Shown one piece after another: positions 1-64,000 of a stretch of DNA of 64,000 bases. Numbering within the stretch: position 1 is the first letter of the stretch; each line of letters opens with the position of its first letter. The translations under genes were made by a program, and so were the position numbers. Origin of the DNA: an uncultured bacterium (lineage in GTDB: Bacteria; Patescibacteriota; Minisyncoccia; Phycocordibacterales; GWA1-40-21); NCBI GenBank assembly GCA_963716205.1, contig OY970290.1:452911-516910 (forward strand), written 5' to 3'. The notes under the pieces were generated by a model. The model did not search any database. It was not told where the DNA came from and saw only the letters and a list, made by a program, of their open reading frames with translations.

Positions 1-35
1 TCAATAATTATTTGGAGAAACAAAAAAAGAAATAA

Positions 36-1031
36 TTATAAGCTGAAATTTTTCACTGAATATAATTCTTCGTCGCTTTTTTCTTCAATATCCTTTTCGT
101 CATTCATCATTTCGGCTTCGGTATCATCAAGTTTCGGCAGAGATTCGATAGTACCGGTCTCTGCGATATGTTTATCTAAAAGTTCGTCAACTTTTCTTTT
201 TTTCTGCGAATTGACCATGTCGAGTATCGCCCGCGCGTCATCATTGGAAAAGAAATCAATGGTAATTGTCCCGCCTTTCTCGCTTTTTGCAATGTGGACT
301 CTCGTGCCGAGCGATTCTGCGAATTTTTCTTCAAGCGCGGAAAGTTCCGGATCAAAAAGAGTTTCTTTTTTCCTTGATTTCTCAACAGCGATTTTCCTGG
401 CTATCAATTCGGCATCGCGGACGGTGATTTTTTTATACACGATTTCTTTGAAAAGAGTTTCCTGCTCATCCTTCCTGTCGGAAAGCATCAAAAGTGGTCG
501 TGTATGACCTTCCATGATTTTGCCTTCGGAAATTGCAATCAGCATGTGTTCAGGCAAAGCAAGAATGCGCAAGCTGTTTGAAACATATTCCCTGCTTCTG
601 CCGATTTTTGCGGCGATTTGCGTGTGTTTGAGTCCGAAATCATCGACGAGCTTCTGGAATGCTTTTGCACGATCCACGCAATTCAAATCCTCCCTCTGCA
701 GATTTTCAATGATCGCAAGCTCGAGCTTCATCAAGTCCGACTCCTCGTGCGAGCGAATGACGACCGGTATCTGCTTGATGCTGGCGATTTTCGATGCGCG
801 CAATCTTCTTTCGCCGGAGATAAGCTCGTATTCAACGACAAGCCCGCCGTCTTCTTTAACAATTTCTTTTCGCGTCACGACAATCGGCTGAAGCACGCCG
901 TATTGGCGGATGGAATCGGCAAGATCTTTGAGCTTGGATTCATCAAATTCCTTTCTCGGCTGGAAAGGATTGGGGTTTATTTTTTCAAGTTCAACCCAAA
1001 ATATGGAATCGTTATAAAACTGTGATGTCAT
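36..1031 (-). CDS. parB: ParB/Spo0J-family chromosome partitioning protein
   Basis: 331-aa ORF. N-terminal ParB box (PNPFQPRKEFD...LADSIRQYGVLQPIVV) and HTH region (GLKHTQIAAKIGRSREYVSNSLRIL). Confidence 0.85.
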   Translation of the reverse strand: MTSQFYNDSIFWVELEKINPNPFQPRKEFDESKLKDLADSIRQYGVLQPIVVTRKEIVKEDGGLVVEYELISGERRLRASKIASIKQIPVVIRSHEESDLMKLELAIIENLQREDLNCVDRAKAFQKLVDDFGLKHTQIAAKIGRSREYVSNSLRILALPEHMLIAISEGKIMEGHTRPLLMLSDRKDEQETLFKEIVYKKITVRDAELIARKIAVEKSRKKETLFDPELSALEEKFAESLGTRVHIAKSEKGGTITIDFFSNDDARAILDMVNSQKKRKVDELLDKHIAETGTIESLPKLDDTEAEMMNDEKDIEEKSDEELYSVKNFSL

Positions 1032-1108
1032 GTGCTTGATATATTATCACATAAAATTATTTAACAAAAATTGATTTTTGTTCATAAATCGTATATTATT
1101 GGCAAATT

Positions 1109-1190
1109 GCCGGGATGGCGGAATTGGTAGACGCACACGACTCAAAATCGTGCGACGCAAGTCATGGGAGTTCGATTCTCCCTCCCGGCA
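1109..1190 (+). tRNA. tRNA-Leu (anticodon CAA)
   Basis: Cloverleaf read by eye. Acceptor GCCGGGA/TCCCGGC, anticodon stem CACGA/TCGTG with loop CTCAAAA, long variable arm, T-arm GGGAG-TTCGATT-CTCCC. Confidence 0.8.
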
Positions 1191-1202
1191 CAATTGTTTT
1201 AT

Positions 1203-2090
1203 ATGAATAAACCAAAAATTCTTATTATTCTTGGTCCGACTGCCACCGGTAAAAGCGATGTTGCAGTTCAGATTGCAAAGAAATTCAATAGCGAGATAAT
1301 TTCTGCTGATTCGCGTCAAGTCTATAAAGGAATGAATCTCGGCAGCGGCAAAATTACTGAAAGTGAAATGCGAGAGATTTCTCATCATCTGCTTGATGTC
1401 GCAAATCCAAAAACCATTTTTTCCGTATCAAAATACAAACAGCTCGCTGAAAAAGCCATTCAAAAAATAACCGCAAAAAACAAATTACCGATCATTGTCG
1501 GCGGCACCGGATTTTATATAGACAGCATTGCAAAAAATATCCAATTGCCTGAAGTAAAACCAAATAAAAAATTACGAAAAGGATTAGAGAAAAAGTCTGC
1601 GGAAGTTTTATTCAAAATGCTGAAAAAGCTCTTCCCTCCCCGCGCGAAAAATATTGATAAGCACAATAAAGTTCGTTTGATTCGCGCAATCGAAATAGCA
1701 AAAGCTCTCGGCAATATTCCAAAAATAAAAAAATTGCCCAACAAATACAATTTCATTTTTATCGGACTTGATCTGCCGGATGCGATTTTAAAAAAGCGAA
1801 TTGCCCTGCGCCTTGAAAAACGTCTGAAACTCGGCATGGTTCGAGAAGTGCAAAAACTCCGCCAGCAAGGCATTTCCTGGAAACGATTGGAATCATTCGG
1901 GCTTGAATATAGAAATGTCGCTCTTTTTCTGCAAAAGAAAATTACACGAAGGCAAATGATTAAAAATCTTCAAAAAGAAATTTGGCATTTCGTAAAGCGC
2001 CAGAGAACCTGGTTCAAAAGAAATAAAGAGATTAAATGGTTTGAACCGAGAGAGAAAAATAAAATGATCCGATTTATTAAAACCCAATAA
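1203..2090 (+). CDS. miaA: tRNA dimethylallyltransferase (MiaA)
   Basis: P-loop ILGPTATGKS and conserved SADSRQVYKGMNLGSGK. Start moved to the ATG at 1203 because the track ORF start (1164) overlaps tRNA-Leu. Confidence 0.85.
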   Translation: MNKPKILIILGPTATGKSDVAVQIAKKFNSEIISADSRQVYKGMNLGSGKITESEMREISHHLLDVANPKTIFSVSKYKQLAEKAIQKITAKNKLPIIVGGTGFYIDSIAKNIQLPEVKPNKKLRKGLEKKSAEVLFKMLKKLFPPRAKNIDKHNKVRLIRAIEIAKALGNIPKIKKLPNKYNFIFIGLDLPDAILKKRIALRLEKRLKLGMVREVQKLRQQGISWKRLESFGLEYRNVALFLQKKITRRQMIKNLQKEIWHFVKRQRTWFKRNKEIKWFEPREKNKMIRFIKTQ

Positions 2091-2574
2091 TCTTTATTTT
2101 ATTAATGGGACCTTCGCCAATATGTTTGAAGCAGTTTGCAAGATTTTTCAGCCATAATTTTTTCTTCTCAACCATATCTCTAAATGTGAAAATATATAAT
2201 TTATCAAAACCGTTGTAGGATGAAAGCACTTTTACATCACCATTGACATGACAAAGAACAGTCGCAACATCATCAACAGGAATAATAACCCTTGCACTAA
2301 TCCTTTTTTTATCGAACATATCCTGGATAATTTCTTGATTCTTTTCCAAAATATCTCGAGCAAGCTGTTTTTCTTCAAATCTTTTAGTAACTCTCCCAAG
2401 CGGACCAAATCTAACTTTCCATCTTTTTTTCTCAAAAGCTTCATTAATTTTCTTTCCCCCACCAATTAAAACAACCGTAAAGTATTGTTTTGATATTTTT
2501 TGTATATACTCAATTGCTTTTTTATTTTTGAGCAATGAACCAGAAATTTTGATGAGGGCGTTTTGTTTTGCCAT
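2077..2574 (-). CDS. hypothetical protein with amino-acid-kinase-like motifs (KISGS / LIGGG)
   Basis: 165-aa ORF. Weak resemblance to the N-terminal nucleotide-binding part of the carbamate/amino acid kinase fold. Function uncertain. Confidence 0.4.
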   Translation of the reverse strand: MAKQNALIKISGSLLKNKKAIEYIQKISKQYFTVVLIGGGKKINEAFEKKRWKVRFGPLGRVTKRFEEKQLARDILEKNQEIIQDMFDKKRISARVIIPVDDVATVLCHVNGDVKVLSSYNGFDKLYIFTFRDMVEKKKLWLKNLANCFKHIGEGPINKIKIIGF

Positions 2575-2576
2575 AT

Positions 2577-2648
2577 GCGGGAGATGGAGGAATCGGACCT
2601 CCGACAGCGGTTTTGGAGACCGCAGTTATACCACTTAACTAATCTCCC
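2577..2648 (-). tRNA. tRNA-Trp (anticodon CCA)
   Basis: The reverse complement folds as GGGAGAT..GTTA-AGTGGTA-TAAC..GCGGT-CTCCAAA-ACCGC..GGAGG-TCCGATT-CCTCC..ATCTCCC. Anticodon CCA. Confidence 0.8.
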
Positions 2649-2711
2649 ATGCCGGTTCACTATAACAAAAAAAGACGGCGCGGGCAAAGCCCGCGTCGTC
2701 TTGATTGTATT

Positions 2712-2870
2712 TTATTTTTTTGCTTCCTTATGAATCGTATTTTTCTTGCACCATTTGCACCACTTTTTGAGCTCTATCTTACGCTCAACAAGCTTTTTAT
2801 TTTTTCTCGTCCAATAATTAACACGTTTACAGTTTGTGCAGGCAAGTTTTATCAGTTGTATTTGTTTCAT
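2712..2870 (-). CDS. rpmG: 50S ribosomal protein L33
   Basis: Missed by the track (52 aa). Hand translation of the minus strand gives MKQIQLIKLACTNCKRVNYWTRKNKKLVERKIELKKWCKWCKKNTIHKEAKK, a typical L33 with CxxC...CxxC. The tRNA-Trp-rpmG arrangement is conserved in bacteria. Confidence 0.8.
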   Translation of the reverse strand: MKQIQLIKLACTNCKRVNYWTRKNKKLVERKIELKKWCKWCKKNTIHKEAKK

Positions 2871-2930
2871 ATATTTAAATTTGATTTTGCGAGTATACCG
2901 TAAAAGCGAAGAAAATGCAATCCTAAAAAA

Positions 2931-4649
2931 TTATTTCAAATCCGTGGCGCTCGTATCCGGCACGATCGGTCTGACTTTCCAGAATTTTTGGTGAAGCGTG
3001 AGTATGGTTTCCTCAAGCTCTCGGCTTTTCAATAATTTGAGAATGACAACAAGAGCAATGATGCCGATAATTCCCGAGCAAAAACCCTGCATAAAAATAC
3101 CGGCAACTTTGTTGATATTGAAAATATTGTCAAACAAATTCAAACACAGATAGGAAACAAACCCCATGATGACCGATGCGGAAAAAGACTGAAACAGCGT
3201 CTTGAGGAGTGGAGACGAAAAGCCCGAATGCTCTTTTGCAAACCAAATCCACAAAATGATGCAGTTGATGATCTGCGCCAGAGAAAAACCAAGCGCCAGC
3301 ATCAGTATTTCCGTTCCGGGAATATCATCAACACGGAAAAGATGCTCGATGAAAAATCTGAAAATATTGGTGTTCTCAAAAATTTTCCAGAAAAGAAAGG
3401 AAAGTCCAATGGATAAGACTCCGGTGATCAAGCTGGCATATAAAGATTTTTTCGTATCGCCTTTTGCATAATATCCCCGGATAAAAATAAGCACGAGCGC
3501 CTGCGCAAGAATGGAAAAAGAGAATACAGCAAGAGCAGCGGCGGTCAACTTTGTGCCGTCCCAGCCGAATTTCCCCGCGCCATAAATAACTCTGACAATC
3601 TGGGCGCGAAGGACGATGAAAACGACACTGATTGGAATTGACCAAAAAATCGTATGCCGAAGCGCAGCGGAAATATGCGAAAGAAATTGTTCCTTTTGGT
3701 TTGTCGTAATGAATTTTGAAAGCGTTGGAAATGCGGCGAGCGAATACGAAACGCCGATGATGGAAAGCGGAACGCCTTGCAGATTATTGGAAAAATTAAA
3801 AACGGAAATGGAGCCGACGGTCATCAAAGATGCCATACCGACAAGCGCGAGCGTGGTGATTTGTGTCATACCAAGTGTAATGGTGCGCGGAATCGAAATC
3901 AAAAAAATATTTTTGATCAGTGGCCAGTCAAAATGAAACGGCCACGCTTTGAAAAGCCCGCTTTTGAAAACAAACGGTAATTGAATCGCCAAATGCATGA
4001 TTGTGCCAAGAATGACGCCGTATGCAAGACCGTAAATGCCGAAAATCGGATAGAAAAATATTGCACCGAAAATAATGCCGAGATTATAGACGAGTGGACT
4101 CAAAGCATAGACAAGAAAACGTTTTCCCACCTGTGTAATGCTTGCCAAAAAATTTGAAATGCCGAGAAAGATCGGCGAGAGAAGCAAAATGCGCGCCATG
4201 TGGATCAATGTCGCTTTATCGGCAATGCCGGGAAAAATCTTTGGAGCGAGAAACGGCATCAGGAAAAATCCAACAATACTCGCGCCGACAATCAAAAGCG
4301 AAAAGAAAGAAAAAATCGTATTGATGAAATATTTTGTCTCTTCGGTGGATTTTTCCAATCGATAGGTGATGAACGGAACGAGAACTGAAATGGAAACAAT
4401 AGAGCCGACTGTGGCAAAAATAAAATCAGGAATTTCAAAAGCGGAATAATAAATATCGAGCGTATGGCCGATGCCGAACGAAGTCGCAAGAACACGGTCT
4501 CTCAAAAGAGCCAGTATCTGCGATAAAAAAGCAAAAAAAGCGAGCAGATATGCGGCTTCATGCAGTCCTTCTATTTTCTTGTAGAACATGCCGAAAAAAG
4601 TTTTGACTTTGACCATGGTATCGTAATGTGTTTCTAGTATAGCGTACAT
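2931..4649 (-). CDS. murJ: lipid II flippase MurJ (MOP superfamily, multi-TM)
   Basis: N-terminal MurJ signature LLRDRVLATSFGIGHTLDIYYSAFEIPDFIF and about 14 hydrophobic segments. The true start may be the internal Met (MFYKKIEG, near 4589). Confidence 0.75.
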   Translation of the reverse strand: MYAILETHYDTMVKVKTFFGMFYKKIEGLHEAAYLLAFFAFLSQILALLRDRVLATSFGIGHTLDIYYSAFEIPDFIFATVGSIVSISVLVPFITYRLEKSTEETKYFINTIFSFFSLLIVGASIVGFFLMPFLAPKIFPGIADKATLIHMARILLLSPIFLGISNFLASITQVGKRFLVYALSPLVYNLGIIFGAIFFYPIFGIYGLAYGVILGTIMHLAIQLPFVFKSGLFKAWPFHFDWPLIKNIFLISIPRTITLGMTQITTLALVGMASLMTVGSISVFNFSNNLQGVPLSIIGVSYSLAAFPTLSKFITTNQKEQFLSHISAALRHTIFWSIPISVVFIVLRAQIVRVIYGAGKFGWDGTKLTAAALAVFSFSILAQALVLIFIRGYYAKGDTKKSLYASLITGVLSIGLSFLFWKIFENTNIFRFFIEHLFRVDDIPGTEILMLALGFSLAQIINCIILWIWFAKEHSGFSSPLLKTLFQSFSASVIMGFVSYLCLNLFDNIFNINKVAGIFMQGFCSGIIGIIALVVILKLLKSRELEETILTLHQKFWKVRPIVPDTSATDLK

Positions 4650-4660
4650 TGCATGATACT

Positions 4661-4707
4661 CAAAAAAAATAAAAAGAAAAGGGCGCGCCTCTCAGCGTGC
4701 CCTCTCC
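4661..4707 (-). terminator. putative intrinsic terminator downstream of rnpB
   Basis: On the minus strand GAGAGGGCACGC...GCGCGCCC forms a GC-rich hairpin followed by a U-rich run (TTTTCTTTTTATTTTTTTT). Confidence 0.4.
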
Positions 4708-5061
4708 ATAAACCTTTTTACCTATAAGCCGAATTCTGTTGACCGCATTGCTGCGATCAGATAGCCATCTATCTGGGACAACGATTGCTCATTGACTCAA
4801 GCGGCGCTCTCCAACCGAAGTCGGAGCACGGCCTTGCATTCAAGTAAGGATTTTGCCGTTACACTTTTTGAGTTGCCTCAAAAATTATCCTGCCTTGCGG
4901 CAGGATAGATTTTCCCTTTCGAAAAAATCCGTCACTGTTCGCACCTCTCGCGTTGCCGCGGACGGGCGTTACCCGCTACCCTTGTCCGACCGAAGTCGGA
5001 CTGAATGTTCGGACTTTCCTCTATCCGCTAAAAACGGACAGCAACTATCCAATAAAAAGGC
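4708..5061 (-). ncRNA. rnpB: RNase P RNA (bacterial type A)
   Basis: Minus strand carries GAGGAAAGTCCGAAC (P4 5' strand with bulged U), GGGTAACGCCCG (P10-12 region) and ACAGAATTCGGCTTATAG (P4 3' strand). The P1 candidate is CCTTTTTAT paired with GTAAAAAGG. Length about 350 nt, in a GC-rich non-coding stretch. Confidence 0.8.
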
Positions 5062-5108
5062 AATATTATTATATAATAATAATATAAATATTGCAAGCAA
5101 ACGATACA

Positions 5109-5414
5109 TCAAATAGTTCCGGTGATGATATTGATGATTCCTATTGCCGAAACCATAATAAAGATGCCTATAATGCCCCAGAGCATATGCTTCTGACCCT
5201 CCAGTCTTTTTTCCGGATCTGCTGCATTTTGAATGAATATCATCACGCCCCAAATAAAATATACTATTGCAAGCGCAAAGAAAAGATAAATGAGCGGAGT
5301 AATAATATCCGCCTTTACATTAGCAAAAAGCTTGGCAAACGTTATGCCCGTATTCGTGCCGCTTGGCGCAGGTATGCCTTGAGCATACGCTTTTTGGATT
5401 ATAAAATCCGGCAT
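5109..5414 (-). CDS. VirB2/TrbC-like pilin family small membrane protein (paralog 1 of 5)
   Basis: 101 aa. Two hydrophobic helices separated by a short charged loop (DPEKRLEGQKHMLWGIIGIFIMVS). Shares the ...xWGIxGIFxMxS core with the neighbouring paralogs. Confidence 0.55.
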   Translation of the reverse strand: MPDFIIQKAYAQGIPAPSGTNTGITFAKLFANVKADIITPLIYLFFALAIVYFIWGVMIFIQNAADPEKRLEGQKHMLWGIIGIFIMVSAIGIINIITGTI

Positions 5415-5420
5415 ACGGCT

Positions 5421-5774
5421 TTATATTGTTGGGATTTGGCTGCCGATATTTTCCTGAACACCGGAAGTACCGAAGGTTGACTGTAAGATCGCGACGAGTC
5501 CCCAAACTGAAACCATGATGAAAATGCCGACAATACCCCAGATCATGTCTGTCTTTGCCGCTTTCTTTGTTTCTTCATTCGTTGCAATCGTATATCGGAA
5601 AACCTGATAGATAAAGAAGACAACTGCGAGTGCAATAAGCAAAGGGACGACTCTATTTAATATTCCTCCGACAAAAGTGAACAAACCGCCGATACCCTGG
5701 CTTGGAGCATACGACTGAGCGAGAGCTATGACCGGAAAAACCGCGACGAGCGAACTTGCTAATATTCTTTTCAT
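5421..5774 (-). CDS. VirB2/TrbC-like pilin family protein (paralog 2)
   Basis: 117 aa. Signal peptide (MKRILASSLVAVFPVIALAQS), then TM1, a charged loop (NEETKKAAKTD) and TM2 (MIWGIVGIFIMVSVWGLVAIL). This topology is typical of T4SS pilins. Confidence 0.6.
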   Translation of the reverse strand: MKRILASSLVAVFPVIALAQSYAPSQGIGGLFTFVGGILNRVVPLLIALAVVFFIYQVFRYTIATNEETKKAAKTDMIWGIVGIFIMVSVWGLVAILQSTFGTSGVQENIGSQIPTI

Positions 5775-5888
5775 ATATAAATGATTACTGTTATTAAATA
5801 ATAAACTGACGCGACCTCGATTACAATGCCACTATTATAAATCTTGTTGAAGACATAATCAAGTGGATAAGTGAAATTCTGAGTATCG

Positions 5889-6470
5889 CTACTTTGGCTG
5901 ATTAATCGTCTGATTATTGCTCAATGAGTTGCCGAGAGAACTTTTCAATATGCTGACAATCCCCATGACGGAAAGCATGACGAATAAGCCGATAATTCCC
6001 CAGAGCATAAACTGCTTGCCCGAAGCCCTTTCCGTTTCATTTTCGGTCCGGACAAATTTGAATATACCATAGAGAAAGAAAATGACGGAAAGTGCAATGA
6101 GAATATCAATGACACTCGTATAAAAGCATCCAATGACAAGATTTTCGATAAGACTTTTGAAATCTTTCACTGCAGAAGGAGTGCAGGAAAAAGAAGATGC
6201 CGCTCCGCTTCCGTTCACCGGGTTTATGGAATTGACTGAAGAAGAATTGCCTGAAATCGAGTTTGCGCCGCAATAGCTCGCATCACCGACATGGTTTATG
6301 CAGTGCGGATCGTTGCCATTGGGATAAACCGCTAAGTTTGGATAGCAATAGCACGCGTAGGCGGTATGCGTTGCCGAAAAAAAAGAAGTAAAAACACCGA
6401 GTGCAACAAATGCTGAAATAATAAAAATTGAAATTTCGGATTTATGTTTCATGATGTTATGACTGCACAT
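5889..6470 (-). CDS. VirB2/TrbC-like pilin family protein with Cys-rich N-terminal extension (paralog 3)
   Basis: 193 aa. Signal peptide, then a Cys-rich insertion of about 80 aa (CYCYP...HCINH...YCG...SCTP), then a pilin core with ASGKQFMLWGIIGLFVMLSVMGIV. Confidence 0.55.
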   Translation of the reverse strand: MCSHNIMKHKSEISIFIISAFVALGVFTSFFSATHTAYACYCYPNLAVYPNGNDPHCINHVGDASYCGANSISGNSSSVNSINPVNGSGAASSFSCTPSAVKDFKSLIENLVIGCFYTSVIDILIALSVIFFLYGIFKFVRTENETERASGKQFMLWGIIGLFVMLSVMGIVSILKSSLGNSLSNNQTINQPK

Positions 6471-6813
6471 TCGTTATGGTGCCGACGACAATCGATGCAA
6501 TGACCTGCGCCCCGAGCAGGATGGCAACGCCGATGCAAGTATAGAAGAAAATATTTTTTGCTTCCTCAAGCCCTTTTTCATTCCCCCTCGCTTGGACAAA
6601 TTTGAATCCAGAATAAATAAAAGCGCATATCGCAATGACTCCGCCGACCTGGACCACATAGCCGAGAATTGTATGCACAAGATTTGGAATATTAGTAATT
6701 CCTGGTAATGGATTTTGAATCTGCGCAAAAGAAACGGACGGCATGAAAAATGCCAAAACTGAAGCTGAAAAAATAAAAACTCTTGCTTCTATCTGATTAT
6801 ATATATATTTCAT
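6457..6813 (-). CDS. VirB2/TrbC-like pilin family protein (paralog 4)
   Basis: 118 aa. Signal peptide ending FAQ, TM1 (ILGYVVQVGGVIAICAFIYSGFKFV), a charged loop (QARGNEKGLEEAKN) and TM2. Confidence 0.6.
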   Translation of the reverse strand: MKYIYNQIEARVFIFSASVLAFFMPSVSFAQIQNPLPGITNIPNLVHTILGYVVQVGGVIAICAFIYSGFKFVQARGNEKGLEEAKNIFFYTCIGVAILLGAQVIASIVVGTITNVQS

Positions 6814-6834
6814 CGCTGTTATTTTAATTAATAA

Positions 6835-7266
6835 TTAACTGCCAAAAAATTGCAAGGCGCCGCTTCCACTTTTGGCGCCGGTCAATGCTGCAATGACCGT
6901 ATGAATGACAAGCCATGCACATAATATGATAATCAGGCCGATAAGAGTTTTTTTGAACATATCAAGTGCTTCTGCTCTTTTGCTAGAATTGTTGGGATTA
7001 AAAATCATTTTGGCTCCGGCAACGGCAAAAGTAATCGCCGCCACGGAAACCGAAATTCCCAAAAACCAATTGATGATGTTGTTGACGAGCGTGGTAAGAT
7101 CGTTAAAATTGCAGTTATTCGTGCATGGGACCAAACCGCCAGTCGGACTACTGCCCTGCCCAGATTGCGCAAAAACAAATATCGGCACTGCCACAAAAAC
7201 AAAAACTGCAAATGGAAGGATTTTCTGAAAATTTCTCGTGCCTAAAATAGATTTTTTGTCAGTCAT
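6835..7266 (-). CDS. VirB2/TrbC-like pilin family protein (paralog 5)
   Basis: 143 aa. LVNNIINWFLGISVSVAAITFAVAGAKMIF closely parallels Agrobacterium VirB2 (MVNNICTFILGPF...), followed by a loop and a second TM. Confidence 0.65.
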   Translation of the reverse strand: MTDKKSILGTRNFQKILPFAVFVFVAVPIFVFAQSGQGSSPTGGLVPCTNNCNFNDLTTLVNNIINWFLGISVSVAAITFAVAGAKMIFNPNNSSKRAEALDMFKKTLIGLIIILCAWLVIHTVIAALTGAKSGSGALQFFGS

Positions 7267-7315
7267 TAGAGTATGTTTATTTTCTCATATTTTCCAAATA
7301 TTCTCAATGACGGTT

Positions 7316-8617
7316 TTACTGGAACAAATTGGAAAGCTCAGTGTCCGCTTTTTGAACGGCGCTGTCAACATCAAGATTGCCGGAGGTAACGTCACTGACC
7401 ATGCCGGAAAATATATTGCTGGTCGCCGCCATATCCGGATCAACCCATCCTTTTGCGATAAGCGCTGAATTGTAAAATACGGTTTTTTGCGGATCGGTCG
7501 TGCCTGCGGCAATCAAATCCGTTCGTGCCGGCACTCCGCCGCTGACATTAAGAAATTCGGAAACTGCAGGTGCGCTGGTCAGATTCGAAATCAGCGCAAA
7601 TGCATCCGCAGTGTTCGAAGAACTCTTCAAAAAAGCAAAACCATATAATTCTCCGAATGTCGTCTTGTCGGTCGTATTAAGCGTTTGCGGCACCATAGCA
7701 ACATCAAAATTCAAGTTTGGATTCTTGCTGGCGATATCGGACACTTCGGAAGCAAAGCCAAAATACATAGCAAGGTTTCCGGCAAGGAAATAATCTTTTG
7801 AATCCGGAAGCGAGCTGTTCCACGAATAAACGGATTTTTTCGGATTTGAATAATCCGTAAAAAATGTCAAAGCTGAAACAGCCGGAACAATCACTGCATC
7901 GGAAGATTTTTGGTATAGCTCTGATGCAAACGAGCCCGTGGAGCTGTCCGCGGAAACAATCGGGCTTCCCGCTTGCATGATAAGCATGGAAAGAATCGCC
8001 TTGGCATTGTTGACGTTGTCATATTCTCCGAAAGCCGTGGCGCTCTGTGTGATATTTCCGTTTTGATCAATAAGAGAAAACTTGTTCGCCAAAAGAGGAA
8101 ACTGCGACCAGTCTGTTGGTGGTGTGGCGACGCTGGCGCTTGCAAACATATCTTTGTTCCAATACATAACCATCGGATCGACAAAAAATGGCAAAGCAAA
8201 AATCCCCTGCGGCTGGATATACAGCTGCGCTTCCTGAATATACGTGTCCAAAAATGTTCTCTGCGGAATCGAAGTGATGAATGTAACTTTATCCAAATAT
8301 CGATCCATCAGCTCCTGCGGGATAAGAATGACATCCGGTCCCTTGCCGGTCGCAATAGCTTCGACGAGATCATTGTCTATCGTTGAAATACTGTGCTCAG
8401 TATACACAAGCTTCAACTGAATGTTGTCATCCTGCTCATATTTCGAAATAAAAGTATCAAACGTAGACTGATCCACCGTGCCCCAGATAGCAATCGTCGG
8501 CGCGCTGTTTGCGGTATTCGTCGATCGAAATGCAGAAAAAGCCACGAGCCCCGCAATGATGAAAAAAGCGAACACGCCTATCAGGATCATTTTAAATTTG
8601 TTGTTGCTTTTTTCCAT
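7316..8617 (-). CDS. ABC transporter extracellular solute-binding protein (family 1, sugar-type), membrane-anchored
   Basis: 433 aa. N-terminal TM anchor and SBP_bac_1-like periplasmic domain features. No cognate permease or ATPase lies adjacent. Confidence 0.65.
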   Translation of the reverse strand: MEKSNNKFKMILIGVFAFFIIAGLVAFSAFRSTNTANSAPTIAIWGTVDQSTFDTFISKYEQDDNIQLKLVYTEHSISTIDNDLVEAIATGKGPDVILIPQELMDRYLDKVTFITSIPQRTFLDTYIQEAQLYIQPQGIFALPFFVDPMVMYWNKDMFASASVATPPTDWSQFPLLANKFSLIDQNGNITQSATAFGEYDNVNNAKAILSMLIMQAGSPIVSADSSTGSFASELYQKSSDAVIVPAVSALTFFTDYSNPKKSVYSWNSSLPDSKDYFLAGNLAMYFGFASEVSDIASKNPNLNFDVAMVPQTLNTTDKTTFGELYGFAFLKSSSNTADAFALISNLTSAPAVSEFLNVSGGVPARTDLIAAGTTDPQKTVFYNSALIAKGWVDPDMAATSNIFSGMVSDVTSGNLDVDSAVQKADTELSNLFQ

Positions 8618-8629
8618 AGGATGAATCTA

Positions 8630-9163
8630 TTATACTTTTTTTCTGAAAATAATCCCATAATGATGCGCACCGGCTGAAACGATTTCTCTGTCTATCATAA
8701 AACCGTGTTTTTCAAAAAGTTTTTTCGCCGCATCCTCGGAAAAAACATGATCTGGATGCGGACCGAGATTGTTGAATGATGCAGACCAGTCGATAAGAAG
8801 CACGCGGCCGTTATTTTTCAGGATTCGCTTGATTTCAATGCAGGGATTGTCTTTGTTTTCAAATTGAAAAAAAACATTTGCTGCAATAATCACATCCATT
8901 GACTGATCATGGAGTTTCGTACCGCCGACATGTTCCAAATCCGCCCAGATAATTTCAATATTTTTCAAATGGCGAAGCTTTGCCTCATTTTTCACTTTTT
9001 CAAGTAAATCTTTTTGAACATCGATCGCATAGACTTCGCCGCCCTCGCCCACAGCCTGTGCCGCGGCAAAAGAATAATGTCCGGACCCTGCACCGAAATC
9101 CGCGACATACATGCCTTTTCCAAGACTGAATTGTTCTATATTTTTTACCGGATCTGAGAACAT
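8630..9163 (-). CDS. class I SAM-dependent methyltransferase
   Basis: Motif I VADFGAGSGHYS and an acidic motif II (YAIDV). Confidence 0.7.
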   Translation of the reverse strand: MFSDPVKNIEQFSLGKGMYVADFGAGSGHYSFAAAQAVGEGGEVYAIDVQKDLLEKVKNEAKLRHLKNIEIIWADLEHVGGTKLHDQSMDVIIAANVFFQFENKDNPCIEIKRILKNNGRVLLIDWSASFNNLGPHPDHVFSEDAAKKLFEKHGFMIDREIVSAGAHHYGIIFRKKV

Positions 9164-9204
9164 AATATAATATACTGAGAATATTATACCCTACTTTCTT
9201 TTTT

Positions 9205-11673
9205 TTATATACACGTCACCGAAGCGAGCGAGTCACCTTCGCGGAGTTTCATGATGCGGACGCCTTGTGTCTGTCTGCCGAGCGATGGGATTTCTTTCAG
9301 CCCTGTGCGGATAACTTGGCTCTTCTTGGAAATCGTCGCAATTTCTTCCTGTTCATCCGTCACGACTTTGGAGGCAATAATCGGACCGGTTTTGTCCGTC
9401 ACTTTCATGGTGATGATGCCGGAGCCGCCTCTGCCTTGGACTTTGTATTCATCAATCGGAGTTTTCTTGCCATAGCCGTGCGAGCTGATGACGAGGAATT
9501 CCGGATTCTTCATGTCTTTTGAGATGACATCTGTGCCGACAATGAAATCACCTTTATCAAGCTTCATGCCTCGCACGCCTCCGGCAGACCTGCCCATGAC
9601 ACGCACGTCTTTGTCTTTAAAACGGATTGCTTGGCCACCTGATGTCGAAAGAATGACTTGATCGCCTTCATTCATGAAAAGTGCGCTTCGTAATTCATCT
9701 CCCGCATCAAGCGAGATGGCAAGAAGTCCGCTTCGCCTGACATCTTTAAAATTGTCCGCATCAACTCTTTTCGCCGTGCCTCCTTTCGTCACGAGAATTA
9801 AAGAAAGTTTCAAATTTTTCAGTGACTTAGGCATTGCAAGCACCGAGGTGATTTTTTCTTCAGCGGAAATTGCGAGATAATTTACAATTGCCTTGCCTTT
9901 GGTCGCGCGCTTGCCTTCGGGAAGCTCGTACATTTTTATTTGATATGCTTTACCTTTGTTGGTGAAAAATAAAATATCACTGTGCGCCGACGCAGAAAGG
10001 AAATGTGTGATGAAATCCTCGTCTTTGGTATCCAGATCGACAACACCGACTCCTCCGCGCTTCTGCTTTCGATATTCATCGGGATTGGTGCGCTTCACAT
10101 AGCCACCAGCGGTGAGGACGAGCATGTTCGGCTCATCAGCAATCATGTCTTCCTCGGAAAGATTTTTCACGCCACCTTTGACGACTTTTGTTCTGCGCTC
10201 GTCGCCGTATTTTTCTTTGATTTCAGCCAATTCATTTTTGATGATAGTCAAAATTCTTTTCGGTTTGGAAAGAATATCTTTCAAATCAGCGATAAGTGTT
10301 TGCACTTCAGCAAGTTCATCTTCAATTTTCTTTCTTTCAAGCCCGGCAAGCTTTTGTAAACGCATTTCCAAGATCGCATTCGCCTGAATCTCGGAAAATT
10401 TGAACGTCTTCATCAAGCCGGAGCGCGCATTGTCCACGTCTTTTGATTTCTTTATTAATTTTACTATTTCATCGATATGATCAAGCGCCTTTTTGAGACC
10501 GAGCAGTATGTGCTCTCGTGCCTCGGCCTTTTTCAAATCAAATTCTGTGCGTCTTTTGACGACAATTTTGCGATGCTCGATAAATTCATCGAGACATGAC
10601 TTCAGCGATAATGTTCGCGGCACACCGGCGACAAGAGCAACAATATTGATATGAAATTTATCCTCAAGCTGGGTGTGCTTGTATAAATAATTCAAAACGC
10701 TTTGCGGATTGGCGTTATTTTTCAGATCAATGACAATGCGGATGTCTTTTGTCGATTCATCACGCAGACCTTTGATACCTTCAATTTTCTTTTCGTGCAC
10801 GAGATTTGCAATCGCCATAATGAGCGTCGCTTTGTTCACGCGATACGGAATCGAAGTAATGATGATAGAATAATTTTCTTTCTTGTCCTCGACGATTTCC
10901 GCGGTGCCTCGCGTGACGATTCCTCCGCGACCAGTCGCATACGCGTGGTTAATGTCTACTTGGTTATATATAGTCCCTCCTGTCGGAAAATCCGGACCTT
11001 TAACGAATTGCAGCAAATCTTCCGTCGTCGCATCTTTGTTTTCAACTAAATGAAGTGTTGCATCAACAACTTCGGTAAGATTATGCGGAGGAATATCGGT
11101 CGCCATACCAACGGCAATACCAAGAGTTCCATTGAGTAAAAGATTCGGTACGCCGGATGGCAAAACGATTGGTTCTTTTTTTGTGTTGTCATAATTCGGA
11201 CGCCATTCCACCGTATCTTTGTCGATATCTTTGAGCAAGTCGCCGGCAATCTTTGACATTTTTGCCTCTGTATAACGCATCGCTGCGGCGGAATCTCCAT
11301 CAATATTCCCAAAATTTCCCTGACCGATGACGAGCGGATATCTTGTGGCAAAATCCTGCGACATTTTCACCATCGCATCGTAAATGGAAGCATCGCCGTG
11401 CGGATGATAATTGCCCATCACTTCGCCGACCACGCCGGCGGATTTGCGCGTCTTTGCTCCGGCAGTCAGATTCATCTGACCCATCGCATAGAGAATTCTG
11501 CGGTGCACCGGCTTGAGACCATCACGGACATCAGGCAACGCGCGGTCAGTAATGACCGACATTGCGTAGTCAATAAACGACTCTTTCATTTCGATCGTAA
11601 TAGACCTGTTGGTAAGCAACTTTGCCGCTACCGGTTCAATGTTTTCTGTTTTTTTATGTTTATCTTCAGCCAT
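9205..11673 (-). CDS. gyrA: DNA gyrase subunit A
   Basis: 822 aa. [28 protein letters not shown], the active-site Tyr region, and C-terminal beta-pinwheel repeats. Confidence 0.95.
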
Positions 11674-11732
11674 TCCGAATTTAAAATTTATATGTCTATT
11701 TTACCTTATTTTTGTAAAATTTACCAGACATT

Positions 11733-12059
11733 TTATTTCTTTTTTGTGCTTGTCGCTGCCGTGCTTGTACTTGCAAGCGTACTTGTCGCAGTGCTTGATG
11801 CAATTTCTGATCTGATAAAAGCGGTTGTGCTCGCAAGCTGCGCCGATGCTAAATGAAACTCGTTTGCAATATCGGAAAACATTCCGGAAAAAGAGCTGAA
11901 CAGATTCGGCTTGTATGTCGACTCGTCTTTTGCATTGTAGGTCGTATCGAACCAATACCATACTCCGACAATAATCAGCGTTAAAATAATTGCGGTAAAA
12001 ACAGCAAAATTCCGTTTCTTTTTCTCCGGCCAGTTTCGTATGTTCGTTATCCAGCTCAT
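11733..12059 (-). CDS. hypothetical small membrane protein with Ser/Thr-rich C-terminus
   Basis: 108 aa. One TM (FAVFTAIILTLIIVGVWYWF). The C-terminal tail is STATSTLASTSTAATSTKKK. Confidence 0.45.
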   Translation of the reverse strand: MSWITNIRNWPEKKKRNFAVFTAIILTLIIVGVWYWFDTTYNAKDESTYKPNLFSSFSGMFSDIANEFHLASAQLASTTAFIRSEIASSTATSTLASTSTAATSTKKK

Positions 12060-12191
12060 TTTTTCAAAATAATTATATCAGATTTTGGAAATAATGATGA
12101 GAAAAATAATTCTTGACTTATGAAATAAATGATGGTAATTTGAAGTTCGAGCAGTTCGTTGCAAAATACAAATTACTTGGGGGTGAGAATC

Positions 12192-12824
12192 ATGGAAATT
12201 AGCAAAAATGTTGCGGAAAAAATCGTTGCAATCTTCGAAGAGTACGAGAGAGAAGATATACTGATCGCTCTCGGACTGCAGGAAAGAAGTCCGAAAGAAT
12301 TGTCTGATTTGAAAACAATCGAATCGGCTACCAAACAGAATGATCTCTGGCCGATAATCAACGGATCATCCCGAGACGACATCAAAGAAATGGCGACTGA
12401 GAAGCTGATTCATTTGCTTTACGGGGAATTCAAAATCCTCGAATCGCAAGGGATGCCGTTCGCAAAAAGATTTGATCTCTACAATGATATCGCGAGCAAA
12501 ATCACGCGCGGTAAACGCCAGTTCAAAATTGATTTTGAAACAGAGATCAGAACGCGCATGGAAACAATGCTTTTGGTTGAGCTCAATGCCGCGAATACAG
12601 CGGAAAAATGCGCGCATATCCGTCATCTGGCATTTGCCATGAATTCCGAAAAGATACGGATAGAGGCTTTGGCAAAAGGCCTGATCATATCAAAAACCGT
12701 GGAAGACCTTAAAATCACCGGAAGCGGCAGAGGTGTGCGTCCGCGATCAAGAGAATTTCTGATGTGTGTGGGAAAGATGGCTGAACTTCTCCAAAAAAAA
12801 GAAGATGAAAAAGTTCCAACTTAA
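12192..12824 (+). CDS. hypothetical protein
   Basis: ORF with GGGGGTGA Shine-Dalgarno 6 nt upstream of the ATG at 12192. No recognisable motif. A strong terminator follows. Confidence 0.5.
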   Translation: MEISKNVAEKIVAIFEEYEREDILIALGLQERSPKELSDLKTIESATKQNDLWPIINGSSRDDIKEMATEKLIHLLYGEFKILESQGMPFAKRFDLYNDIASKITRGKRQFKIDFETEIRTRMETMLLVELNAANTAEKCAHIRHLAFAMNSEKIRIEALAKGLIISKTVEDLKITGSGRGVRPRSREFLMCVGKMAELLQKKEDEKVPT

Positions 12825-12840
12825 ATAATTTGTTTTGTTT

Positions 12841-12877
12841 AAAGCCCGAAACCGTGAGGTTTCGGGCTTTTTTTTTA
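12841..12877. terminator. bidirectional intrinsic terminator
   Basis: Perfect hairpin AAAGCCCGAAACC-GTGA-GGTTTCGGGCTTT followed by T9. It sits between convergent genes. Confidence 0.8.
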
Positions 12878-12896
12878 CAAATTTTATTTGAAAATT

Positions 12897-13559
12897 TTAT
12901 GCGACTGAAAGCACGATGGACTCTCCTTCCTTGCCTTCTAAATCTTTTTTCTTCAGCGTCAGTTTTTCAATCGGCTTCACATTTTCCTCGCCTGCTTCTT
13001 TCAAATATTTTTTCAGGCTCGCCGCGTCATAATGCATCGGGATGATAATCTTCGGCTCGATTTCTACCGAAAGCTTTTCCGCTTTCGCCGCATCAAGCAC
13101 ACTATCTCCGCCGACCGGTAAAAATAAAACGTCCACATCACCAAGCTCTTCTTTCACTTCGCTTGAGAGATTGATATCGGAAAGCGCGCCAAGAAAACAA
13201 ATGTTCATATTTTCAAGCGAGACGGAATAAATCGTATTTATTTTTTCGCCTCCGCCGTAAATGGATTTTGAAGCAAAACCTTTAATAAAAATTCCTTTGA
13301 TCTCATATTCTCCCGGACCAGAAATGATGAATGGTTCCTTGCCATTATATGAAAGATTTTCCGCGCCATTCATATCAGGATGGTTCAAACTTACCAAAGC
13401 AATGTCAGCAAAAAATCTCGTCGGCTTGAGCTTTGACTCTTTTGAAATCGGATTGAACGCAAGCGTCGTATCGCCAAACTGAACCTTGAAAAACTCCGCG
13501 CCTTGGTATGTGATGATCATAAGTGAAAGAATTTTAACAAAATATATTGATATAATCAA
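12897..13559 (-). CDS. metallo-beta-lactamase-fold metal-dependent hydrolase (Lactamase_B_3-like)
   Basis: 220 aa. VSLNHPDMNG His/Asp cluster and overall resemblance to the UPF0173/UlaG-like fold. The true start is probably an internal Met. Confidence 0.5.
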   Translation of the reverse strand: MIISIYFVKILSLMIITYQGAEFFKVQFGDTTLAFNPISKESKLKPTRFFADIALVSLNHPDMNGAENLSYNGKEPFIISGPGEYEIKGIFIKGFASKSIYGGGEKINTIYSVSLENMNICFLGALSDINLSSEVKEELGDVDVLFLPVGGDSVLDAAKAEKLSVEIEPKIIIPMHYDAASLKKYLKEAGEENVKPIEKLTLKKKDLEGKEGESIVLSVA

Positions 13560-13720
13560 TGTTTCTGAAGCTTTACATTCTCCGCTATATGTAGTAGTAT
13601 CTTTGCATTACAAGGTTGCGCAAAAAGCTAACCTCATCGGCGGGACTCACGCGAGCGGCTCGTGAAACTTTTTGCCAAACGGTTGCGCACCCTTTACCGG
13701 GTGCATTTTAATTTATCATT

Positions 13721-14824
13721 ATGAAAAAAAAAGAAGAAAAAGTAGAGATCGTTGAAGCAAAGGTCAAGAAAGACACTGCGATGACGAAATATTTCAACGA
13801 GACGAAAGTCCCGCCAATGCCGGGCGAAGTCGTTGAAGGAAAAGTCATCGGTGTGGAGAAATCCCGCGTCTATGTGGACTTGCAGCCGTTCGGCACCGGT
13901 CTCATTTACGGAAAAGAATATTTGACCGCGCGCGATGTCATCAAGAAATTGAATATCGGCGATCTCGTTTCCGCAAAAGTTGTCGATTACATAAATAAAG
14001 AAGGTTACATCGAGCTCTCGCTCAAAGAAGCCAGACAAGCGCTCATCTGGGATGAGGCAGAAAAAGCGATCAAAGACAAAACGATTTTTGAATTGCCGGT
14101 CACCGAAGCCAACAAAGGCGGATTGATCATCACATGGCAAGGCATTATCGGATTTTTGCCAGCCTCTCAATTAAAGAGCGAACACTATCCAAAAATCGAA
14201 GACGGCGACAAGGATAAGATAATGGATGAGTTGAAAAAGCTTGTCGGACAGAAAATTTCCGTTGCCATCATCACTGCAGCTCCAAAAGAAGGCAAGCTGA
14301 TTTTCTCCGAGAAAAATCTTGAGAAAAAAGAAAAGCAGAAAATGGCCGACAAATACAAAGTCGGCGATGTGCTTGAAGGCACAGTCACCGGTGCGGTGGA
14401 TTTCGGCGTGTTTGTGAAGCTTGAGGATGGACTGGAAGGGCTCGTGCATATTTCGGAAATAGACTGGGCGCTTGTCGAAGATCCTCGCGCACTGTATAAA
14501 ATCGGAGACAAAGTCAATGTCAAGGTCATTGATGTCAAAGACGGCAAAGTTTCCCTTTCGATCAAAGCGCTCAAACCGAATCCGTGGATTGAAGCAGAAA
14601 AGAAATATAAAAAGGGCGACACGGTGGAAGCTGTCGTCATCAAATTCAACAAATACGGCGCGCTCGCCTCGATCGAGGAAGGCGTTTCCGGACTTGTGCA
14701 TATTTCCGATTTTGGTTCAGAAGCAAAAATGAAAGAAAAGATAAGCTTGGGCAAGAGCTACAAATTCAAGATTAATGTCTTCGAATCAAAAAATCAAAAA
14801 ATGGGGTTGAGCTTTTTGGAATAA
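13721..14824 (+). CDS. rpsA: 30S ribosomal protein S1 (four S1 domains)
   Basis: Repeated S1 OB-fold motifs (GEVVEGKVIGVEKSRVYVDL; VGDVLEGTVTGAVDFGVFVKLEDGLEGLVHISEI; GDKVNVKVIDVKDGKVSLSIK). Confidence 0.85.
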   Translation: MKKKEEKVEIVEAKVKKDTAMTKYFNETKVPPMPGEVVEGKVIGVEKSRVYVDLQPFGTGLIYGKEYLTARDVIKKLNIGDLVSAKVVDYINKEGYIELSLKEARQALIWDEAEKAIKDKTIFELPVTEANKGGLIITWQGIIGFLPASQLKSEHYPKIEDGDKDKIMDELKKLVGQKISVAIITAAPKEGKLIFSEKNLEKKEKQKMADKYKVGDVLEGTVTGAVDFGVFVKLEDGLEGLVHISEIDWALVEDPRALYKIGDKVNVKVIDVKDGKVSLSIKALKPNPWIEAEKKYKKGDTVEAVVIKFNKYGALASIEEGVSGLVHISDFGSEAKMKEKISLGKSYKFKINVFESKNQKMGLSFLE

Positions 14825-15495
14825 ATTTTCAAAAGAAATTCGTAAACAAAAAACAAAAGAACGGTGCCGGAGGTGCCGTTCTTTTGAATTGTGTTTAATT
14901 CTCCGAGTTCACCTTCCCTGTCGCGATATCTTTTCCATCGGTTACAATCAATTCCAATCCTTCCGCTGCGCGCTTCATGATTTTCTTCAGAGTATCCTGC
15001 CTCCGCCGGTTTGAATTTGCCAAGGATCAGCATTTCCACTTCTTTCTCACCTTGTGGCTTTTTCATTTTTCCGCTCGCGGTCGAGGGTGTTATGCCGATT
15101 CTCATACGGATGAACGCTTCCGTTTTCACCGCTTTTATCACAGACTGCACACCGCGATGCCCGCCCGCGCTTTTGTTGAACGAGATTTTCATTTTGCCAA
15201 AAGGAATATCGAGATCATCATGCACCACAACCAGTGTTTCCGCAGCTTTTTTTGATTTCACAATTGGTCCGACGGCATTGCCGGATTTGTTCATGAACGT
15301 ATTCGGCTTCACAAGCAGTGCGGTATTTTTGCCGATCTTTGTTTTCAAAGTTTCCGCTTTTAATTTTTTATCCTCTTTCCAATCATCCTCACCTATTTTT
15401 TTTGCCAGAGCTTCCACCGCCATTCTGCCGGTGTTATGTCTTGTGCCAATATATTCTTCTCCCGGATTTCCCAAACCTACAATAATGTAATTCAT
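14794..15495 (-). CDS. pth: peptidyl-tRNA hydrolase with C-terminal extension
   Basis: N-terminal Pth signature (IIVGLGNPGEEYIGTRHNTGRMAV, VKPNTFMNKSG, HDDLDIPFG). The 233-aa ORF is about 40 aa longer than a typical Pth and overlaps the rpsA 3' end by 31 nt. Confidence 0.8.
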   Translation of the reverse strand: MNYIIVGLGNPGEEYIGTRHNTGRMAVEALAKKIGEDDWKEDKKLKAETLKTKIGKNTALLVKPNTFMNKSGNAVGPIVKSKKAAETLVVVHDDLDIPFGKMKISFNKSAGGHRGVQSVIKAVKTEAFIRMRIGITPSTASGKMKKPQGEKEVEMLILGKFKPAEAGYSEENHEARSGRIGIDCNRWKRYRDREGELGELNTIQKNGTSGTVLLFFVYEFLLKIYSKKLNPIF

Positions 15496-15572
15496 AATGT
15501 AATTATTTTATGTCAAAAAAGAAAAAAGACAAGCAACAAAAAAGCCGGTTTTTATGCCGGCTTTGAAAACAA

Positions 15573-16022
15573 TTAATTAAACCTCGCATTTGAAGTTAGT
15601 TCCGCAAAAGCTAATTCACTGCCAGATATTATTCTTGATTCTTTTTTCTGTACTGGTTTCACCATTTCTAGATAATCATCTTCTAATGTCATCTCATGAT
15701 TATCAATAACAACTTTAAGTTTATCTATTACACTAATAAAATGTGACAACGAAACGGCATCTTCGCTAGAATCCTTAGTATTGTTGTAATTGATGGCTCC
15801 AAATATGAGGCCTGCATTCATTGCGAGACGACGAAGTGTTTTAATTGCTATGTAAACAGTATGTTCAGAATCACGAACAAATTCCAAAAAGCTTTTTGTG
15901 TCAGAAAAATTCTTTGGATTGATAAGTTCAATCACACTATCTTCTCCAAAAATTTTCTTAAGCGCTTCTTCCTCTCCCAAAATCAATACATCTTGATAAG
16001 TAACGACTGGAATTTTCTTCAT
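15573..16022 (-). CDS. hypothetical protein
   Basis: 149-aa AT-rich ORF with no recognisable motif. Confidence 0.4.
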   Translation of the reverse strand: MKKIPVVTYQDVLILGEEEALKKIFGEDSVIELINPKNFSDTKSFLEFVRDSEHTVYIAIKTLRRLAMNAGLIFGAINYNNTKDSSEDAVSLSHFISVIDKLKVVIDNHEMTLEDDYLEMVKPVQKKESRIISGSELAFAELTSNARFN

Positions 16023-16184
16023 CGTGTTCTCCTGTTATTTTTTCAAATTTTCTCCTGTTGTATTAAATACCATTTATATTGATTATTGTCAAAGTCAAAA
16101 TCTCTCTTTTTCTTGTGTAAAAGCAAAATGTAGCGTATAATGCCTAAAGAATTCAAAAAAAGACCATTTTAAGCCATAAAACAG

Positions 16185-16805
16185 ATGTCCAAAGCCAAAC
16201 AATTCATCAAGGAAAGTCTGATTATCATCATTCTTTCACTCGCGATCGTCCTGCCGATACGCATATTCATCGCCCAGCCGTTTGTTGTTTCCGGCGATTC
16301 AATGCTCAATACTTTTCAAAATGGCAACTACCTGATCGTTGATGAAATCTCATATCGGTTTCATAATCCGCAACGGGGCGATGTGATCGTCTTCAAAGTC
16401 CCGCCGGCTGGGCTTGCACTCGAACACGAGGCGACCAGCTCAACGGTCTATTATATAAAAAGAATCATCGGACTTCCCGGCGAGACGGTCCAAATCAACG
16501 GTGACACAGTAGAAATTTTTAATGCAGCGAATCCGAACGGATTTATTTTGAAAGAGCCGTATGAATATTTCAATCCTTCTGTCGCATCATCGACAACACA
16601 ATTTTTTGAAAATATCAATGAAAAAGTAACGCTTGGTCCGGGACAATATTTCGTCATGGGAGATGACCGGCACAACAGCGCCGACTCCCGCCTCTGGGGC
16701 ATACTACCCTCGGCAAATATCAAAGGCAGAGTATTCCTCGAATTACTGCCTCTCAATCAGCTCTCGATTTTCCCGGGAAAATACAATACATACGCAAACC
16801 AATAA
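16185..16805 (+). CDS. lepB: signal peptidase I (S26)
   Basis: N-terminal TM and catalytic Ser box (VSGDSMLNTF). Lys box region (YYIKRIIGLPGETV) and C-terminal GDDRHNSADSRLWG. Confidence 0.9.
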   Translation: MSKAKQFIKESLIIIILSLAIVLPIRIFIAQPFVVSGDSMLNTFQNGNYLIVDEISYRFHNPQRGDVIVFKVPPAGLALEHEATSSTVYYIKRIIGLPGETVQINGDTVEIFNAANPNGFILKEPYEYFNPSVASSTTQFFENINEKVTLGPGQYFVMGDDRHNSADSRLWGILPSANIKGRVFLELLPLNQLSIFPGKYNTYANQ

Positions 16806-16809
16806 AAAT

Positions 16810-18036
16810 ATGAAAAATAAAAAAATCCACAGAACGAAAAAACATCGCACGCACAAAGGAAACGAATTCGTCACATTTCTTCCAATACAAAAAATGGCTG
16901 AAGCCGCCCTCTATTACGGTTTTCTGCCGACAAAACCATTGCAGGTAACAAAAGATGATATCATCCGCGCGGGAGCGCTCAAAGAAAGTTGGATGAAAAA
17001 TCCCGCCGGACTTTCCTGGCTTTTTTCCCAAGATTTTATCGAGGAACGGGCTTCCCTTTTCAGGCATCATGCGGAAAAAGGTTTTCATACGCTTCCCCAG
17101 CCGGTCATGCTTGTCCATGAAACGGGTATCATCAAAGAGCGCGCAAAAACAACCATCAATCTTGAAGTGATGGGAACGAAAAAAAGCATTGCTGAAGCGC
17201 TGATCATTCAGACGACGATCTCAATGCTCCGGGATAACGGCTACAAAAATTTCCTGATTGAAATCAACACCATCGGCGACAAGGAATCAACGAATAAATT
17301 CCACCGCGAGCTTGTGCATTATTACAAAAAGCATATCAATGACATGCCGGCGCATTGCAGGCAGAATTTCAAGAAAGATCCGTTCTATGTGCTTTCGTGC
17401 AATGAATGCGATCCGGGCGGAAAACTCAAAGAAAATGCTCCGACATCGGTGAGCTGCCTTTCCGATGCGAGCCGGGAACATTTCAAGGAAGTGCTTGAAT
17501 ACATCGAATCGATGGGAATTCCCTATAAAATAAATAATAATCTTGTTCCCGACAGAAAATATTGTTCGGGAACGGTTTTTGAAATCAAAGAGGTTGCAAA
17601 CGACGGCAGCATCGGCAATGCGCTTGCCGTCGGTTTCCGCCATGATGAAATTTCCCAAAAAATTGGGCATAAAAAAGACAATCCGGGAGCCGGCATAAAA
17701 ATATTTTTGAAGAAAAAATCCGCCGTGAAAAAGATTTCGAAACTTCCGAAACCCGTGGCTTTTTATATTCAGCTCGGCGATGAGGCAAAAAATAAAAGCT
17801 TGCAGGTGATCGAAATGCTCAAGAATGAAAAGATATTCGTCTATCACATGCTCGGCCGCGACAAATTCGGCAGCCAATTCGCCCTTGCCGAGAAATCCAA
17901 AGTGCCGTATGTCATCATCATGGGCAAAAAAGAATTCCTCGAAAACTCCGTCATGGTCCGTGAAAATAGCACGAGAACCCAGCAAACACTGCCGATTGAC
18001 AAACTTGCGGAACATATCAAAAAGGTGAGGGACTAG
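16810..18036 (+). CDS. histidyl-tRNA synthetase-like protein (HisS/HisZ family, divergent catalytic motifs)
   Basis: DRKYCSGTVFEI parallels HisRS RGLDYYxxTVFE. The C-terminal class II anticodon-binding domain is PKPVAFYIQLGDEAK...VPYVIIMGKKEF. Motif 3 GGRYD is replaced by GFRHD. Start set to the ATG at 16810 just after the lepB stop. Confidence 0.55.
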   Translation: MKNKKIHRTKKHRTHKGNEFVTFLPIQKMAEAALYYGFLPTKPLQVTKDDIIRAGALKESWMKNPAGLSWLFSQDFIEERASLFRHHAEKGFHTLPQPVMLVHETGIIKERAKTTINLEVMGTKKSIAEALIIQTTISMLRDNGYKNFLIEINTIGDKESTNKFHRELVHYYKKHINDMPAHCRQNFKKDPFYVLSCNECDPGGKLKENAPTSVSCLSDASREHFKEVLEYIESMGIPYKINNNLVPDRKYCSGTVFEIKEVANDGSIGNALAVGFRHDEISQKIGHKKDNPGAGIKIFLKKKSAVKKISKLPKPVAFYIQLGDEAKNKSLQVIEMLKNEKIFVYHMLGRDKFGSQFALAEKSKVPYVIIMGKKEFLENSVMVRENSTRTQQTLPIDKLAEHIKKVRD

Positions 18037-18076
18037 TGTTGCTTTTTCCTTTTGAACATGGTATCTTTTGAAATCT

Positions 18077-18334
18077 ATGGCGACAAATATTGAATTGCAG
18101 AAAAATCCAAGCGAAAACAATGCAAGCTTGCTCAGGCGCTTCACCAAAAAAGTGCAGGGTTCCGGCATCCTTCCGCGTGTTCGCTCAATCCGATATTCCG
18201 GACGAATGCTTTCTCCCTACAAAGTGAAAATGCAGAAACTTTCCAAGCTCACCAGAAAATCAGAAATCGATGAGCTCATCAAAATGGGCAAAATGACTGA
18301 GCGCACCGAAGGCCAAGGACGAGGCAGAAAATAA
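18077..18334 (+). CDS. rpsU: 30S ribosomal protein S21
   Basis: Basic 85-aa protein. LLRRFTKKVQGSGILPRVRSIRY matches the S21 pattern LRRFKR..GIL.E.R.R. Confidence 0.7.
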   Translation: MATNIELQKNPSENNASLLRRFTKKVQGSGILPRVRSIRYSGRMLSPYKVKMQKLSKLTRKSEIDELIKMGKMTERTEGQGRGRK

Positions 18335-18718
18335 ATGCAAAACACGTTTTCAATAACAAACGAAACAAAAGGTAAGCTTCCGGGCTTGCCTATTGTTTTA
18401 TACAAAAATAAAATTCTCGGTAAGAAATATGATTTAAGCTTGGTGTTTGTCGGCGAGAAAAAAATCCGGGAATTGAATAAAAAATACCGAAAGATAAACA
18501 AGCCGACCGATATTTTGAGTTTTTCTCTTTCAAAAAATTCCGGCGAAATATTCATGTGCCGGGAAATCGCAAAAATACAAGCAAAAGAATTCGAGCGGAG
18601 TTACAATAATTTCTTCCCCTTTCTTTTGATACATGGTATGGTGCATCTCTCCGGCTACGATCATGGAAATAAAATGGAAAAAGAGGAAATAAAGTACAGA
18701 AAGTATTTTAAAATTTGA
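18335..18718 (+). CDS. ybeY: endoribonuclease YbeY (rRNA maturation factor)
   Basis: DILSFSL and the metal-binding HGMVHLSGYDH motif. Confidence 0.85.
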   Translation: MQNTFSITNETKGKLPGLPIVLYKNKILGKKYDLSLVFVGEKKIRELNKKYRKINKPTDILSFSLSKNSGEIFMCREIAKIQAKEFERSYNNFFPFLLIHGMVHLSGYDHGNKMEKEEIKYRKYFKI

Positions 18719-18777
18719 CTTTACTTCCGCCTGTTGTATTTGTTATACTAGAGAGGTAAAAACCAACTATTATAATC

Positions 18778-19971
18778 ATGTCGCAAAAAATTTCAGTCGG
18801 AATAGATATTGGAACGGACCGCGTGAAAGTGGTCGTCACTGAAAATATAAAATCTGAAAATGGCACGGTGGCTCCGCGCATTATCGGATTCGGTTTTGCC
18901 GAATTAAACGGGCTTCGCCACGGATATATCACCAATATCGCCGATGCGACCGCTTCCATCAAAGCCGCGGTCAATCAAGCGGAAAAATCTGCTAAAATAA
19001 AAATCAAAAAAGCGTATGTTTCGGTCGGAGGAATAGGGCTCGGAGCGATCATTGGCAAAGGTTCGGTTATAATATCGAAGGCGGACTCGGAAATCACTGA
19101 GCTTGATGTCAAAAATGTCGTGAACACCGCCGAAAGCGAGCTCCCGGCCACCGCGCTTCTCAATAAAAAAATAATTCTGACGATTCCTCTCGCATATAAA
19201 ATAGATGAGGAAATGCTCATCGGTAGGCCGATCGGCATGCACGGGGTGAAGCTCGAATCGCGGGCGCTTTTTGTCGTCTGCCTTGAACAGCATTTGAATG
19301 ACTTGATCCGTGCCGTTGAAGAAGCCGACGTGGAAGTCCTCGATGTCATGGCATCAATCCTTGCAGCAAGCTTGGTCAATCTTTCAAAAACGCAGCGGGT
19401 GGCAGGAAGTGTGCTCGTCAATATCGGCGCAGAAACGACATCCATCGCCGTTTTTGAAAACAATATTCCGATATCGCTTGAAGTTTTTCCGCTCGGCGGC
19501 ACGGATATCACCAATGACATTGCGCTCGGTTTCCGCATTCCTATCGATGAAGCCGAGAGTTTAAAAATCGGATCCGTCACCAATTCGCAATATCCGAAGA
19601 AAAAACTCGAAGATATCACGAGCGGCAAACTTGAAAATATTTTTTCGCTCGTAGAAACTCATTTGAAAAAAATCGGCAGGAGTGGGCTTCTCCCTGCTGG
19701 GATCATTTTGACGGGCGGCGGATCGAACATCGCCGGCATCGAAGAAATCGCTCGCGCATCACTGAAACTTCCAGCAAAAATTGCCGTCATTAATCAGGAA
19801 CAAAATATGAAAAATCAAATCAAAGACAACGCATGGTCTGTCGCTTACGGCCTTGCGGTCTGGGGACTTTCAAATGGTGATGATATTTCCGACGGCTTGC
19901 ATTTCTCAAATGGCAGAAGCGGAAAAATATTCAAGGGTATGGGAGACTGGTTCAAGCAGTTTTTGCCATAA
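18778..19971 (+). CDS. ftsA: cell division protein FtsA
   Basis: Actin-like ATPase. ISVGIDIGTDRVKVVV phosphate-1 motif, with FtsZ immediately downstream. Confidence 0.85.
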   Translation: MSQKISVGIDIGTDRVKVVVTENIKSENGTVAPRIIGFGFAELNGLRHGYITNIADATASIKAAVNQAEKSAKIKIKKAYVSVGGIGLGAIIGKGSVIISKADSEITELDVKNVVNTAESELPATALLNKKIILTIPLAYKIDEEMLIGRPIGMHGVKLESRALFVVCLEQHLNDLIRAVEEADVEVLDVMASILAASLVNLSKTQRVAGSVLVNIGAETTSIAVFENNIPISLEVFPLGGTDITNDIALGFRIPIDEAESLKIGSVTNSQYPKKKLEDITSGKLENIFSLVETHLKKIGRSGLLPAGIILTGGGSNIAGIEEIARASLKLPAKIAVINQEQNMKNQIKDNAWSVAYGLAVWGLSNGDDISDGLHFSNGRSGKIFKGMGDWFKQFLP

Positions 19972-20078
19972 AAAATCACTATTGGCAATCCTTTTCTTTT
20001 TCCCTATTTTTCTGATATTATTGTGAGAAGAAACAAAGTTTGCGTTGCAATTATTAACGTTTATTAGCCATTTATACA

Positions 20079-21248
20079 ATGCCACAAATAAAACCGGAAA
20101 TAGAAACTTTTGCCAGAATAAAAGTCATTGGTATCGGAGGTTCGGGAGGAAATGCGGTCAATCATATGATCAATTCCAAAGTCAAAGGAGTTGAATTCAT
20201 CGTCTCCAACACCGACGCTCAAGACCTGCACCATTCGCTCGCTTCCAAAAAAATTCATATCGGCAAAAATCTGACCAAAGGACTCGGTACCGGAATGAAT
20301 CCGGAGCTCGGCAAAAAAGCTGCGGAAGAAACTCGCGAAGAAATCCAAGAAGCTCTGAAAGGGGCGGATATGGTTTTTGTGGCTCTCGGGGAAGGCGGTG
20401 GCACCGGCACTGGTGCGGCACCGCTTATCGCGAAAATTGCAAAGGAACTCGGCATTCTGACAATAGCCGTTGTTACCAAGCCGTTCGTCTTTGAAGGCGC
20501 GCAGAGAAATAAAATCGCGGAGCTTGGCACTGAAGAATTGAGAAAATGCGTGGACGCGATTATCGTTGTGCCGAACGATCGTCTGATGGCCATCGTCAAC
20601 AAAGAAACGACGATGAAATCCGCATTCGCACTCTGCGACGACATTTTGCGGCAAGCGGTTGAAGGAATTTCCGATTTGATTACGACACCAGGAATCATCA
20701 ATATCGATTTTGCGGACATCAAAGCGGTTCTCGAAAACGCCGGCTCGGCACTCATGGGCATCGGCCGCGCAACCGGAGAACAAAGAGCGCAGGTCGCTGC
20801 AGAACTCGCGATCAATTCCCCACTTCTGGAAGTTTCAATTCACGGTGCAAAAGGAGTTCTCTTTTCCATTGCGGCTGGCGACGACTTGACCCTTTTTGAA
20901 GTTCAGGAAGCGGCAAAAGTCATTACCGAGTCCATTGATCCGAATGCAAAAGTCATATTCGGCACCATTCATACGGACAAATTGAAAAAAGGCGAAATAC
21001 AGATCACGGTCATCGCTTCCGGCTTTTCAGAAAACCAAAACAAAAAATCACTATTTCATTCGATCTCTTCGTCAAAACAGGATGAAAACAAAAGCGGCAA
21101 AATTTTCAATTCCATTGAAACAAAAGAGGAGAAACCGATTGCAAAATCAGAGCCCGTCATCAATGAATCAAAAAAAACCATTAAAATTGATGACGAGGAT
21201 GATGAATGGGGTGTGCCATCTTTTTTGAAACGATCTAAAATTAAGTAA
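20079..21248 (+). CDS. ftsZ: cell division protein FtsZ
   Basis: IKVIGIGGSGGNAVN and the tubulin signature GGGTGTGAAP, followed by a variable C-terminal linker. Confidence 0.95.
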   Translation: MPQIKPEIETFARIKVIGIGGSGGNAVNHMINSKVKGVEFIVSNTDAQDLHHSLASKKIHIGKNLTKGLGTGMNPELGKKAAEETREEIQEALKGADMVFVALGEGGGTGTGAAPLIAKIAKELGILTIAVVTKPFVFEGAQRNKIAELGTEELRKCVDAIIVVPNDRLMAIVNKETTMKSAFALCDDILRQAVEGISDLITTPGIINIDFADIKAVLENAGSALMGIGRATGEQRAQVAAELAINSPLLEVSIHGAKGVLFSIAAGDDLTLFEVQEAAKVITESIDPNAKVIFGTIHTDKLKKGEIQITVIASGFSENQNKKSLFHSISSSKQDENKSGKIFNSIETKEEKPIAKSEPVINESKKTIKIDDEDDEWGVPSFLKRSKIK

Positions 21249-21254
21249 AAAATA

Positions 21255-22175
21255 ATGATCTACGACTTAGCGATTATTGGCGGCGGTCCCGCTGGCGTTG
21301 CTGCAGGAGTTTATGCCGCCCGCAAGAAAATCAAAACTGTTTTCATAACGGAAACTTTCGACAGTCAAAGCACTGTGTCGGAAAATATCCAAAATTGGAT
21401 CGGTACACCATCTATTCGGGGCGAAGAATTGACTTCCCTTCTTGAAAAACATCTTCGTGCCTATGCCGGTGAAATCGTCGATATAAAAATAAAAGAAAAA
21501 GCGACGGATATATCAAAAAAAGAAGGTGTTTTTTTCATACAAACAAACGCGTCGGAATATCAGGCAAAGACAGTTCTCATAACGACTGGAAGCATTCGAA
21601 AAAAACTTACTGTAAAAGGCGCGGATATTTTTGAAAATAAAGGCATCAGCTATTGCGCCACATGCGATGCACCGCTTTTTTCGGGAATGGATGTCGCGAT
21701 TATCGGAGGAGGAAATTCCGCTTTTGAATCGGCGGCTCAGCTTCTCGCGTATGCAAAAAGTGTGACCATCCTGCAAAGAAGCGAGTTTCGAGCTGATCCG
21801 GTGACTATTCAAAAAGTGCTTGCCGATACACATGTCACGGCAATCCCGCAAGTCGACCTCATTGAAATAAAAGGTGACAAATTCGTTACCGGAATTGTGT
21901 ATAAAAATAAAAAAACCGGCGAAACAAAAGAAATTCCCGTTACCGGAATTTTTGTCGAGATTGGCGCGAACCCTTCTGTTAATTTCATTAAAAATGACTT
22001 GGTCAAATTAAGCTCAGCGAACGAAATAATTGCAGATCCGAAAACTCAAAAAACATCATGTCTTGGTATCTGGGCGGCCGGCGATTGCACGGACGGACTC
22101 TACAAGCAAAACAATATTGCCGTCGGCGATGCCATCAAGGCACTGGAAAATATTTTTGAATATTTGAAAATGTAA
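21255..22175 (+). CDS. trxB: thioredoxin-disulfide reductase
   Basis: FAD motif DLAIIGGGPAGVAAG, redox-active CATCD, and NADPH motif IIGGGNSAFE. Confidence 0.9.
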   Translation: MIYDLAIIGGGPAGVAAGVYAARKKIKTVFITETFDSQSTVSENIQNWIGTPSIRGEELTSLLEKHLRAYAGEIVDIKIKEKATDISKKEGVFFIQTNASEYQAKTVLITTGSIRKKLTVKGADIFENKGISYCATCDAPLFSGMDVAIIGGGNSAFESAAQLLAYAKSVTILQRSEFRADPVTIQKVLADTHVTAIPQVDLIEIKGDKFVTGIVYKNKKTGETKEIPVTGIFVEIGANPSVNFIKNDLVKLSSANEIIADPKTQKTSCLGIWAAGDCTDGLYKQNNIAVGDAIKALENIFEYLKM

Positions 22176-22213
22176 AATAAAAAAGACCGCTCTCTGGGAA
22201 CGGTCTTTTATTC

Positions 22214-22732
22214 TTACGAAAAGGATTTGACTTTTCGTATCCTCACCGGGCGCAACAAATATTCTTGTTTCGGTCCGTACCACGCTTCGCCTTTGATTTT
22301 TTTGCCAAGCAACACGGGCGGCAACCAAAACGGATCCGCAGGCATCAGCATATTGACGGGCAGATCATCTATGAAGTAGTCCTTCCACTTGCCAAAATCT
22401 TTCGATGGAATAAGACTACCTTCATATTTACTTGCAAGAAAAACGATTACCTTACAATCAAATGGTATGCCCTCCTTCGTAATATTATGAAAAAGCATTT
22501 CTGCACACTTTTCCAAATGGACCGGGGAAATATGAACGTGCTGTTCTTCTTGTGTTTCCCGTACCGCTGCCTGAACCGCGCTTTCCCCTTTTTCAATGCT
22601 ACCGCCGCAGCTATTGAGTTTACCCTTTCCAATATTTTTTAACTTTATCGCAAGAGGAACGCGCCCATTTTTCGGAAAGAAAACGAGCACTGCATGCAGC
22701 AAAACTTTTTCTTTTTCACTTTGCGTATTCAT
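22214..22732 (-). CDS. NUDIX hydrolase
   Basis: Nudix box GGSIEKGESAVQAAVRETQEE. Confidence 0.8.
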   Translation of the reverse strand: MNTQSEKEKVLLHAVLVFFPKNGRVPLAIKLKNIGKGKLNSCGGSIEKGESAVQAAVRETQEEQHVHISPVHLEKCAEMLFHNITKEGIPFDCKVIVFLASKYEGSLIPSKDFGKWKDYFIDDLPVNMLMPADPFWLPPVLLGKKIKGEAWYGPKQEYLLRPVRIRKVKSFS

Positions 22733-22934
22733 GCTTCATCACTTCCCTTCTTTTATATATAACAATACAATCTGTCATTAGGATACACCCGTTGCATTTT
22801 TATGCAAATATATACTTTATTTTGAAAGGAAAATATGATAAGCTGTTTCAGCTTTTGATAATGTCATATATATAGGCGGTTAGCTATGTTGGCAAGTAAC
22901 ATTGAGAAGCAAGTTTTGAAAAATTTTCACATAT

Positions 22935-23007
22935 GGGCGGTTAGCTCAGTTGGTAGAGCATCTCTTTGACGTAGAGAGGGTCATAGGTTCGAATCCTGTA
23001 CCGCCCA
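22935..23007 (+). tRNA. tRNA-Val (anticodon GAC)
   Basis: GGGCGGT-TA-GCTC-AGTTGGTA-GAGC-A-TCTCT-TTGACGT-AGAGA-GGGTC-ATAGG-TTCGAAT-CCTGT-ACCGCCC-A. Confidence 0.8.
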
Positions 23008-23008
23008 C

Positions 23009-23036
23009 AAAAAAATTCCCGTGAGGGATTTTTTTA
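23009..23036. terminator. bidirectional intrinsic terminator
   Basis: AAAAAAATTCCC-GTGA-GGGATTTTTTT lies between tRNA-Val (+) and the convergent response-regulator gene (-). Confidence 0.7.
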
Positions 23037-23420
23037 TTTTGGATAATGCTTGTCGCAGATTTCTTTGACCTTTGCCGCGATCTCATCCGGACTGTTTTGG
23101 CTTTTTACCAAACATGCCTCCGCTCCGAGATCAAGGCACTTTTTCAAATCCTCTTTACTTGAGAGATTGGTCAGAGCGATAACGGGAATATTTTTCAAAT
23201 TCTGATCTCCTTTCATGAATTTTATAACTTCAAAGCCGTCTTTTTTCGGCATCATGATATCCAAAACGGCGATTTGCGGTTTTTGAGCCATTGATGTCAA
23301 ATTTGCAATGGCTTGTTCTCCGTCAGCCGCCATAGAAAAATCAAAGCCGTTGAGTTTAAAAATCTGGCTGTAAATGCTTATCATCAATGGATCATCTTCT
23401 GCCATAAAAACAGTTGCCAT
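23034..23420 (-). CDS. stand-alone response regulator receiver domain (CheY-like)
   Basis: 128 aa. Acidic pocket residues (EDD), the phospho-acceptor Asp in AVLDIMMPKKDG, and the conserved Thr/Lys (IALT...K). Confidence 0.8.
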   Translation of the reverse strand: MATVFMAEDDPLMISIYSQIFKLNGFDFSMAADGEQAIANLTSMAQKPQIAVLDIMMPKKDGFEVIKFMKGDQNLKNIPVIALTNLSSKEDLKKCLDLGAEACLVKSQNSPDEIAAKVKEICDKHYPK

Positions 23421-23469
23421 AAAATTATAGTTATTAAATTATTAATTGATTTTACTAAAGATGATTATA

Positions 23470-24195
23470 TCACTTCGCAATTGGAATTGTAAATGTAAAA
23501 ATGCTTCCCTTCCCCTGTTCACTTTTTTCAAGGGCAATGTTCCCGCCAATGGCGCTGATGAGCGTCTGGGAAATATACAATCCGAGCCCGCTGTCCTCGC
23601 AATTTTTTTCATCACGATTTTCGCCGACACGCTTGAATTTGCCGAACAAAAGTGCCTGGTCTTCTTTTGAAATGCCGATTCCGGTATCCGATACGGTAAT
23701 CTTTAGAAAATCGCCGGCAACCTCGCTTGTCAGGGTAACACCGCCTTCCGACGTAAATTTGATTGCATTTCCGATAAGATTGGTGAGGATTTGCTCAACA
23801 ATATCCTTATCTGCGAAAACATTCGGCAATATTTCATTGTCCGCTTCGTATGAAAGAGTGATATTCTTTTTTATTGCCAGGATTTTCAAATGACTGATCG
23901 TTGCACGCACCGCATCAGCAATATCAAAATTTTCCTTTTTCATATTTATGGCGCCATTTTCAAGATGTGATGGATCGAGAAAATTATTTATGATCCGAAT
24001 AAGACGGATACTGGCAACATCAATATCGGTAAGCAATTCCTTCATATCGGGATCGGAAACCTTGTCGGAATATTTGGAAAGCAAAAGCTCGGCACTCGCG
24101 CGAATAGCCGTGAGTGGAGTGCGCAACTCATGAGACGCAAAAAGAAAAAAATCTTCCTTACTTTTTATCACGGCTTTTTCATCTTTCGGATTCAT
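23470..24195 (-). CDS. sensor histidine kinase (cytoplasmic, HisKA + HATPase_c)
   Basis: H-box FASHELRTPLTAI, N-box NLIGNAIKFT, G1 DTGIGI and G2 GLGLYIS. No TM segments. Confidence 0.85.
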   Translation of the reverse strand: MNPKDEKAVIKSKEDFFLFASHELRTPLTAIRASAELLLSKYSDKVSDPDMKELLTDIDVASIRLIRIINNFLDPSHLENGAINMKKENFDIADAVRATISHLKILAIKKNITLSYEADNEILPNVFADKDIVEQILTNLIGNAIKFTSEGGVTLTSEVAGDFLKITVSDTGIGISKEDQALLFGKFKRVGENRDEKNCEDSGLGLYISQTLISAIGGNIALEKSEQGKGSIFTFTIPIAK

Positions 24196-24231
24196 GAAAT
24201 TGTATTATTGGAAGAATTATATCACAGACAG

Positions 24232-24978
24232 CTAGATTTGTATTTTTGAAAAGAGGTAACCTCCGAGACCGATAAAAATAATCGTAACGGCAGACAAAAT
24301 GGTGACATCCATACCGAGTCCGAAAGCTGACATTCCGCTGAGCACCGTTCGAAATGCATCAATGCCGTAAGCTAAAGGATCAATGCGGGTAAGCACCGCC
24401 AAAACGTTCGGCAATCCATTCAGTGGGAAAAGTGCACCGGAAAGAAAAAATAACGGCATGACAAGGAAGTTCACAATAAGCTGGAAGCCCTGCATATCGT
24501 CAAGCTGAGAAGCAATGATGGTGCCGAGTGCCGTAAAAAGAAGTGCGATGAGCAGCATCAATAATATTGCCCAAATAACGGATACTATATTTTCCACCTT
24601 AAAGCCGATAAGAATGGAAATGAGAAATACAATAATACCTTGCATCGTCGCCGTCGTCGCCCCGCCGAGCGTCCTGCCAATCATAATATTGACACGGGAA
24701 ACCGGCGCCACCAAAGTTTCTTTGAGAAATCCGAATTGCTTGTCCCAGATGATTTCAATTCCGGAAAAAACAGAAGAAAAAATAATCGCCATGCCGATAA
24801 TGCCCGGCACGAGAAATTGCACATAATTACCTTCCCCCGCTTTTTGAAAAACCGGTCCGAGACCATATCCCAGTGCAACGAGGAATAAGAGCGGCTGTGC
24901 AAGAGAGCCGATCACGCGTGATCGAGATCGTAAATATCTTTTTATTTGCCGCAGCCATAAAATATAAATTGTTCTCAT
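24232..24978 (-). CDS. ABC-2 family transporter permease
   Basis: 248 aa with six hydrophobic segments. Immediately downstream of the ABC ATPase. Confidence 0.75.
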   Translation of the reverse strand: MRTIYILWLRQIKRYLRSRSRVIGSLAQPLLFLVALGYGLGPVFQKAGEGNYVQFLVPGIIGMAIIFSSVFSGIEIIWDKQFGFLKETLVAPVSRVNIMIGRTLGGATTATMQGIIVFLISILIGFKVENIVSVIWAILLMLLIALLFTALGTIIASQLDDMQGFQLIVNFLVMPLFFLSGALFPLNGLPNVLAVLTRIDPLAYGIDAFRTVLSGMSAFGLGMDVTILSAVTIIFIGLGGYLFSKIQI

Positions 24979-24990
24979 GATATTTTTTAT

Positions 24991-25794
24991 TTATCTTCTG
25001 CCTCCAGACCATGCTTGTCTGTGCTGTCGCATTTGATCGGTGGCACTTGATTCTTCCTCGCGGATTTTTTTGCCAGTAAGCGCGAGAAACGCATCCTCCA
25101 GATTGTTTGTCTTTGTTCTCATTTTCAATTCATCGGATGTGCCAAAATCAATGATTTTTCCGTAGTCAATAATGGCAATCCTTTCTGCAATCTTGTCTGC
25201 CTCCTCCATATAATGCGTTGTAAAAAATACCGTCGTGCCTTCGGTTTTGTTCAAGTCTTTCAAATAATTCCATAAATGATTCCTTGTCTGCGGATCAAGC
25301 CCTATTGTCGGCTCATCGAGAAAAATAACTTTTGGATGGTGCAAAAGCCCGCGCGCGATTTCCAATCTTCGTTTCATGCCGCCGGAAAATGTCTTTACCA
25401 GACTGTTTTTCCTGTCCCACAGCTCGACAAATGTCATGAGTTTTTCGATGCGATCTCTGCGCACTTTTTTTTCAATGCCGTAGAGCACGCCGTGGAATTC
25501 CATATTTTCCCACGCAGTCAATTCATCATCGAGCGACGGATCCTGAAACACAATACCGAACGAATGCCGTACTGCGTCCGCATTTTTTGCGGTGTCAAAG
25601 CCGTTGAGAATGATTTCACCGCTCGTCGGATTCAAAAGTGTCGTCAATATTTTGATGGTCGTGGATTTGCCCGCGCCATTCGGTCCGAGAAATGCAAAAA
25701 TTTCTCCCTCTTTGACAGAAAAAGAAATATCATCAACCGCGGTGATGTCTCCGAATTTTTTGACTAAGTTTTTTACCTCGATAATGTCTGCCAT
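24991..25794 (-). CDS. ABC transporter ATP-binding protein
   Basis: Walker A GPNGAGKST, signature FSGGMKRRLEIA, Walker B VIFLDEPT and an H-loop. Confidence 0.9.
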   Translation of the reverse strand: MADIIEVKNLVKKFGDITAVDDISFSVKEGEIFAFLGPNGAGKSTTIKILTTLLNPTSGEIILNGFDTAKNADAVRHSFGIVFQDPSLDDELTAWENMEFHGVLYGIEKKVRRDRIEKLMTFVELWDRKNSLVKTFSGGMKRRLEIARGLLHHPKVIFLDEPTIGLDPQTRNHLWNYLKDLNKTEGTTVFFTTHYMEEADKIAERIAIIDYGKIIDFGTSDELKMRTKTNNLEDAFLALTGKKIREEESSATDQMRQHRQAWSGGRR

Positions 25795-26402
25795 TGGGCA
25801 ATTATAGCATACATTATGAATGACAGAGCGGCTATTATTTCCGCAGTTTTTCGCACGAGACCGATTCGAGGAAATGTTTTTGTGACCGTAAAGACATGTT
25901 CCTCTGCAGACATCGCTGCCATCGCGTCTTCCGCAAAAATTTGGTTGTACCCATATTCGTAGGCGAACCGCGCTGTGCTTTCCACGCCGATATTTGTTGC
26001 TATTCCGCAGAGAATAATTGTCGTTATGCCTCGTCTTCTTAATTCCAAGTCAAGTTCTGTGCCATAAAACGCGCCCCATTGGTGTTTGGTGATGACAAAA
26101 TCATTTTCCTTCGGTCCGAGCTCTGGCACAATATCCGCCCAATCAGGCGCCGGCGTTTGGCTCCATCGCGGCATATCAGTTATCGGATTCAATCCATCTT
26201 TTCCATCCGGGGATGGTGTAACTCGAACGAGAAAAATCTGCATTCCGTTTGCACGCATTTTTTCGGCAATGGTAATTGTGTTTTTCAAAACCGCATCTGA
26301 TGCATATGGTGCGACTTCGCGTCCGACGATTCCTTTTTGCAAATCAATAACCACCAAAGCCGTTTTACTTTTATCAATGATAATTTGTTTTTGTTCGTTC
26401 AT
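25773..26402 (-). CDS. isochorismatase-family cysteine hydrolase
   Basis: TALVVIDLQ start and a catalytic Cys in ILCGIATNIGVESTAR. Confidence 0.75.
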   Translation of the reverse strand: MNEQKQIIIDKSKTALVVIDLQKGIVGREVAPYASDAVLKNTITIAEKMRANGMQIFLVRVTPSPDGKDGLNPITDMPRWSQTPAPDWADIVPELGPKENDFVITKHQWGAFYGTELDLELRRRGITTIILCGIATNIGVESTARFAYEYGYNQIFAEDAMAAMSAEEHVFTVTKTFPRIGLVRKTAEIIAALSFIMYAIIAQWQTLSR

Positions 26403-26442
26403 ACTGAAATTATACCAAAATAAAAATTAAAAAACATGTGCC

Positions 26443-26531
26443 TGCGGAGAGGGCGGGATTCGAACCCGCGAGACCCTTGCGAGCCTGCCAGTTTTCGAAA
26501 CTGGTACATTCAACCACTCTGCCACCTCTCC
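26443..26531 (-). tRNA. tRNA-Ser (anticodon CGA)
   Basis: The reverse complement has acceptor GGAGAGG/CCTCTCC, anticodon stem-loop CCAGT-TTCGAAA-ACTGG, a long variable arm and T-arm GCGGG-TTCGAAT-CCCGC. Confidence 0.75.
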
Positions 26532-26606
26532 GTGTTTTTGCAACCCGAAAAACAGTAACATCTTTTTGTCTTTTTTACAAAAAATGGTATAGTACTTTTT
26601 GTGTTT

Positions 26607-26678
26607 GGCCCTATCGTCTAACGGTTAGGACACGGCCTTTTCAAGGCTGTAATCGGGGTTCGATTCCCCGTAGGGTCA
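26607..26678 (+). tRNA. tRNA-Glu (anticodon TTC)
   Basis: GGCCCTA..GTCT-AACGGTTA-GGAC..CGGCC-TTTTCAA-GGCTG..CGGGG-TTCGATT-CCCCG-TAGGGTC-A. Confidence 0.75.
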
Positions 26679-26736
26679 CAACTAGTATTTAAATACTGGT
26701 ATTAAAGTATATAAATACTATATAAGTCGTAAAATT

Positions 26737-28188
26737 ATGAAGTTAGAGAAAACAACAATCAGAAATTATAGAAGTATAGATGAGCTATCATTTGATATTA
26801 ACCAACTCAATGATCAGACCTTTACGTATGGCTTAATCGGAGTAAACGAAGCTGGAAAATCTACAATATTAAAGGGATTAGCATTAAAAGATGGTTTAAA
26901 AAACGAAAAGGGATCAGCTCTACCGTTACTTAAAGATTTCAAAGATAAGTCAAAACCAATTGAAATCGAGTATTTATACTTACTAAACAAAGATGAAATA
27001 ATTTTTTGTAGAGAGCATATAGTTACACAGGCACCAGAAGTAACAGAGGTTGGTACTATTGATTTTAGTTCCATTAAGCTTATAACTTATTTCAATATTG
27101 ATGCGCCAAGTACCGTTAAATATAGGATTGATATTAGTTCTATACCTGAAACAAACGAACAAAAGTCTTTAATTGAAGATAAATTAAAAAAGATTATTTT
27201 CGAGAAATCACATAAATCAATTTTTTGGACAGCAGAAGATCGTTATTTAATCTCACAACCAATAACATTGTCACAATTTGCAGATAATCCGGATGTAATA
27301 TCAATACCTTTGAAAAACTGTTTTGCTCTTGCTGGAATAGTTGGGATAACTGCAATTAAAGAAAAAATAGCTTCAATCTCTGAATCAACTGAGCGAGAAC
27401 AATTACAGACTGATCTAGGTGAAAAAGTAAGTGCTCACATAAATACAGCTTGGCCTAAACACCCAATTACAATAACTTTTGACATATCTGATGGTCTGAT
27501 CAATTTTCATGTCCATGACTCAAATTCAAAAGGTAAAGCAAAAACAGCTGACCAACGAAGTGATGGTTTTAGACAATTTGTATCTTTTCTTTTAACTATT
27601 GCAGCACAAAGTAAAAACGATGAGCTTTCTAATACAATTTTATTGCTTGATGAACCAGAAACACACCTGCATCCACAAGCTCAAGAAGATTTGTTAAAAC
27701 AACTTATCAAAATAACTGAAAATAAAAAAAATAATATTGTATTTTTTGCTACTCACTCTAATTACATGATTGATAAAAATGATTTGAGTAGAAATTATAA
27801 AATATTTAAAAAATCTAATAAAAAATCGGAAAAAGAAAAGACTGAAAAAGAATTGTTTGATAAAAAAGTTTCAACTTATGCCAGTGTAACTTATGAGGTA
27901 TTTGATATTGCGACTACCGATTACCATAATGAACTTTACTCAAAGGTACACGAATTATATCAAGATGCTGATTCTACTGACAAAGAACGCTCAGGTATTC
28001 TAAATTTCGATACTAATTTCTTGGAAAAAGAAAAGAAGCTTAAAAAGGACAAACCTTGGAAAAATACTCCTAACAAGGCAACTCTTCCTACTTATATTAG
28101 AAATTGTATTCATCATTCAGATAATGGGGATAAATATAAAGATGAAAATCTAAGGGAATCTATTGAGTTATTACTTTCTTATTTATAA
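26737..28188 (+). CDS. SMC/OLD-type ABC ATPase with C-terminal HEPN-like domain (PrrC/RloC-like architecture)
   Basis: ATPase motifs: IRNYRSI start, Walker A GVNEAGKST, signature-like SDGFRQFVSF, Walker B/D-loop LLLDEPETHLHP and H-loop FFATHSNYM. The C-terminal region of about 120 aa carries YIRNCIHHSD (R-x4-H, HEPN-like). The gene is AT-rich relative to its neighbours. Confidence 0.6.
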   Translation: MKLEKTTIRNYRSIDELSFDINQLNDQTFTYGLIGVNEAGKSTILKGLALKDGLKNEKGSALPLLKDFKDKSKPIEIEYLYLLNKDEIIFCREHIVTQAPEVTEVGTIDFSSIKLITYFNIDAPSTVKYRIDISSIPETNEQKSLIEDKLKKIIFEKSHKSIFWTAEDRYLISQPITLSQFADNPDVISIPLKNCFALAGIVGITAIKEKIASISESTEREQLQTDLGEKVSAHINTAWPKHPITITFDISDGLINFHVHDSNSKGKAKTADQRSDGFRQFVSFLLTIAAQSKNDELSNTILLLDEPETHLHPQAQEDLLKQLIKITENKKNNIVFFATHSNYMIDKNDLSRNYKIFKKSNKKSEKEKTEKELFDKKVSTYASVTYEVFDIATTDYHNELYSKVHELYQDADSTDKERSGILNFDTNFLEKEKKLKKDKPWKNTPNKATLPTYIRNCIHHSDNGDKYKDENLRESIELLLSYL

Positions 28189-28248
28189 ATTTGGTTATTA
28201 GATAACAACTTTACTTTAGGTTCACTGATGTAGGATTTTTCTCTAGAA

Positions 28249-29160
28249 TTACTTACCTCTTTTTTCATCTTCCTGTTGTTGTAAATAAGCATCTACGACT
28301 GCTTCTATCTCCTCTTCAGAAGGAACATCTTCATCTGTTTTATCAGTAAATTTTATACCCTCATCTTTAAACGTATTTTTTACAACTTCTAAGGCAAATT
28401 CTGCTTGCTCTTTAGTAATTGGATCGGAGGAGTGAACTGCTTTATTTCTGATACCAATTAAGTCTTTAATTAGAGAGATGTATTTTTTATCTGAAAAAAT
28501 ATTATTTTTATCCGCAAAATCTAACAGTTGTCTCATCCCCATGTACTTAGTTGTTAAATCTTTTTCTTCCAATAGCTTTTCTTTTAGATACTCTTCAAGT
28601 GTTTTTTGAGCTTCTATTACTGTTTCAGCATAAAATTTGTTATCAAATAATTTAAGTGCTCTCTCTAAATATGAATCTTTTAATTTTTCTATAGTTTCGG
28701 TTGCCTCTCTTACCGTTCTTCTTGTTAGCCTGATTGCGTTAAAGAAACTAGATATTGCTAATATTGAGCCGGCAATTCCATCAAAAATAATAACCGCATG
28801 TTCGTGTTGTTTCGCAAAGCCATAAAATGGTTCTGATCCAATAATCCAGAAAAAGATCACTAAAATTGGAAACAGCATCGCAAACGAATAAAAAAAATTT
28901 GCTAAAGGAATGATCCATCTAAATAAGAAGAAATTTTGATATTTACCAAAATTGAATCGTAAATAATCTAAAGCATAGAGATAAACAGATATGGTTAATA
29001 AAATAATAAAAAAAATCATTATTCCAAATAATGGATATATTCTATTACCAATTATCAAGCCAATTTTTGACAAATCATCTTTGAAGGTGCTGAAGGCTAA
29101 AAAAGCAGCAAGAAGTCCTACAACAAAAAATGCTTTATCTTGTATCTGTTTATCATTCAT
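28249..29160 (-). CDS. multi-TM membrane protein with C-terminal HEPN domain
   Basis: Four or five N-terminal hydrophobic helices, then a soluble C-terminal domain with the canonical HEPN motif LIGIRNKAVHSSDP (R-x4-H). AT-rich. Confidence 0.6.
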   Translation of the reverse strand: MNDKQIQDKAFFVVGLLAAFLAFSTFKDDLSKIGLIIGNRIYPLFGIMIFFIILLTISVYLYALDYLRFNFGKYQNFFLFRWIIPLANFFYSFAMLFPILVIFFWIIGSEPFYGFAKQHEHAVIIFDGIAGSILAISSFFNAIRLTRRTVREATETIEKLKDSYLERALKLFDNKFYAETVIEAQKTLEEYLKEKLLEEKDLTTKYMGMRQLLDFADKNNIFSDKKYISLIKDLIGIRNKAVHSSDPITKEQAEFALEVVKNTFKDEGIKFTDKTDEDVPSEEEIEAVVDAYLQQQEDEKRGK

Positions 29161-29223
29161 AAATTATGCTAATAAAATCTACTTATAAGATTTTATTAAA
29201 TATATCACGGACGAAAAATATAG

Positions 29224-29439
29224 CTAATTTCTTGATACTAGGTCCACTACAGATACCCCCAACACCTCCGCAATCCTTATCAGTGTCCCAATCGTTGGAT
29301 TGATCGGTCTATCTCTCCTCTCCAACTTCACAATCGTGTTATAGGAGATGCCTGATAATCGAGAAAGGTCTTCTTGGAACAGTCCTTTCTCCTTCCTATA
29401 CCTCCGTATTGCCTCACCAATGTAATTTTGATTGTCCAT
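29224..29439 (-). CDS. XRE-family HTH transcriptional regulator (Cro/cI-like)
   Basis: 71 aa. HTH_3 region IRRYRKEKGLFQEDLSRLSGISYNTIVKLERRDRPINPTIGTLIRIAEVLGVSV. Confidence 0.85.
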   Translation of the reverse strand: MDNQNYIGEAIRRYRKEKGLFQEDLSRLSGISYNTIVKLERRDRPINPTIGTLIRIAEVLGVSVVDLVSRN

Positions 29440-29541
29440 GGGATGAATTGTAGTTAGTTGATTAAAATATGGTAAGACGGTGAAACGTAACCAAATGGAT
29501 ACGTTTTGTGGATAACTTTATTAGCTTTAAGAACAAATACT

Positions 29542-29781
29542 ATGATTAGCCTTGAAAAACTGAGAGAAATTGAGCCGGCATTAAAAGATATGCCTGATAA
29601 AGAGTTGGACCATATCCGGGATCTCCTCTATGCCCACGCCAAGTTGGCCCTCGAATGCTTTTTTGAAGACAAAACTGGTGCCAAACGCGAAGTACATATT
29701 CCTGATTTTAGTTTTGATTCGAGAGAACGAGCTGCACTGAAGCGCTGTGAGGAGATTATGGCCCTGAAAAAGAAAGGCTAG
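29542..29781 (+). CDS. hypothetical small protein divergent from the XRE regulator
   Basis: ORF MISLEKLREIEPALKDMPDKELDHIRDLLY... The divergent arrangement with an HTH repressor resembles a phage-type genetic switch. Confidence 0.4.
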   Translation: MISLEKLREIEPALKDMPDKELDHIRDLLYAHAKLALECFFEDKTGAKREVHIPDFSFDSRERAALKRCEEIMALKKKG

Positions 29782-29987
29782 ATCCCTTAGCTATTTTTTC
29801 TTCCCGCATGAAATTGTTGAAATCGCGGAGATGTAATATAATAGCGTTCCAATCTCTAATAACGAGCGTCACCAAACGGGATTTCGTATGCAAAAATTGC
29901 CGGTATACCTTGTAGCTGAGCCGTATTAAAGGGGTTTCAAATCTCATTTTTTCAAAAATAAATTATTTAATTCTCTTAGTGATTAAA

Positions 29988-30013
29988 GGGTACCCTACGG
30001 GGATTTGGAACCC
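29988..30013 (-). pseudogene. tRNA 3'-end-like fragment (resembles tRNA-Glu T-arm and acceptor, inverted)
   Basis: On the minus strand, GGGTTCCAAATCCCCGTAGGGTACC compares with the tRNA-Glu 3' end GGGGTTCGATTCCCCGTAGGGTCA. It is flanked by the short inverted repeat TCTTAGT...ACTAAGA. Confidence 0.4.
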
Positions 30014-30070
30014 TTGGAGAGCACACACTATCTGGAACTCCGTCTCTGTGGAACTAAGAAAGCGGAAAAA

Positions 30071-30655
30071 CTATATCTTTTCGATTGGTACAAATCTCCA
30101 CTCTGCATTTTGATACGCTTCTGATTCAAGAAGTTTACTCAATTCATAGACACGGAACTTAAAATCTTTGTTGTTTTTGGCAGGATTCTCTACAAATCCA
30201 GCTTTATCAAAACAGATGAATTCATCATCTTTTGTTCTGCCGACGATAAAGGAATGCCCGAGTTCCGTATTAAATATTTGTCCTATATAGACTTTCCCAT
30301 ATTTGCAAGATAGTTTTGCCAATTCATATAATTCCGTTTTATTTTTCGTTGGAGAAAATTCTTTTGTTGATATTTGAGACACTTTTTCTTGAAAATTAAA
30401 ATTTGAAGTATTGTTTAATTTAGGATCAGATATAAATTCGTCATGAGAAATTAGATTTGCAAGATAAAGGACTGTCTTATGGCAATTTATTTTACGCAAA
30501 ATTTCTGCTATTTCTTCATTTGCTCGATTATCTTCCCATTCAAGCATTCCATGGATAAGCAGAGCAAGTTTTTCTGGAAGAATGATACTCTTTCCGTTTG
30601 AAATTAGATTCCAATTTCCATTCTCATCTTTTCTTATATGTTGGACAAGATTCAT
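30071..30655 (-). CDS. hypothetical protein
   Basis: 194-aa AT-rich ORF. It has a Cys...His pair (LSCKYGKVY...ELGHSFIVG) but no confident family assignment. Confidence 0.4.
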   Translation of the reverse strand: MNLVQHIRKDENGNWNLISNGKSIILPEKLALLIHGMLEWEDNRANEEIAEILRKINCHKTVLYLANLISHDEFISDPKLNNTSNFNFQEKVSQISTKEFSPTKNKTELYELAKLSCKYGKVYIGQIFNTELGHSFIVGRTKDDEFICFDKAGFVENPAKNNKDFKFRVYELSKLLESEAYQNAEWRFVPIEKI

Positions 30656-30915
30656 ATATTTTATTATATCAGAAGATTTTGATGTTTAATTCCTACTAGG
30701 GTTATCGTCTGCGATACTTTTCTACCCCTTGGCAGAAATATGTGGAGGATTAGAATTGAGATCGAGGCGAAATTCAGGCAATAAGTTCTAGATCGTCCTC
30801 TTGTTTCTCAAAATTATGTCGAAAGTTTTTGATATACAAAAAAATCTGGTTCCAATTTTCTAAAAAGAGGGTCACCAACGTTGTTGTCATGCGTAAAAAT
30901 TCGAGCGTCACAGAT

Positions 30916-31728
30916 TTATTTTATGAGCACTATTCTATTTTTGTTTTTCTTAATAAACCCGTCATTTTTCAAACTTTCCAAAACTTTTTCAACTCTTTTT
31001 GAATTCTCTTTTATCTCATTCAAAATTTCTTTTCTTGAAATTGAATTCTTTTTCAAAAGCAATCGCAAAATTTTTCCGCGTATCTGCCTATCCGAACCTT
31101 CAAATTTTGATTGCTTGGCATAATGCAAACTTCTCCTGTTTGGATTTATTACTTGAGATTTCAAGTATGTCCCATAATCCATCATTGCCGAATACCATAT
31201 CCGCGGATTTTTCCTGTCCAAATTTTTCTCGATGAGTTTCAAAATTTCTTTATCATGAATTTTCTTTTTTGTTTTATTAAAAAAGAAATGGATGAAAACC
31301 CGGCGGATATTCGTTTCAATAAAAATTACCGGTAGGTTAAAACTGTGCGTACAGATCGCTCCGGCGGTATTCGGACCGATACCAGGCAGATCGACAAGAA
31401 TGGATGGATCTCTCGGCAATTTGCCCTTAAACTCACCTGTCACTCGTTCTGCCGTACGTTTGAGATACAAGGCCCGGCGATTGTATCCGAGCCCGGACCA
31501 AACTTTTAACACTTTTACCGTGGAAACTTGCGCAAGACTTTTGAAATTAGGAAAAATTTTTACAAATTCGTTGTATTTTGCCATCACCCTCCCCACCTGC
31601 GTCTGCTGAAGCATGATTTCGGAAACGAGAATTTTATAGGAATCGTGCGTCTTACGCCACGGCAAGTCGTGTCTGCCGTGTTTTTTATAATAGTCGAGAA
31701 TTATTTTTTTAAATTCTGTTTTTTGCAC
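30916..31728 (-). CDS. HhH-GPD superfamily DNA glycosylase (EndoIII/MutY-like, lacking Fe-S cysteines)
   Basis: LPWRKTHDSYKILVSEIMLQQTQV and the helix-hairpin-helix LPGIGPNTAGAI. Glu replaces the catalytic Asp in IETNIRRV. There is no C-x6-C-x2-C-x5-C cluster. A basic C-terminal extension of about 80 aa follows. Confidence 0.65.
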   Translation of the reverse strand: MQKTEFKKIILDYYKKHGRHDLPWRKTHDSYKILVSEIMLQQTQVGRVMAKYNEFVKIFPNFKSLAQVSTVKVLKVWSGLGYNRRALYLKRTAERVTGEFKGKLPRDPSILVDLPGIGPNTAGAICTHSFNLPVIFIETNIRRVFIHFFFNKTKKKIHDKEILKLIEKNLDRKNPRIWYSAMMDYGTYLKSQVINPNRRSLHYAKQSKFEGSDRQIRGKILRLLLKKNSISRKEILNEIKENSKRVEKVLESLKNDGFIKKNKNRIVLIK

Positions 31729-31733
31729 AGAAT

Positions 31734-32177
31734 TTATTTCTCTAAACCGTAAATGTCTTTCAAAATCTCTCCGCCGTGGGTGGTCGGATCGACTTTCGGA
31801 TACACTTTGAGAATTTTACCGTCCTTGCCTATCAAATATGAAATTCTTTTGGTAAATATTCCTCCGAGCGCGCCGTATTTTTTTATTACTTCTTTTTTCG
31901 GATCGGAAAGTAAGATAAAAGGTAATTTATATTTTTCCTCGAATTTTTTATGGCTCTTCACAGTGTCATGACTCACCCCAAACACTTTCACACCAGCCCG
32001 TTCAAAATCTTTATATGCATCGCGGATGCCGCATGCTTCTGCCGTGCACCCCGGCGTATCATCCTTCGGATAAAAATAAATCAAAACGTAGCTTCCCGCA
32101 TGATATGAGAGCGAATGTTCTTTGCCATTCTGATCAAGAAGTTTGAAATCCGGTGCTTTTGTTCCAATTTCAAGCAT
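31734..32177 (-). CDS. bcp: peroxiredoxin Bcp/PrxQ (thiol peroxidase)
   Basis: APDFKLLDQNGK and the active site FYPKDDTPGCTAEACGIRD. Confidence 0.9.
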   Translation of the reverse strand: MLEIGTKAPDFKLLDQNGKEHSLSYHAGSYVLIYFYPKDDTPGCTAEACGIRDAYKDFERAGVKVFGVSHDTVKSHKKFEEKYKLPFILLSDPKKEVIKKYGALGGIFTKRISYLIGKDGKILKVYPKVDPTTHGGEILKDIYGLEK

Positions 32178-32308
32178 GGGTATATTTTATCATGGCAGAA
32201 AAAACATGCAAAAGTGCATAATGTTCATTGACAAAAGAGCCAGATTTTATAAGATGATTTCCTGCTTTTCTGTTCTTTCAAATTTTAGAAACCCTCGGAG
32301 GAAAATAC

Positions 32309-32635
32309 ATGGACGTCATCGGACGGATTGTAGTAACTGTCGGAGATACTTTGGAAGATCTGGCTCTTGATAAAAAAATGATTTTGATGGAGCTTGCCAA
32401 GGCTATCTCGACCAGCTATCCGAAAGCAACAGAGCTTGATGTCGTGATGAGCCAGAAAGATTACCGCTTGTTGAGCAACTGCGTAGAGCTTGATATTCCG
32501 ACCGCTCTGAAAGAGATCCTCGAAATGATAGTGCCGGCAACCACTTGGACTTTTGGCTGTCATATTGGAAGGAAACTGTGGAAACTTCATTTGGTGAAGC
32601 AGTTCAGTCAAAACATGGCACAAAAAGTATCCTAA
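32309..32635 (+). CDS. hypothetical protein
   Basis: 108-aa ORF with GGAGG Shine-Dalgarno 8 nt upstream. Preferred over the antisense ORF 32285..32638 because of the RBS. Confidence 0.4.
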   Translation: MDVIGRIVVTVGDTLEDLALDKKMILMELAKAISTSYPKATELDVVMSQKDYRLLSNCVELDIPTALKEILEMIVPATTWTFGCHIGRKLWKLHLVKQFSQNMAQKVS

Positions 32636-32705
32636 CAAACCGCAAAAAGGAAAGAAAAACCTTCTGCGGTTTTTCTTTTTGATAAAAATGATATAAAGTA
32701 AGCAT

Positions 32706-33881
32706 ATGAAAATATTGGGTATAGAAACATCGTGCGATGAGACGGCGGTATGTATTATTGAAACCGATGGTGATTTTTCTGACGTAAAAATAAAAATTCT
32801 GGGAAATCAGCTCTATTCTCAAGTGGCTTTGCACGCCAAATACGGCGGCGTGTTTCCCAATATGGCAAAGCGCGAGCATGCAAAAAATCTTGTTCCCCTT
32901 CTTGAAAAATGCCTTGCTGAAGCAGATTTATTGAAAGAAAAAAAACAGAAAATATCTGTGGAAAAAAATGAAAAAATAAAGGAAATTTTAAACAGAGAAG
33001 AAGGGTTGTTTGAAATGCTCGAAAAACTTACAGAAAAAATTGAACAACCAAATATAGACGCTATTGTCGTCACGAACGGTCCAGGGCTTGAGCCGGCGCT
33101 CTGGGTCGGCGTCTCGTTTGCGAAAGCCCTCGGCGAGCTGTGGAATATTCCGCTCTATCCGGTCAATCACATGGAAGGACATATTGTCGTCGCATCGGTG
33201 GATAAAATCGCGGAAAAAGAATTTGTGTTTAAAAAAATCAATTATCCGGCGATTGCGCTTTTAGTTTCCGGTGGACATACGCAGCTCGTACTTAATAAAG
33301 AATTATTGAAATATAAAATTATCGGCGATACCAAAGATGACGCCCTCGGCGAGGCATTCGACAAAGTTGCCCGTATCCTTGGACTTCCCTATCCTGGCGG
33401 ACCGGAAATCTCAAAGCTTGCAGAAAAAGAACGAAAAGAATTTCCAAATAAAGAAACGATCTATCCGCTGCCGCGGCCGATGATACATTCACATGATCTC
33501 AATTTTTCTTTTTCTGGCATCAAGACCGCGGTGCTTTATACCGTGAAAAAAATTCCGGAATTGACGAGCGAAATAAAACAGGAAATCGCCCGGGAATTTG
33601 AAGATGCAGTCATTGAAGTTATTATCCTCAAAACTCGCCAAGCCGTGCAAGAATACGGCGCACAAACTATCATTATCGGTGGTGGTGTCAGCGCCAATAA
33701 AAAAATCCGCGAAGATTTTATAAAACTTTCTGAAGAAACCGGAGTTGAACTCATGATACCGGAGGTTAGCGCTTCGACCGACAATGCCTTTATGATCGCC
33801 CTTGCCGGATATGTAAATATTGCTTCGGGCAAGAAATCTCAAATAAATTTTGTGGCAAAAGGTAATCTGTCTTTGAGTTAA
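32706..33881 (+). CDS. tsaD: tRNA N6-adenosine threonylcarbamoyltransferase TsaD (Kae1/Gcp family)
   Basis: MKILGIETSCDETAVCII. Metal-binding His pair in PVNHMEGHI, LLVSGGHTQ and GVSAN motifs. Carries an insertion of about 50 aa, Lys/Glu-rich. Confidence 0.9.
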   Translation: MKILGIETSCDETAVCIIETDGDFSDVKIKILGNQLYSQVALHAKYGGVFPNMAKREHAKNLVPLLEKCLAEADLLKEKKQKISVEKNEKIKEILNREEGLFEMLEKLTEKIEQPNIDAIVVTNGPGLEPALWVGVSFAKALGELWNIPLYPVNHMEGHIVVASVDKIAEKEFVFKKINYPAIALLVSGGHTQLVLNKELLKYKIIGDTKDDALGEAFDKVARILGLPYPGGPEISKLAEKERKEFPNKETIYPLPRPMIHSHDLNFSFSGIKTAVLYTVKKIPELTSEIKQEIAREFEDAVIEVIILKTRQAVQEYGAQTIIIGGGVSANKKIREDFIKLSEETGVELMIPEVSASTDNAFMIALAGYVNIASGKKSQINFVAKGNLSLS

Positions 33882-34031
33882 TATTGTCAACTTTGAGCTA
33901 TTGATTTTTTATTAAAAAGGATTAAAGTAATGGCTCGACCGCGTGTTTTATGGGCTCATAATCCTAAGGCACAGAGCGGTCATTATTGTGAGCAGTACCT
34001 TCAAAAAGGTTCGCCTTGCGAACCTTTTTGA

Positions 34032-34248
34032 TGCATTGCTTGCCGGCTGAAACCGACTCTGCGATGTCAAACTCCCGGCGACGAAACTCTACAATCTGTT
34101 GCCGTTGTAAATCACGAACCCGCAAACTGAAATCGGGCGCGGACTTTCCCTTGCGGAAACCGCCCCTCTATCAAACCCTCCCGCATCGCATATCGATGCC
34201 TCGCGGAGGGTTTTTCATTTCCCAAAATCCTTATTTTTGCTATGATAA
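34032..34248 (+). promoter_or_regulatory. structured 5' leader of valS with intrinsic terminator (candidate attenuator or riboswitch-like element)
   Basis: GC-rich non-coding stretch. Hairpin CCCTCCCGC-(14 nt)-GCGGAGGG followed by TTTTT at 34176..34215, immediately upstream of the valS start. Confidence 0.4.
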
Positions 34249-36435
34249 ATGACAATGAACGACAAATTTCTCAAACCCTACAATCCCCAGGAAACTGAAC
34301 CGAAAATTTATAAACTTTGGGAAACTTCTGGTTATTTCAATCCTGATAATCTTCCGGAAAATTACAAAGAAGTCTATACGATCATGATGCCCCCGCCAAA
34401 TGTAACCGGCGTACTTCACATGGGACACGCGCTGATGATTACCATCGAGGATGTGATGATCCGCTACCAGAGGATGCGCGGAAAAAAAACTCTTTGGCTT
34501 CCCGGCACAGATCACGCGGCTATCGCCACCCAATCCCGCGTGGAAAAAGACATCAAGAAAAATGAGGACAAATCGCGCTACGATCTCGGCCGCGAGGAGA
34601 TGCTCAAGCGCATTGATGCTTTTGCAAAACAAAGTCATGACACGATTATTTCCCAGCTGAAGATTTTTGGCGCTTCGTGCGACTGGTCGCGGGAAGCATT
34701 CACCCTTGATGAAAAGAGAAATCTCGCTGTTCGCACGATATTCAAAAAAATGTATGATGACGGCCTCATCTATCGCGGTAACCGCATCGTCAACTGGGAT
34801 CCAAAAGGTCAGACAACGATTTCCGATGATGAGATTGTTTATGAGGAACGCGATGCAAAATTTTATACTTTTAAATATTCAAAAGACTTTCCTATTTCGA
34901 TTTCCACCACGAGACCGGAAACAAAAGTTGGCGATACTGCCGTTGCCGTCCATCCGGATGACGCACGATATCGAAAATATATCGGAAAAGAATATGATGC
35001 GATTTTCTGTGGCGTGCCGATCCACATTAAAATCATTGCGGATAAATCCGTCGAGAAAGATTTCGGTACCGGCGCCTTAGGCGTCACGCCGGCTCACAGT
35101 AAAATTGACTGGGAAATGGGAGAGCGAAATAATTTACCTGTTGTGCAAGTCATCGACGAGAAAGCCCGCATGATGGTCGGTGATGAACGAATTATGGGCA
35201 AAAAAGTGCTGGAGGCCCGAGAAATGATTGTCGAGTGGCTCAAATCCGAAGGATTACTCGAAAAAGAAGAAAGCATCAAACAAAATATTTCCACGGCAGA
35301 AAGAACCGGCGGTATCATTGAGCCATTACCAAAACTCCAATGGTTCGTCGCGGTCAATAAACCATTTACACTTCCCCATTCGCAAATTCATGGAATACTT
35401 TCCGGCAAGCAAACAACTCTGAAAGAAATTATGAAAAATGCTGTTGAAAATGGTCAGATTGATATTCTTCCGGATTATTTTAACAAAACATATTTCCACT
35501 GGATTGATAAACTTAATGATTGGTGTATTTCTCGACAAATTTGGTATGGGCATCGTATTCCCGTTTGGTATAAAGATGAGGAAATTTACAGTGGCATAGA
35601 AGCGCCAAAAGACGACGGTTGGATTCAGGACGAGGATACGCTCGACACTTGGTTCTCCTCCGCACTCTGGACTTTTTCAACACTCGGATGGCCAGAAGAC
35701 ACTTCTGACCTGAAGCTCTATCATCCGACCAATGTGCTTGAAACGGGCTATGAAATCCTTTTTTTTTGGGTTGCACGGATGATTATGATGACCGGCTATG
35801 CGCTCGGAACGATTCCTTTCCGCACAGTATATCTGCACGGCACGGTGCGCGATGCAAAAGGCAGAAAAATGTCAAAATCTTTAAATAACGGTATTGACCC
35901 ACTTGATATTGCAGCGAAATTCGGCGCGGATGCCGGCAGAATAGCGCTTATTGTCGGCAATGCTCCCGGCACGGATTCAAAAATCTCCGAAGACAAAATC
36001 CGTGGCTACAAAAATTTCGCAAATAAAATCTGGAATATCACGAGGTTTATTTTGGAATCAACCACGGGCACTGAACATGATTTTAGTTTTAATAAATTTA
36101 CTTCCGCTGATGAAAAAATTTTAAAAGAGCGCAGTGAATTTCTTGCCGACATAACACGCGATATGGAAGAATTCAGGTTTTACATGGCATCTGAAAAAAT
36201 CTATCATTATGTCTGGCATACACTCGCTGATGTTATTTTGGAAGACAGTAAAAAAGTTTTTCAAACGGGCACGGAAAATGAAAAACTTTCACGAAAACAA
36301 TTTTTGCTGGGCACTTTGCGAGACTGCCTGAAAATTCTCCATCCTTTTATGCCATTTGTTACAGAAGAAATCTGGCAGACGACCGCACAAAGCAAAAATC
36401 TTCTGATGATCGAATCATGGCCTATTGCACAATAA
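34249..36435 (+). CDS. valS: valyl-tRNA synthetase (short form lacking C-terminal coiled coil)
   Basis: HIGH motif PPPNVTGVLHMGHAL, KMSKS motif GRKMSKSLNNG, and an editing domain region. Confidence 0.9.
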   Translation: MTMNDKFLKPYNPQETEPKIYKLWETSGYFNPDNLPENYKEVYTIMMPPPNVTGVLHMGHALMITIEDVMIRYQRMRGKKTLWLPGTDHAAIATQSRVEKDIKKNEDKSRYDLGREEMLKRIDAFAKQSHDTIISQLKIFGASCDWSREAFTLDEKRNLAVRTIFKKMYDDGLIYRGNRIVNWDPKGQTTISDDEIVYEERDAKFYTFKYSKDFPISISTTRPETKVGDTAVAVHPDDARYRKYIGKEYDAIFCGVPIHIKIIADKSVEKDFGTGALGVTPAHSKIDWEMGERNNLPVVQVIDEKARMMVGDERIMGKKVLEAREMIVEWLKSEGLLEKEESIKQNISTAERTGGIIEPLPKLQWFVAVNKPFTLPHSQIHGILSGKQTTLKEIMKNAVENGQIDILPDYFNKTYFHWIDKLNDWCISRQIWYGHRIPVWYKDEEIYSGIEAPKDDGWIQDEDTLDTWFSSALWTFSTLGWPEDTSDLKLYHPTNVLETGYEILFFWVARMIMMTGYALGTIPFRTVYLHGTVRDAKGRKMSKSLNNGIDPLDIAAKFGADAGRIALIVGNAPGTDSKISEDKIRGYKNFANKIWNITRFILESTTGTEHDFSFNKFTSADEKILKERSEFLADITRDMEEFRFYMASEKIYHYVWHTLADVILEDSKKVFQTGTENEKLSRKQFLLGTLRDCLKILHPFMPFVTEEIWQTTAQSKNLLMIESWPIAQ

Positions 36436-37216
36436 CATGCTGCATGATCTTATATCAATCACCATAGCGTTCTTCGGCGGATTCCTACCATCTATCGTCT
36501 GGCTTATTTTTTGGAATGAAGAAAAAAAGAAAGCGGAGCCGACCCAGACTCTCATGCTTGCGTTTATCGGCGGCATGGCTGCGGTTTTCCTTTCTCTTCT
36601 TTTTGAAAAAATTGCTTATAATGCTGATCCGAACGCAATTTTTTCCGGACAAATGCTGCAATCAATCCTCTCGTGGTTTAAAAGTATTGCCAGCCAAAAA
36701 AATGTCGCGCTCAATCAGCTTCTCTTGGTCACGCTTTTTGCTCCCGTCATTGAAGAGACCTTGAAATTTATTTTTGCTTATATTCTGGTGCTTCGAACGC
36801 GGGATGACGAGGAACCGATTGATCCGATTATTTTCATGATTACCACGGCACTCGGCTTCGCGGCAATAGAAAATATGCTTTTTCTGATCAGTCCGATCAC
36901 AAGCAATAATCTGCATCTTTCCATCTACACTGGCGATATGCGCTTCATCGGGGCGATGCTTTTGCACACGATTTCTTCGGCAACCATCGGACTTTTCATC
37001 GGCTTCAATTTCTTTGACAAAAAAACAGAGAAATATTTCTGGACTGTTATTGGCCTTGTCGCCGCCATCCTGATACATTCTGTGTTCAATTTCTTTATGC
37101 TCGAAAGCGGCACGAATTACCTGATTGTACTGGAAATAATCTGGGTTATTGTTATAATGATACTGTTCATCCTTGAGAAAATAAAAAGGATACGATTGGA
37201 AAAAATAGAAAAATAA
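36425..37216 (+). CDS. PrsW-family intramembrane metalloprotease
   Basis: Multi-TM with the conserved EETLK (APVIEETLKF) and FAAIEN motifs. Confidence 0.7.
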   Translation: MHNNMLHDLISITIAFFGGFLPSIVWLIFWNEEKKKAEPTQTLMLAFIGGMAAVFLSLLFEKIAYNADPNAIFSGQMLQSILSWFKSIASQKNVALNQLLLVTLFAPVIEETLKFIFAYILVLRTRDDEEPIDPIIFMITTALGFAAIENMLFLISPITSNNLHLSIYTGDMRFIGAMLLHTISSATIGLFIGFNFFDKKTEKYFWTVIGLVAAILIHSVFNFFMLESGTNYLIVLEIIWVIVIMILFILEKIKRIRLEKIEK

Positions 37217-37248
37217 ATCGCTCTTATTAATTAATCATTATAAACGCA

Positions 37249-37695
37249 ATGGCAAAAAAATCTTTTTTTGAAAAATTGACCGGCATGGTCCGGGCAAATG
37301 ACGATCAGGAGGAAAATGTGGACGTTGATACGCTGGATCAATCACTTGAGGAGTCTGATTCCGAGGAGGGTCAGCTCGCCATCGACATGTATCAGACACC
37401 GAATGAAATAATCGTGAAAACGATGGTGGCAGGAGTCAAGCCGGAAGATTTGGATATTTCCATCACGCGCGATATGGTCACTATCAAAGGTCATCGTGAA
37501 GATTCACGGGATTTTGCCGGAGATGATTTTTTCCACAAGGAACTCTACTGGGGTGCATTTTCACGAACGATTGTCCTCCCCGCCGAGATAGAAGTCGAAG
37601 AAGCCGAAGCGACAAACAAAAATGGTCTTTTGATATTGCGTCTGCCAAAAATCGATAAGCACAAGCAGGCAAAAGTGAAAGTAAAGATGGGATAA
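37249..37695 (+). CDS. Hsp20/alpha-crystallin family small heat shock protein
   Basis: Alpha-crystallin domain: AIDMYQT..., ISITRDMVTIKGHRE and a C-terminal GLLILRLPK (IXI-like). Confidence 0.85.
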   Translation: MAKKSFFEKLTGMVRANDDQEENVDVDTLDQSLEESDSEEGQLAIDMYQTPNEIIVKTMVAGVKPEDLDISITRDMVTIKGHREDSRDFAGDDFFHKELYWGAFSRTIVLPAEIEVEEAEATNKNGLLILRLPKIDKHKQAKVKVKMG

Positions 37696-37701
37696 AATTA
37701 A

Positions 37702-37724
37702 AAACCGCCACAAGGCGGTTTTTC
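37702..37724 (+). terminator. intrinsic terminator
   Basis: AAACCGCC-ACAA-GGCGGTTTTT immediately after the hsp20 stop. Confidence 0.75.
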
Positions 37725-37815
37725 TATTCTTGACATAAAAATTATCGGGTGTAATCTGAAATCAGATTAGGAATTGTCTTGAATCAAAAATTTTTGCAGA
37801 AAGAGGAGGTGTATC

Positions 37816-38169
37816 ATGGCTTGGCTGCTTGATAGACGTCTAAGCGGTTTGAATGAAATCGTCAAAGTTGATGACGATATCAAAGATAGACCAGGAGTAT
37901 CCGACCTCAATGAGTTCCTGAAGCAAAATGGCCTACTCTCACACGAAGCCGGTTTGGAACTTGGACAAGCCCTCAAAGTTTCATGTGAGGATTTGATCAA
38001 AGCCAGCGTCAGTAATAAAGGATATATCAGTGGCGATGCTAAAAATAATATCATTTATTACTTAAAAAATGTCGGTAGAATTTCTCCGCCACTTCTTCAT
38101 TTTCTGCAAGGTCAACAGGGAACTTGCGGACAATTAAACAGTTATAAGTGGAGTGGTGAAAATCAATAA
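37816..38169 (+). CDS. hypothetical protein
   Basis: 117-aa ORF with a strong AGAGGAGG Shine-Dalgarno and a terminator downstream. Confidence 0.5.
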   Translation: MAWLLDRRLSGLNEIVKVDDDIKDRPGVSDLNEFLKQNGLLSHEAGLELGQALKVSCEDLIKASVSNKGYISGDAKNNIIYYLKNVGRISPPLLHFLQGQQGTCGQLNSYKWSGENQ

Positions 38170-38180
38170 AATCTTCACAA

Positions 38181-38215
38181 TCGCCAATCCTGATCAAACA
38201 GGATTGGCGATTTTT
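38181..38215 (+). terminator. intrinsic terminator
   Basis: TCGCCAATCCTG-ATCAAA-CAGGATTGGCGA followed by TTTTT. Confidence 0.8.
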
Positions 38216-38219
38216 ATTC

Positions 38220-38295
38220 TGGTGCCAAGACCCAGGTTCGAACTGGGGACCCTTCCCTCTTCAGGGGAATGCTCTACCAACTGAGCTATCTTGGC
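38220..38295 (-). tRNA. tRNA-Phe (anticodon GAA), CCA encoded
   Basis: The reverse complement reads GCCAAGATAGCTCAGTTGGTAGAGC-ATTCCCCTGAAGAGGGAA-GGGTC-CCCAGTTCGAACCTGGG-TCTTGGCACCA. Confidence 0.85.
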
Positions 38296-38378
38296 ATATA
38301 AAAACTGAAAAATAAACAAAGGCCCGTGCTCAAAGATATTACACTATTTTTCTCTATTTTTCCAGAGGAGAAAAATTT

Positions 38379-38633
38379 TTATTTTGCGGGACTGACGACA
38401 GATTTCACGCCGCCCAAATCGCTTTGAATGCTTGAATATGCCTTGAGAAGCGTATTGACATACGGCTGGAGAAAATAAAAAGCTCCGACTGCAACACCGA
38501 TAATAACCACCCAGTAGATAAAGTTGAAAAATGCCGACCATCGATGCGCGGTTCTCAAACTCTTGAGAATTTTATTGTTCTCCTCCGCCAATTTATTTGT
38601 CCGTTCCAAAAGCTGTCTTTCGTCTGGATTCAT
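38379..38633 (-). CDS. hypothetical small membrane protein
   Basis: 84 aa with one TM (FFNFIYWVVIIGVAVGAFYFL). Confidence 0.4.
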   Translation of the reverse strand: MNPDERQLLERTNKLAEENNKILKSLRTAHRWSAFFNFIYWVVIIGVAVGAFYFLQPYVNTLLKAYSSIQSDLGGVKSVVSPAK

Positions 38634-38638
38634 AGGTA

Positions 38639-39211
38639 TTATATTTTTTGGATAAGTGCACTCAAATCCCCCGTTCCGCCGAAATTCAAAGTTCCGCCCA
38701 GAAGAAGGACAAAGTAAATATTGCTTGTGCCGAACGAAGTGGTCAGATTTTCCACTTCAATCATCGAAAGTCCGCCGCTGTAAATAGTTTTTATATAATA
38801 CGGAATCACTTGCTTGTATTGTTCTGAAACTGCATTTTTCAAATCAGTAATCGTCGCAATTTTTCCGAATAATGGAAATTCTGTGGAACCAGGCCAATAA
38901 TATACTTTCAAACCGACACCTTCTTGAACAACTTTTGGACCGAAATACACCAAACTGCCATCAGTATTATTGGTCGTCATAATCCAGCTGCTTGGATGCG
39001 GATTTACAAATGAAAAACCGAGTGATGCATTGTAATATGTCTGACCACCGGAATTTTTTACGGAATTTGAAGATGTTGCTGATGTTGAAGTTGCACTATT
39101 TGATTGGGAGGAAGATGAATTATTTTTCCCGCTAAAAAGCAAAGCGATTACTATGATGAGAATGACAGTGCCAATCACAATATATGTTGATTGAGAAAGT
39201 TTGTTTTTCAT
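38639..39211 (-). CDS. hypothetical membrane-anchored protein with Ser-rich linker
   Basis: 190 aa. N-terminal TM anchor, an S/T-rich linker, then a globular domain. Confidence 0.45.
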   Translation of the reverse strand: MKNKLSQSTYIVIGTVILIIVIALLFSGKNNSSSSQSNSATSTSATSSNSVKNSGGQTYYNASLGFSFVNPHPSSWIMTTNNTDGSLVYFGPKVVQEGVGLKVYYWPGSTEFPLFGKIATITDLKNAVSEQYKQVIPYYIKTIYSGGLSMIEVENLTTSFGTSNIYFVLLLGGTLNFGGTGDLSALIQKI

Positions 39212-39242
39212 AATGCCAATATTATACCATGATGCTACAATG

Positions 39243-39314
39243 TGCCGCCAGTAAGAATCGAACTTACATCTATCCCTTAGGACGGGACTGTTCTATCCAT
39301 TGAACTATGGCGGC
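39243..39314 (-). tRNA. tRNA-Arg (anticodon CCT)
   Basis: The reverse complement reads GCCGCCA-TA-GTTC-AATGGATA-GAAC-A-GTCCC-GTCCTAA-GGGAT-AGAT-GTAAG-TTCGATT-CTTAC-TGGCGGC-A. Confidence 0.75.
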
Positions 39315-39373
39315 AAACAAGGACAATATAGCATAAAATGCCAAAACAAAAACCGCCGGAAGGCGGTTATGTT

Positions 39374-39613
39374 TTATTTCACTCCCAAAAGTTCTTTCAG
39401 CTTGTCCTCGTCAAAGCCCATGACAAGCTCGTCGCCGACATAAATGACCGGCACTCCCATCTGACCGCTCTTTTCTATCATTTCTTTTCTTTTTGCCAAA
39501 TCAGACTGCACATCGAATGTTTCATAAGGAATATCATGCTCCTTGAAAAATTCTTTCGCCATATTGCAGTAGTGGCATGTCGGCGTCGAATATATGATTA
39601 CTTTTTTACTCAT
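39374..39613 (-). CDS. glutaredoxin/NrdH-like thiol-disulfide oxidoreductase
   Basis: 79 aa. CHYC active site after the beta1 strand VIIYSTPT, and GVPVIYVGDELVMGFD. Confidence 0.8.
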   Translation of the reverse strand: MSKKVIIYSTPTCHYCNMAKEFFKEHDIPYETFDVQSDLAKRKEMIEKSGQMGVPVIYVGDELVMGFDEDKLKELLGVK

Positions 39614-39696
39614 GTTATTTTTATTAATCTGATAACATTCCCATTATAACATAGTGCGGTTTTTTTTAGTCTTGAAAAAATAAAGTTTCCTGTGTT

Positions 39697-40086
39697 TTAT
39701 TGAGATGAGGTAACTGTAGAAGATGCTGAATTGCTACTCACATCAAACGGTGCTATATCAACAACTTTGTTCATTATTGGATCATATAAAACAGCCTTCT
39801 CTGCATCAGAATAAAGCAATACATAATCTCCCGCTTTGGAATTAGCAAAAAATGGCTGGTCTTTCAGTTTTGTTGGATCAGTAATTTTAATTACCGAGGG
39901 AGTCTCCCCTTCCGGCAGAACAATCAGTTTGCCTATCATTTGTATGATGGAATCTGCTTGTTTTTGAGCAACTTCCTGTGGATTATTATTTATCTTGGAA
40001 AGTTCAATGTAAAAAATAATTGATGTACTCGCGGTAAAAATAAGCGCAATGATAAGCACGATATTTATTATTTTTGATTTCGTCAT
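39697..40086 (-). CDS. hypothetical membrane-anchored protein
   Basis: 129 aa. N-terminal TM and a Ser-rich C-terminus. Confidence 0.4.
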   Translation of the reverse strand: MTKSKIINIVLIIALIFTASTSIIFYIELSKINNNPQEVAQKQADSIIQMIGKLIVLPEGETPSVIKITDPTKLKDQPFFANSKAGDYVLLYSDAEKAVLYDPIMNKVVDIAPFDVSSNSASSTVTSSQ

Positions 40087-40160
40087 ATTGATTTATATTT
40101 TACTATTTCATTAAGCTGACTTTCGTTCTATTGTAGCATTCCTCATTCAAAAGTAAATAT

Positions 40161-43100
40161 TTATTGCCCTTCTGATGAGGTTGCCGAGGAATCAGTCGTT
40201 GTTGCTTGAGATGAATCATCCGGAGTCGTAGTTGCTGTTGTTATTTGGATATCAGAGGTGGAACTTGCGGTGCTTGTTGCCGTTCCATCAGAAGTCGAAG
40301 TGGCTGTCGAAACAATATCAGTTGTCGTTGCTTGAGATGAATCATCCGGAGTCGTAGTTGCTGTTTCGGAATCAGGCGTCGAAGTTGCAGTGCTTGTTGC
40401 GATTTCCGTTCCTGAATTATCCGGCGCACTCGAGCTTGCTGCCTCTGCCGGAGACGTCGCTGCTGGAAGTGTGTAGTCCGAAGGATAACCAAACGTTTTT
40501 GCATTATTGACTGCAAGAGCAATCCAACTGAAGGTTGTGTCATCAATAGCGGGTTTGTTAAGCATGATCGTAAATCCTGCCGTTGATTTTTTCATAATGA
40601 CATATTGAATATTGTTGTTGAAGATATCTCCGACGGTAGCGGTATCAGCGGCGGGATTGCTCGAAGTATCAAACGTAATGTTTGCACTTACGATTGGATC
40701 TGTAAGATACGGATTGGTGAATGTCACATCAACTGATTGCTGGCCCTTGGCAATAACCGCGAAGCCAGCGGTGTCATTATTGAAGTATGGCCTACCAAAG
40801 AATATTGTGTCTGATTCAAGAGTAATGGCGTCATTCAAAGAACTTATATTATCCACTGTCAAACCTTGCGTTGTTATGCTTGGTGCAATAATTTCAATTC
40901 CGGCGGCAAGGCGATCAACCAAAAGTTCAGATGTCGTATCCGTCGCTTCAGGACCGGTTCCTTGATTTGCCAGGAATTTCGCCAGCACCTGTCTTCCTAT
41001 TGTTTCAGTATTTCCAACATCTTCGATGCCGGCAAATTCACTCAAACTTTCTCCGCTGTAATATCCTTGTTCAACAAAAACCATCACTTGGCTCTGCCCC
41101 GAATTTGGACTCCAGTTGCCGAGTGCTTTGCCAATAACCTCACCCGCTTTTGTGGCTTTCATTGCTTTTCCGGGATCATCAGAAGTCGTCAAATAATCTC
41201 CTGGTTGTATCGGATCCGAACTTGATGAAACATTGACCATAATACGACCATTAAGTGCGATTGGCATTATTTTATCTTCCCCACTCATTGCATTATATCC
41301 AGCGGAAGTAAATTGACCATAGTTGTCGGAAACAACACCGATCACATTTGATGCATATGTCGTGGTAGCTTGAACAAGTTCGGTAATTTCCTGCGGTGAA
41401 TCTGTTGAAACATTTCCTTCCGCATCAGTTCCATATTGTTCAACAGTTGTTGTGCCAAGCACCATAACATCACCATAATCCGTCGACTGTTCAACTGGAT
41501 ACATTTCAGCATAATCAGAAGTTGGCGCACCGCTACAAGTGACAAGTTGATACGCAGTTCCTGATACCGGAGCTTGTGATCCCGTAAGAGTAGCTACGCA
41601 AACACCTTTGATTCTTGCGGCTGTTGACGTACCAAGTGAAACCGCGACTCCTACTGATGTAGTACCAACGCCACCAGCAATAATTGAAACTGTCGTTGTA
41701 CCGGAACTCGAATTTTTTACGCCAATATTAATCGCTGTAACACCGGTGCCACCATTTGCAGTCGTTCCAATATTGATCGTTTGGTTATTATTACCACTTG
41801 CACCAGTACCTATGTTAATAATTTGACCTCCGGTAGATGAGCCAAGTGTAATAGCACCTGTCCCTGTAGTGGAACCGATGACGATTGTGCCATTTGTATT
41901 TGGAGTCATCGTAATTCCACCTGTGCCAGTACCACCATAAATTGTAGTATTTCCTGTTAATGACGTACTGCCAATTTGTATAGCGCCGCTTGTAACATTG
42001 CTGAACAAAAGGTTTGTGGGAGACGTACCGCCATATATGGTTACTACTCCGGTTGCCGCTACTCCGCCAAGAGTCAATGTTCCTGTACCGGTTACAGCAA
42101 AAGTTGAAGCGCCATTACCCGCATTAATATTAACTTTGGTTGCACCCGTAATGTTACCGATGGTAACAGTTCCAGCTATTGCTCCTGTTCCAATATTGAT
42201 GATATTTCCGGTTGCACCTTGAGTACCAATATTTACAGTATTGATTCCTCCGATTCCAACTCCGAGGTTCAAAGTTTCCGCACCTGTCGATGAACCGACA
42301 GTGATAGCACCTGTCTGCCCAGTTCCGCCTATTGTATATGTACCTGATGTTAAAGCCGCGCCATCAGTTATCGAACCTGTTGTTATACCAGTACCTATCG
42401 TTATGGTTGAACCAGCGGCACCTTGTAATAAATAATTTCCTGTCCCCACTGTTTCTGTTATTCCTGTTGCACCGACATTATTTCCAATAGCAATGACATT
42501 ACCGCCAGTACTACCATTGGCAATATTTACTGCCGCATTATTAGAACCGGTATTTATATTTGCTGCAAAATTTGAAGAAACATTCAAATTGACTGCTGCA
42601 CCCGTAGAAGTCAAACCTGCAACAAAAGTTCCCAAATTATTCCACGTTTTAGCTCCATTCACCGATTGAGTTGTTGTAAGGTCAACAAAGTTTTGGGAAC
42701 TTGAACCTGTTCCGCCGTTGGTAATTGGCAAAATGCCCGCGGTAGAAGGCAAGTTGGTTAAGAGTGACCAACTTGGTGTTCCCGCAGCAGTGTTCATTAA
42801 AACCATACCTGTTGTGACACCGGCAGCCAATCTCGCGGGAGCAGGTGTTGAATTTTCATAAATCATATCTCCCACAGTAGTCATAGGATTTGTAAGTTTC
42901 CCATTAAACGTCGTCCAATCAGCGCTTGCCAGACATCCGCTTACAGATCCCGATGCCTGCGGACAGTTAATCGTGAGTGATGATGAAGTTGTTGAAATAT
43001 TAAATGATGTACCGGATGTTCCGACTGCTGTTGTGAATGGTCCCGTATATCCTGCTGCCACTGATGCTGTCAGTGTTCCTGAATTTGTCACCGGTGAATT

Positions 43101-46100
43101 CGTTACAGTATATCCTGTCGGTAGAGAAAGACCGACGGAGGTGACATACGCCAGTGATGTCGAGGCCGAGGATAACAAAAATTGAGAAGTTGATGTGGAA
43201 ATTACATTTCCATTTGGGTCAACTGCCAAAAATGCATTTGAAAGTTTTGAGATGTTCAAATTTTGAGTAGTGGAAGTCCCGATGACTGAAAGTGCAGTTA
43301 CCGGAGTTGTTGTGCCGATGCCGACATTGCCATTCGGTAATATATTGAATCCGACTGTAGAGGTAGAATTAAAAGAAACAAATGGAGACGTCAGTGAGCC
43401 ATTTAACGCAGTATAAGAAATACTTGATGTAGCCAATAAGAAATCAGCTGGATTTGAAGAAAATACATTTCGCATTGCGGAAACGCTTTGAGTTCGTAAA
43501 ACGGTAACGCTATCAAGCTGAGAGATAGGAGTTTGAATCGGAACGGGTGCAGTCCAGGAAGCAAAATTATTGTATGAATCGCTGTAGTGAATAAATGACG
43601 TATTGCCGTATTCATCAAGATAAATTCTCCAATCATTGGCGCTGACCTGTACAAGTGCCGGGGCTTCATAGTTATTCGCTCCCCATCCTGCCCAGTTGCC
43701 GCTTTCCGCAGTGACAAACGGTCCTGTCGGTGAAGAAGAAGTGGCATATTCAATATATTTCGGAGCGGTTTCCTCTTTGTACCAGAGATAATATGTGCTA
43801 CCAATCTTGACCATAAATGGGTCAATCTTGTTTGCTCCAATAACATAAACTGGATTCGACCATGTGGTCATGGCGGCATTTGTCGGGTGCATTTCGTAAA
43901 CACTGAAGGTATTATCGGAACCGTCCGGAGCAATTGAAACATAGGCATGAACAGTTCCGTCCGTATCGACAAAAAGTGACGGTGCCCATGTCCAATAGAC
44001 TGTGGTTGTCGCTGCCGTCGTGGAAGGATTTGTCACATAGCTCCAATTCCTCAGATCAGATGAAGAAGCAAGACCCCACCATTGATTTGAACCAAAGCCA
44101 GAATATGATGGAAAGTTATTATAACTCATCCAATAGACATTATTGTAATAAATAATTGACGGATCTCGGAAACTTCCGGATGGTGGGATATACGGCGGAT
44201 TGGGTTCAAAATCAAAGAAATTAATACCATCAGCACTTGATTCAATCTCCATAGTTTGTGCTGAGAAATTATGCCCGACAAGGATATATACTCCTTGACC
44301 CGCAACAGCAGGATTACCGACCGATGCATCACCCAGCGTGTTCGTGTTTCCACCAAAATATGCAATAGTTGTAGTAGCTGAAGTCAATCCCGCAACAGAA
44401 AATTCAGAGTTTGGAGTACTTGTCCCGACACCAACATTGCCATTGGTAAGAACTGTAAGGAGAGGCGATGTTGTTGAATAAATATTGAGTAGTGGTTGCG
44501 TTTGAGCATATGTTGAAGTCGCTTCAATAGCCAGTTCTGCAGACGGAGTTGTCGACCCGATTCCAATATAACCATTTGAAAAAACTTTAAAATATGAACT
44601 TCCATTTATTCCGTAAATTTCAAGAGGATTTCCTAAAGATGAACTTGCTTGAATATCAACGGCATCATCAGGCGTAGTTGTTCCGATTCCAACACTTCCA
44701 TTTGAAAGAATTATCATTCTTGTATCTGAAGCCAATGTTCCTCCGGTAAAGAATTTCAGAGCGGCTTGTGAATTTGTACTCGTAGCTGTGCCAATATCTA
44801 ATGAATTATCAGAAGCATACACATAAGCATCGTCTGATGTTGCTATGGTAAATGTCTGATCAGCGTTATATCCGTTATTAATACCCAAATCTACATAATT
44901 TGAATTATCATTTCCATTGTTTGCTGTTGCAATATAATCCGCAGAAGATGTCGGAGAGTTTGAAGAATTTTCCAATACCATTTCAACAGATGCGGACGAA
45001 CTGCCTATCACAGCAAACGGAACTACATTACCGTCTCCTAAAACATTCCAGTTTGTTGTCGTGCCAATGGCAATTGATGAACTTGCGGGAAATTCATATA
45101 GAACTGAATTAGTCAAAGTTCCGCTTGATGTTGCATACGAAATATATCCGGTCGTAAAAGGTGATGTTGTGCCAAGTCCCCCACTGCTTGTTCCGCCTGA
45201 TATTCCGAGCGATGATGTCGAAACATATGCAACACCTCCGATTGCTGTTGATGATGCTACGAGAACATATCCATTCGTTCCCGTTGCAATGCTACCAAGT
45301 CCCGATCCTGAAGACCAATATGCCAAATCTCCTGATGTTCCGGAAAGAGCATTTTGTTTCCCATTAAACGTCGTCCAATCAGCGCTTGCCAGACATCCGC
45401 TTACAGATCCCGATGCCTGCGGACAGTTAATCGTGAGTGATGATGAAGTTGTTGAAATATTAAATGATGTACCGGATGTTCCGACTGCTGTTGTGAATGG
45501 TCCCGTATATCCTGCTGCCACTGATGCTGTCAGTGTTCCTGAATTTTTCACCGGTGAATTCGTTACAGTATATCCTGTCGGTAGAGAAAGACCGACGGAG
45601 GTGACATACGCCAGTGATGTCGAGGCCGAGGATAACAAAAATTGAGAAGTTGATGTGGAAATTACATTTCCATTTGGGTCAACTGCCAAAAATGCATTTG
45701 AAAGATTGGAAATGTTTAATCCTTTCGTGGTTGAAGTACCGATGACGGAGAGTGCTGTTGCTGGAGTGGTGGTGCCAATACCAACTGCATATGATGCTAA
45801 TAATTCTCCTCCATAACCAGCGTTTCCGAGTGAGTATCCTATACCAATACCATTATTAAATGTGAAATTGCCCCAGCCATCTGAAGATATTGTTCCTTGT
45901 TGTGTATTGTCAGTTCTTGTTGAACTTATCAGTGTTGTTGAAGCATTCGCTGAAAAATTAAGAAGTCCGTTAGAATAAACTTGATTACCTGGAGCTCCAA
46001 TACCAACATTTCCATTGAAGAATGCGACTGTTCCAGTTGGTGCAGTAACAGAACCAACGGAAAGTGTGGAAACATTTGAAAGCGATTTATTATTGAGATT

Positions 46101-49100
46101 CACTCCGCCAGTCGCACCGGAATACGGAACATAGAGTGATGAGCTGGCAAACGGAATGTATGCAAGCGATGTCGAGGCCGAGAGCGGAAGGTAGGTGGAG
46201 GCGGCTGTTGCCGTCGTCAGGTAATTGGTGATGGTTGAGGTTGAGACGTAGTTGGCGGCGGCCGATGTCGTTGAGAGATATCCAAGCAGCGTGTTGGCAA
46301 ATGATGAAGTTGAGACGTAGTTGGTCAGTGATGAGGTGGTGGCCGTGATGTAATTGGAAGGATTGGAGTTGAGGTAATACAAACTTGAGGATGCAAACGG
46401 AATGTATGCAAGCGATGTCGAGGCCGAGAGCGGAAGGTAGGTGGAGGCGGCTGTTGCCGTCGTCAGGTAATTGGTGATGGTTGAGGTTGAGACGTAGTTG
46501 GCGGCGGCCGATGTCGTTGAGAGATATCCAAGCAGCGTGTTGGCAAATGATGAAGTTGAGACGTAGTTGGTCAGTGATGAGGTGGTGGCCGTGATGTAAT
46601 TGGAAGGATTGGAGTTGAGGTAATACAAACTTGAGGATGCAAACGGAATGTATGCAAGCGATGTCGAGGCCGAGAGCGGAAGGTAGGTGGAGGCGGCTGT
46701 TGCCGTCGTCAGGTAATTGGTGATGGTTGAGGTTGAGACGTAGTTGGCGGCGGCCGATGTCGTTGAGAGATATCCAAGCAGCGTGTTGGCAAATGATGAA
46801 GTTGAGACGTAGTTGGTCAGTGATGAGGTGGTGGCCGTGATGTAATTGGAAGGATTGGAGTTGAGGTAATACAAACTTGAGGATGCAAACGGAATGTATG
46901 CAAGCGATGTCGAGGCCGAGAGCGGAAGGTAGGTGGAGGCGGCTGTTGCCGTCGTCAGGTAATTGGTGATGGTTGAGGTTGAGACGTAGTTGGCGGCGGC
47001 CGATGTCGTTGAGAGATATCCAAGCAGCGTGTTGGCAAATGATGAAGTTGAGACGTAGTTGGTCAGTGATGAGGTGGTGGCCGTGATGTAATTGGAAGGA
47101 TTGGAGTTGAGGTAATACAAACTTGAGGATGCAAACGGAATGTATGCAAGCGATGTCGAGGCCGAGAGCGGAAGGTAGGTGGAGGCGGCTGTTGCCGTCG
47201 TCAGGTAATTGGTGATGGTTGAGGTTGAGACGTAGTTGGCGGCGGCCGATGTCGTTGAGAGATATCCAAGCAGCGTGTTGGCAAATGATGAAGTTGAGAC
47301 GTAGTTGGTCAGTGATGAGGTGGTGGCCGTGATGTAATTGGAAGGATTGGAGTTGAGGTAATACAAACTTGAGGATGCAAACGGAATGTATGCAAGCGAT
47401 GTCGAGGCCGAGAGCGGAAGGTAGGTGGAGGCGGCTGTTGCCGTCGTCAGGTAATTGGTGATGGTTGAGGTTGAGACGTAGTTGGCGGCGGCCGATGTCG
47501 TTGAGAGATATCCAAGCAGCGTGTTGGCAAATGATGAAGTTGAGACGTAGTTGGTCAGTGATGAGGTGGTGGCCGTGATGTAATTGGAAGGATTGGAGTT
47601 GAGGTAATACAAACTTGAGGATGCAAACGGAATGTATGCAAGCGATGTCGAGGCCGAGAGCGGAAGGTAGGTGGAGGCGGCTGTTGCCGTCGTCAGGTAA
47701 TTGGTGATGGTTGAGGTTGAGACGTAGTTGGCGGCGGCCGATGTCGTTGAGAGATATCCAAGCAGCGTGTTGGCAAATGATGAAGTTGAGACGTAGTTGG
47801 TCAGTGATGAGGTGGTGGCCGTGATGTAATTGGAAGGATTGGAGTTGAGGTAATACAAACTTGAGGATGCAAACGGAATGTATGCAAGCGATGTCGAGGC
47901 CGAGAGCGGAAGGTAGGTGGAGGCGGCTGTTGCCGTCGTCAGGTAATTGGTGATGGTTGAGGTTGAGACGTAGTTGGCGGCGGCCGATGTCGTTGAGAGA
48001 TATCCAAGCAGCGTGTTGGCAAATGATGAAGTTGAGACGTAGTTGGTCAGTGATGAGGTGGTGGCCGTGATGTAATTGGAAGGATTGGAGTTGAGGTAAT
48101 ACAAACTTGAGGATGCAAACGGAATGTATGCAAGCGATGTCGAGGCCGAGAGCGGAAGGTAGGTGGAGGCGGCTGTTGCCGTCGTCAGGTAATTGGTGAT
48201 GGTTGAGGTTGAGACGTAGTTGGCGGCGGCCGATGTCGTTGAGAGATATCCAAGCAGCGTGTTGGCAAATGATGAAGTTGAGACGTAGTTGGTCAGTGAT
48301 GAGGTGGTGGCCGTGATGTAATTGGAAGGATTGGAGTTGAGGTAATACAAACTTGAGGATGCAAACGGAATGTATGCAAGCGATGTCGAGGCCGAGAGCG
48401 GAAGGTAGGTGGAGGCGGCTGTTGCCGTCGTCAGGTAATTGGTGATGGTTGAGGTTGAGACGTAGTTGGCGGCGGCCGATGTCGTTGAGAGATATCCAAG
48501 CAGCGTGTTGGCAAATGATGAAGTTGAGACGTAGTTGGTCAGTGATGAGGTGGTGGCCGTGATGTAATTGGAAGGATTGGAGTTGAGGTAATACAAACTT
48601 GAGGATGCAAACGGAATGTATGCAAGCGATGTCGAGGCCGAGAGCGGAAGGTAGGTGGAGGCGGCTGTTGCCGTCGTCAGGTAATTGGTGATGGTTGAGG
48701 TTGAGACGTAGTTGGCGGCGGCCGATGTCGTTGAGAGATATCCAAGCAGCGTGTTGGCAAATGATGAAGTTGAGACGTAGTTGGTCAGTGATGAGGTGGT
48801 GGCCGTGATGTAATTGGAAGGATTGGAGTTGAGGTAATACAAACTTGAGGATGCAAACGGAATGTATGCAAGCGATGTCGAGGCCGAGAGCGGAAGGTAG
48901 GTGGAGGCGGCTGTTGCCGTCGTCAGGTAATTGGTGATGGTTGAGGTTGAGACGTAGTTGGCGGCGGCCGATGTCGTTGAGAGATATCCAAGCAGCGTGT
49001 TGGCAAATGATGAAGTTGAGACGTAGTTGGTCAGTGATGAGGTGGTGGCCGTGATGTAATTGGAAGGATTGGAGTTGAGGTAATACAAACTTGAGGATGC

Positions 49101-50498
49101 AAACGGAATGTATGCAAGCGATGTCGAGGCCGAGAGCGGAAGGTAGGTGGAGGCGGCTGTTGCCGTCGTCAGGTAATTGGTGATGGTTGAGGTTGAGACG
49201 TAGTTGGCGGCGGCCGATGTCGTTGAGAGATATCCAAGCAGCGTGTTGGCAAATGATGAAGTTGAGACGTAGTTGGTCAGTGATGAGGTGGTGGCCGTGA
49301 TGTAATTGGAAGGATTGGAGTTGAGGTAATACAAACTTGAGGATGCAAACGGAATGTATGCAAGCGATGTCGAGGCCGAGAGCGGAAGGTAGGTGGAGGC
49401 GGCTGTTGCCGTCGTCAGGTAATTGGTGATGGTTGAGGTTGAGACGTAGTTGGCGGCGGCCGATGTCGTTGAGAGATATCCAAGCAGCGTGTTGGCAAAT
49501 GATGAAGTTGAGACGTAGTTGGTCAGTGATGAGGTGGTGGCCGTGATGTAATTGGAAGGATTGGAGTTGAGGTAATACAAACTTGAGGATGCAAACGGAA
49601 TGTATGCAAGCGATGTCGAGGCCGAGAGCGGAAGGTAGGTGGAGGCGGCTGTTGCCGTCGTCAGGTAATTGGTGATGGTTGAGGTTGAGACGTAGTTGGC
49701 GGCGGCCGATGTCGTTGAGAGATATCCAAGCAGCGTGTTGGCAAATGATGAAGTTGAGACGTAGTTGGTCAGTGATGAGGTGGTGGCCGTGATGTAATTG
49801 GAAGGATTGGAGTTGAGGTAATACAAACTTGAGGATGCAAACGGAATGTATGCAAGCGATGTCGAGGCCGAGAGCGGAAGGTAGGTATTCAAAAGATTCT
49901 GCAAATCTGTTTGATTAGAAAGTGTTCCAGTAATTGCACCCCATGCAACAGTTGCACTTGAACTTGAAGCAAACGCCCAATCATAACCTGTAGGCGACGT
50001 CGATGATGCTTCCAAAAATTGTCCGGGGGTACCAGTTGCTATCGATGCAAGTGATCCTGTGTTCGTCCAATATGAAAGTCTTCCACTCGTTCCCCCACCA
50101 ATAAGAAATTGGGATGATGATGCAACAGGAATGTATGCAAGCGAAGTGGAAGCCGAGAGTGGTAGATATATTGCCGCCGCAGAAGTTGTAGAAAGGATAC
50201 TATTGATAAAATTATCGGAAATTTTCAAACCGGAAGATGATTTTGACAATGTTGAACCATCGAGAATCAGAGAAAAAGTTGAACTGGATAAATTGAGACC
50301 TTCACCATCGGTAGTATAAGGAACAACATCGCAATTCAAATCTGTTGGCAAACAATTTGGATTTAAGGTAGCTCCTGGAGCATAAAGATCGGCAAAAGTA
50401 GTATTCGAACAAAACAAACCCGACAAGAGAAAAAAGACAAATAAATTTATTTTTATAATAAAAAGAATATTCTTTTTTTTAGCAATAGCAACTCTCAT
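40161..50498 (-). CDS. giant secreted/surface repeat protein (3445 aa) with 80-aa tandem repeats, tail-fiber-like repeats, GH43-like beta-propeller and acidic Ser/Thr-rich C-terminal tail
   Basis: Signal peptide or TM at the N-terminus. About 16 identical 80-aa repeats (LPLSASTSLAYIPFASSSLYYLNSNPSNY...). Recurrent NGNVGIGTTTP-type motifs. A central domain (DPSIIYYNNVYWMSY...GSTYYLWYKEE) is typical of five-bladed beta-propeller glycoside hydrolases and lectins. Gly/Thr-rich beta-helix-like region. C-terminal ATSTATSTPD... tail. Confidence 0.75.
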   Translation of the reverse strand: MRVAIAKKKNILFIIKINLFVFFLLSGLFCSNTTFADLYAPGATLNPNCLPTDLNCDVVPYTTDGEGLNLSSSTFSLILDGSTLSKSSSGLKISDNFINSILSTTSAAAIYLPLSASTSLAYIPVASSSQFLIGGGTSGRLSYWTNTGSLASIATGTPGQFLEASSTSPTGYDWAFASSSSATVAWGAITGTLSNQTDLQNLLNTYLPLSASTSLAYIPFASSSLYYLNSNPSNYITATTSSLTNYVSTSSFANTLLGYLSTTSAAANYVSTSTITNYLTTATAASTYLPLSASTSLAYIPFASSSLYYLNSNPSNYITATTSSLTNYVSTSSFANTLLGYLSTTSAAANYVSTSTITNYLTTATAASTYLPLSASTSLAYIPFASSSLYYLNSNPSNYITATTSSLTNYVSTSSFANTLLGYLSTTSAAANYVSTSTITNYLTTATAASTYLPLSASTSLAYIPFASSSLYYLNSNPSNYITATTSSLTNYVSTSSFANTLLGYLSTTSAAANYVSTSTITNYLTTATAASTYLPLSASTSLAYIPFASSSLYYLNSNPSNYITATTSSLTNYVSTSSFANTLLGYLSTTSAAANYVSTSTITNYLTTATAASTYLPLSASTSLAYIPFASSSLYYLNSNPSNYITATTSSLTNYVSTSSFANTLLGYLSTTSAAANYVSTSTITNYLTTATAASTYLPLSASTSLAYIPFASSSLYYLNSNPSNYITATTSSLTNYVSTSSFANTLLGYLSTTSAAANYVSTSTITNYLTTATAASTYLPLSASTSLAYIPFASSSLYYLNSNPSNYITATTSSLTNYVSTSSFANTLLGYLSTTSAAANYVSTSTITNYLTTATAASTYLPLSASTSLAYIPFASSSLYYLNSNPSNYITATTSSLTNYVSTSSFANTLLGYLSTTSAAANYVSTSTITNYLTTATAASTYLPLSASTSLAYIPFASSSLYYLNSNPSNYITATTSSLTNYVSTSSFANTLLGYLSTTSAAANYVSTSTITNYLTTATAASTYLPLSASTSLAYIPFASSSLYYLNSNPSNYITATTSSLTNYVSTSSFANTLLGYLSTTSAAANYVSTSTITNYLTTATAASTYLPLSASTSLAYIPFASSSLYYLNSNPSNYITATTSSLTNYVSTSSFANTLLGYLSTTSAAANYVSTSTITNYLTTATAASTYLPLSASTSLAYIPFASSSLYYLNSNPSNYITATTSSLTNYVSTSSFANTLLGYLSTTSAAANYVSTSTITNYLTTATAASTYLPLSASTSLAYIPFASSSLYYLNSNPSNYITATTSSLTNYVSTSSFANTLLGYLSTTSAAANYVSTSTITNYLTTATAASTYLPLSASTSLAYIPFASSSLYYLNSNPSNYITATTSSLTNYVSTSSFANTLLGYLSTTSAAANYVSTSTITNYLTTATAASTYLPLSASTSLAYIPFASSSLYVPYSGATGGVNLNNKSLSNVSTLSVGSVTAPTGTVAFFNGNVGIGAPGNQVYSNGLLNFSANASTTLISSTRTDNTQQGTISSDGWGNFTFNNGIGIGYSLGNAGYGGELLASYAVGIGTTTPATALSVIGTSTTKGLNISNLSNAFLAVDPNGNVISTSTSQFLLSSASTSLAYVTSVGLSLPTGYTVTNSPVKNSGTLTASVAAGYTGPFTTAVGTSGTSFNISTTSSSLTINCPQASGSVSGCLASADWTTFNGKQNALSGTSGDLAYWSSGSGLGSIATGTNGYVLVASSTAIGGVAYVSTSSLGISGGTSSGGLGTTSPFTTGYISYATSSGTLTNSVLYEFPASSSIAIGTTTNWNVLGDGNVVPFAVIGSSSASVEMVLENSSNSPTSSADYIATANNGNDNSNYVDLGINNGYNADQTFTIATSDDAYVYASDNSLDIGTATSTNSQAALKFFTGGTLASDTRMIILSNGSVGIGTTTPDDAVDIQASSSLGNPLEIYGINGSSYFKVFSNGYIGIGSTTPSAELAIEATSTYAQTQPLLNIYSTTSPLLTVLTNGNVGVGTSTPNSEFSVAGLTSATTTIAYFGGNTNTLGDASVGNPAVAGQGVYILVGHNFSAQTMEIESSADGINFFDFEPNPPYIPPSGSFRDPSIIYYNNVYWMSYNNFPSYSGFGSNQWWGLASSSDLRNWSYVTNPSTTAATTTVYWTWAPSLFVDTDGTVHAYVSIAPDGSDNTFSVYEMHPTNAAMTTWSNPVYVIGANKIDPFMVKIGSTYYLWYKEETAPKYIEYATSSSPTGPFVTAESGNWAGWGANNYEAPALVQVSANDWRIYLDEYGNTSFIHYSDSYNNFASWTAPVPIQTPISQLDSVTVLRTQSVSAMRNVFSSNPADFLLATSSISYTALNGSLTSPFVSFNSTSTVGFNILPNGNVGIGTTTPVTALSVIGTSTTQNLNISKLSNAFLAVDPNGNVISTSTSQFLLSSASTSLAYVTSVGLSLPTGYTVTNSPVTNSGTLTASVAAGYTGPFTTAVGTSGTSFNISTTSSSLTINCPQASGSVSGCLASADWTTFNGKLTNPMTTVGDMIYENSTPAPARLAAGVTTGMVLMNTAAGTPSWSLLTNLPSTAGILPITNGGTGSSSQNFVDLTTTQSVNGAKTWNNLGTFVAGLTSTGAAVNLNVSSNFAANINTGSNNAAVNIANGSTGGNVIAIGNNVGATGITETVGTGNYLLQGAAGSTITIGTGITTGSITDGAALTSGTYTIGGTGQTGAITVGSSTGAETLNLGVGIGGINTVNIGTQGATGNIINIGTGAIAGTVTIGNITGATKVNINAGNGASTFAVTGTGTLTLGGVAATGVVTIYGGTSPTNLLFSNVTSGAIQIGSTSLTGNTTIYGGTGTGGITMTPNTNGTIVIGSTTGTGAITLGSSTGGQIINIGTGASGNNNQTINIGTTANGGTGVTAINIGVKNSSSGTTTVSIIAGGVGTTSVGVAVSLGTSTAARIKGVCVATLTGSQAPVSGTAYQLVTCSGAPTSDYAEMYPVEQSTDYGDVMVLGTTTVEQYGTDAEGNVSTDSPQEITELVQATTTYASNVIGVVSDNYGQFTSAGYNAMSGEDKIMPIALNGRIMVNVSSSSDPIQPGDYLTTSDDPGKAMKATKAGEVIGKALGNWSPNSGQSQVMVFVEQGYYSGESLSEFAGIEDVGNTETIGRQVLAKFLANQGTGPEATDTTSELLVDRLAAGIEIIAPSITTQGLTVDNISSLNDAITLESDTIFFGRPYFNNDTAGFAVIAKGQQSVDVTFTNPYLTDPIVSANITFDTSSNPAADTATVGDIFNNNIQYVIMKKSTAGFTIMLNKPAIDDTTFSWIALAVNNAKTFGYPSDYTLPAATSPAEAASSSAPDNSGTEIATSTATSTPDSETATTTPDDSSQATTTDIVSTATSTSDGTATSTASSTSDIQITTATTTPDDSSQATTTDSSATSSEGQ
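42901..43245 (-). repeat. intragenic near-identical duplication, copy A (about 345 bp)
   Basis: Identical to 45361..45705 except for one mismatch (GTC vs TTC at 43087/45547). Flanking sequence is homologous but diverged. Confidence 0.8.
45361..45705 (-). repeat. intragenic near-identical duplication, copy B
   Basis: See copy A. The two copies encode the duplicated protein segment ...INCPQASGSVSGCLASADWTTFNGK..., flanking the beta-propeller domain. Confidence 0.8.
46120..49888 (-). repeat. tandem array of about 16 copies of a 240-bp unit with essentially perfect nucleotide identity (in-frame, 80 aa each)
   Basis: The unit beginning CAAACGGAATGTATGCAAGCGATGTCGAGGCCGAGAGCGGAAGGTAGGTGGAGG recurs at an exact 240-nt period (for example 46149, 46389, 46629...). 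By eye the copies are identical and only the first and last are diverged. Confidence 0.85.
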
Positions 50499-50660
50499 TT
50501 CTTTGAAAGAAAATGCTCCATTTGCTATCTATTATATATCTATAATGGCTATTGCACAATGAATATAACTAAAAATGAAAATAAAAATGGAGAAAGACCG
50601 ATTGCTAAAAATAATCATAATTAAAGGCTTATTTTTATCTTTATACACTTTAAGATTAGA

Positions 50661-51914
50661 TCATTTTTTAAATCCTTTAAACTCTTTTTCGACATCATGT
50701 TCTATCACCTGCAAATACGTTTCGAGCTTGTTAAGAAGTTCTGTTTCTTGATCAGTAAGTTCACGCTCATTCTTTGTTTTTTGTAAAAAATCAATACGAT
50801 CATTTATTTCTTTTCGTATATAATCAAAATCCTTGTATAAAGTGGATTCAGCCTCAAAAACCTTTTTTGATATCTTTTTCTCCAGACGGGAAAAGCGGTA
50901 CAGGAGGTACCAGATGAGGATAAGAATGAGGAGAACAATGAGGATAAATGTACTGTTGTAAGTGAAATAAGTAAGTAGGAGTGTTTCGATCCTTGCAAAA
51001 CCTTGCTCTGTCACTGTGAGGAAAAGAGGCGAAGTCAAAGGACTTTTCATTCCAAAGCTTTCTACTTCTCCATAAAGTTTGTATGTTCCGTATGTGAGCT
51101 TCTCCGGCCAGACCATCGAGAAGGTGCCTGATGGATTCACCGTGACTTTCTCAGTTGACGTCGCTCCGTTTTCATTGACCAGGAAAAGATCTGCGGTAAA
51201 TGTTGTTGTAGAAGTTGTACTTGAAGCGATAAGTGAGGAGGTCGCCAGTGCTCCATCCACCTCAAAGGTGTTACCTTCCGTTACCTGTGCCGGAAAGAGG
51301 GTGATATGCAAAGATGGGAATAGCATTTCCTCGGCTATTGTTGAAGTACTCGTAATAATGATTGAAACTCCACTCGGGATGACCGGAACGTATGTTTGTT
51401 TGACCTCAAGCAGATTGAATGATGCCGGCGTACTGCCTGTAAATACATTCGTTCCGTATCCATCATTGGCGCGGACAACTGCCGAAGAGAAAATGACTGA
51501 TGCGATGCCGGCTTTTTTAACTTGAAAAACAATGCTCAGAATTTTGCCCGCAGTGCCGGTAAAGCCGGGGGTTGGCACTCCGCCGTCAAACGATACGGTG
51601 CCGGCACTATTGGAAAAGGAAGGATCCTCAACCCAGAGAGAAAATATAGAATCCGATTTGCTGACTGACATGACTTCCAAGAGATTACTGGGAAAACTAA
51701 CAGTGACTTCGGCATCGTTAATTGCCGTTGATTGAGAATCAACGAGAACATTAAGGGTAAATATGTTTCCTGTGGTGAAATATCCTGAAGAAGGATTGAA
51801 AGACAGGGTTGCTGCATGAATCTGATCTACAATAAAAAAATTAAGCAGAATGAGAACGCCGAAAAATATATACTTGCAGATAGCCTTTTTTTTATTTACA
51901 TATTCCATGTTCAA
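50661..51914 (-). CDS. membrane-anchored cohesin-like domain protein (signal peptide, cohesin-like module, Ig-like region, TM, cytoplasmic coiled-coil tail)
   Basis: N-terminal module ATLSFNPSSG...NVLVDSQ...AEVTVSFPSNLLEVMSV...FSLWVEDPSFSNSAGTVSFDGGVPTPGFTGTAGKI... is shared by five proteins in the locus and resembles cohesin type I topology. C-terminal TM plus a Lys/Glu-rich tail. Confidence 0.55.
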   Translation of the reverse strand: MNMEYVNKKKAICKYIFFGVLILLNFFIVDQIHAATLSFNPSSGYFTTGNIFTLNVLVDSQSTAINDAEVTVSFPSNLLEVMSVSKSDSIFSLWVEDPSFSNSAGTVSFDGGVPTPGFTGTAGKILSIVFQVKKAGIASVIFSSAVVRANDGYGTNVFTGSTPASFNLLEVKQTYVPVIPSGVSIIITSTSTIAEEMLFPSLHITLFPAQVTEGNTFEVDGALATSSLIASSTTSTTTFTADLFLVNENGATSTEKVTVNPSGTFSMVWPEKLTYGTYKLYGEVESFGMKSPLTSPLFLTVTEQGFARIETLLLTYFTYNSTFILIVLLILILIWYLLYRFSRLEKKISKKVFEAESTLYKDFDYIRKEINDRIDFLQKTKNERELTDQETELLNKLETYLQVIEHDVEKEFKGFKK

Positions 51915-52525
51915 TTGATTTTTTGCTTTTTTCTTAATCTGATGGCTATTATAATAAGAACAGTGCTGATAAACAATAATATAACTATGCCGGCAATAAC
52001 TAAAAATCTATTGATTGGTTTTTTTATAACGGATATGGATGTTGGTTCAAGCCACGGATTGACGCGTGTTCCCAAGCCATCGTTGAGAAAAACAGAAGAA
52101 GTGTCCAGAAAATCAATTTTTGTTGTGCCAGATTTTTTTGCAATAAAATAAATTCTGAATACTTCCCCATTTTGGCCGAGAAAACCTCCCGGTATGCCGC
52201 CGACAAAAGTTATCTGCCCGGTATTATTATGAAAAAGTGGCGCAACCGGCCAGAGTGTGAAGATTGATGTAGCGGTGTTAATGCTTTGAACTTGAAGTGC
52301 ATTTTTATCAAATACGACTGTTCCATCAATCGTATTCATTGATGTATCCGTGGAAGAAATTTTCAAATCAACAACAAAAGTACTTCCATTATATACTTGT
52401 TGGCTACCTGAACTCAAAGTGAGTGTTGCAGCTGCCCGAGCAGAGGAAGGTATGAATAAAAATTGAGTTGCAATCAATGTGATAGCGGTAATGAAAAATA
52501 TTTTTTTGTTGAAATTGAAAATCAT
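51911..52525 (-). CDS. membrane-anchored cohesin-like domain protein (short)
   Basis: 204 aa. Signal peptide, the same cohesin-like module (AATLTLSSG...VVDLKISS...FTLWPVAPLFHNNTGQITFVGGIPGGFLGQNGEV...) and a C-terminal TM anchor. Confidence 0.55.
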   Translation of the reverse strand: MIFNFNKKIFFITAITLIATQFLFIPSSARAAATLTLSSGSQQVYNGSTFVVDLKISSTDTSMNTIDGTVVFDKNALQVQSINTATSIFTLWPVAPLFHNNTGQITFVGGIPGGFLGQNGEVFRIYFIAKKSGTTKIDFLDTSSVFLNDGLGTRVNPWLEPTSISVIKKPINRFLVIAGIVILLFISTVLIIIAIRLRKKQKIN

Positions 52526-52537
52526 ATTGAAGTTATA

Positions 52538-53620
52538 TTATTGTGCGAGAACTGGATTATATCCGGGCGTCGTATGACCCCACTGCGAAAGCATGATAGA
52601 AAAAGAAATTGAATCAACTTCCCCATCTTTGACTATAGCGCTTATGTAAGGATTTTTATACGGCGGTTTCTCATGCCAATAATACAATAAAATGGAAAAA
52701 TCAACCGTATCAACAATGTGATCGTGATTCAGATCAGCACTATCATATACGGGGGAAGAGCTTATTGGCGATAAAAAACTGCCTCCTCCGCCTCCGCCAC
52801 CGCTCACGCTTCCTCCGCCGCCATTATTACTGCCTGATGCAGCTTGGGCAGTGAATGATTGCGTTGCAACAGATCTTCCTGTTCCATAATATGCAACGAG
52901 TTTGAAATAATAATTTCCTGGATTTGGAACGGTTGCAGTCAAAATGTCATTAAAACTCTGCCCCGGTGTCAGGAATTTTGCCGCGGTGGAATCAAAAATA
53001 TTTCCCGGATCGCCACATGACTGCGTTGGATCCGTCACCACGCACCATTCATATTGATATTCCGTGCCGACTGATCCTTCGTTGGTAATATTTATATTTG
53101 CAGTAATTGCCGGCACGACAAGATTCCCCATCGACTGAATTAAAACTTGCGGCGGAGATGGTCGAAGTGCACACTGAAGCCAATCTGTTTGCACATTACA
53201 ATTATCGCAGGAAAAATTAATTCTCCCCGCATTTGTTCCAGGAGTTCCCGCGATTCCTGTAAATGTTCCGCTTGCATTGATTATTGCGCCCGAAAAATTA
53301 ATCCACCCGAGATGCGATGACCACGCATATCCGCCGAGCTGTCCAAGACAATTATTCGTCACGCCGGTACTGCTTGCCGGAGAAAGATTGATCCAGCCAT
53401 ACGGACCGCTCCATGCATAGCCAGTGAGCGCAGTGTCAGTAACCTGCACATTACATCCTTGACAGCCAAAATTTATCCAGCCTAAATTTTCTCCCCATGC
53501 ATAGGTAGTATTTGAATTAATCGTGCCATCGGTTTCAGATGCAAAAGTGAATGACGAAAAAGAAAAAATAAAAAGTATAATTATCAAAGCAAGAAAAAAT
53601 TTCGTTTTATTTTTTATCAT
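52538..53620 (-). CDS. secreted repeat protein with C-terminal dockerin domain
   Basis: Signal peptide. Repeats YAWGENLGWINFG, YAWSGPYGWINLS and YAWSSHLGWINFSG. Gly-rich linker. Two dockerin-type Ca-binding segments (DLNHDHIVDTVDFSILLYYW and AIVKDGEVDSISFSIMLSQW). Confidence 0.65.
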   Translation of the reverse strand: MIKNKTKFFLALIIILFIFSFSSFTFASETDGTINSNTTYAWGENLGWINFGCQGCNVQVTDTALTGYAWSGPYGWINLSPASSTGVTNNCLGQLGGYAWSSHLGWINFSGAIINASGTFTGIAGTPGTNAGRINFSCDNCNVQTDWLQCALRPSPPQVLIQSMGNLVVPAITANINITNEGSVGTEYQYEWCVVTDPTQSCGDPGNIFDSTAAKFLTPGQSFNDILTATVPNPGNYYFKLVAYYGTGRSVATQSFTAQAASGSNNGGGGSVSGGGGGGGSFLSPISSSPVYDSADLNHDHIVDTVDFSILLYYWHEKPPYKNPYISAIVKDGEVDSISFSIMLSQWGHTTPGYNPVLAQ

Positions 53621-53707
53621 GAAAAATATGTAAAAATTAACTCGAATAGCAACTCTCGTTCAGCAATAACTCTTGCTTATTATATATCATAAAAACAATA
53701 ATGAATA

Positions 53708-53781
53708 TGGTGCGGGTGGCGAGAATCGAACTCGCGCCCGATGCTTGGGAAGCACCAGTTCTGCCACTAAACTACGCCCGC
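53708..53781 (-). tRNA. tRNA-Gly (anticodon CCC), CCA encoded
   Basis: The reverse complement has anticodon stem-loop GGTGC-TTCCCAA-GCATC, T-arm GCGAG-TTCGATT-CTCGC and 3' ACCA. One possible acceptor-stem mismatch in my reading. Confidence 0.7.
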
Positions 53782-53783
53782 AT

Positions 53784-54161
53784 TTATTTAAATATATTCA
53801 AAAATTTCTGCCACAGGCTCGTATTCGATGCAGGCTCGACCGCGGAAGAACCGCTTGTGCCGTCGATGACCATCACTACGGATTCATCCGGTTTTGCAAC
53901 ACTGAACTTGCTCCGTATTTCCTCTTCCTGACCGCTTTCGGTGGAGAGCTTGCTTATTTGAGAATTCAATATCGTCTCCCGAGATTGGAGATCATTGTAA
54001 TTGTTGAGAACCGACGCGTAATCTTCCGCGCTCATTTGCTCGGTAGTGTACATATGATATGTCGCACGAGCTAGAAAAAACACGCCGACGAGCAGCAAAA
54101 AAATTGTCAGTCTGGAATAAATAACCTTTCTGATTTTTCTTTTTTGTTGAAAATCAAGCAT
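53784..54161 (-). CDS. FtsB/DivIC-like septum formation initiator
   Basis: TM, coiled coil and C-terminal EEEIRSKFSVAKPDESVV, which matches the FtsB motif EERAR.ELSM.RPGETFY. Confidence 0.6.
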   Translation of the reverse strand: MLDFQQKRKIRKVIYSRLTIFLLLVGVFFLARATYHMYTTEQMSAEDYASVLNNYNDLQSRETILNSQISKLSTESGQEEEIRSKFSVAKPDESVVMVIDGTSGSSAVEPASNTSLWQKFLNIFK

Positions 54162-54316
54162 GTTTCGTGTATAGTTATATTATACAAGAAAACGAATAAT
54201 AACAATGCTCCTCTTTCATAAAAAAACGAAAAAGGTACTCAATGTCGTCATCATTGCCATGACAGTCATTATGATTCTCGGAATGGTATTGCTCTACACC
54301 CCGATCGGAAGATAAG

Positions 54317-56110
54317 CTATTCCGACTTCATCATATTCAAAAACACATCCTGGGTGATATTCACCTTCCCTTCCGCTTTCATGCGCTTTTTTCCTTTTTT
54401 TTGTTTCTCTCTCAATTTCATTTTTCTGGTAATGTCGCCGCCGTAGAGATAGCCGGTAACGTCTTTTTTCATGCCGGACATTGAACGCGAAGCAATGATT
54501 CTGCCCATGGCTTTTGCCTGAATCTTGTAATTAAACATCTGATGCGGAAGAATCTTTTGCAGTTTTTCAACTGCGTCTTCCGCTTCTTGCTCCACTCTCC
54601 TGCGGGCAACGATTTTTGCAAAAGCAACTACCGGCTCATCCGCAATCAAAATATCCATTTTGACAACATCAGCTTCCCGCATCGGCATTTTTTCATATGA
54701 TATGGAAGCATACCCCGAAGTAATACTTTTTAGTTCATTGAAAAAATTCCTCATGAGTTCCCGAAGCGGCATTTCGAGTGTCAGCGAAGTTCTCTCATCG
54801 CCGAAGCTTTCTGAATCTCCGATAACCGCCTCATGATCATAGAGTTTTTGCATAATGTTGCCCAAATAGTGCGACGGAGTAATAATTCTTACTCTGACCC
54901 ACGGCTCGTATATTTTTTCTACCAGATGATCCTCGGGAAAAAGCGACGGGGAGAAAATCATTTGCCTTTTGCCATTTTTAAATACCACTTCATAATTGAT
55001 GCTTGGGGTCGTAACGATCAGATTCAATGAAAATTCACGGCGAAGGCGCTCGACGATGATTTCCAAATGAAGCATGCCGAGAAATCCGCATCGATACCCG
55101 CGGCCGATCGTCCCTGAAGTTTCTTCCTCAAAGGTAAATGACGAATCGGAAAATTTCAGTTTGCCGAGCGCAAGCTTCAGTAAATCAAAATCATCCTGAC
55201 TCTCCGGATAAATGGAGGCCCAAACGACGGGCGACGGATTTGCGTATCCGACAAGGGGGGTGCGCTTATCGGCAACATGGGAAACTGTGTCTCCGACGCT
55301 CGCAATCGCGGCTTCTTTGATGCCGGTGACAATATAACCTATCTCTCCAGCTTGCAGAGTTTCTTTCGGAACTTCACTCGGGGAAAAAATACCGACTTCC
55401 GCAGCAGTAAATGTCCTGCCGGAAACTTTAAAAATAAGTGGGGTATTTTTGCGCACTTCTCCATCAAAAACCCGGACAAAAACTGTCACGCCGCTGTGAT
55501 TGGAATATTTGAAATCAAACACAAGAGACTGAAAAGATTTTTCATCGATATTTTTATGCTCCACTTTTGGCGGCGGCACTCGCTTGATGACTTCGTTCAA
55601 AAGATGTTCCACCCCCTCGCCTGTCTTGCCGGAAACTTCAATGATTTCCTTTTCATCTATTTTCAAAAGAATTGCGATTTCTTCTTTTACTTCTTTGGTT
55701 CTCGCAAGCGGAGAATCTATTTTGCTGACAACGGGAATAATGACGAGATTTGATTCCTGCGCCATCCGAAGGGTGGTCAGCGTCTGCGCCTGCACGCCCT
55801 GCGTCGCATCGACAAGTAAAATAGAACCCTCCACAGCTTTCAGTGCCCGAGAAACTTCATACGAAAAATCAATGTGACCGGGCGTATCAATAAGATTCAT
55901 GACGTATTCCTCGCCGTCAAAAATCCATTTCATTCTGACCGGCTGCATTTTGATGGTGATTCCCCTTTCTCGCTCAAGCTCCATGGAGTCGAGTACCTGT
56001 GCCATCATTTTGCGCGCTTCTATGGTATGAGTGATCTCAAGCATGCGATCTGCAAGCGTGGATTTGCCATGATCAATATGGGCAATGATGCTGAAATTCC
56101 TGATATTCAT
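54317..56110 (-). CDS. lepA: elongation factor 4 (LepA)
   Basis: IRNFSIIAHIDHGKSTLADR G1 motif, DTPGHIDF, and the LepA-specific C-terminal domain. 597 aa. Confidence 0.95.
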   Translation of the reverse strand: MNIRNFSIIAHIDHGKSTLADRMLEITHTIEARKMMAQVLDSMELERERGITIKMQPVRMKWIFDGEEYVMNLIDTPGHIDFSYEVSRALKAVEGSILLVDATQGVQAQTLTTLRMAQESNLVIIPVVSKIDSPLARTKEVKEEIAILLKIDEKEIIEVSGKTGEGVEHLLNEVIKRVPPPKVEHKNIDEKSFQSLVFDFKYSNHSGVTVFVRVFDGEVRKNTPLIFKVSGRTFTAAEVGIFSPSEVPKETLQAGEIGYIVTGIKEAAIASVGDTVSHVADKRTPLVGYANPSPVVWASIYPESQDDFDLLKLALGKLKFSDSSFTFEEETSGTIGRGYRCGFLGMLHLEIIVERLRREFSLNLIVTTPSINYEVVFKNGKRQMIFSPSLFPEDHLVEKIYEPWVRVRIITPSHYLGNIMQKLYDHEAVIGDSESFGDERTSLTLEMPLRELMRNFFNELKSITSGYASISYEKMPMREADVVKMDILIADEPVVAFAKIVARRRVEQEAEDAVEKLQKILPHQMFNYKIQAKAMGRIIASRSMSGMKKDVTGYLYGGDITRKMKLREKQKKGKKRMKAEGKVNITQDVFLNMMKSE

Positions 56111-56156
56111 ACCGCCTCATAGTAGCAGAAAAACGGGAAAAATAAATGGCGGAAAA

Positions 56157-57086
56157 TTATTTTTTCTTCTCAATGAAATCTTTGAAGTCAGCGATATGCT
56201 TTCTGACATTTTCTATGACTTCAATTGAGCCCGGCATTTTTTTGAGTTTCTTGTCTTTTTCCAAGACATCGAGCTGCGCATTCACATAATCGTTGAAATA
56301 ATTGAATTTCGTATTCGCAACTCTGTTGATATGCAAAATCATCTGCGCCATTTCGTTTTTCGTCTTGTATCTTTTGACGGTCATTCTTCCGATAAAGAAA
56401 AACAATACGATTAAAAGAAGGCATACGATTGCAAAGACGAGAAAAATATTAAAATTGAATCCGCCAATCGTCATCAGAAATGGAGATGTTGTTGTCGCGC
56501 ACGCAGATGGTGAACTGCTCGCAATAGATTGAGCAACTGGCACTATTGCTGTCGTTGTCGCAGTCGTCGTTGCGGTCGTCTGTGCCACTGCTTTTGTAAT
56601 AATGAACTGTCCTTTTCCAAGCGAAAGCGGCAAGCTTGTTCCGGTGCCGTCGTTTGCAAGAACTGAACCTGAATCAAACGAGATATCCGCTTTTCCGGGA
56701 ACTTTCGGAATAAAAGTAATAGAAAGTATTTTTCCATTTGAACCCATAAAACCCGGATTGAGAACGATACCCTCAAAATTGACCGAGCCATCGCTATTGG
56801 AAAAAGTCGGATCAGCTGTCCAGAGCGATATGATGGATCCTACTTTGGAAATATACGAGACACTGAAATTTTTTGGAGAAAACGATACGGATCCTGACAC
56901 AGCATTCATTGATTCATCAGTGCTTGAAACATATACATCAACTGTGATCGGCGATCCCGCACTATAGGTGCCGGATGATGGAGAAAATGTAAGCGATGCG
57001 GCGAAAGCAAAAAACGGAAAAAGACCGATAATCAATCCTGCAAGAAATATTTTTCGGTATGACAATTTTATTTGTGTTTTTTCCAT
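56157..57086 (-). CDS. membrane-anchored cohesin-like domain protein
   Basis: Signal peptide, cohesin-like module (ASLTFSPSSGTYSAGSPITVDVYVSST...SLWTADPTFSNSDGSVNFEGIVLNPGFMGSNGKI...), a Thr/Ala linker, a TM and a cytoplasmic tail. Confidence 0.55.
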   Translation of the reverse strand: MEKTQIKLSYRKIFLAGLIIGLFPFFAFAASLTFSPSSGTYSAGSPITVDVYVSSTDESMNAVSGSVSFSPKNFSVSYISKVGSIISLWTADPTFSNSDGSVNFEGIVLNPGFMGSNGKILSITFIPKVPGKADISFDSGSVLANDGTGTSLPLSLGKGQFIITKAVAQTTATTTATTTAIVPVAQSIASSSPSACATTTSPFLMTIGGFNFNIFLVFAIVCLLLIVLFFFIGRMTVKRYKTKNEMAQMILHINRVANTKFNYFNDYVNAQLDVLEKDKKLKKMPGSIEVIENVRKHIADFKDFIEKKK

Positions 57087-57961
57087 ATGAATTTTCTATA
57101 CAGCAACAGAAAAATAATGACTAGGATAAGTATAAACCAAATATCCGGATTTTCATAGACTGGCAATGAATGCACCGGGCTAATTTCCTCGATTCTTTCA
57201 GTGCCGGTTTTACTGACTGCTTTGACATAAATATAGCTTTGCAAATTTTGGTCTGTCAGCACATACGGGCTTGTCACAACAATCCATTTTGAAAAATCAA
57301 ATATGCGGTATTTCGTTTCCTTCACTTCATAATGATCGATACCGCTTCCTTTATCGCTCGCTGCAAAAGCGACGAAAAATTTCCCGTCAAATACGTTTGG
57401 ATCGCTGCCGACCTCCGGTACGAATGATTCCGGCGGTTGGTTATCTTTGACCAACGGCACTTTGACTCCATTGGTATTTCCGCTTTCGGAAACAGAAAAT
57501 GAAAAATCGGAAACCGTGAGCGAAATTTCGCTGCCGGAGCCGTCATTTCTCAAAAGCTGTCCGTTTGTTACGGAAATATTTCCGGCACCCGCTGCTTGCG
57601 CGGTAAAGACGAGCGAAAGTATTTTTCCCGTCGATCCCTCGTAGCCACCAGGCGTGATTCCCGAAAAAATAACGCCGTTTGCCGTGCTTGTCGGCGCATC
57701 AATCCAAAAATTGACGAGTGAATTTCCGTCTCGAATCTCATTCAATTGTAAAAGATTGGAAGGATAAACGACTGTTCCGCCAACTGCATTGGCATTTTCT
57801 CCTTGCGTGTTCAAAAGAATATCGACTTCGAATTGATCGCCTGCATGGATATTCTCTGCCGACGAACTCGCGATAAATTCGGCACCGAATGAAAACTTCG
57901 GAACAAAAATGAAAAGGGAAATAAGAAATGGAAATAGAATTTTGTAATTATGGCATTTCAT
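57068..57961 (-). CDS. membrane-anchored cohesin-like domain protein
   Basis: Signal peptide, cohesin-like module (AEFIASSSAENIHAGDQFEVDILLNT...VNFWIDAPTSTANGVIFSGITPGGYEGSTGKI...), an Ig-like region and a C-terminal TM. Confidence 0.55.
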   Translation of the reverse strand: MKCHNYKILFPFLISLFIFVPKFSFGAEFIASSSAENIHAGDQFEVDILLNTQGENANAVGGTVVYPSNLLQLNEIRDGNSLVNFWIDAPTSTANGVIFSGITPGGYEGSTGKILSLVFTAQAAGAGNISVTNGQLLRNDGSGSEISLTVSDFSFSVSESGNTNGVKVPLVKDNQPPESFVPEVGSDPNVFDGKFFVAFAASDKGSGIDHYEVKETKYRIFDFSKWIVVTSPYVLTDQNLQSYIYVKAVSKTGTERIEEISPVHSLPVYENPDIWFILILVIIFLLLYRKFIWKKHK

Positions 57962-57962
57962 A

Positions 57963-59420
57963 TCATTGATTGTCTATTTTTATAATCGGCAAAAGTTTGT
58001 CTTCTTCGATTTTGGCTGCTGTATTTTCATGTATTTCTTCTTTAACAGGAATTTCTGTCTGACTCATGTTTATTGCTTCAAGATTTTTCAGATACTGATC
58101 CTTAATTTCTTTTTGCTTTGCTTGTAAGCTTTCTTCGCTTGCCAGTTCCTCCAGAGCCTCGATTTTTTCCACTTCCTGCTCCTCCGTTTTTTTGCGCATT
58201 TCCTCATTTTTTGCATCTTTGAAAATTCTTTTTAGGCGTGCAATGATTTTGTGCCCGAAAAGATAGTGTCCGATTAAAAGGAGGAGGAGGAGAATGATAA
58301 TCCAATTTTGTTTGAGAAAATTAATCCATGTTACCGGCGGGGCGACGGTGATCGTTTCATCTCTGACATTTCCCGCACGATCAAAAGCACGCACGGTCAC
58401 CCGCAGAGTATCAAGCGGTTTGAGAGCAAGTGCATACGGACTGTCTGATTGGACAAAAACCGGAGAACTGTTGGGAGATTTGCTGATATCGACAACGCCA
58501 ACTTCATAATGATCGATTCCGGAAAGATCATCTGTGGTAAAAAAAGAAACGAGTGCCTGCGTATTGTTTGATGCCGTCACTATTGCGACCTGTGGAGTGA
58601 ACGCTGCCGGAGGTGCAGTATCGATGCGTATGACAAAATTCGTTGTCCCTCCCCAGATGCCGTCTTTTTGTGCCTTGATATGAAAATACCAAATTCCGTC
58701 GGTCAGGTTTGGATATGAAATGACCGTATCTGTCGCATCAATGACATTATCCGGAACGGTGAACGGCTTGTCATCGAGCGTAAAACTAAAACCGCTCACC
58801 CCATCGTCTCTGTTCCATGCCAGAACAGGAGAATTATTGTTATACCAGGTATCTTGAAACGGATGGGTTTCGGAAAAAACCTGCGGACCTTCCGGCGCTT
58901 GCGGCAAAATTGTATAGGTTCCGCGCCCGACTTCAAGCTCCACTGCTGTTCCCTGCCCGTCGTTCGCCAAAATACGCGATGCATCTGAAATGGTAACATT
59001 CGCTTGTCCGGTTGTGAGCGCGCGGAATGTCATCGTCGTAATCAAACCGCTTTCGGTCGTGATGCCGTTTGGAATAACACCGGAAAGTTCCAGGGTTCCA
59101 TTGGTATTTGAATACGTCGGCGGATCAACCCAGATGCCGATAATGGAATTGCTGTCTGACGGATTGACGAGAGCAAGCTTTGTCGGATCAAAATTCACTG
59201 AAAGAGAAACTGTATTGATGCTTTGTCCTTCAGTATTTACAAAAACGGGTATTTCAATTGTTGAGCCACTGATAATCGTGGCGGTTGCAGGCGAAAGAAA
59301 AAGATCCGCTTTTTGAAGCAGTTCGCCCGCATTCACATTTACATAGGATGACTGCTGGGCAAAAGCAAAACACGGGATGAGAAATAAAAGAAAAAATATT
59401 TTTTTATATAATTTAAGCAT
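57963..59420 (-). CDS. membrane-anchored cohesin-like domain protein with Ig-like domains and cytoplasmic coiled-coil tail
   Basis: Signal peptide, cohesin-like module (...VSLSVNFDPTKLALVNPSDSNSIIGIWVDPPTYSNTNGTLELSGVIPNGITTESG...), two beta-rich domains, a TM and a Glu/Lys-rich tail. Confidence 0.55.
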   Translation of the reverse strand: MLKLYKKIFFLLFLIPCFAFAQQSSYVNVNAGELLQKADLFLSPATATIISGSTIEIPVFVNTEGQSINTVSLSVNFDPTKLALVNPSDSNSIIGIWVDPPTYSNTNGTLELSGVIPNGITTESGLITTMTFRALTTGQANVTISDASRILANDGQGTAVELEVGRGTYTILPQAPEGPQVFSETHPFQDTWYNNNSPVLAWNRDDGVSGFSFTLDDKPFTVPDNVIDATDTVISYPNLTDGIWYFHIKAQKDGIWGGTTNFVIRIDTAPPAAFTPQVAIVTASNNTQALVSFFTTDDLSGIDHYEVGVVDISKSPNSSPVFVQSDSPYALALKPLDTLRVTVRAFDRAGNVRDETITVAPPVTWINFLKQNWIIILLLLLLIGHYLFGHKIIARLKRIFKDAKNEEMRKKTEEQEVEKIEALEELASEESLQAKQKEIKDQYLKNLEAINMSQTEIPVKEEIHENTAAKIEEDKLLPIIKIDNQ

Positions 59421-59435
59421 TGGGTTTATTTTATT

Positions 59436-60902
59436 TTATCCCGTCCAATAATACGCCATGATGGAAAAATCCGTCAGGGTAATCTGTCCCGTACCGGCAA
59501 GTTCCGCTTTATCTATCGCCAAAAATGCAGCACTCAAAGGTCTATGATACCAGTATGCGGCAATGGAAAAGTCGACCAGATTCACTTTGCAGTCTCCGTT
59601 CAAATCTCCTTTGGGAGGGCATGCGCTTTGCGAAGCGAGAACCGTCTTGTCGCCGACAAGAAAACTGACAACGCTCGAAAATGGGCTGATAAGGCTCGAT
59701 GTCGCCGCTTTGGATTTTGTCGTATGCTCGGCAAGAGCAAGCGGGCTGGTATCGAAATCATACAGATAAATTCCATTTTTGTCGGATGGCGTCTGTTCAA
59801 AAAATTCCTGCGCCGAGTTCACGGAAATTGTTATATTCGCATCAGGAATACTCTGTCCAAAAATCGAAATATTGTCCCCTTGTTTCACTTCGCTTTTATC
59901 AACGGCGATCGTCGGCGCGAGAAAAATACTTCCGATATTTGTCGTGACACCGGAAGTTATAAAAATGGGAAAAGTGAACGCACTTGAATGCCTGCCGGAG
60001 CTATCCTCTCCAAAAACAGAAAAAGTATAATTTCCGGAAGCAAGATTACTAATCGAAACGCTGAAATTCGCATCGGGGTCGGCAATCGTGGTCACCGCAA
60101 GCTGACCGTCTTCAAGTATTCCGACTGTCGAAAGCGGATATGCTCTGCCGGAAAAATTCACACCGGTCGAAGAAACTGCTGGTGCCGGACTGCTTCCGCC
60201 GCCACCGCCGCCACCCCCTCCACCACCGCTTTGCGAATAAATACATGGAAGCGGTCTGTTGAAATTAATAGCATTGTGATCGGTACAAATAAGCGGAGCC
60301 GGATATGTACACGGAAGTGGTCCGCCATAGTTTGTGGCGGATGGATCCGTACATGTTGTCGGAGCCGAGCTGACAGGTGTCGCGGAAACTTCACCACTCG
60401 TGACAATGACATTGCCAAGCGCATCAAGTGCCTGCACGACAAAGTAATACGTCGTGCCGTTTGCGAGCGAGGTCACGGTTTTTGTTGTTACATTTCCAAC
60501 TGATGTAAATGTGTAGGGACCGCCCGAAACCGTTGAAACGCCGATATTGTATCCGCCGACCGTCCAGCCGAGTGAACTGTTTGCATTTGTCCATGAAACG
60601 ACGACCTGACTGTCGCCGGGAATCGTGGAAATAATCGGCGAAGAAACAATTGAATAATATTGAAAGCCGAGACTAGCTTCAAAGTTTGCCGCAGTCGAAG
60701 GACCGGTTGCTATTTGTCCGAGCGAACCCTGCAATTCATAATTTGCCGACTGCGAATATCCCCCGCCGAGATCCATAACCGGATTGAGGATCGTATAATT
60801 TCCAGAACTGAATTCTTGCGCGTGAATCATGCTGAAAAAATATAAAAAAAATGCGAAACCGAAAAAATATGCTATGTATTTTTGTATAGTTCGCATATTC
60901 AT
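59436..60902 (-). CDS. secreted FN3/Ig-like protein with C-terminal dockerin domain
   Basis: The likely start is MNMRT... at 60902, one nt after the upstream giant gene's stop. Signal peptide. FN3-like domain (VVSWTNANSS...TYYFVVQALD). Poly-Gly linker. Dockerin segments KGDLNGDCKVNLVDFSIAAYWY and GQITLTDFSIMAYYW. Confidence 0.65.
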   Translation of the reverse strand: MNMRTIQKYIAYFFGFAFFLYFFSMIHAQEFSSGNYTILNPVMDLGGGYSQSANYELQGSLGQIATGPSTAANFEASLGFQYYSIVSSPIISTIPGDSQVVVSWTNANSSLGWTVGGYNIGVSTVSGGPYTFTSVGNVTTKTVTSLANGTTYYFVVQALDALGNVIVTSGEVSATPVSSAPTTCTDPSATNYGGPLPCTYPAPLICTDHNAINFNRPLPCIYSQSGGGGGGGGGGGSSPAPAVSSTGVNFSGRAYPLSTVGILEDGQLAVTTIADPDANFSVSISNLASGNYTFSVFGEDSSGRHSSAFTFPIFITSGVTTNIGSIFLAPTIAVDKSEVKQGDNISIFGQSIPDANITISVNSAQEFFEQTPSDKNGIYLYDFDTSPLALAEHTTKSKAATSSLISPFSSVVSFLVGDKTVLASQSACPPKGDLNGDCKVNLVDFSIAAYWYHRPLSAAFLAIDKAELAGTGQITLTDFSIMAYYWTG

Positions 60903-60903
60903 T

Positions 60904-63900
60904 TTATTGACCTGTTGAACTTGCATCTGTCGATGTCGAAAGATCGCCCGAAGTATCCGTAGTATCGGTGCTTGAAGCCGAATCATCGGGAATTATCTCG
61001 GGTGTCGAGGTTGCTATGATATCCGGAGTTGAAGTTGCTGTCGATGTTGCAACTGTTTCGTCTGTTGTCGAAGCTGTGGATGTCGCAAAAGTATCGTCAG
61101 TCATTGTTGCGTCTGATGAACTTGCCGAACTTTCCGATGAGGAATCTCCGCCGGCACTTCCGACAGAAGCTGTATCTGTGATGTCACTCGTTGACGTTGC
61201 GGTTCCGCAGGCCCCTGCAGAATTTGTCCATACGCCATTGTTTATAAATACGCAATACGGCTGCCCTGTCGCATGATCATACATCGTAATACCAGAGCTT
61301 GATGGTGCAGCCTGTGTTCCAACCGTCAGCTGCTCTACAAAAATATCTGCAAGATGCGCTATACCATTCGCCAGATTGTTGATGAATGTTTCAATCGTAC
61401 CAATAAATCCCTGCTGCACCTGAATAGCTTTGACGAGGTATGGAGCGAAACGATCATAGTCGAGACCATAGCAGTCGCTTTGATTTACATCGCCGGGAAC
61501 GCAGTCATTTGGATTGGAAGGCATGACAACGACATCGGTAAGTCCTGCTGCCGCCACTTGCTGGGCAATGAAACCGACTTGTTCTGCCTGGGAAGAACTG
61601 GTGGCGATCCAATTGTAGGTCACGGGATTAAGAGCTAATACTTCATCGAGTGTTGAAGTGCCGAGGGTAGTGATATTTGTTTTCAGGCGCTCGTCGGATG
61701 CCGATGTCCATGAGGTGCCGCCGTTTGTCATATAAACACCGGCATTGCCTTGATCAAAGACATCAAACGTATTGCTCGCGGCATCACCGATATACCAATA
61801 GTCTCCGGCTGCACCGGCGGTATCGATCATTTGAATTTGTCCCGTTGAAGATGCGGCGACCGTGAGCGCATATGCCGGACTCGTCGTTCCGATTCCAGTA
61901 TTTCCGCTTGCCAATACAGTAAAAACTGCGCTTGATGATGAAGCAACTGTAAATAATGGACTTGTATTTGTGGTCGAGCTTGCTTGAACATAAAGAATTG
62001 ATGTTGGTGTAGAAGTATTCAGTCCCATCAAACCAGTCGGTGTATCTAAAAACTGATACACGCTTGTTTGAGTATTATACATTGCAAAATTTGAATTATA
62101 CATTTCAAAAGTAGCGTATCTTTGCCAGTTGGAAGAATTTCCAAAATAAATAGTTGGATTCACTCCGGTTGGTCCACCACCTATGGTAAGTCCAAACCCT
62201 GCTGGAATATTAGTTGGGTTTTCATTAATAGCGACGGCACCGCCATCAAGCCATGAAGTTCCTGAAGCAGAAATTTTATTAATATAGGCATTCGTAACTG
62301 TCGGCACCGTTCCATTCGTAGCTCCCGATGTTGTGGCAAAAACAAATGTCGTGGTTGTAGTGGAAAAATATGCCAATTCATTTCCTGCAGTCGTGGTGGA
62401 GAAATAAATATTGTAGGAAGCTGCTCCGGTAACTGCTGCTATCGTCAGAGTAATCGAGCCAGTTGTGCCCGTTGTTGTGGTAGTGACTTCAGCAGAGGGA
62501 GTCGTCGTTCCTATTCCGTCTGACGCGGAAACTTTGAACCAATATGTACCTGACGTCAAATTTCCACCCGTAGTTGATGAAGCTATCGCCGGTGTTGCGG
62601 GAGTTGCCATGCTGGTGACAAAGGTATCACCTGAAGTGAGAGTGAGAGCATTTTGTGGATTACTCGTCCCAATCCCAACATTTCCATTTGCTAACACAGT
62701 CAAATATGTCGCGCCTGTGGAAGTCGCCACGGTCAATAACGGCGCGGTATTTGAGCTTGAAGTCGCTTGAATATACACAAAACCTAATGCGGATTGTGCC
62801 GTTGTTGAACCGACAGTCAGAGTTCCTGTCGGAATAAGAACATTTCCGGTATCGGCGGCAACGACAAATCTCTGTGCGCCTCCTTTTGAATCATAGAGTT
62901 GCCATGTGTTTCCTGCATTGCCGTAATAATACCAGAGGCCATTCCCAATTCTCAAATAATTTGAAGAATTCATGCTTATTGTCGGGTTTGTTCCCGATAG
63001 CGTGATACCGTTGTTATTCGTTCCGGCAATGTTTAATATGTCTATTGGATTTGATGTCCCTATTCCCACATCTCCCCCATCAAACCAAGAATTGCTCGAT
63101 GATGCTATTTTGTCCGCATACGCATTCGTAACGGTTGGTACGCCTGAAGGTAAATTCGTAGCTCCTGATGTTGTGGCAAAAACAAATGTCGTGGTTGTAG
63201 TGGAAAAATATGCCAATTCATTTCCTGCAGTCGTGGTGGAGAAATAAATATTGTAGGAAGCTGCTCCGGTAACTGCTGCTATCGTCAGAGTAATCGAGCC
63301 AGTTGTGCCCGTTGTTGTGGCAGTGACTTCAGCAGAGGGAGTCGTAGAACCAATTCCGTCTGACGCGGAAACTTTGAACCAATATGTACCTGCAGAAAGC
63401 GTTCCGCCGATTGTTGATGAGGCGATGGTGGGAATAGCTGGAGTTGAGATTGGAACATCAAGATTTCCAGCTATAAGCGTTGAAAAATTGTTAAGTGCAT
63501 TTCCAGTAACCTGTAAAACCCCGGCCGTGTATCGTGCAAGTCCGACATCGGCATTTCCAAAGTTGGCACTAGCACCCCACCCGATACTTTGCGAAGCTCC
63601 AAAAGAAAGAGAACCTAGAACGCTTCCTGTTGTGGCACTAAGACTTACTCTTGCCGAACCATTTGTTTCAAGAGTAAGACCTTCCGAGCCGAGAGGGCTG
63701 TTGATGGTTAATATGCCAGTTGCAGAATTTACGAGAAGTAATGGTGATGTTGAAGTTCCAACGGAAAGGTTGCCCCAGACAGTGAGGAGTGAAGTTGGAG
63801 TTGAAGTTCCTATTCCAACATATCCAATATTTCCGCTTCCCAGAATTGTCATGGCATCTGTGCCACCATCTGGAAAAGTTCCAGAAGTTCCACCGACAAG

Positions 63901-64000
63901 AAATTCAATTCCTTTTGCATTACCGCCCTCTATTGAAACGGCATTGTCTGTTCCATTGTAACCGAACAATGCTCTGCCACCGCCCATTTCAAGACCCGCT
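60904..64000 (-). CDS. giant surface protein, C-terminal part (N-terminus beyond window): FN3-like repeats, Peptidase_S74 intramolecular chaperone domain, acidic Ser/Thr-rich tail
   Basis: Duplicated FN3-like modules (GTYWFKVSASDGIG.TTPSAEVT). NGNVGIGTSNP-type motifs. IMC/S74 signature SDERLKTNI...LDEVLALNPVTYNW...VGFIAQQV. C-terminal ...VATSTATSTPDII...STGQ tail shared with the 3445-aa protein. Confidence 0.7.
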   Translation of the reverse strand, partial: AGLEMGGGRALFGYNGTDNAVSIEGGNAKGIEFLVGGTSGTFPDGGTDAMTILGSGNIGYVGIGTSTPTSLLTVWGNLSVGTSTSPLLLVNSATGILTINSPLGSEGLTLETNGSARVSLSATTGSVLGSLSFGASQSIGWGASANFGNADVGLARYTAGVLQVTGNALNNFSTLIAGNLDVPISTPAIPTIASSTIGGTLSAGTYWFKVSASDGIGSTTPSAEVTATTTGTTGSITLTIAAVTGAASYNIYFSTTTAGNELAYFSTTTTTFVFATTSGATNLPSGVPTVTNAYADKIASSSNSWFDGGDVGIGTSNPIDILNIAGTNNNGITLSGTNPTISMNSSNYLRIGNGLWYYYGNAGNTWQLYDSKGGAQRFVVAADTGNVLIPTGTLTVGSTTAQSALGFVYIQATSSSNTAPLLTVATSTGATYLTVLANGNVGIGTSNPQNALTLTSGDTFVTSMATPATPAIASSTTGGNLTSGTYWFKVSASDGIGTTTPSAEVTTTTTGTTGSITLTIAAVTGAASYNIYFSTTTAGNELAYFSTTTTTFVFATTSGATNGTVPTVTNAYINKISASGTSWLDGGAVAINENPTNIPAGFGLTIGGGPTGVNPTIYFGNSSNWQRYATFEMYNSNFAMYNTQTSVYQFLDTPTGLMGLNTSTPTSILYVQASSTTNTSPLFTVASSSSAVFTVLASGNTGIGTTSPAYALTVAASSTGQIQMIDTAGAAGDYWYIGDAASNTFDVFDQGNAGVYMTNGGTSWTSASDERLKTNITTLGTSTLDEVLALNPVTYNWIATSSSQAEQVGFIAQQVAAAGLTDVVVMPSNPNDCVPGDVNQSDCYGLDYDRFAPYLVKAIQVQQGFIGTIETFINNLANGIAHLADIFVEQLTVGTQAAPSSSGITMYDHATGQPYCVFINNGVWTNSAGACGTATSTSDITDTASVGSAGGDSSSESSASSSDATMTDDTFATSTASTTDETVATSTATSTPDIIATSTPEIIPDDSASSTDTTDTSGDLSTSTDASSTGQ
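62311..62560 (-). repeat. intragenic near-identical duplication (copy 1, about 250 bp, FN3-like module)
   Basis: Near-identical to 63151..63400 (for example GTGGCAAAAACAAATGTCGTGGTTGTAGTGGAAAAATATGCCAATTCATTTCCTGCAG...), with a few mismatches. Confidence 0.75.
63151..63400 (-). repeat. intragenic near-identical duplication (copy 2)
   Basis: See copy 1. Confidence 0.75.

Follow-up and report, generated by a model that had tools for sequence, protein, structure and literature searches.

A tandem array of five VirB2/TrbC-like pilin-family genes behind a sugar-type solute-binding protein gene in a Patescibacteria chromosome

Gene layout and genomic surroundings

Five consecutive genes on the minus strand of the window (the whole 64-kb stretch of DNA analyzed here) encoded small proteins of 101 to 193 aa, all found where an earlier reading of the same DNA from its letters only (hereafter, the sequence-only reading) had placed them. 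From 5' to 3' they were named slot A (6835-7266, 143 aa), slot B (6457-6813, 118 aa), slot C (5889-6470, 193 aa), slot D (5421-5774, 117 aa) and slot E (5109-5414, 101 aa), slot B being the most TrbC/VirB2-like of the five and slot E a predicted two-helix hairpin with a short leader. The probable true start of slot C is at 6452, corresponding to M7 and a protein of 187 aa, as called independently on a Logan contig of identical sequence (L001). All five genes were contiguous, intact and co-directional, with short gaps (spacers of 21, 114 and 6 bp) and a 14-bp overlap between slots B and C that turns into a 4-bp gap with the slot C start at 6452. The array was chromosomal, its G+C content was like that of its surroundings, and an in-house pilin HMM detected no pilin ORFs in the 64 kb beyond these five.

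Two further minus-strand genes preceded the array. A membrane-anchored solute-binding protein (SBP) of the MalE/oligosaccharide type (7316-8617, 433 aa; PF01547, PF13416) was encoded 49 bp upstream of slot A, and a small class I SAM-dependent methyltransferase (8630-9163, 177 aa; Methyltransf_31/11/25) was encoded 12 bp upstream of the SBP. The AF2 model of the SBP (pLDDT 84) displayed an N-terminal TM helix and an intact MalE-like two-lobe fold, and matched maltose, maltodextrin, sucrose and glucooligosaccharide binding proteins in Foldseek with E 1e-24. SBP homologues came from Candidatus Paceibacterota, Parcubacteria and Patescibacteria. Farther out, the flanks were housekeeping genes (GyrA, MurJ, RNase P RNA, ParB) with conserved synteny, and phage, integrase and relaxase genes were absent near the array. 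GyrA (9205-11673), recognized by its sequence and by the precomputed Pfam labels of its orthologues, was 82-88% identical to that of the syntenic relatives, which belonged to Candidatus Paceibacterota or the Patescibacteria group.

The array is the 3' end of a tightly packed, widely conserved methyltransferase-SBP-pilin string. Among 34 SBP-carrying loci, a pilin lay directly 3' of the SBP in 32 (median gap 5 bp) and a methyltransferase directly upstream of it in 28 (median gap 14.5 bp), in a sample biased towards the SBP-pilin arrangement by retrieval of most loci through slot-A orthologues; sampling from the SBP side recovered the pilin linkage in 3 of 3 loci. The linkage of the three gene types survived complete turnover of the outer flanks between lineages. 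Operon structure was deduced from the short intergenic gaps alone, and scans for promoters and terminators yielded sites no more frequent than in shuffled sequence. No ABC permease or ATPase was encoded within 10 kb in the related loci examined. Proteins of 600-650 aa encoded upstream of the module proved to be RNase J, and those of 290 aa, rather than being ABC permeases or VirB6, were nucleotidyl transferases.

Secretion machinery was not found nearby either, in agreement with the sequence-only reading, which had reported no VirB4, VirB6 or VirB11 in the window. Pfam scans, covering ORFs of at least 150 aa that were not shadow frames of longer ORFs as well as unassigned smaller ones, detected no VirB4, VirB6, VirB3/PrgI, VirD4 or VirB11 family in the 64 kb. 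In related genomes, no type IV secretion system (T4SS) ATPase, VirB3/PrgI or VirB6 was encoded within 10 kb of any of 36 SBP-linked arrays. A single ATPase candidate was encoded less than 10 kb from a pilin gene (L029:14256-17042, 928 aa); it was T4CP/VirD4-like rather than VirB4, its gene sitting between map/adk/secY and ndk. Among the matches listed for it (at least 120 homologues), none came from the 681,747-bp source contig or the 606,401-bp contig. Double-Walker proteins of about 900 aa adjoining single pilins were ClpB.

These surroundings bear on a reading in which no T4SS takes part, and which we regard as rather unlikely. The two-helix proteins and the anchored SBP would form a membrane module of their own, one component of which the methyltransferase modifies; the module would capture or import a host carbohydrate-like ligand or bind host glycans, and the name pilin would reflect ancestry alone. 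Such a module would be consistent with the order of SBP and first pilin (32 of 34 loci, median gap 5 bp) and of methyltransferase and SBP (28 of 34), with a linkage that outlasts its outer flanks and is recovered from the SBP side (3 of 3), with the intact two-lobe fold predicted for the SBP, and with loci that hold neither an ABC permease or ATPase nor a T4SS gene within 10 kb. The same adjacency can, however, last without a functional link in tiny dense genomes, and the sample was biased by its retrieval through slot-A orthologues. Moreover, no SBP-dependent system is known with VirB2-like hairpins as its membrane component. The PF18895 family to which the five proteins were assigned (see below) lies inside a T4SS cluster in Saccharibacteria, and a pilin adjoins virB4 in 1135 assemblies (PMC12102498).

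Family assignment, topology and processing

All five proteins passed the Pfam gathering cut-off of the T4SS_pilin family PF18895 (26.6 bits), with whole-protein scores of 49.1, 27.6, 27.0, 37.8 and 33.5 bits for slots A to E, and precomputed Pfam labels on independent contigs concurred. In slot C the match spanned residues 119-175. Slot B also scored 34.4 bits against the TrbC/VirB2 family PF04956, above its cut-off of 27.9 bits, while PF04956 was absent from the Pfam families matched at E<=1 by slots A, C, D and E. A third family, NF045849 (Mbov_0395 pilin-like conjugal transfer protein), was matched by all five (E 5e-9 to 8e-4) with scores of 35.7, 33.1, 29.4, 22.7 and 19.1, all under the curated cut-off of 40 bits; by their profile scores, the five are related to this family but are not members of it. 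The sole plasmid match obtained by tblastn was an Mbov_0395-type protein whose gene lay 4 kb away from that of a VirB4-like CD1110 ATPase. Five adjacent matches to one family exclude chance, and profile searches thus confirmed the assignment to the VirB2/TrbC-like T4SS pilin families that the sequence-only reading had proposed.

That reading had named an unrelated two-TM family, for example a holin-like one, as the outcome that would speak against it. Such proteins, holin-like or left by an ICE or a prophage and mimicking pilins by hydrophobic composition, are now a highly improbable and largely refuted explanation. Short hydrophobic proteins do draw spurious profile matches, three of the five PF18895 scores lie within 7 bits of the cut-off (27.0 and 27.6 within 1 bit) and fold searches are unable to discriminate helical hairpins. 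On the other hand, all five scores exceeded a curated cut-off in one and the same family, and two independent libraries, Pfam and NCBIfam, indicated conjugation pilin-like families. Neither library gave a holin match for any of the five proteins, in Pfam even at E<=1, other two-TM families yielding only scattered sub-threshold matches to unrelated membrane families (E>=0.003); the syntenic housekeeping flanks, the native G+C content and the lack of phage, integrase or relaxase genes nearby also argue against a remnant of a mobile element.

The echo of Agrobacterium VirB2 noticed earlier, a string reading LVNNIINWFLG...AGAKMIF, was located in slot A (6835-7266) and held in part. Slot A and the verified Agrobacterium VirB2 sequence had an xVNNIxxFxLG motif in common, aligned in register where helix 1 begins, but the resemblance covered only 15 residues at 53% identity, and hhalign aligned just 15-30 residues (E 0.042 and 0.013). 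The family assignment therefore follows from the Pfam profiles and not from this motif. Profiles of slot A and slot B orthologues searched against all PDB chains returned chance matches alone, with no VirB2, TraA or TrbC among them; fold comparison with solved pilins was no more informative, as helical hairpins are not discriminated in this way.

A signal peptide followed by two helices had been ascribed to all five proteins, and hydropathy profiles were consistent with this for slots A-D, which displayed an N-terminal hydrophobic signal segment and two hydrophobic helices of about 19 aa separated by a short, polar or charged loop rich in K, R and E. Slot E departed from the description, being a hairpin of two hydrophobic segments, joined by a loop of the same kind, without a hydrophobic signal core and preceded just by MPDFIIQKAYAQ. 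This 11-aa leader (MxDFxxQKAYA) was conserved in 9 orthologues, which marks it as genuine rather than the product of truncation. Cleavage motifs of the A-x-A type, the signal peptidase sites whose prediction the sequence-only reading had suggested, could be read from the sequences of slots A-D (VFA|Q, SFA|Q, AYA|C and ALA|Q). A type I signal peptidase, LepB (16185-16805, plus strand; Peptidase_S26, PF10502, 150 bits), was encoded outside the operon and is likely the enzyme that cuts these sites.

Slot A had 23 homologues at 40-99% identity in protein searches. Its Cys-x3-Cys pair (C48 and C52) was invariant in an alignment of 17 sequences, its AF2 model displayed a hairpin (H54-89/H94-129, pLDDT 80-91), and its C-terminal GALRFLGN-type tail was conserved; as a speculation, the tail might be a processing signal. 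Slot C (5889-6470) carried the Cys-rich extracellular insertion of about 80 aa announced for the third paralogue, with four extra Cys, before helix 1. In the Cys pair directly preceding this helix, one residue was invariant among orthologues and the other at least 90% conserved.

Orthologous slots and the extent of variation

Pairwise identity among the five paralogues ranged from 18 to 43%, so that the tandem genes are as divergent as had been supposed; over the hairpin, slot D had 43% identity with slot C and 39% with slot E. The order A-B-C-D-E was fixed in 14 of 14 close relatives, and among the relatives' orthologues identity within slots (45-57%) exceeded that between paralogues (about 31%). 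Slot D was duplicated in two relatives. Orthologues of slot C ranged from 107 to 290 aa; some had the insert, some lacked it and others had a different segment in its place. The array contained neither long DNA repeats nor inverted repeats able to drive recombination, the longest intra-array repeat being 68 nt at 66-71% identity.

The multiplicity of the genes had been taken as a sign of surface variation. In a cassette serving this end, as proposed for the VirB2 paralogues of Bartonella and Anaplasma, pilin copies would replace one another or take turns in expression, and the filament surface would change accordingly. The divergence of the paralogues, the strongly variable length and insert of slot C and the duplications of slot D would fit a cassette of this kind, and adaptation to host range has been raised in the discussion of PMC12102498. 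However, none of the five co-directional, closely spaced genes is disrupted, every slot corresponds to a conserved orthologous group whose place in the order is fixed, and near-identical DNA repeats, invertible segments and recombinase genes are lacking, which leaves this explanation quite unlikely. Five old orthologous slots in unchanged order are not what a fast-diversifying cassette would look like. Judged from these alignments, the five genes look like a stable set of ancient, differentiated subunits in which strong variation is limited to slot C.

Proposed function and comparison with known systems

The preferred interpretation, which we consider fairly probable, is that of a VirB2-like pilin array, in a Patescibacteria (CPR) bacterium with closest named relatives of the Paceibacteria/Parcubacteria type, encoding pre-pilins used by VirB4-type machinery encoded elsewhere. 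The pre-pilins would be inserted by Sec/YidC and trimmed by LepB (16185-16805), the trimmed pilins would pool in the membrane, and a monoderm-type (MPF-FATA-derived) VirB4/VirB3/VirB6 set encoded elsewhere on the chromosome would extract and polymerize them. In Paceibacteria a VirB4+TrsD+PrgI cluster is typically located near dnaA/dnaN. The outcome would be a heteromeric pilus or a stalk-like structure on the cell surface, in which slots A, B, D and E supply the conserved structural subunits and slot C adds an exposed insert that differs between lineages. The sugar-type SBP, co-transcribed under this proposal, would probably work together with the pilins at the surface. Such a structure would serve a host-dependent lifestyle through contact and/or exchange with the host cell, as has been suggested for the six pilins that are essential in Southlakia epibionticum (PMC10633639).

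Observations on the side of a pilus were the PF18895 matches of all five proteins, their topology, the taxon, the published arrays, the gene order in 14 relatives and the module linkage; on the other side stood the lack of a T4SS gene nearby, slot E without a signal peptide, the uninformative searches against solved pilins and the constant coupling to an SBP. Also against a pilus, Gram-positive-type T4SSs are normally devoid of pilins and, to our knowledge, Patescibacteria have yet to be observed with one.

A bolder variant can be advanced only tentatively and is, in our judgment, unlikely. The Paceibacteria-type pilins would form a separate ancient operon (methyltransferase, SBP and 3-10 pilins) in which the SBP works physically with the filament or stalk, possibly independently of VirB4, either as a sensor of ligands or host glycans or as the receptor at the end of a conduit for uptake. 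An SBP-coupled surface organelle with which a bacterium scavenges from its host cell would, if true, be of a new kind.

Ultrasmall Patescibacteria are biosynthetically crippled and depend on host cells for what they lack. For a Paceibacteria lineage, the present data show the pilin set to be a fixed complement of five subunits instead of a variable cassette, coupled genetically to an orphan sugar-type SBP and a methyltransferase and not to VirB4. The SBP coupling offers a concrete lead on a role in uptake or host recognition, which has so far been guesswork in reviews. The unusual pilin-bearing, Gram-positive-type T4SS of Patescibacteria was essential in the one species tested (PMC10633639).

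Patescibacteria VirB2 arrays have been defined as at least two VirB2-like genes in tandem or one non-pilin gene apart (PMC12102498), and the present five contiguous genes, 18-43% identical and in a Patescibacteria host, fall under this definition. In 383 Patescibacteria assemblies, 441 such arrays of 2-11 genes each were reported, with a mean identity of 25% and a maximum of 54% (Quinonero-Coronel et al. 2025, PMC12102498). In the same survey, VirB4 was found in 2417 of 3035 assemblies (about 80%), and a pilin lay near virB4 in only 1135 of 1948. The array belongs to these already published pilin arrays and is no new class of system. The sequence-only reading was right on the pilin family, the tandem paralogues and the absence of machinery nearby, but it missed both the published arrays and the upstream methyltransferase/SBP pair.

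The one new detail is that the array always lies behind a sugar-binding-type surface protein and not beside a secretion machine. We know of no precedent in T4SS biology for a constant coupling to an SBP. Coupling to an SBP or a methyltransferase was not mentioned in PMC12102498, PMC10633639 or their searchable supplement text, and the WGS prefixes of the relatives were not found in the supplements of PMC12102498.

The array resembled other Patescibacteria arrays in its PF18895 domains (sometimes with PF04956), in its 5-6 tandem genes for proteins of about 100-190 aa, in its low paralogue identity (18-43% here) and in its chromosomal location in a CPR genome. In S. epibionticum, six essential PF18895 pilins (SEML1_0014-0019; Wang et al. 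2023, PMC10633639) lie inside a T4SS cluster (PMC10633639, PMC12857230), adjoining VirB4-like, PrgI and VirB6 genes, whereas here and at related Paceibacteria-type loci any T4SS gene is more than 10 kb away and the methyltransferase/SBP pair is coupled instead.

With Agrobacterium VirB2 and RP4 TrbC (PF04956), the five proteins shared a signal peptide (slots A-D), a hydrophobic two-helix hairpin and a short charged loop, as well as a PF04956 score above cut-off in slot B and the xVNNIxxFxLG motif in slot A. In contrast to these diderm pilins, the five proteins belong to a monoderm host, four of them missed the PF04956 cut-off, and the virB operon, VirB5 and VirB7-10 of diderm T4SSs were not encoded here. 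The extra Cys pairs and extracellular inserts also set them apart from TrbC/VirB2, and in their case pilus formation and cyclization are hypothetical. Mbov_0395 proteins of Mollicutes and Bacillota ICEs and plasmids are similar in their monoderm setting and two-helix pilin-like architecture, but their genes are single-copy inside mobile-element T4SS clusters, whereas here a chromosomal array of five genes scored below the NF045849 cut-off. Finally, the T4SSs of Bartonella and Anaplasma also possess multiple divergent virB2 genes in tandem; these are regarded as a source of antigenic or host-range variation, while the copies described here occupy stable orthologous slots across genomes.

Family and anatomy of the five pilins

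The five consecutive minus-strand ORFs at 5109-7266, described in the sequence-only reading as VirB2/TrbC-like pilin paralogs, were real and correctly classified. They were named after orthologous position, in transcription order, as slots A (6835-7266, 143 aa), B (6457-6813, 118 aa), C (5889-6470, 193 aa), D (5421-5774, 117 aa) and E (5109-5414, 101 aa). All five passed the Pfam gathering cut-off of PF18895 T4SS_pilin (26.6 bits), scoring 49.1, 27.6, 27.0, 37.8 and 33.5 bits, respectively, and slot B also exceeded that of PF04956 TrbC/VirB2 (34.4 vs 27.9 bits). Sub-threshold matches to NCBIfam NF045849 (Mbov_0395 pilin-like conjugal transfer protein, monoderm ICEs) were obtained for all five. 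The same genes were called independently on an identical Logan contig, where slot C began at the seventh codon (187 aa), and a pilin HMM built in this analysis found no sixth copy across the 64 kb. Unrelated two-TM proteins or a mobile element are disfavoured by the evidence gathered here and appear highly improbable; the G+C content of the array (0.42) was the same as that of its neighbourhood.

Pairwise identity among the five pilins ranged from 18 to 43%. C, D and E grouped more closely, which in DNA was visible as one 68-nt segment (66-71% identical). The reported likeness to Agrobacterium VirB2 involved a genuine 15-residue motif, but was statistically weak.

By hydropathy, slots A to D displayed an N-terminal hydrophobic signal segment with an A-x-A-type end (VFA|Q, SFA|Q, AYA|C and ALA|Q), followed by two hydrophobic helices, each about 19 residues long, and, between them, a K/R/E/N-rich loop of 12-18 residues. 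A signal peptide and two helices had been proposed for all five paralogs, which held for slots A to D, while slot E kept the hairpin behind a leader consisting merely of MPDFIIQKAYAQ. This 11-residue leader has an A-x-A-like end despite its missing hydrophobic core. Nine orthologues shared the leader M(L/M)DF(L/I)(I/V)QKAYA, likewise without hydrophobic core, so that a truncated gene was rejected in favour of a real conserved peculiarity. Its sequence suggests that one subunit may follow an unusual export or processing route.

Slot A carried two invariant cysteines (C-x3-C) immediately past the predicted cleavage site, and its C-terminal tail was of a conserved GALRFLGN type. Its alignment was modelled by AlphaFold2 as a hairpin of two helices (54-89, 94-129; pLDDT 80-91) preceded by a signal helix; this fold is too simple to discriminate in comparison with solved pilin structures. 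We regard pilin family and membrane topology as established. In slot C, a Cys pair ahead of helix 1 was conserved, and the Cys-rich insertion noticed earlier in the third paralog was confirmed (about 80 residues, four extra Cys) and was shared by the closest relative. Other slot C orthologues (107-290 aa) lacked the insert or displayed G/S/N-rich sequence instead.

Conservation of the array and its neighbours

Every gene from GyrA through slot E pointed the same way. Upstream of the pilins were a membrane-anchored MalE-type solute-binding protein (SBP; SBP_bac_1, 7316-8617, minus strand, 433 aa), a SAM-methyltransferase (MTase; 8630-9163, minus strand, 177 aa) and GyrA, with gaps of 41 (GyrA-MTase), 12 (MTase-SBP), 49 (SBP-A), 21 (A-B), 114 (C-D) and 6 bp (D-E). 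Slots B and C overlapped by 14 bp, or lay 4 bp apart with a slot C start at 6452. Downstream, a bacterial class A RNase P RNA (4709-5060, minus strand, 122 bits) began 48 bp 3' of the last pilin gene, and relatives showed an RNA-sized gap without called gene at the same spot, between the last pilin and MurJ. MurJ, tRNA-Trp, MiaA, tRNA-Leu and ParB completed this flank.

A scan of species-representative genomes yielded 41 related loci, the closest at 82-88% GyrA identity and, where names were informative, with hosts given as Candidatus Paceibacterota, Parcubacteria, Patescibacteria group, Moraniibacteriota and Doudnabacteria. SBP homologues came from the same organism groups, and the source genome is of the CPR/Patescibacteria, Paceibacteria type. 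The order A-B-C-D-E was kept in 14 of 14 close relatives (one contig stopping after slot C), two of which had additional D-type copies. Mean identity was 45-57% among orthologues of a slot vs about 31% between paralogues of a genome. The fixed order and higher within-slot identity thus point to old, differentiated subunits under purifying selection, neither recently amplified nor a recombining cassette; slot C alone behaves as a variable exposed element. The earlier suggestion that pilin multiplicity served surface variation was not supported by these comparisons, and a variation cassette, disfavoured by the fixed orthologous slots, is improbable.

An SBP homologue was present in 33 of the 41 loci. 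Window included, the first pilin lay directly 3' of the SBP in 32 of 34 loci (median gap 5 bp) and the MTase directly 5' in 28 (median gap 14.5 bp), in a sample mostly gathered via slot-A orthologues and thereby biased toward the SBP-linked arrangement. All three additional loci chosen from the SBP side also displayed MTase, SBP and pilins. The arrangement persisted down to 24-27% SBP identity and even where the outer flanks had been replaced completely: the window's family has GyrA...MurJ, Moranbacteria-type loci have PGI-RNase J, and others have sigma-70-nucleotidyltransferase. The SBP model comprised an N-terminal membrane anchor and two lobes (pLDDT 84), and matched maltose, maltodextrin, sucrose and glucooligosaccharide binding proteins (Foldseek, E ~1e-24).

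Loci without SBP held single pilins, five of them immediately after ClpB. These formed a separate orthologous group in five genomes, without SBP or array (L023:8499-8903, L031:9920-10390, L032:9980-10912, L035:9944-10435 and L039:9839-10498, by locus handle). In distant Patescibacteria, the pilin hairpin was fused to large extracellular parts (L034:10388-14170, L024:9173-10669, L025:9239-12360, L036:12160-12765), as in a 1260-aa protein that combines CARDB with a pilin domain at the N-terminus; other fusions measured 498, 354, 388 and 299 aa. The last gene of distant arrays often encoded a tandem double-pilin (about 200-220 aa, five hydrophobic segments).

Other features of the window

A minus-strand ORF at 40161-50498 encoded 3445 aa with an N-terminal TM segment and 15 perfect 82-aa repeats (246-bp unit, 15.2 copies at 100% identity, 46147-49886), the repeat region giving a GC skew of +0.48 across 46-50 kb. 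The repeats reflect either very recent expansion of a giant surface protein or an assembly artefact. A minus-strand string of secreted or anchored proteins (50661-63987) has the appearance of a cell-surface or adhesin island. Among them were two cohesin-domain proteins (51911-52525 and 57963-59420), the latter, like 56157-57086, a member of a local paralogue family. Also encoded were a Big_6/fn3 protein (59436-60986) and, at 60904-63987, a protein of 1027 aa carrying a Peptidase_S74 (endosialidase chaperone) domain. The stretch at 26000-32000 was low in G+C (0.33-0.36 vs about 0.42) and is probably a small defence islet, its AAA_15/AAA_21 (OLD/AbiEii-like) ATPase (26737-28188) and 4-TM HEPN/DUF4145 protein (28249-29160) being bordered by tRNA-Ser and tRNA-Glu.

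Secretion machinery and published precedent

As the sequence-only reading had stated, no secretion machinery adjoined the array: a Pfam scan of window ORFs (at least 150 aa, minus shadow frames of longer ORFs, plus unassigned smaller ORFs) gave no match to VirB4, VirB3/PrgI, VirB6/TrbL, VirB8, VirB11 or VirD4. Neither a T4SS ATPase nor an ABC permease or ATPase was found within 10 kb of SBP-linked loci. The main rival reading, in which the module forms an SBP-associated complex at the surface or in the membrane that works without a T4SS, is considered unlikely.

The sole ATPase found near a pilin belonged to a distant relative (L029:14256-17042, minus strand), a 928-aa T4CP/VirD4-like protein (PF26449 and TraG-D_C, Walker A at residue 526) flanked by map/adk/secY and ndk. 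It had 1762 homologues; among the matches listed, mostly from Paceibacteria-type sources, identity was 55-60%, a degree of conservation unusual for a homologue of coupling proteins without nearby relaxase. Being T4CP-like, it was rejected as a VirB4, and its neighbours are housekeeping genes.

The best supported reading, which we hold to be probable with some reserve, is a T4SS-assembled pilus-like or stalk structure built from the five pilins for host interaction. Pre-pilins would be inserted by Sec/YidC and trimmed by LepB (gene at 16185-16805), giving five pilin species pooled in the membrane, from which a monoderm-type VirB4/VirB3/VirB6 machine encoded elsewhere would build the structure. 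Assembly, T4SS dependence and function are suggested by analogy, from Saccharibacteria precedent and the 80% prevalence of VirB4.

Applying PF18895, PF04956 and CONJScan profiles to 3,035 Patescibacteria genomes, Quinonero-Coronel et al. (2025) found VirB4 in 2,417 assemblies and VirB2-like pilins in 1,948 VirB4-positive ones, adjoining virB4 in only 1,135 (PMC12102498). They also reported 441 pilin arrays of 2-11 genes in 383 assemblies, with a mean identity of 25% and a maximum of 54% (PMC12102498). A 2025 review described Patescibacteria T4SSs as unique among monoderm systems for potential pilus-making, and speculated on an exchange or uptake conduit (PMC12857230). By Tn-seq, six PF18895 pilins (SEML1_0014-0019) were essential for epibiotic growth of Southlakia epibionticum (Wang et al. 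2023, PMC10633639). MTase-SBP-pilin coupling was not mentioned in PMC12102498, PMC10633639, PMC12857230 or their text supplements. The pilin array is an instance of a described phenomenon, already explained in kind; the finding stands out from routine through its conserved methyltransferase-SBP-pilin module, unlinked to a T4SS, whereas the S. epibionticum pilins sit inside a T4SS cluster (PMC10633639).

Follow-up and report, generated by a model that had tools for sequence, protein, structure and literature searches.

The PrrC anticodon nuclease of E. coli is encoded at the prr locus, which lies within the EcoprrI type Ic R-M operon and is kept silent by it. PrrC joins an N-terminal ABC-type NTPase to a C-terminal HEPN-type domain in one chain of about 400-480 amino acids; it has been reported to use an Arg/Glu/His triad, and it cuts the tRNA-Lys anticodon loop when activated by a phage anti-restriction factor. 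RloC is larger, about 800 aa, and carries a Rad50-like coiled-coil insert with a CXXC zinc hook. The NTPase of PrrC and RloC is of the AAA_13 type (PF13166), and HEPN active sites form across dimers. Further ABC-ATPase::HEPN fusions are known as the APECO1_4465 and ERFG_01251 groups, in which a C-terminal HEPN domain likewise follows an ABC ATPase and which occur in prophage or mobile-island and R-M operon contexts (Anantharaman et al. 2013, PMC3710099). Among membrane proteins, Csx28, an accessory protein of type VI-B CRISPR, has a divergent HEPN domain.

The locus considered here lies in a 64-kb window, the whole stretch of DNA that was analysed (64,000 nucleotides), from a genome of 681,747 bp. 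It is best read, with a probability of about 0.65, as a mosaic island that lacks an integrase and holds two modules, each a single gene independent of the other and each a candidate for abortive infection or toxin function: an ATPase with a fused HEPN-like domain, and a membrane protein with a HEPN domain (TM-HEPN). Both HEPN genes are real and probably defensive. The features are collected in Table 1.

Table 1. Features at the tRNA-Glu site, in window coordinates
Feature	Position	Strand	Basis
tRNA-Ser(cga)	26444-26531	-	ARAGORN; Rfam tRNA 58.7 bits
tRNA-Glu(ttc), anticodon UUC	26607-26679	+	ARAGORN; Rfam 61.7 bits
483-aa ABC ATPase (OLD/AAA_15-AAA_21 type) with C-terminal HEPN-like domain	26737-28188	+	ORF; Pfam
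HEPN-like C-terminal domain of the ATPase, aa ~379-483	27871..28185	+	
Conserved C-terminal residues H397, R455, H460, S475	27925-27927 (H397); 28099-28101 (R455); 28114-28116 (H460)	+	
303-aa membrane protein (TM-HEPN), four TM helices and classical C-terminal HEPN	28249-29160	-	ORF, motif GIRNKAVHSSDP
TM-HEPN, C-terminal HEPN domain	28366-28674; 28447-28449 (R238); 28432-28434 (H243)	-	
TM-HEPN, four N-terminal TM helices	28738-29139	-	
71-aa XRE/Cro-cI-type HTH	29224-29439	-	HTH_3 E 8e-14
orf79, 79 aa (91 aa from upstream TTG)	29542..29781	+	ORF list; gene call on public contig
Inverted tRNA-Glu-like relic (part T-arm and 3' acceptor strand)	29992..30013	-	complementarity
orf194, 194-aa hypothetical protein	30071..30655	-	ORF list
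Conserved right flank: bcp (AhpC/TSA) and MutY-like HhH-GPD glycosylase	30916..32177	-	Pfam, NCBIfam, L087 homology

Synteny was compared with three related genomes: L087 (the nearest), L088 and L089. All of them share the tRNA-Ser/tRNA-Glu pair, which a preliminary description of this DNA had located and which ARAGORN and Rfam both recover, and the 3' end of tRNA-Glu forms the left edge of the variable island. Nucleotide homology to L087, whose TsaD is 86% identical to that of the window, ends exactly at 26679, restarts at 30966 (75% identity) and continues through bcp; the window-specific insert is therefore 26680 to ~30950, about 4.2 kb. At the equivalent site L087 has a different HEPN gene (RiboL-PSP match, E 7e-19), and L088 has a serine-recombinase element in which an inverted tRNA-Glu overlaps the 3' end of the large serine recombinase gene; in L089, tRNA-Glu abuts tsaD at 3 nt with nothing inserted. 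A 303-aa ORF of L088, tried as a homolog of TM-HEPN, was rejected as not homologous. The site immediately 3' of tRNA-Glu is a variable hotspot among these relatives, and the island is accessory, being replaced in two relatives and empty in the third rather than kept in identical context. The preliminary description was right that an accessory foreign insert is present, but the glycosylase that it included lies outside the insert. This HhH-GPD glycosylase, listed earlier as Fe-S-less, does lack the 4-Cys Fe-S motif, having a single Cys (C126), and consists of a MutY N-terminal domain match with a C-terminal wHTH; it is not cargo, however, as bcp and the glycosylase are flank common to L087, in identical gene order.

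The composition of the island is foreign. Over 26680-30915 the GC content is 32.2%, more than 5 sd under the mean of the remaining 4.2-kb windows of the 64 kb (43.0%, sd 2.1, minimum 39.2). GC3 is 19% in the ATPase gene, 22% in TM-HEPN and 24% in orf194, against 40-50% in flanking genes. The drop in base composition after the tRNAs had been noted from a hand count of about one third G+C at the start of the ATPase gene, and the computed value for those 120 nt is 33.3%. The locus thus has the marks of a tRNA-linked genomic island: a site at a tRNA 3' end, atypical composition and absence from relatives. The block formed by the XRE gene and orf79, at 43-44% GC, is not AT-rich, and the island is therefore a mosaic. 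No integrase or recombinase ORF was found in it (ORF list, Pfam), and no flanking direct repeats (attL/attR) bound it; the lone tRNA-derived repeat is inverted and internal. Without its own integrase, and with its one repeat so placed, the island looks like a decayed mosaic. A promoter scan gave counts not above those of shuffled sequences, and terminator-like sites numbered zero.

The ATPase gene, whose neighbours are the tRNA gene and the TM-HEPN gene, encodes all four of the motifs first noticed in the 483-aa ORF: GVNEAGKST, LLLDEPETHLHP and ATHSNYM of the ATPase, and IRNCIHH near the C-terminus. Pfam matches to AAA_15 (E 3e-20) and AAA_21 (E 2e-18) span aa 1-346. A PADLOC scan likewise matched the ATPase half only, with the Old (E 4e-26), AriA (E 3e-22), GajA (E 5e-17) and PtuA (E 5e-15) models, and the OLD structure PDB 6p74 matches the same half (E 1e-10). 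As judged from sequence, OLD, GajA, AriA and PtuA are the nearest relatives of this half, and homologs keep the Walker A, signature, Walker B and H-loop residues without exception. The effector part differs. No Toprim domain of the kind found in OLD-family nucleases (classes 1 and 2) was detected in the protein with Pfam, PADLOC or NCBIfam, and the partners of PARIS, Gabija and Septu, namely AriB (Toprim), GajB (helicase) and PtuB (HNH), were not found in the island with Pfam or PADLOC. Effectors of the OLD/GajA/AriA/PtuA type appear to be replaced here by a fused, helical HEPN-like domain.

A confident model of that C-terminal domain shows a four-helix HEPN-like fold, an all-helical bundle plus one beta-hairpin, in which R455-x4-H460 falls at the end of helix 3, the canonical HEPN position. 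Among 47 diverse members of the family, down to ~20% identity, R455, H397 and S475 are invariant and H460 is at least 90% conserved. Structure prediction and residue conservation are both compatible with the R/H motif proposed at the outset. No HEPN sequence model in Pfam matches the domain and no PADLOC model covers it, and Foldseek of the model against the PDB returned nothing with E below 5. The only match of the C-terminal profile to PDB sequences, ribosomal protein S8, was judged to be chance. With hhalign the profile aligns to that of TM-HEPN with the motifs in register at a probability of 1.4%, and this alignment was not used as evidence.

Full-length homologs number at least 839, in many phyla, and the ATPase-HEPN domain family comprises more than 900 clusters at 50% identity. 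Its hosts include Patescibacteria, Bacteroidota, Proteobacteria, Chlorobi and spirochaetes, as well as plasmids and phages; in databases their annotation goes no further than "AAA family ATPase" or "ATP-dependent nuclease". Linkage to a type I R-M operon (hsdM-X-hsdS-hsdR) is seen at 14 of 36 species loci, where -14 to +10 nt separate the gene from hsdM and hsdS. All five of the closest homologs (58-72% identity) belong to these loci, with hsdM and hsdS on either side. At the other loci the neighbours are integrases, Shedu, GmrSD, reverse transcriptases or methylases. Plasmid copies adjoin IS elements or an integrase, the gene adjoins an integrase in 10 E. coli genomes, and the family is present on 9 IMG/VR viral contigs. 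In all eight loci tested, the GC of the gene is 5-17 points under that of its surroundings. In the clustering of ATPase loci, R-M genes were the only conserved neighbours to emerge; HTH genes occur nearby at few loci and at varying distances. No hsdM, hsdS or hsdR lies near the window ATPase or anywhere across the 64-kb window. The window copy is thus an orphan of a family often embedded in type I R-M operons.

The likeness to PrrC lies in the same order of domains in one chain of similar length, insertion of family members in hsdMSR operons, horizontal mobility and AT-richness. The assignment to a PrrC/RloC type made earlier holds as an analogy of architecture, reinforced by the position of the closest homologs inside type I R-M operons, but not as membership. 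The window protein is of the AAA_15/AAA_21 (OLD-like) type, with no AAA_13 match at E<=0.1, and AAA_15 is matched by 47 of the 47 diverse family members, compared with weak AAA_13 matches in three. At 483 aa, it lacks both the coiled coil and the zinc hook of RloC. Its family has a contiguous R-x4-H motif and a distant invariant His in place of the Arg/Glu/His triad of PrrC, and inserts at the hsdM/hsdS junction; unlike PrrC, the window copy has no R-M neighbour. Since the 64-kb window holds no R-M genes, a latency mechanism of the PrrC type cannot apply literally to this copy. ERFG_01251 is described as carrying a classical MNT-type HEPN (PMC3710099), whereas the window domain escapes the Pfam HEPN models, and the two described groups were compared with it by description only. 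The mobile settings of those groups recur in the present family, in its E. coli members next to integrases and its copies on viral contigs. The 483-aa protein adds one member to the known ABC-HEPN/Abi kind.

It might be argued that the C-terminal domain is not catalytic at all and acts as a helical sensor or adaptor, as MtlR or KNTase-type HEPN-like domains do, so that the protein would be an accessory ATPase of type I R-M. The canonical His does vary among close homologs, H460 becoming Y or N in some (motif variants HH, HY, DH, NH, RH and HN), no HEPN sequence model matches the domain, and at the R-M loci translation of the gene is closely linked to that of hsdM and hsdS. Set against this is the conservation of R455, H397, S475 and H460 down to ~20% identity, a pattern typical of a catalytic site. 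Moreover, many family members stand alone, whether plasmid-borne, within prophages or next to an integrase; lacking an R-M system that they could modulate, they would need an effector of their own. A non-catalytic domain thus seems unlikely, and a diverged HEPN RNase is preferred.

The second module is encoded by the convergent 303-aa ORF. The canonical HEPN motif ascribed to it earlier was borne out, and the "four or five" TM helices become four hydrophobic segments (aa 8-28, about 40-66, about 85-108 and 121-141). The C-terminal domain has a four-helix up-down fold, and its helix 3 ends in an R-x4-6-H motif, as expected of HEPN. TM-HEPN resembles Csx28 in combining a membrane anchor and a HEPN domain in a defence context. 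It differs from the minimal HEPN toxins (SO_3166, AF0298, TT1696) of HEPN-MNT type II/VII toxin-antitoxin systems and from DUF4145-type HEPN proteins in its four-TM N-terminal domain and in having no adjacent MNT: an ORF for an MNT antitoxin or NTase domain adjoins it neither here nor in the five other contexts compared (six in total). The family comprises 14 clusters, only in Paceibacteria, and was not found in IMG/VR. Neighbours at the other loci are UvrB, a peptidase, Ymh and proteins without assignment; the closest homolog (L090) adjoins Ymh, another HEPN-family gene, and one homolog lies in a mobile element next to a large serine recombinase.

The preliminary description suggested that the two HEPN genes might make up one RNA-targeting system of two components, for suicide or defence, or else a toxin with its immunity partner. 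One form of this would be a heteromeric HEPN site tethered to the membrane. The genes converge as direct neighbours across a gap of 60 nt and are alike in composition (29.8% GC each, GC3 19% and 22%); the formation of HEPN active sites across dimers, and the position of the L090 homolog, also beside a HEPN gene, speak for the idea too. Equal GC was rejected as a sign of co-transfer because the ATPase gene is AT-rich relative to every host tested. A TM-HEPN homolog lies within 6 kb of none of 80 ATPase-family loci, and none of the five other TM-HEPN contexts has the ATPase; the proposed system is therefore unsupported. The convergent genes are not co-transcribed, the conserved neighbours of the ATPase are R-M genes alone, and the spread of the two families is mismatched (14 clusters in Paceibacteria against more than 900 in many phyla). 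Such a pairing is very improbable; the two genes are neighbours by chance at a defence-island hotspot and do not make up a new system. A HEPN neighbour is present in two of the six TM-HEPN contexts (ATPase::HEPN in the window, Ymh-HEPN in L090), and TM-HEPN could conceivably heterodimerise with whichever soluble HEPN RNase adjoins it, sequestering it (immunity) or tying RNA cleavage to the membrane. There is only a slim chance that this holds; if it does, such modular "HEPN docking" would be a mechanism without prior description.

TM-HEPN might instead form a type II toxin-antitoxin-like operon with the XRE gene, as membrane HEPN toxin and HTH antitoxin or repressor, the ATPase being an unrelated neighbour. 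The XRE gene lies 63 nt upstream on the same strand, HEPN toxins such as SO_3166 are known among TA toxins, and HipB/Y4mF-type antitoxin and control-protein models pick up XRE (TIGR03070 at E 9e-13, the PADLOC control protein at E 1e-9). Those matches reflect generic HTH_3 similarity and fall under the family cut-offs, however, and an HTH gene lies upstream of TM-HEPN at none of the five other loci. The XRE gene is host-like in composition (GC 43.5%, GC3 50%), and so sharp a difference from the GC3 of TM-HEPN indicates different origins. Such an operon is improbable, and TM-HEPN is better regarded as a solitary gene. The Cro/cI-type HTH gene is indeed divergent from a small ORF, as first described, but neither HEPN gene has this "switch" as a conserved partner, and L087 lacks it.

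The rest of the island fits separate insertions. The AT-rich orf194 (GC 31.6%, GC3 24%), absent from L087-L089, is a third foreign gene. Described earlier as a Cys/His protein, it exists as an ORF, but its three scattered Cys and five His form no recognisable metal-binding motif. No family matches were found for orf79, orf63 or orf194 in Pfam, PADLOC, NCBIfam or PHROGs. The suggested fragment of a tRNA-Glu T-arm and acceptor is also present, complementary to the 3' end of tRNA-Glu at 18 of 22 positions. The exact 12-mer TCCCCGTAGGGT, chosen post hoc, occurs in the 64 kb only in this relic and in tRNA-Glu, and in 0 of 100 shuffles; we estimate the chance of any tRNA-Glu 12-mer in a 4.3-kb island, on either strand, at ~0.03. 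ARAGORN, Rfam and a permissive Rfam scan did not recover the relic as a tRNA or pseudogene. It sits where the host-like XRE block meets AT-rich orf194, and is possibly the remnant of an old recombination (att) site.

Taken together, these observations suggest an island that would have built up in a small genome of Patescibacteria (Paceibacteria-like) type, at a recombination hotspot immediately 3' of tRNA-Glu. In the first module, an OLD/AAA_15-type ABC ATPase would, by analogy with PrrC, keep its fused, diverged HEPN RNase latent. Sensing of infection, or of an inactivated partner restriction enzyme, would release the RNase, which would cleave tRNA or other RNA so that translation stops; the window copy would have moved without R-M genes, most of its nearest relatives sitting in type I R-M operons. 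The second module would be a four-TM membrane protein with a cytoplasmic, classical HEPN RNase domain, its R-x4-H motif intact, and its gene would be solitary and restricted to one lineage. Separate insertions would have left the XRE/orf79 block, the tRNA-Glu-like relic and orf194 as remnants or cargo. Weighing against this reading are the variation of H460 in homologs, the lack of R-M genes in the window, the lack of an integrase or direct repeats, and the small number of TM-HEPN contexts, six.

The window gene brings to light a large family, spread across phyla, that couples an OLD-like ABC ATPase to a HEPN-like domain outside the reach of the Pfam and PADLOC models. The locus itself is an example of defence genes from the small genomes of the candidate phyla radiation, in which a tRNA-Glu hotspot swaps different HEPN genes among sister genomes. 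Should the family turn out to act as a PrrC-like "guard" of type I restriction, a second and far more widespread ATPase lineage would join the PrrC paradigm.

The N-terminal ~350 residues of the 483-aa ATPase::HEPN protein match AAA_15 and AAA_21, with further matches to the ATPase parts of the Old, AriA, GajA and PtuA models and to the OLD structure 6p74. The Walker A, signature, Walker B and H-loop motifs are invariant among its homologs. Residues ~365-483 have no model coverage in the libraries searched (Pfam, PADLOC, NCBIfam). An AlphaFold2 (AF2) model of this C-terminal domain, built with 71 sequences, is confident (pLDDT 88, pTM 0.77) and contains helices at 33-50 and 60-71, a β-hairpin, and helices at 89-98 and 108-121 (domain numbering). 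The R455-N-C-I-H-H460 motif spans the point where the third core helix ends and the loop leading to helix 4 begins, the position at which Anantharaman et al. place the HEPN Rx4-6H motif; the insert that separates helices 2 and 3 is likewise typical of HEPN domains (PMC3710099). When 1.84 billion representatives were searched with its profile, 912 clusters carried the domain, nearly always as the C-terminal part of proteins of 400-530 aa. Across 47 diverse members, reaching to about 20% identity, AAA_15 and AAA_21 are always present (47/47), H397, R455 and S475 do not vary, and conservation of H460 and I458 is 90% or higher.

The preliminary description had read this region as HEPN from its R-x4-H motif. 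The confident fold, the position of the motif and the conserved residues favor that reading, but no Pfam HEPN model matches any of the 47 diverse members, Foldseek with the C-terminal model found nothing in the PDB, and the His pair varies among close homologs (HH, HY, DH, NH, RH, HN). Alignment of the C-terminal profile to a classical HEPN profile with hhalign brings the motifs into register with a score that is not significant. A HEPN-type catalytic domain is likely rather than proven, at a probability of roughly 0.65-0.7.

Scanning a single genome for each species gave 80 loci, 36 of them with full-length relatives, from many phyla. Clustering of neighboring ORFs revealed one conserved context, type I restriction-modification (R-M) genes, in 14 of the 36, confirmed by Pfam as HsdM (N6_Mtase and HsdM_N), HsdS (Methylase_S) and HsdR (ResIII, HSDR_N, EcoEI_R_C). 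At these loci the ATPase gene usually follows hsdM and precedes hsdS and hsdR; the spacing of -14 to +10 nt implies co-translation with the R-M genes. The five homologs nearest to the window protein, at 58-72% identity, are all R-M-linked. Neighbors at the remaining loci are heterogeneous and enriched in mobile and defense genes, including phage integrases, N6_N4 methylases, ResIII, Shedu SduA, reverse transcriptase and GmrSD. Distant members occur on a plasmid of Klebsiella (flanked by IS elements and next to a TIR protein), on a Weissella plasmid (next to an integrase), on nine IMG/VR viral contigs, and in 10 of 5426 complete E. coli genomes, where the gene lies immediately after an integrase and is annotated "ATP-dependent nuclease". 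In all eight loci examined (L002, L005, L006, L012, L013, L018, L026 and L036), which span several host phyla, the homolog has a GC content 5-17 points lower than its surroundings. Together these features characterize a mobile immunity module of one gene that prefers to embed in type I R-M systems, as is known for PrrC, for fusions of an ABC ATPase to HEPN in general (PMC3710099) and from work on embedded defenses. In the window the gene is an orphan, with no hsd genes within the 64 kb.

Two individual loci deserve mention. On a Leptonemataceae chromosome (L027, 6001-8121, +), the homolog in a type I R-M locus with two hsdS genes is a 706-aa ORF, perhaps a fusion or a longer form of the protein. 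In E. coli H8 (L103, NZ_CP010172.1, 2958852-2960300), a 482-aa "ATP-dependent nuclease" has the same C-terminal motif (TFIRNHIHHPEN); it is bounded by an integrase on one side and a second recombinase on the other, and adjoins rcnR.

The likeness to PrrC and RloC drawn in the preliminary description does not extend to family membership: the ATPase::HEPN family differs in sequence, its ATPase falls in the AAA_15 and not the AAA_13 group, and a zinc hook is missing. The absence of a Toprim domain sets it apart from OLD nucleases, and the absence of a partner gene from the two-gene systems PARIS, Gabija and Septu. Mobile, R-M-embedded fusions of an ABC ATPase to HEPN have been known as a kind since 2013, and the present family may be the same as one of the groups named then, APECO1_4465 or ERFG_01251 (PMC3710099).

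Within the window, the tRNAs, ORFs and quoted motifs that had been listed, as well as the XRE gene divergent from a small ORF, were all recovered (see table), and the proposed AT-rich island is both correct and strong by windowed GC and GC3. The island (26680-30915) is 32.2% GC, against a mean of 43.0 ± 2.1% and a minimum of 39.2% for other 4.2-kb windows; GC3 is 19% for the ATPase gene, 22% for TM-HEPN and 24% for orf194 (a hypothetical protein), compared to 40-50% in flanking genes. The block of XRE and the small ORF, orf79, is host-like (GC3 45-50%), and the island is thus a mosaic. Elsewhere, extreme GC skew (+0.45 to +0.51) with 51% GC at 46-50 kb is due to a 3445-aa ORF (40161-50498, -), a secreted or surface-type protein with nearly perfect tandem repeats of high Ser, Thr, Ala and Tyr content (e.g., ...SSLYYLNSNPSNYITATTSSLTNYVSTSSFANTLLGYLSTTSAAANYV...).

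Features of the island and genomic contexts of the five TM-HEPN loci outside the window
Feature	Position	Strand	Evidence or context
tRNA-Ser(cga)	26444-26531	-	ARAGORN and Rfam
tRNA-Glu(ttc)	26607-26679	+	ARAGORN and Rfam
ATPase::HEPN ORF, 483 aa	26737-28188	+	carries the quoted motifs
TM-HEPN ORF, 303 aa	28249-29160	-	carries the quoted motifs
XRE-type HTH gene	29224-29439	-	divergent from small ORF
TM-HEPN locus L082			between uvrB and uvrA
TM-HEPN locus L084			adjoins methyltransferase
TM-HEPN locus L085			mobile element, beside large serine recombinase
TM-HEPN locus L090	1013-2579		adjoins Ymh-type HEPN protein gene
TM-HEPN locus L091			among housekeeping genes

The inverted tRNA-Glu-like fragment reported earlier is present at 29992-30013, matching at 18 of 22 positions. 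It has an exact 12-mer in common with tRNA-Glu that has no third site in the window and appeared in 0 of 100 shuffles; the 12-mer was picked post hoc, with a chance probability estimated at ~0.03. Neither ARAGORN nor Rfam calls a tRNA pseudogene there. It lies where the composition changes between the XRE block and orf194, which is consistent with a relic left by a previous integration. The island lacks an integrase and is not flanked by direct repeats. An imperfect direct repeat of ~30 nt (29846-29875 and 30846-30875; GTTCCAAT...GTCACCAA) encloses the relic and orf194, and the translation of orf63 (29756-29947, -) is 40% identical over 35 aa to a frame at 30798-30902; duplication of the target site or flank may account for these similarities, and orf63 is possibly not a genuine gene.

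That the island is accessory is borne out by three syntenic contigs from relatives found via TsaD. The closest relative, L087 (TsaD 86% identical), has the backbone of the window: ABC transporter, isochorismatase, tRNA-Ser, tRNA-Glu, variable cargo, glycosylase, bcp, orf108, tsaD and leuS. Nucleotide homology ends exactly at the 3' end of tRNA-Glu (26679) and restarts at 30966, and the window-specific insert is 26680 to ~30950. In L087 the cargo between tRNA-Glu and the glycosylase is one different HEPN gene (3016-3678, +; RiboL-PSP-HEPN, 220 aa, E 7e-19); HEPN cargo has therefore been swapped between sister genomes at one site. In L089, 3 nt separate tRNA-Glu and tsaD. In L088 the tRNA-Ser/tRNA-Glu pair has the opposite orientation to that in the window, and the 3' end of a large serine recombinase gene (504 aa, 8133-9693) overlaps the inverted tRNA-Glu, which suggests recombinase-mediated integration or inversion at this tRNA. 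These differences mark the site 3' of tRNA-Glu as a recombination hotspot whose cargo changes. The glycosylase and bcp, earlier counted with the island, belong instead to the conserved flank and remain together in L087. The glycosylase (30916-31728, -) is a MutY-like HhH-GPD protein without the Fe-S cluster cysteines or a NUDIX domain; its C-terminal end is a TrmB/Lrs14-like winged HTH, and it also matches the PADLOC "Type II nicking endonuclease" model (E 2e-21).

The TM-HEPN family is very small, with 14 clusters among 5.8 billion proteins; its named members are all Paceibacteria, and a scan of IMG/VR found none on viral contigs. Fusions of TM segments to DUF4145-type HEPN were also noted in 2013 (PMC3710099). 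The suggestion that the two HEPN proteins form one system finds no support in the locus scan or in the TM-HEPN contexts: the TM-HEPN HMM matches none of the 80 ATPase-family loci except the window's own contig, and the ATPase::HEPN gene is absent from all five other TM-HEPN contexts. The two genes are convergent and so are not co-transcribed, and their similar GC is uninformative because the ATPase homologs are AT-rich in all eight loci tested. A HEPN neighbor is present in two of six TM-HEPN contexts (the window and L090), intriguing but anecdotal, and improbable as a meaningful pairing. The TM-HEPN homolog at L090, the closest one at 57% identity, follows the Ymh-family (HEPN) gene on the same strand after a gap of 35 nt. 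The XRE gene, earlier called a switch, is a conserved partner of neither HEPN gene; an HTH ORF directly precedes the ATPase homolog only at L024, and none does so among the TM-HEPN loci examined. On L024, a Saccharibacteria contig, the XRE-like ORF (1488-1652, +) is 37% identical to that of the window and ~23 nt upstream of the homolog.

By analogy to PrrC, the HEPN site of the ATPase::HEPN protein might be kept inactive by ATP-bound oligomers or, in relatives, by complex formation with the type I R-M enzyme. Phage interference would then release a metal-independent RNase that would cut tRNA or other RNA, aborting the infection. Since the window copy is an orphan, its regulation would have to reside in the ATPase domain itself, as has been suggested for RloC and for prophage ABC-HEPN proteins (PMC3710099). 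TM-HEPN may be a membrane-tethered RNase toxin or exclusion protein. Pore-type action, as in Csx28, is conceivable by analogy, but the intact and invariant R-x4-H motif favors catalysis as the likelier activity.

The practical value of the ATPase::HEPN family is as an uncharacterized, very widespread candidate missed by current defense-finder models, and its E. coli members, such as that of strain H8, provide a tractable model host.

Follow-up and report, generated by a model that had tools for sequence, protein, structure and literature searches.

We propose that the giant protein of 3445 amino acids encoded in the window (the 64,000-nucleotide stretch of a patescibacterial genome analysed here) is a secreted, cell-anchored and probably trimeric fibre resembling a phage tailspike, which would bind and degrade glycans on the surface of a host cell. 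We give this reading a probability of about 0.6. The protein is a good candidate for a tool with which the cell could grip and trim the sugar coat of its host. Its open reading frame was found as the earlier note had described it, and the frame is unbroken over 10.3 kb, across both junctions of an internal duplication. The exact 3445-residue protein was not found in the public collections searched.

Architecture of the giant protein

The features of the gene are listed in Table 1. The first 36 residues consist of MRVAIAKKKN, a hydrophobic stretch and TFA before an Asp, and were read as a putative export signal. The N-terminus shares the sequence FAD[IL]YAPGATLNP with P0148, a fibre protein from another contig. 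The repeat array that follows is a tandem array whose unit, earlier taken for 80 residues, is 82; the units are rich in Ser, Thr, Ala, Leu and Tyr. Similar units form long arrays in a related protein at locus L004, and we infer that the array is a stalk or spacer of about 1340 residues.

Beyond the array the protein resembles phage tail fibres. The recurrent NGNVGIGTTTP-type motifs that had suggested this were found in six copies, with the pattern x-G-x-[VI]-G-[IV]-G-[TSA]-x-x-P at aa 1498, 1572, 1936, 1978, 2022 and 2392. PHROG tail or tail-fibre families matched three segments of the protein, and phrog_18345, a tail fiber protein, matched the middle region with an E value of 2.5e-5. Besides a GDLAYW...GYVLV motif and three GxVGIGTxxP units, that region contains a domain of some 230 residues which recurs in many large proteins. 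A motif similar to that of the VPYSGATGGVNLNN segment was also present in P0001. No meaningful match was found when aa 1455-2040 were compared with PDB sequences.

The Gly/Thr-rich region and the acidic Ser/Thr tail have the compositions attributed to them. Gly and Thr each account for 20% of aa 2535-2960. Over aa 2535-2993 the sequence shows a periodicity of about 11 residues and gave no Pfam or PDB sequence match; judged by composition and periodicity, this part may form a β-helix or prism shaft. The tail contains 27% Thr and 21% Ser, with 15 acidic residues (D+E) against one basic residue (K+R). When everything outside the array was scanned with Pfam and NCBIfam, both as a whole and in five segments, the result was near-empty, with one sub-threshold GH32N match; HYR and Sipho_tail matches from these scans were dismissed as noise. 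Promoter and terminator scans at both gene ends were at chance level.

Table 1. Positions of the giant gene, its parts and the ORF downstream of it in the window
Feature	Nucleotides	Strand	Residues	Remarks
Whole ORF	40161..50498	(-)	3445 aa	plus stop codon
Putative Sec signal peptide or signal anchor	50391..50498	(-)	1-36	by-eye sequence reading
N-terminal segment with Cys	50169..50390	(-)	37-110
Tandem array	46147..49886	(-)		unit 246 bp (82 aa), 100% identical; 15.2 copies in the assembly
Post-array fibre segment	45807..46136	(-)	1455-1564	VPYSGATGGVNLNN motif and first GNVGIG motif
Flanking module, copy 1	45357..45806	(-)	1565-1714	3' 350 nt (45356-45705) near-identical to copy 2
Tail-fibre-like middle region	44292..45356	(-)	1715-2069
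GH43-like five-bladed β-propeller	43482..44291	(-)	2070-2339
GH43 general base position (FRDPS)	44163..44165	(-)	D2112	invariant column D73; aligns with D20 of SaAraf43A
GH43 pKa-modulating Asp position (KIDPF)	43821..43823	(-)	D2226	column D187, at least 90% conserved; aligns with D135 of SaAraf43A
GH43 general acid position (YEAP)	43665..43667	(-)	E2278	column E239, at least 90% conserved; aligns with E196 of SaAraf43A
Flanking module, copy 2	42897..43346	(-)	2385-2534	42896-43245 near-identical to copy 1
GDMIY tail-fibre motif, then Gly/Thr/Asn/Ile-rich region	41520..42896	(-)	2535-2993	by composition and periodicity
Domain like the phi29 gp12 C-terminal autochaperone and phage decoration proteins	41034..41519	(-)	2994-3155
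Putative H-type-lectin-like β-sandwich	40512..40769	(-)	3244-3329	candidate for the H-type lectin fold of Pfam PF09458
Acidic Ser/Thr/Ala-rich tail	40164..40511	(-)	3330-3445	49-nt internal repeat
Small membrane-anchored ORF, 129 aa	39697..40086	(-)		directly downstream of the giant gene

A GH43-like propeller with a conserved acidic triad

The domain between the two copies of the flanking module is a divergent GH43-like propeller and probably an active glycosidase, as its homologues and its structural model suggest. The peptides on which the proposal of a five-bladed propeller had been based lie at aa 2112 (DPSIIYYNNVYWMSY), 2233 (GSTYYLWYKEE) and 2290 (WRIYLDEYGN), between the two copies as described. 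The homologue search returned 61 proteins (best E 3.5e-65), among them Streptomyces proteins named 'glycoside hydrolase family 43 protein' by NCBI, which carry an AbfB/CBM42 domain and are 35-41% identical to the propeller. The Pfam GH43 gathering score was passed by P0002, P0003, P0004, P0012, P0015, P0035 and P0149; passing homologues (E 1e-40 to 1e-61) scored 47.8, 46.3, 53.1 and 49.5 bits against the PF04616 cut-off of 32.2. The propeller of the window itself gave no PF04616 match even at E<=10, its only Pfam match was GH32N at 16.8 bits (below the cut-off of 22.1), and NCBIfam gave none; the GH43 assignment is therefore transitive and structural.

The AlphaFold2 model of the propeller had a mean pLDDT of 82.8, with values above 90 in the core (segment residues 31-300). 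When this model was compared with the PDB by Foldseek, the top 35 matches were all GH43 enzymes (E 1e-10 to 1e-8), the best being xylosidases and arabinanases (E 2.7e-10 and up, probability 1.00). GH32 enzymes are within the same broad five-bladed fold class. A GH32 reading, suggested by β-fructofuranosidases as the first PDB matches, was dropped in favour of GH43 on the basis of the homologues, the family profile and the fold search.

A search for catalytic acidic residues located an Asp/Asp/Glu triad at D2112, D2226 and E2278, whose codons were confirmed on the DNA. The triad is invariant or at least 90% conserved over 57 homologues, the phage and CPR-fibre versions included. The family profile matched the Streptomyces avermitilis enzyme SaAraf43A (3AKF) and placed its three conserved acidic columns on D20, D135 and E196; this alignment was made through the profile, as the single sequence alone did not reach this best solved structure. 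Those three are the catalytic residues of SaAraf43A, and mutating the aligned catalytic residues in SaAraf43A and AtAbf43C abolishes activity (PMC12493170). A conserved triad alone is no proof of catalysis.

Relatives of the propeller in phages and in another fibre

By sequence, the closest relatives of the propeller are P0148, a Patescibacteria-like fibre protein, and phage structural and tail proteins. P0148 has 1850 residues, is encoded on a 0.68-Mb contig and is 49% identical over aa 1928-2407. Its propeller also lies between two flank copies of the form 'ALSVIGTTTTSGLNISNL..FLAVDANGNVVATTS', about 90% identical to each other, and it has a Peptidase_S74 domain as well. At least one more fibre protein thus has the GH43-between-modules cassette in conserved form, so that 'chimeric', the term used in the earlier note, does not apply in the sense of a one-off fusion.

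On the phage side, the propeller matched phrog_18920, a 'tail protein' (E 7.7e-25), and its relatives include minor tail proteins of Propionibacterium freudenreichii phages and proteins on 29 IMG/VR contigs. P0004 adjoins a terminase and a tape-measure gene, and P0002 adjoins an SU10 adaptor gene. The GH43-related clade, comprising 166 representatives at E<=1e-30, is common to Streptomyces enzymes, phage tail proteins and CPR fibres. No direct precedent was found in the literature library searched for tail-fibre-like proteins in CPR or for GH43 in phage tails.

The duplicated flanking modules

The two copies of the duplication, at 42896-43245 and 45356-45705, are 350 nt long and differ at one base (43087/45547). 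The duplication had been described as 345 bp with one differing nucleotide; it is real and the single difference is right, but the starts given, 42901 and 45361, were 5 nt late. The offset of 2460 nt corresponds to 820 codons and is in frame, and the one difference is non-synonymous (K1651 in one copy, T2471 in the other). The homology extends about 32 codons further upstream in the protein (nt 43246-43346 and 45706-45806), where 33 nt differ and 16 codons carry synonymous and 8 non-synonymous changes. The repeat of about 115 residues noticed earlier does occur twice, but the complete module is about 150 residues long.

Within one module the nucleotide divergence drops sharply from 34% to 0.3%. 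This switch fits an old duplication that was recently homogenised by gene conversion, the explanation offered earlier. A homologue search with aa 1455-1714 gave ten weak, partial matches (best E 4.6e-9), and phmmer did not find the duplicated module at the 80 CPR loci that carry the C-terminal module. That leaves it nearly an orphan outside the giant protein and P0148.

The C-terminal domains

The segment that follows the Gly/Thr-rich region has the fold of the C-terminal fragment of phi29 gp12, and this similarity is structural only. Phage decoration proteins scored almost equal to gp12 against it. As a protein or as a profile it found nothing among PDB sequences, and it had no Pfam Peptidase_G2 or S74 match at E<=10; the giant protein as a whole lacks a Peptidase_S74 (PF13884) match. 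The segment opens with a conserved S-D-Y-A-E motif (S2994, D2995 and E2998), and an S/A/P-D-[YL]-[AS]-E motif is conserved at this boundary of the domain. The cleavage chemistry of gp12 reportedly uses a D-x-x-E motif. The S-D-Y-A-E boundary motif may be the equivalent of the gp12 site reported by Xiang et al. 2009. The gp12 C-terminal domain acts as an autochaperone and is cleaved once folding has taken place (PMC3357383). Since the likeness is limited to structure and decoration proteins score close, self-cleavage between S2994 and D2995 is speculative.

The earlier note had suggested that the propeller could sit at the fibre tip. With about 1100 residues and four more regions between it and the C-terminus, it does not occupy the tip. 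If there is a terminal glycan-binding module, it is more likely the H-type-lectin-like domain than the propeller. Cleavage at the boundary motif, if real, would free the lectin-like domain, which is awkward for a role at the tip.

The C-terminal module had 76 homologues, of which the few with a source name are from Patescibacteria or Parcubacteria, and it was found at 80 genomic loci, nearly all of them CPR-labelled. The ORFs range from 600 to more than 3800 residues, and many of them have N-terminal signal peptides. The best genomic relative of the C-terminal domain, at L004, is only 56% identical. The module is widespread (in at least 80 CPR genomes) and is unannotated. The GH43 domain was absent from all 80 of these related CPR loci, and it is therefore not a general feature of this fibre family.

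Genomic context

The chromosomal neighbours of the giant gene include RNase P, eight tRNAs, LepA, LeuRS, TsaD and Hsp20, and further PrsW, surface or membrane proteins with cohesin or Ig-like domains, and dockerin-like proteins. A scan of 20 neighbouring ORFs revealed no gene of a phage or of a contractile system, and outside the repeat array the GC content is at the level of the genome. A paralogous fibre lies at 60904-63987 and carries a Peptidase_S74 domain (E 1.1e-13), with SDERLK as its form of the family motif S-D-x-x-x-K. Conserved counterparts of the 129-residue ORF follow related fibre genes elsewhere in CPR genomes, with 48-60% identity by tblastn in L037, L039, L041, L067 and L071, and the ORF may encode a partner of the fibre.

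Proposed mechanism

In the proposed mechanism, a chromosomal gene of Patescibacteria (CPR) type would encode a fibre built from phage tail-fibre and tailspike blocks. The anatomy of the protein, its homologies and folds, the conservation of its catalytic residues, the setting in the chromosome and the spread among taxa were shown by the analysis, while the formation of trimers, cleavage, enzymatic activity, the substrate and a part in host interaction are inferred. From the N- to the C-terminus the blocks are the signal, the 82-residue spacer units, the tail-fibre modules, the GH43 domain between modules, the Gly/Thr shaft, the gp12-like chaperone, the lectin-like domain and the acidic tail. 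By analogy with phage tailspikes, the chaperone-like domain may nucleate trimerisation of the shaft and possibly then be cut at the boundary motif. The long array would keep the distal part of the fibre off the tiny cell; its orientation relative to the cell is assumed to be like that of Bdellovibrio MAT fibres. The lectin-like domain and the fibre modules would bind glycans of the host or partner cell, and the GH43 domain could strip pentose- or furanose-type residues from the glycan layer in the manner of a phage depolymerase, which might open the way to the surface, liberate sugars, or do both.

Gene conversion would keep the flanking modules near-identical, and homologous recombination between such flanks could remove the 2.46-kb enzyme cassette in frame or exchange it for another. 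A further and rather doubtful idea is that the homogenised 150-residue modules serve as 'docking' junctions for in-frame insertion, excision or exchange of the cassette, with which ultrasmall episymbionts would adapt the phage-derived and self-assembling depolymerase fibre on their surface to the glycans of different hosts. If so, cells with and without the cassette, and with varied array lengths, would coexist in a population. The cassette under this idea comprises about 670 residues, a tail-fibre knob plus the GH43 domain.

Alternative explanations

Two alternatives concern what the propeller does. The protein may chiefly be a tethered enzyme for nutrient scavenging or for remodelling the cell's own envelope or matrix, with no recognition of a host cell, which we consider unlikely. 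Patescibacteria rely on imported sugars, Streptomyces GH43+CBM42 proteins of a type known from the degradation of plant arabinan come closest among the relatives with a name, and the neighbouring cohesin-domain and dockerin-like proteins recall cellulosome display. Yet in identity the domain stands closest to fibre and phage structural proteins rather than free enzymes, tail-fibre and tailspike machinery makes up the remaining polypeptide and ends in a lectin-like part, and no carbohydrate-uptake or catabolic operon adjoins the gene; moreover, scavenging and host recognition are compatible roles. It is quite unlikely that the propeller is catalytically silent and binds glycans as a lectin, the whole protein being purely an adhesin. 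All three catalytic positions hold the canonical D, D and E, with the conservation described above, and align with residues essential for activity in SaAraf43A and AtAbf43C; purifying selection on the triad would be hard to explain without catalysis. A silent propeller would agree with the fact that many five-bladed propellers are lectins and with a sequence too divergent for a direct Pfam GH43 match. It would also agree with adhesive fibres such as the MAT proteins of Bdellovibrio, which bear binding and not enzymatic tips (PMC10769870).

The other two alternatives concern the gene itself. PHROG tail families, minor tail proteins of phages and contigs of IMG/VR all gave matches, and the C-terminal domain resembles an autochaperone as in phi29 gp12. 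On these grounds the fibre could belong to a prophage, a tailocin or an extracellular contractile injection system and not to the cell surface. This is very improbable given the putative N-terminal Sec-type signal sequence, which phage fibres lack, scanned neighbours that are mostly housekeeping genes or cohesin-domain membrane proteins with no phage or contractile genes among them, a GC content matching the genome outside the array, and the presence of the C-terminal module in signal-peptide-bearing giant ORFs of 80 CPR genomes. It would be most surprising, too, if the near-perfect 350-nt duplication, and perhaps also the 15-copy array, were an assembly artefact. Misassembly is unlikely because P0148, an independent protein, has the same module-GH43-module order with its own flanks about 90% identical. 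Both junctions are in frame over the entire gene, the identity decays into a synonymous-rich stretch within the module as it would in real paralogous copies, and the L004 relative likewise has long repeat arrays. On the other side, the two blocks agree at 349 of 350 positions and the tandem repeats are 100% identical over 3.7 kb, both of them sequence that is easily misassembled, and the exact protein was not found in public collections.

Comparison with known systems

The MAT fibres of Bdellovibrio bacteriovorus (Caulton et al. 2024, PMC10769870) provide a precedent for cell-borne tail-fibre-like adhesins. They are intertwined homotrimers in which a conserved β-rich N-terminal domain of about 130 residues follows the signal peptide. 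Like the giant protein with its putative signal, they are chromosomally encoded and have a signal peptide, and they are displayed on the surface of a bacterium living on other bacteria, as is proposed for the giant protein. Both are made of phage tail-fibre-like modules, which may be β-helical in the giant protein too, and the recurring motif of the giant protein resembles the capping-loop motif of MAT fibres, which ends in P-x-x-x-L. The motif of the giant protein, V-G-I-G-T-T-x-P-x-x-x-L, is one residue longer than the MAT motif V-G-G/N-pi-x-x-P-x-x-x-L: against this consensus, its six V/I-G-I/V-G-T/S/A-x-x-P-x-x-x-L motifs have an extra residue before the Pro, and Ile or Val replaces Gly or Asn at position 3. 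A MAT fibre is terminated either by a Peptidase_S74 chaperone or by swapped adhesive domains, lectin folds included (PMC10769870), and as with their S74 and non-S74 subfamilies, the window holds an S74-ended paralogue and the non-S74 giant protein. The chaperone-like domain of the latter is of the phi29 gp12 structural type instead of S74 as in the MAT S74 subfamily. MAT proteins are also smaller, at about 1000 residues against 3445 with a perfect 15-unit array, and the available part of their description reports adhesive tips and no glycosidase domain (PMC10769870), unlike the GH43-like domain inside the shaft here.

Phage tailspikes and appendages such as phi29 gp12 and the K1F endosialidase likewise combine an enzymatic domain with an intramolecular chaperone at the C-terminus, and GH43-like relatives occur in phage minor tail proteins. 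The catalytic domain of the K1F endosialidase is a β-propeller as well (PMC3357383). The catalytic folds differ, being a GH43 five-bladed propeller here, a pectate-lyase-like β-helix in gp12 and a sialidase in K1F. Unlike phi29 gp12 and K1F, the giant protein appears to be non-virion, with its putative Sec signal, its chromosomal context and a spacer of more than 1300 residues, and unlike in phage tailspikes its chaperone-like domain precedes a lectin-like domain and an acidic tail. SaAraf43A (GH43_26+CBM42; PDB 3AKF-3AKI) shares the five-bladed fold and the aligned Asp/Asp/Glu. It is secreted as a free enzyme, whereas the propeller of the window fails the Pfam GH43 threshold, has no CBM42 and forms part of a fibre.

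To our knowledge, host recognition and attachment in Patescibacteria (CPR) are largely unexplained beyond type IV pili. Large surface proteins of patescibacterial epibionts have been put forward as candidates for host recognition (PMC13059738). The giants of Absconditicoccaceae type described there resemble the giant protein in exceeding 1500 residues and in having signal peptides or transmembrane segments and adhesion-type domains, and the available part of that article mentions no tail-fibre architecture that combines GH43 with a chaperone of gp12 type. The giant fibre is a concrete candidate that joins a predicted glycan-cutting enzyme, a lectin-like domain and a tailspike-type assembly domain, all three of which are known from phage infection machinery. 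The finding extends the MAT fibres, the phage depolymerases and the giant CPR surface proteins, and overturns none of them. If the enzyme is active, this would mean that episymbionts deploy depolymerase fibres on their own surface in the style of phages, and the identity of its substrate could reveal the surface polysaccharide of the host.

Fold and active site of the propeller

The propeller of the giant protein had been described as a GH43-like five-bladed beta-propeller lying between two duplicated segments, and the three peptides quoted for it were found between both copies, at aa 2112, 2233 and 2290. The sole Pfam match of the propeller was GH32N, at 16.8 bits and under the cut-off, NCBIfam gave no match, and by the strict sequence thresholds of these two databases its own sequence falls outside GH43. 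A phmmer search against the PDB returned weak GH32 matches. In a collection of 5.8 billion proteins, 61 homologues were found (best E 3.5e-65, 30-47% identity). Many of them are Streptomyces/Kitasatospora proteins with an AbfB/CBM42 domain, named 'glycoside hydrolase family 43 protein' by NCBI, and several exceed the Pfam GH43 gathering score (47.8, 46.3 and 53.1 bits vs 32.2). For a profile built on 57 of the propeller homologues, the top solved structure was SaAraf43A (PDB 3AKF), whose reported catalytic residues are D20, D135 and E196 (PMC12493170). The three conserved acidic columns of the propeller family align to these residues in the profile-3AKF alignment, and in the giant protein all three positions of the Asp/Glu triad are occupied (see the table). 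The AlphaFold2 model, with the homologue alignment as input, was all beta with pLDDT >90 for about 270 residues; its top 35 Foldseek matches in the PDB were all GH43, with GH159 and GH32 enzymes, which share this fold class, ranking next. Since homology, fold and active-site residues agree, the GH43-like reading is supported, with several homologues, rather than the propeller's own sequence, passing the GH43 threshold.

Internal duplication and tandem array

The direct repeat in the giant gene has an offset of exactly 2460 nt and matches at 349 of 350 nt, the sole mismatch being at 43087, just as the earlier note had claimed a duplication differing at one nucleotide. In codon terms, this block spans aa 1599-1714 in one copy and aa 2419-2534 in the other, and the sole change is non-synonymous (K1651/T2471). 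In the 32 codons upstream of it, 33 nt differ, changing 16 codons synonymously and 8 non-synonymously. Because these divergent codons are part of the same protein module, the repeated unit is about 150 aa; the 115 aa proposed before describes the near-identical block. With the copies aligned together with their flanks, the recent gene conversion already suspected is the simplest account of this step in divergence: an ancient duplication would have been kept by selection, and its C-terminal three quarters recently homogenised.

Misassembly would also place two near-identical segments around the propeller, and here an independent protein is informative. With the cassette between the copies (aa 1715-2384) as the query, HMMER run exhaustively on 1.84 billion representatives gave 166 proteins at E<=1e-30. 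The best match by far (E 1e-116) was P0148, a protein of 1850 aa encoded on a 0.68-Mb contig, which has the N-terminus FAD[IL]YAPGATLNP in common with the giant protein and is 49% identical to its aa 1928-2407. Its propeller is bounded by two copies of 'ALSVIGTTTTSGLNISNL(S/A)N(T/G)FLAVDANGNVVATTS', the same module as around the window propeller. This module-GH43-module order indicates a conserved design rather than an accident of the window assembly, and it makes misassembly of the duplication unlikely. Judged from these sequences, the duplicated flanks appear to be a conserved junction design kept identical by gene conversion.

The tandem array was also present, with a unit of 82 aa (246 bp) instead of 80 aa; Tandem Repeats Finder (TRF) gave 15.2 copies, matching at 100% without indels. 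The encoded stretch of about 1340 aa is nearly devoid of charged residues (one K+R, three D+E), and the array explains the jump to a GC content of 0.51 and a GC skew of +0.48 across 46-50 kb. Units this identical imply that the array expanded very recently or is being homogenised continuously, and its copy number may differ from cell to cell.

N-terminus, shaft and C-terminal domains

The N-terminus reads as Sec-signal-like. Recurrent fibre motifs were confirmed by six occurrences of G-x-[VI]-G-[IV]-G-[TSA]-x-x-P, and three segments match PHROG tail/tail-fibre families. The region aa 2535-2993 has no sequence match in Pfam or PDB. It contains 20% Gly and 20% Thr, its hydrophobic residues alternate, and it repeats with a period of about 11 residues; it may plausibly form a shaft of the beta-helix or beta-prism type.

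For the last folded region (aa 2960-3330), 76 homologues were found, most without a Pfam domain, and the few with a named source are from Patescibacteria or Parcubacteria. The AlphaFold2 model of this region (pLDDT 81) shows two domains with a disordered linker between them. When 53 homologues of the C-terminal region were scanned against Pfam, H_lectin was found in eight and XM1_gp53_minor_capsid in two. The C-terminal domain of phi29 gp12 is an intramolecular chaperone that is required for trimer folding and then cut off (PMC3357383). Residue 691 is the last of mature gp12 (PMC6542822). The gp12-like domain of the giant protein opens with S-D-Y-A-E, and D-x-x-E is kept in every homologue covering this site. 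A similar acidic pair is presumably present at the gp12 cleavage site, and we take the parallel as a lead only. The earlier interpretation was largely right, its finding being real and well supported, but the propeller is internal and not terminal, and the C-terminus consists of a chaperone-like and a lectin-like domain.

Phage and cellular relatives

Matches to the propeller were PHROG 18920 'tail protein' (E 7.7e-25), minor tail proteins from five phages of Propionibacterium freudenreichii (26-29% identity) and 29 IMG/VR viral contigs. The homologous protein P0004 is encoded on a 56-kb contig that also bears a GpA-type terminase and a tape-measure gene, and P0002 adjoins an SU10-type adaptor gene. 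The gene for P0004 maps among the head genes, with the tape-measure gene about 8 kb further downstream, an odd site for a tail enzyme. On one side it is flanked by the terminase, a 595-aa ORF (perhaps a portal) and an ORF of 90 aa, and on the other by an ORF of 381 aa. Since the window C-terminal domain also resembles capsid decoration proteins, some propeller-bearing phage proteins may serve to decorate the head and not the tail.

The homologue P0001 terminates in a K1-lyase C-terminal domain and P0002 in a C1q domain. In P0149 (1391 aa), GH43 occurs together with S74 and an Ig-like surface domain, and P0148 also has a glycine-rich domain, Peptidase_S74 and a weak GDSL-esterase match. The latter stretch (aa 370-446, AFGDSITNGSGG) is GDSL/SGNH-esterase-like, lies upstream of the GH43 domain and scored 24.5 bits in Pfam, below threshold. 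If it is an esterase, there would be two carbohydrate-active modules per fibre, as in some phage spikes that deacetylate and cleave.

Genomic context and distribution

The window is chromosomal, carrying RNase P RNA, eight scattered tRNAs, LepA, LeuRS, TsaD, Hsp20 and PrsW, and no phage genes were found among the ORFs neighbouring the giant ORF.

Coordinates of the features discussed (window positions unless stated)
Feature	Position	Strand	Remarks
Giant ORF	40161-50498	-	uninterrupted, 3445 codons
Tandem array	46147-49886	-	
Direct repeat	42896-43245 and 45356-45705		
Propeller acidic columns	D2112 (FRDPS), D2226 (KIDPF), E2278 (YEAP)		giant protein residues
129-aa ORF	39697-40086	-	N-terminal membrane anchor; directly downstream of giant gene
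Two gene sets, cohesin and dockerin-like proteins	50661-53620 and 56157-60986	-	
Cohesin proteins	50661, 51911, 56157, 57068, 57963	-	signal peptide, cohesin domains, C-terminal transmembrane/coiled-coil tails
Proteins ending in dockerin-like repeats	52538; 59436	-	DLNHDHIVDTVDFSILLYYW; DLNGDCKVNLVDFSIAAYWY
Second tail-fibre-like protein	60904-63987	-	at least 1027 aa; may run past window end
AAA_15/AAA_21 (AbiEii-like) ATPase	26737-28188		in low-GC island
HEPN/DUF4145 protein	28249-29160		in low-GC island
P0004	L001 4539-6113		phage contig logan:SRR14092357_59689

The second tail-fibre-like protein contains GNVGIGT/GDVGIGT motifs, a Peptidase_S74 chaperone (SDERLK) and an acidic Ser/Thr tail like that of the giant protein, and its gene has an internal duplication of 293 nt (62314-62606 vs 63154-63446, 91% identity). 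The last two residues are common to three related proteins, which end in SSEGQ (giant protein), SSTGQ (second protein) and TSTGQ (P0148). Because homologues of the cohesin/dockerin-like genes adjoin related fibre genes in six other loci (L025, L037, L039, L046, L065 and L079), the data suggest a conserved cohesin-dockerin surface-display cluster tied to fibres. The product of the 129-aa ORF, for which Pfam gave no match, shares 48-60% identity with ORFs that follow fibre genes on their downstream side in L037, L039, L041, L067 and L071; a role as a fibre-specific partner or in fibre assembly is possible. Elsewhere in the window, GC falls to 0.33-0.36 at about 26000-32000, compared with about 0.42, starting beside tRNA-Ser and tRNA-Glu (26444-26679), and this stretch looks like a small acquired defence island.

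The C-terminal module was confirmed at 140 loci among 185,579 species genomes, and the best 80 of these were analysed. Nearly all of the 80 are labelled CPR (e.g., Nomurabacteria, Paceibacterota, Saccharibacteria, Levybacteria and Minisyncoccia), and the module ends ORFs of 600 to >3800 aa, many starting with a signal peptide. Several loci, L043, L045, L052, L060, L072 and L076 among them, bear the labels 'uncultured Gammaproteobacteria', 'Pseudomonadales', 'Pseudobdellovibrionaceae' or 'Acutalibacteraceae'; either the bins are mislabelled or contaminated, or the labels hint at hosts co-binned with CPR cells. The closest of the 80 loci, L004 (56% identity), follows the plan of the giant protein, with a signal peptide, tail-fibre motifs, long Ser/Thr/Ala/Tyr arrays, shaft, C-terminal module and acidic tail, but has an additional DUF5011 domain and no propeller; its arrays of related units are longer than the window's but imperfect. 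The GH43-like domain and flanking module were found in none of the 80 loci, and a Pfam scan of five complete family members found no enzymatic domains.

Proposed role of the giant fibre

We propose a surface fibre that binds and trims glycans. Our overall confidence is about 0.6, with the anatomy more certain than this and the role less so. By homology, the gp12-like domain probably nucleates shaft trimerisation as tailspike chaperones do, a job that S74 would do in the second protein, and the array would set the functional end about 1300 residues off the membrane. The lectin-like domain and fibre modules would then bind surface glycans of another cell, which the GH43 domain may trim in the manner of a phage depolymerase. 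If gp12-like cleavage occurs, the lectin-like domain would depart with the chaperone, which is a tension within this mechanism.

The nearest described system is the mosaic adhesive trimer (MAT) fibre family of Bdellovibrio, which comprises surface-displayed tail-fibre-like trimers ending in S74 or swapped adhesive domains, with a recurring loop motif V-G-G/N-pi-x-x-P-x-x-x-L (PMC10769870). The motif of the giant protein is similar but one residue longer, and the passages covered on MAT fibres describe adhesive tips without an internal glycosidase, whereas the giant protein has a GH43-like domain inside. Large surface proteins are host-recognition candidates in patescibacterial epibionts, although their domains, as far as the available part of that source describes them, are other than those of the giant protein (PMC13059738). 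No description of GH43-type propellers in CPR fibres or phage tails was found in the literature searched. The C-terminal module is widespread but GH43 occurs in none of the best 80 of 140 loci, and hence giant fibres with this C-terminus are common in CPR and the enzyme cassette is unusual. The giant protein extends two kinds of protein already known, the tail-fibre-like adhesins of bacterial surfaces and the depolymerase spikes of phages.
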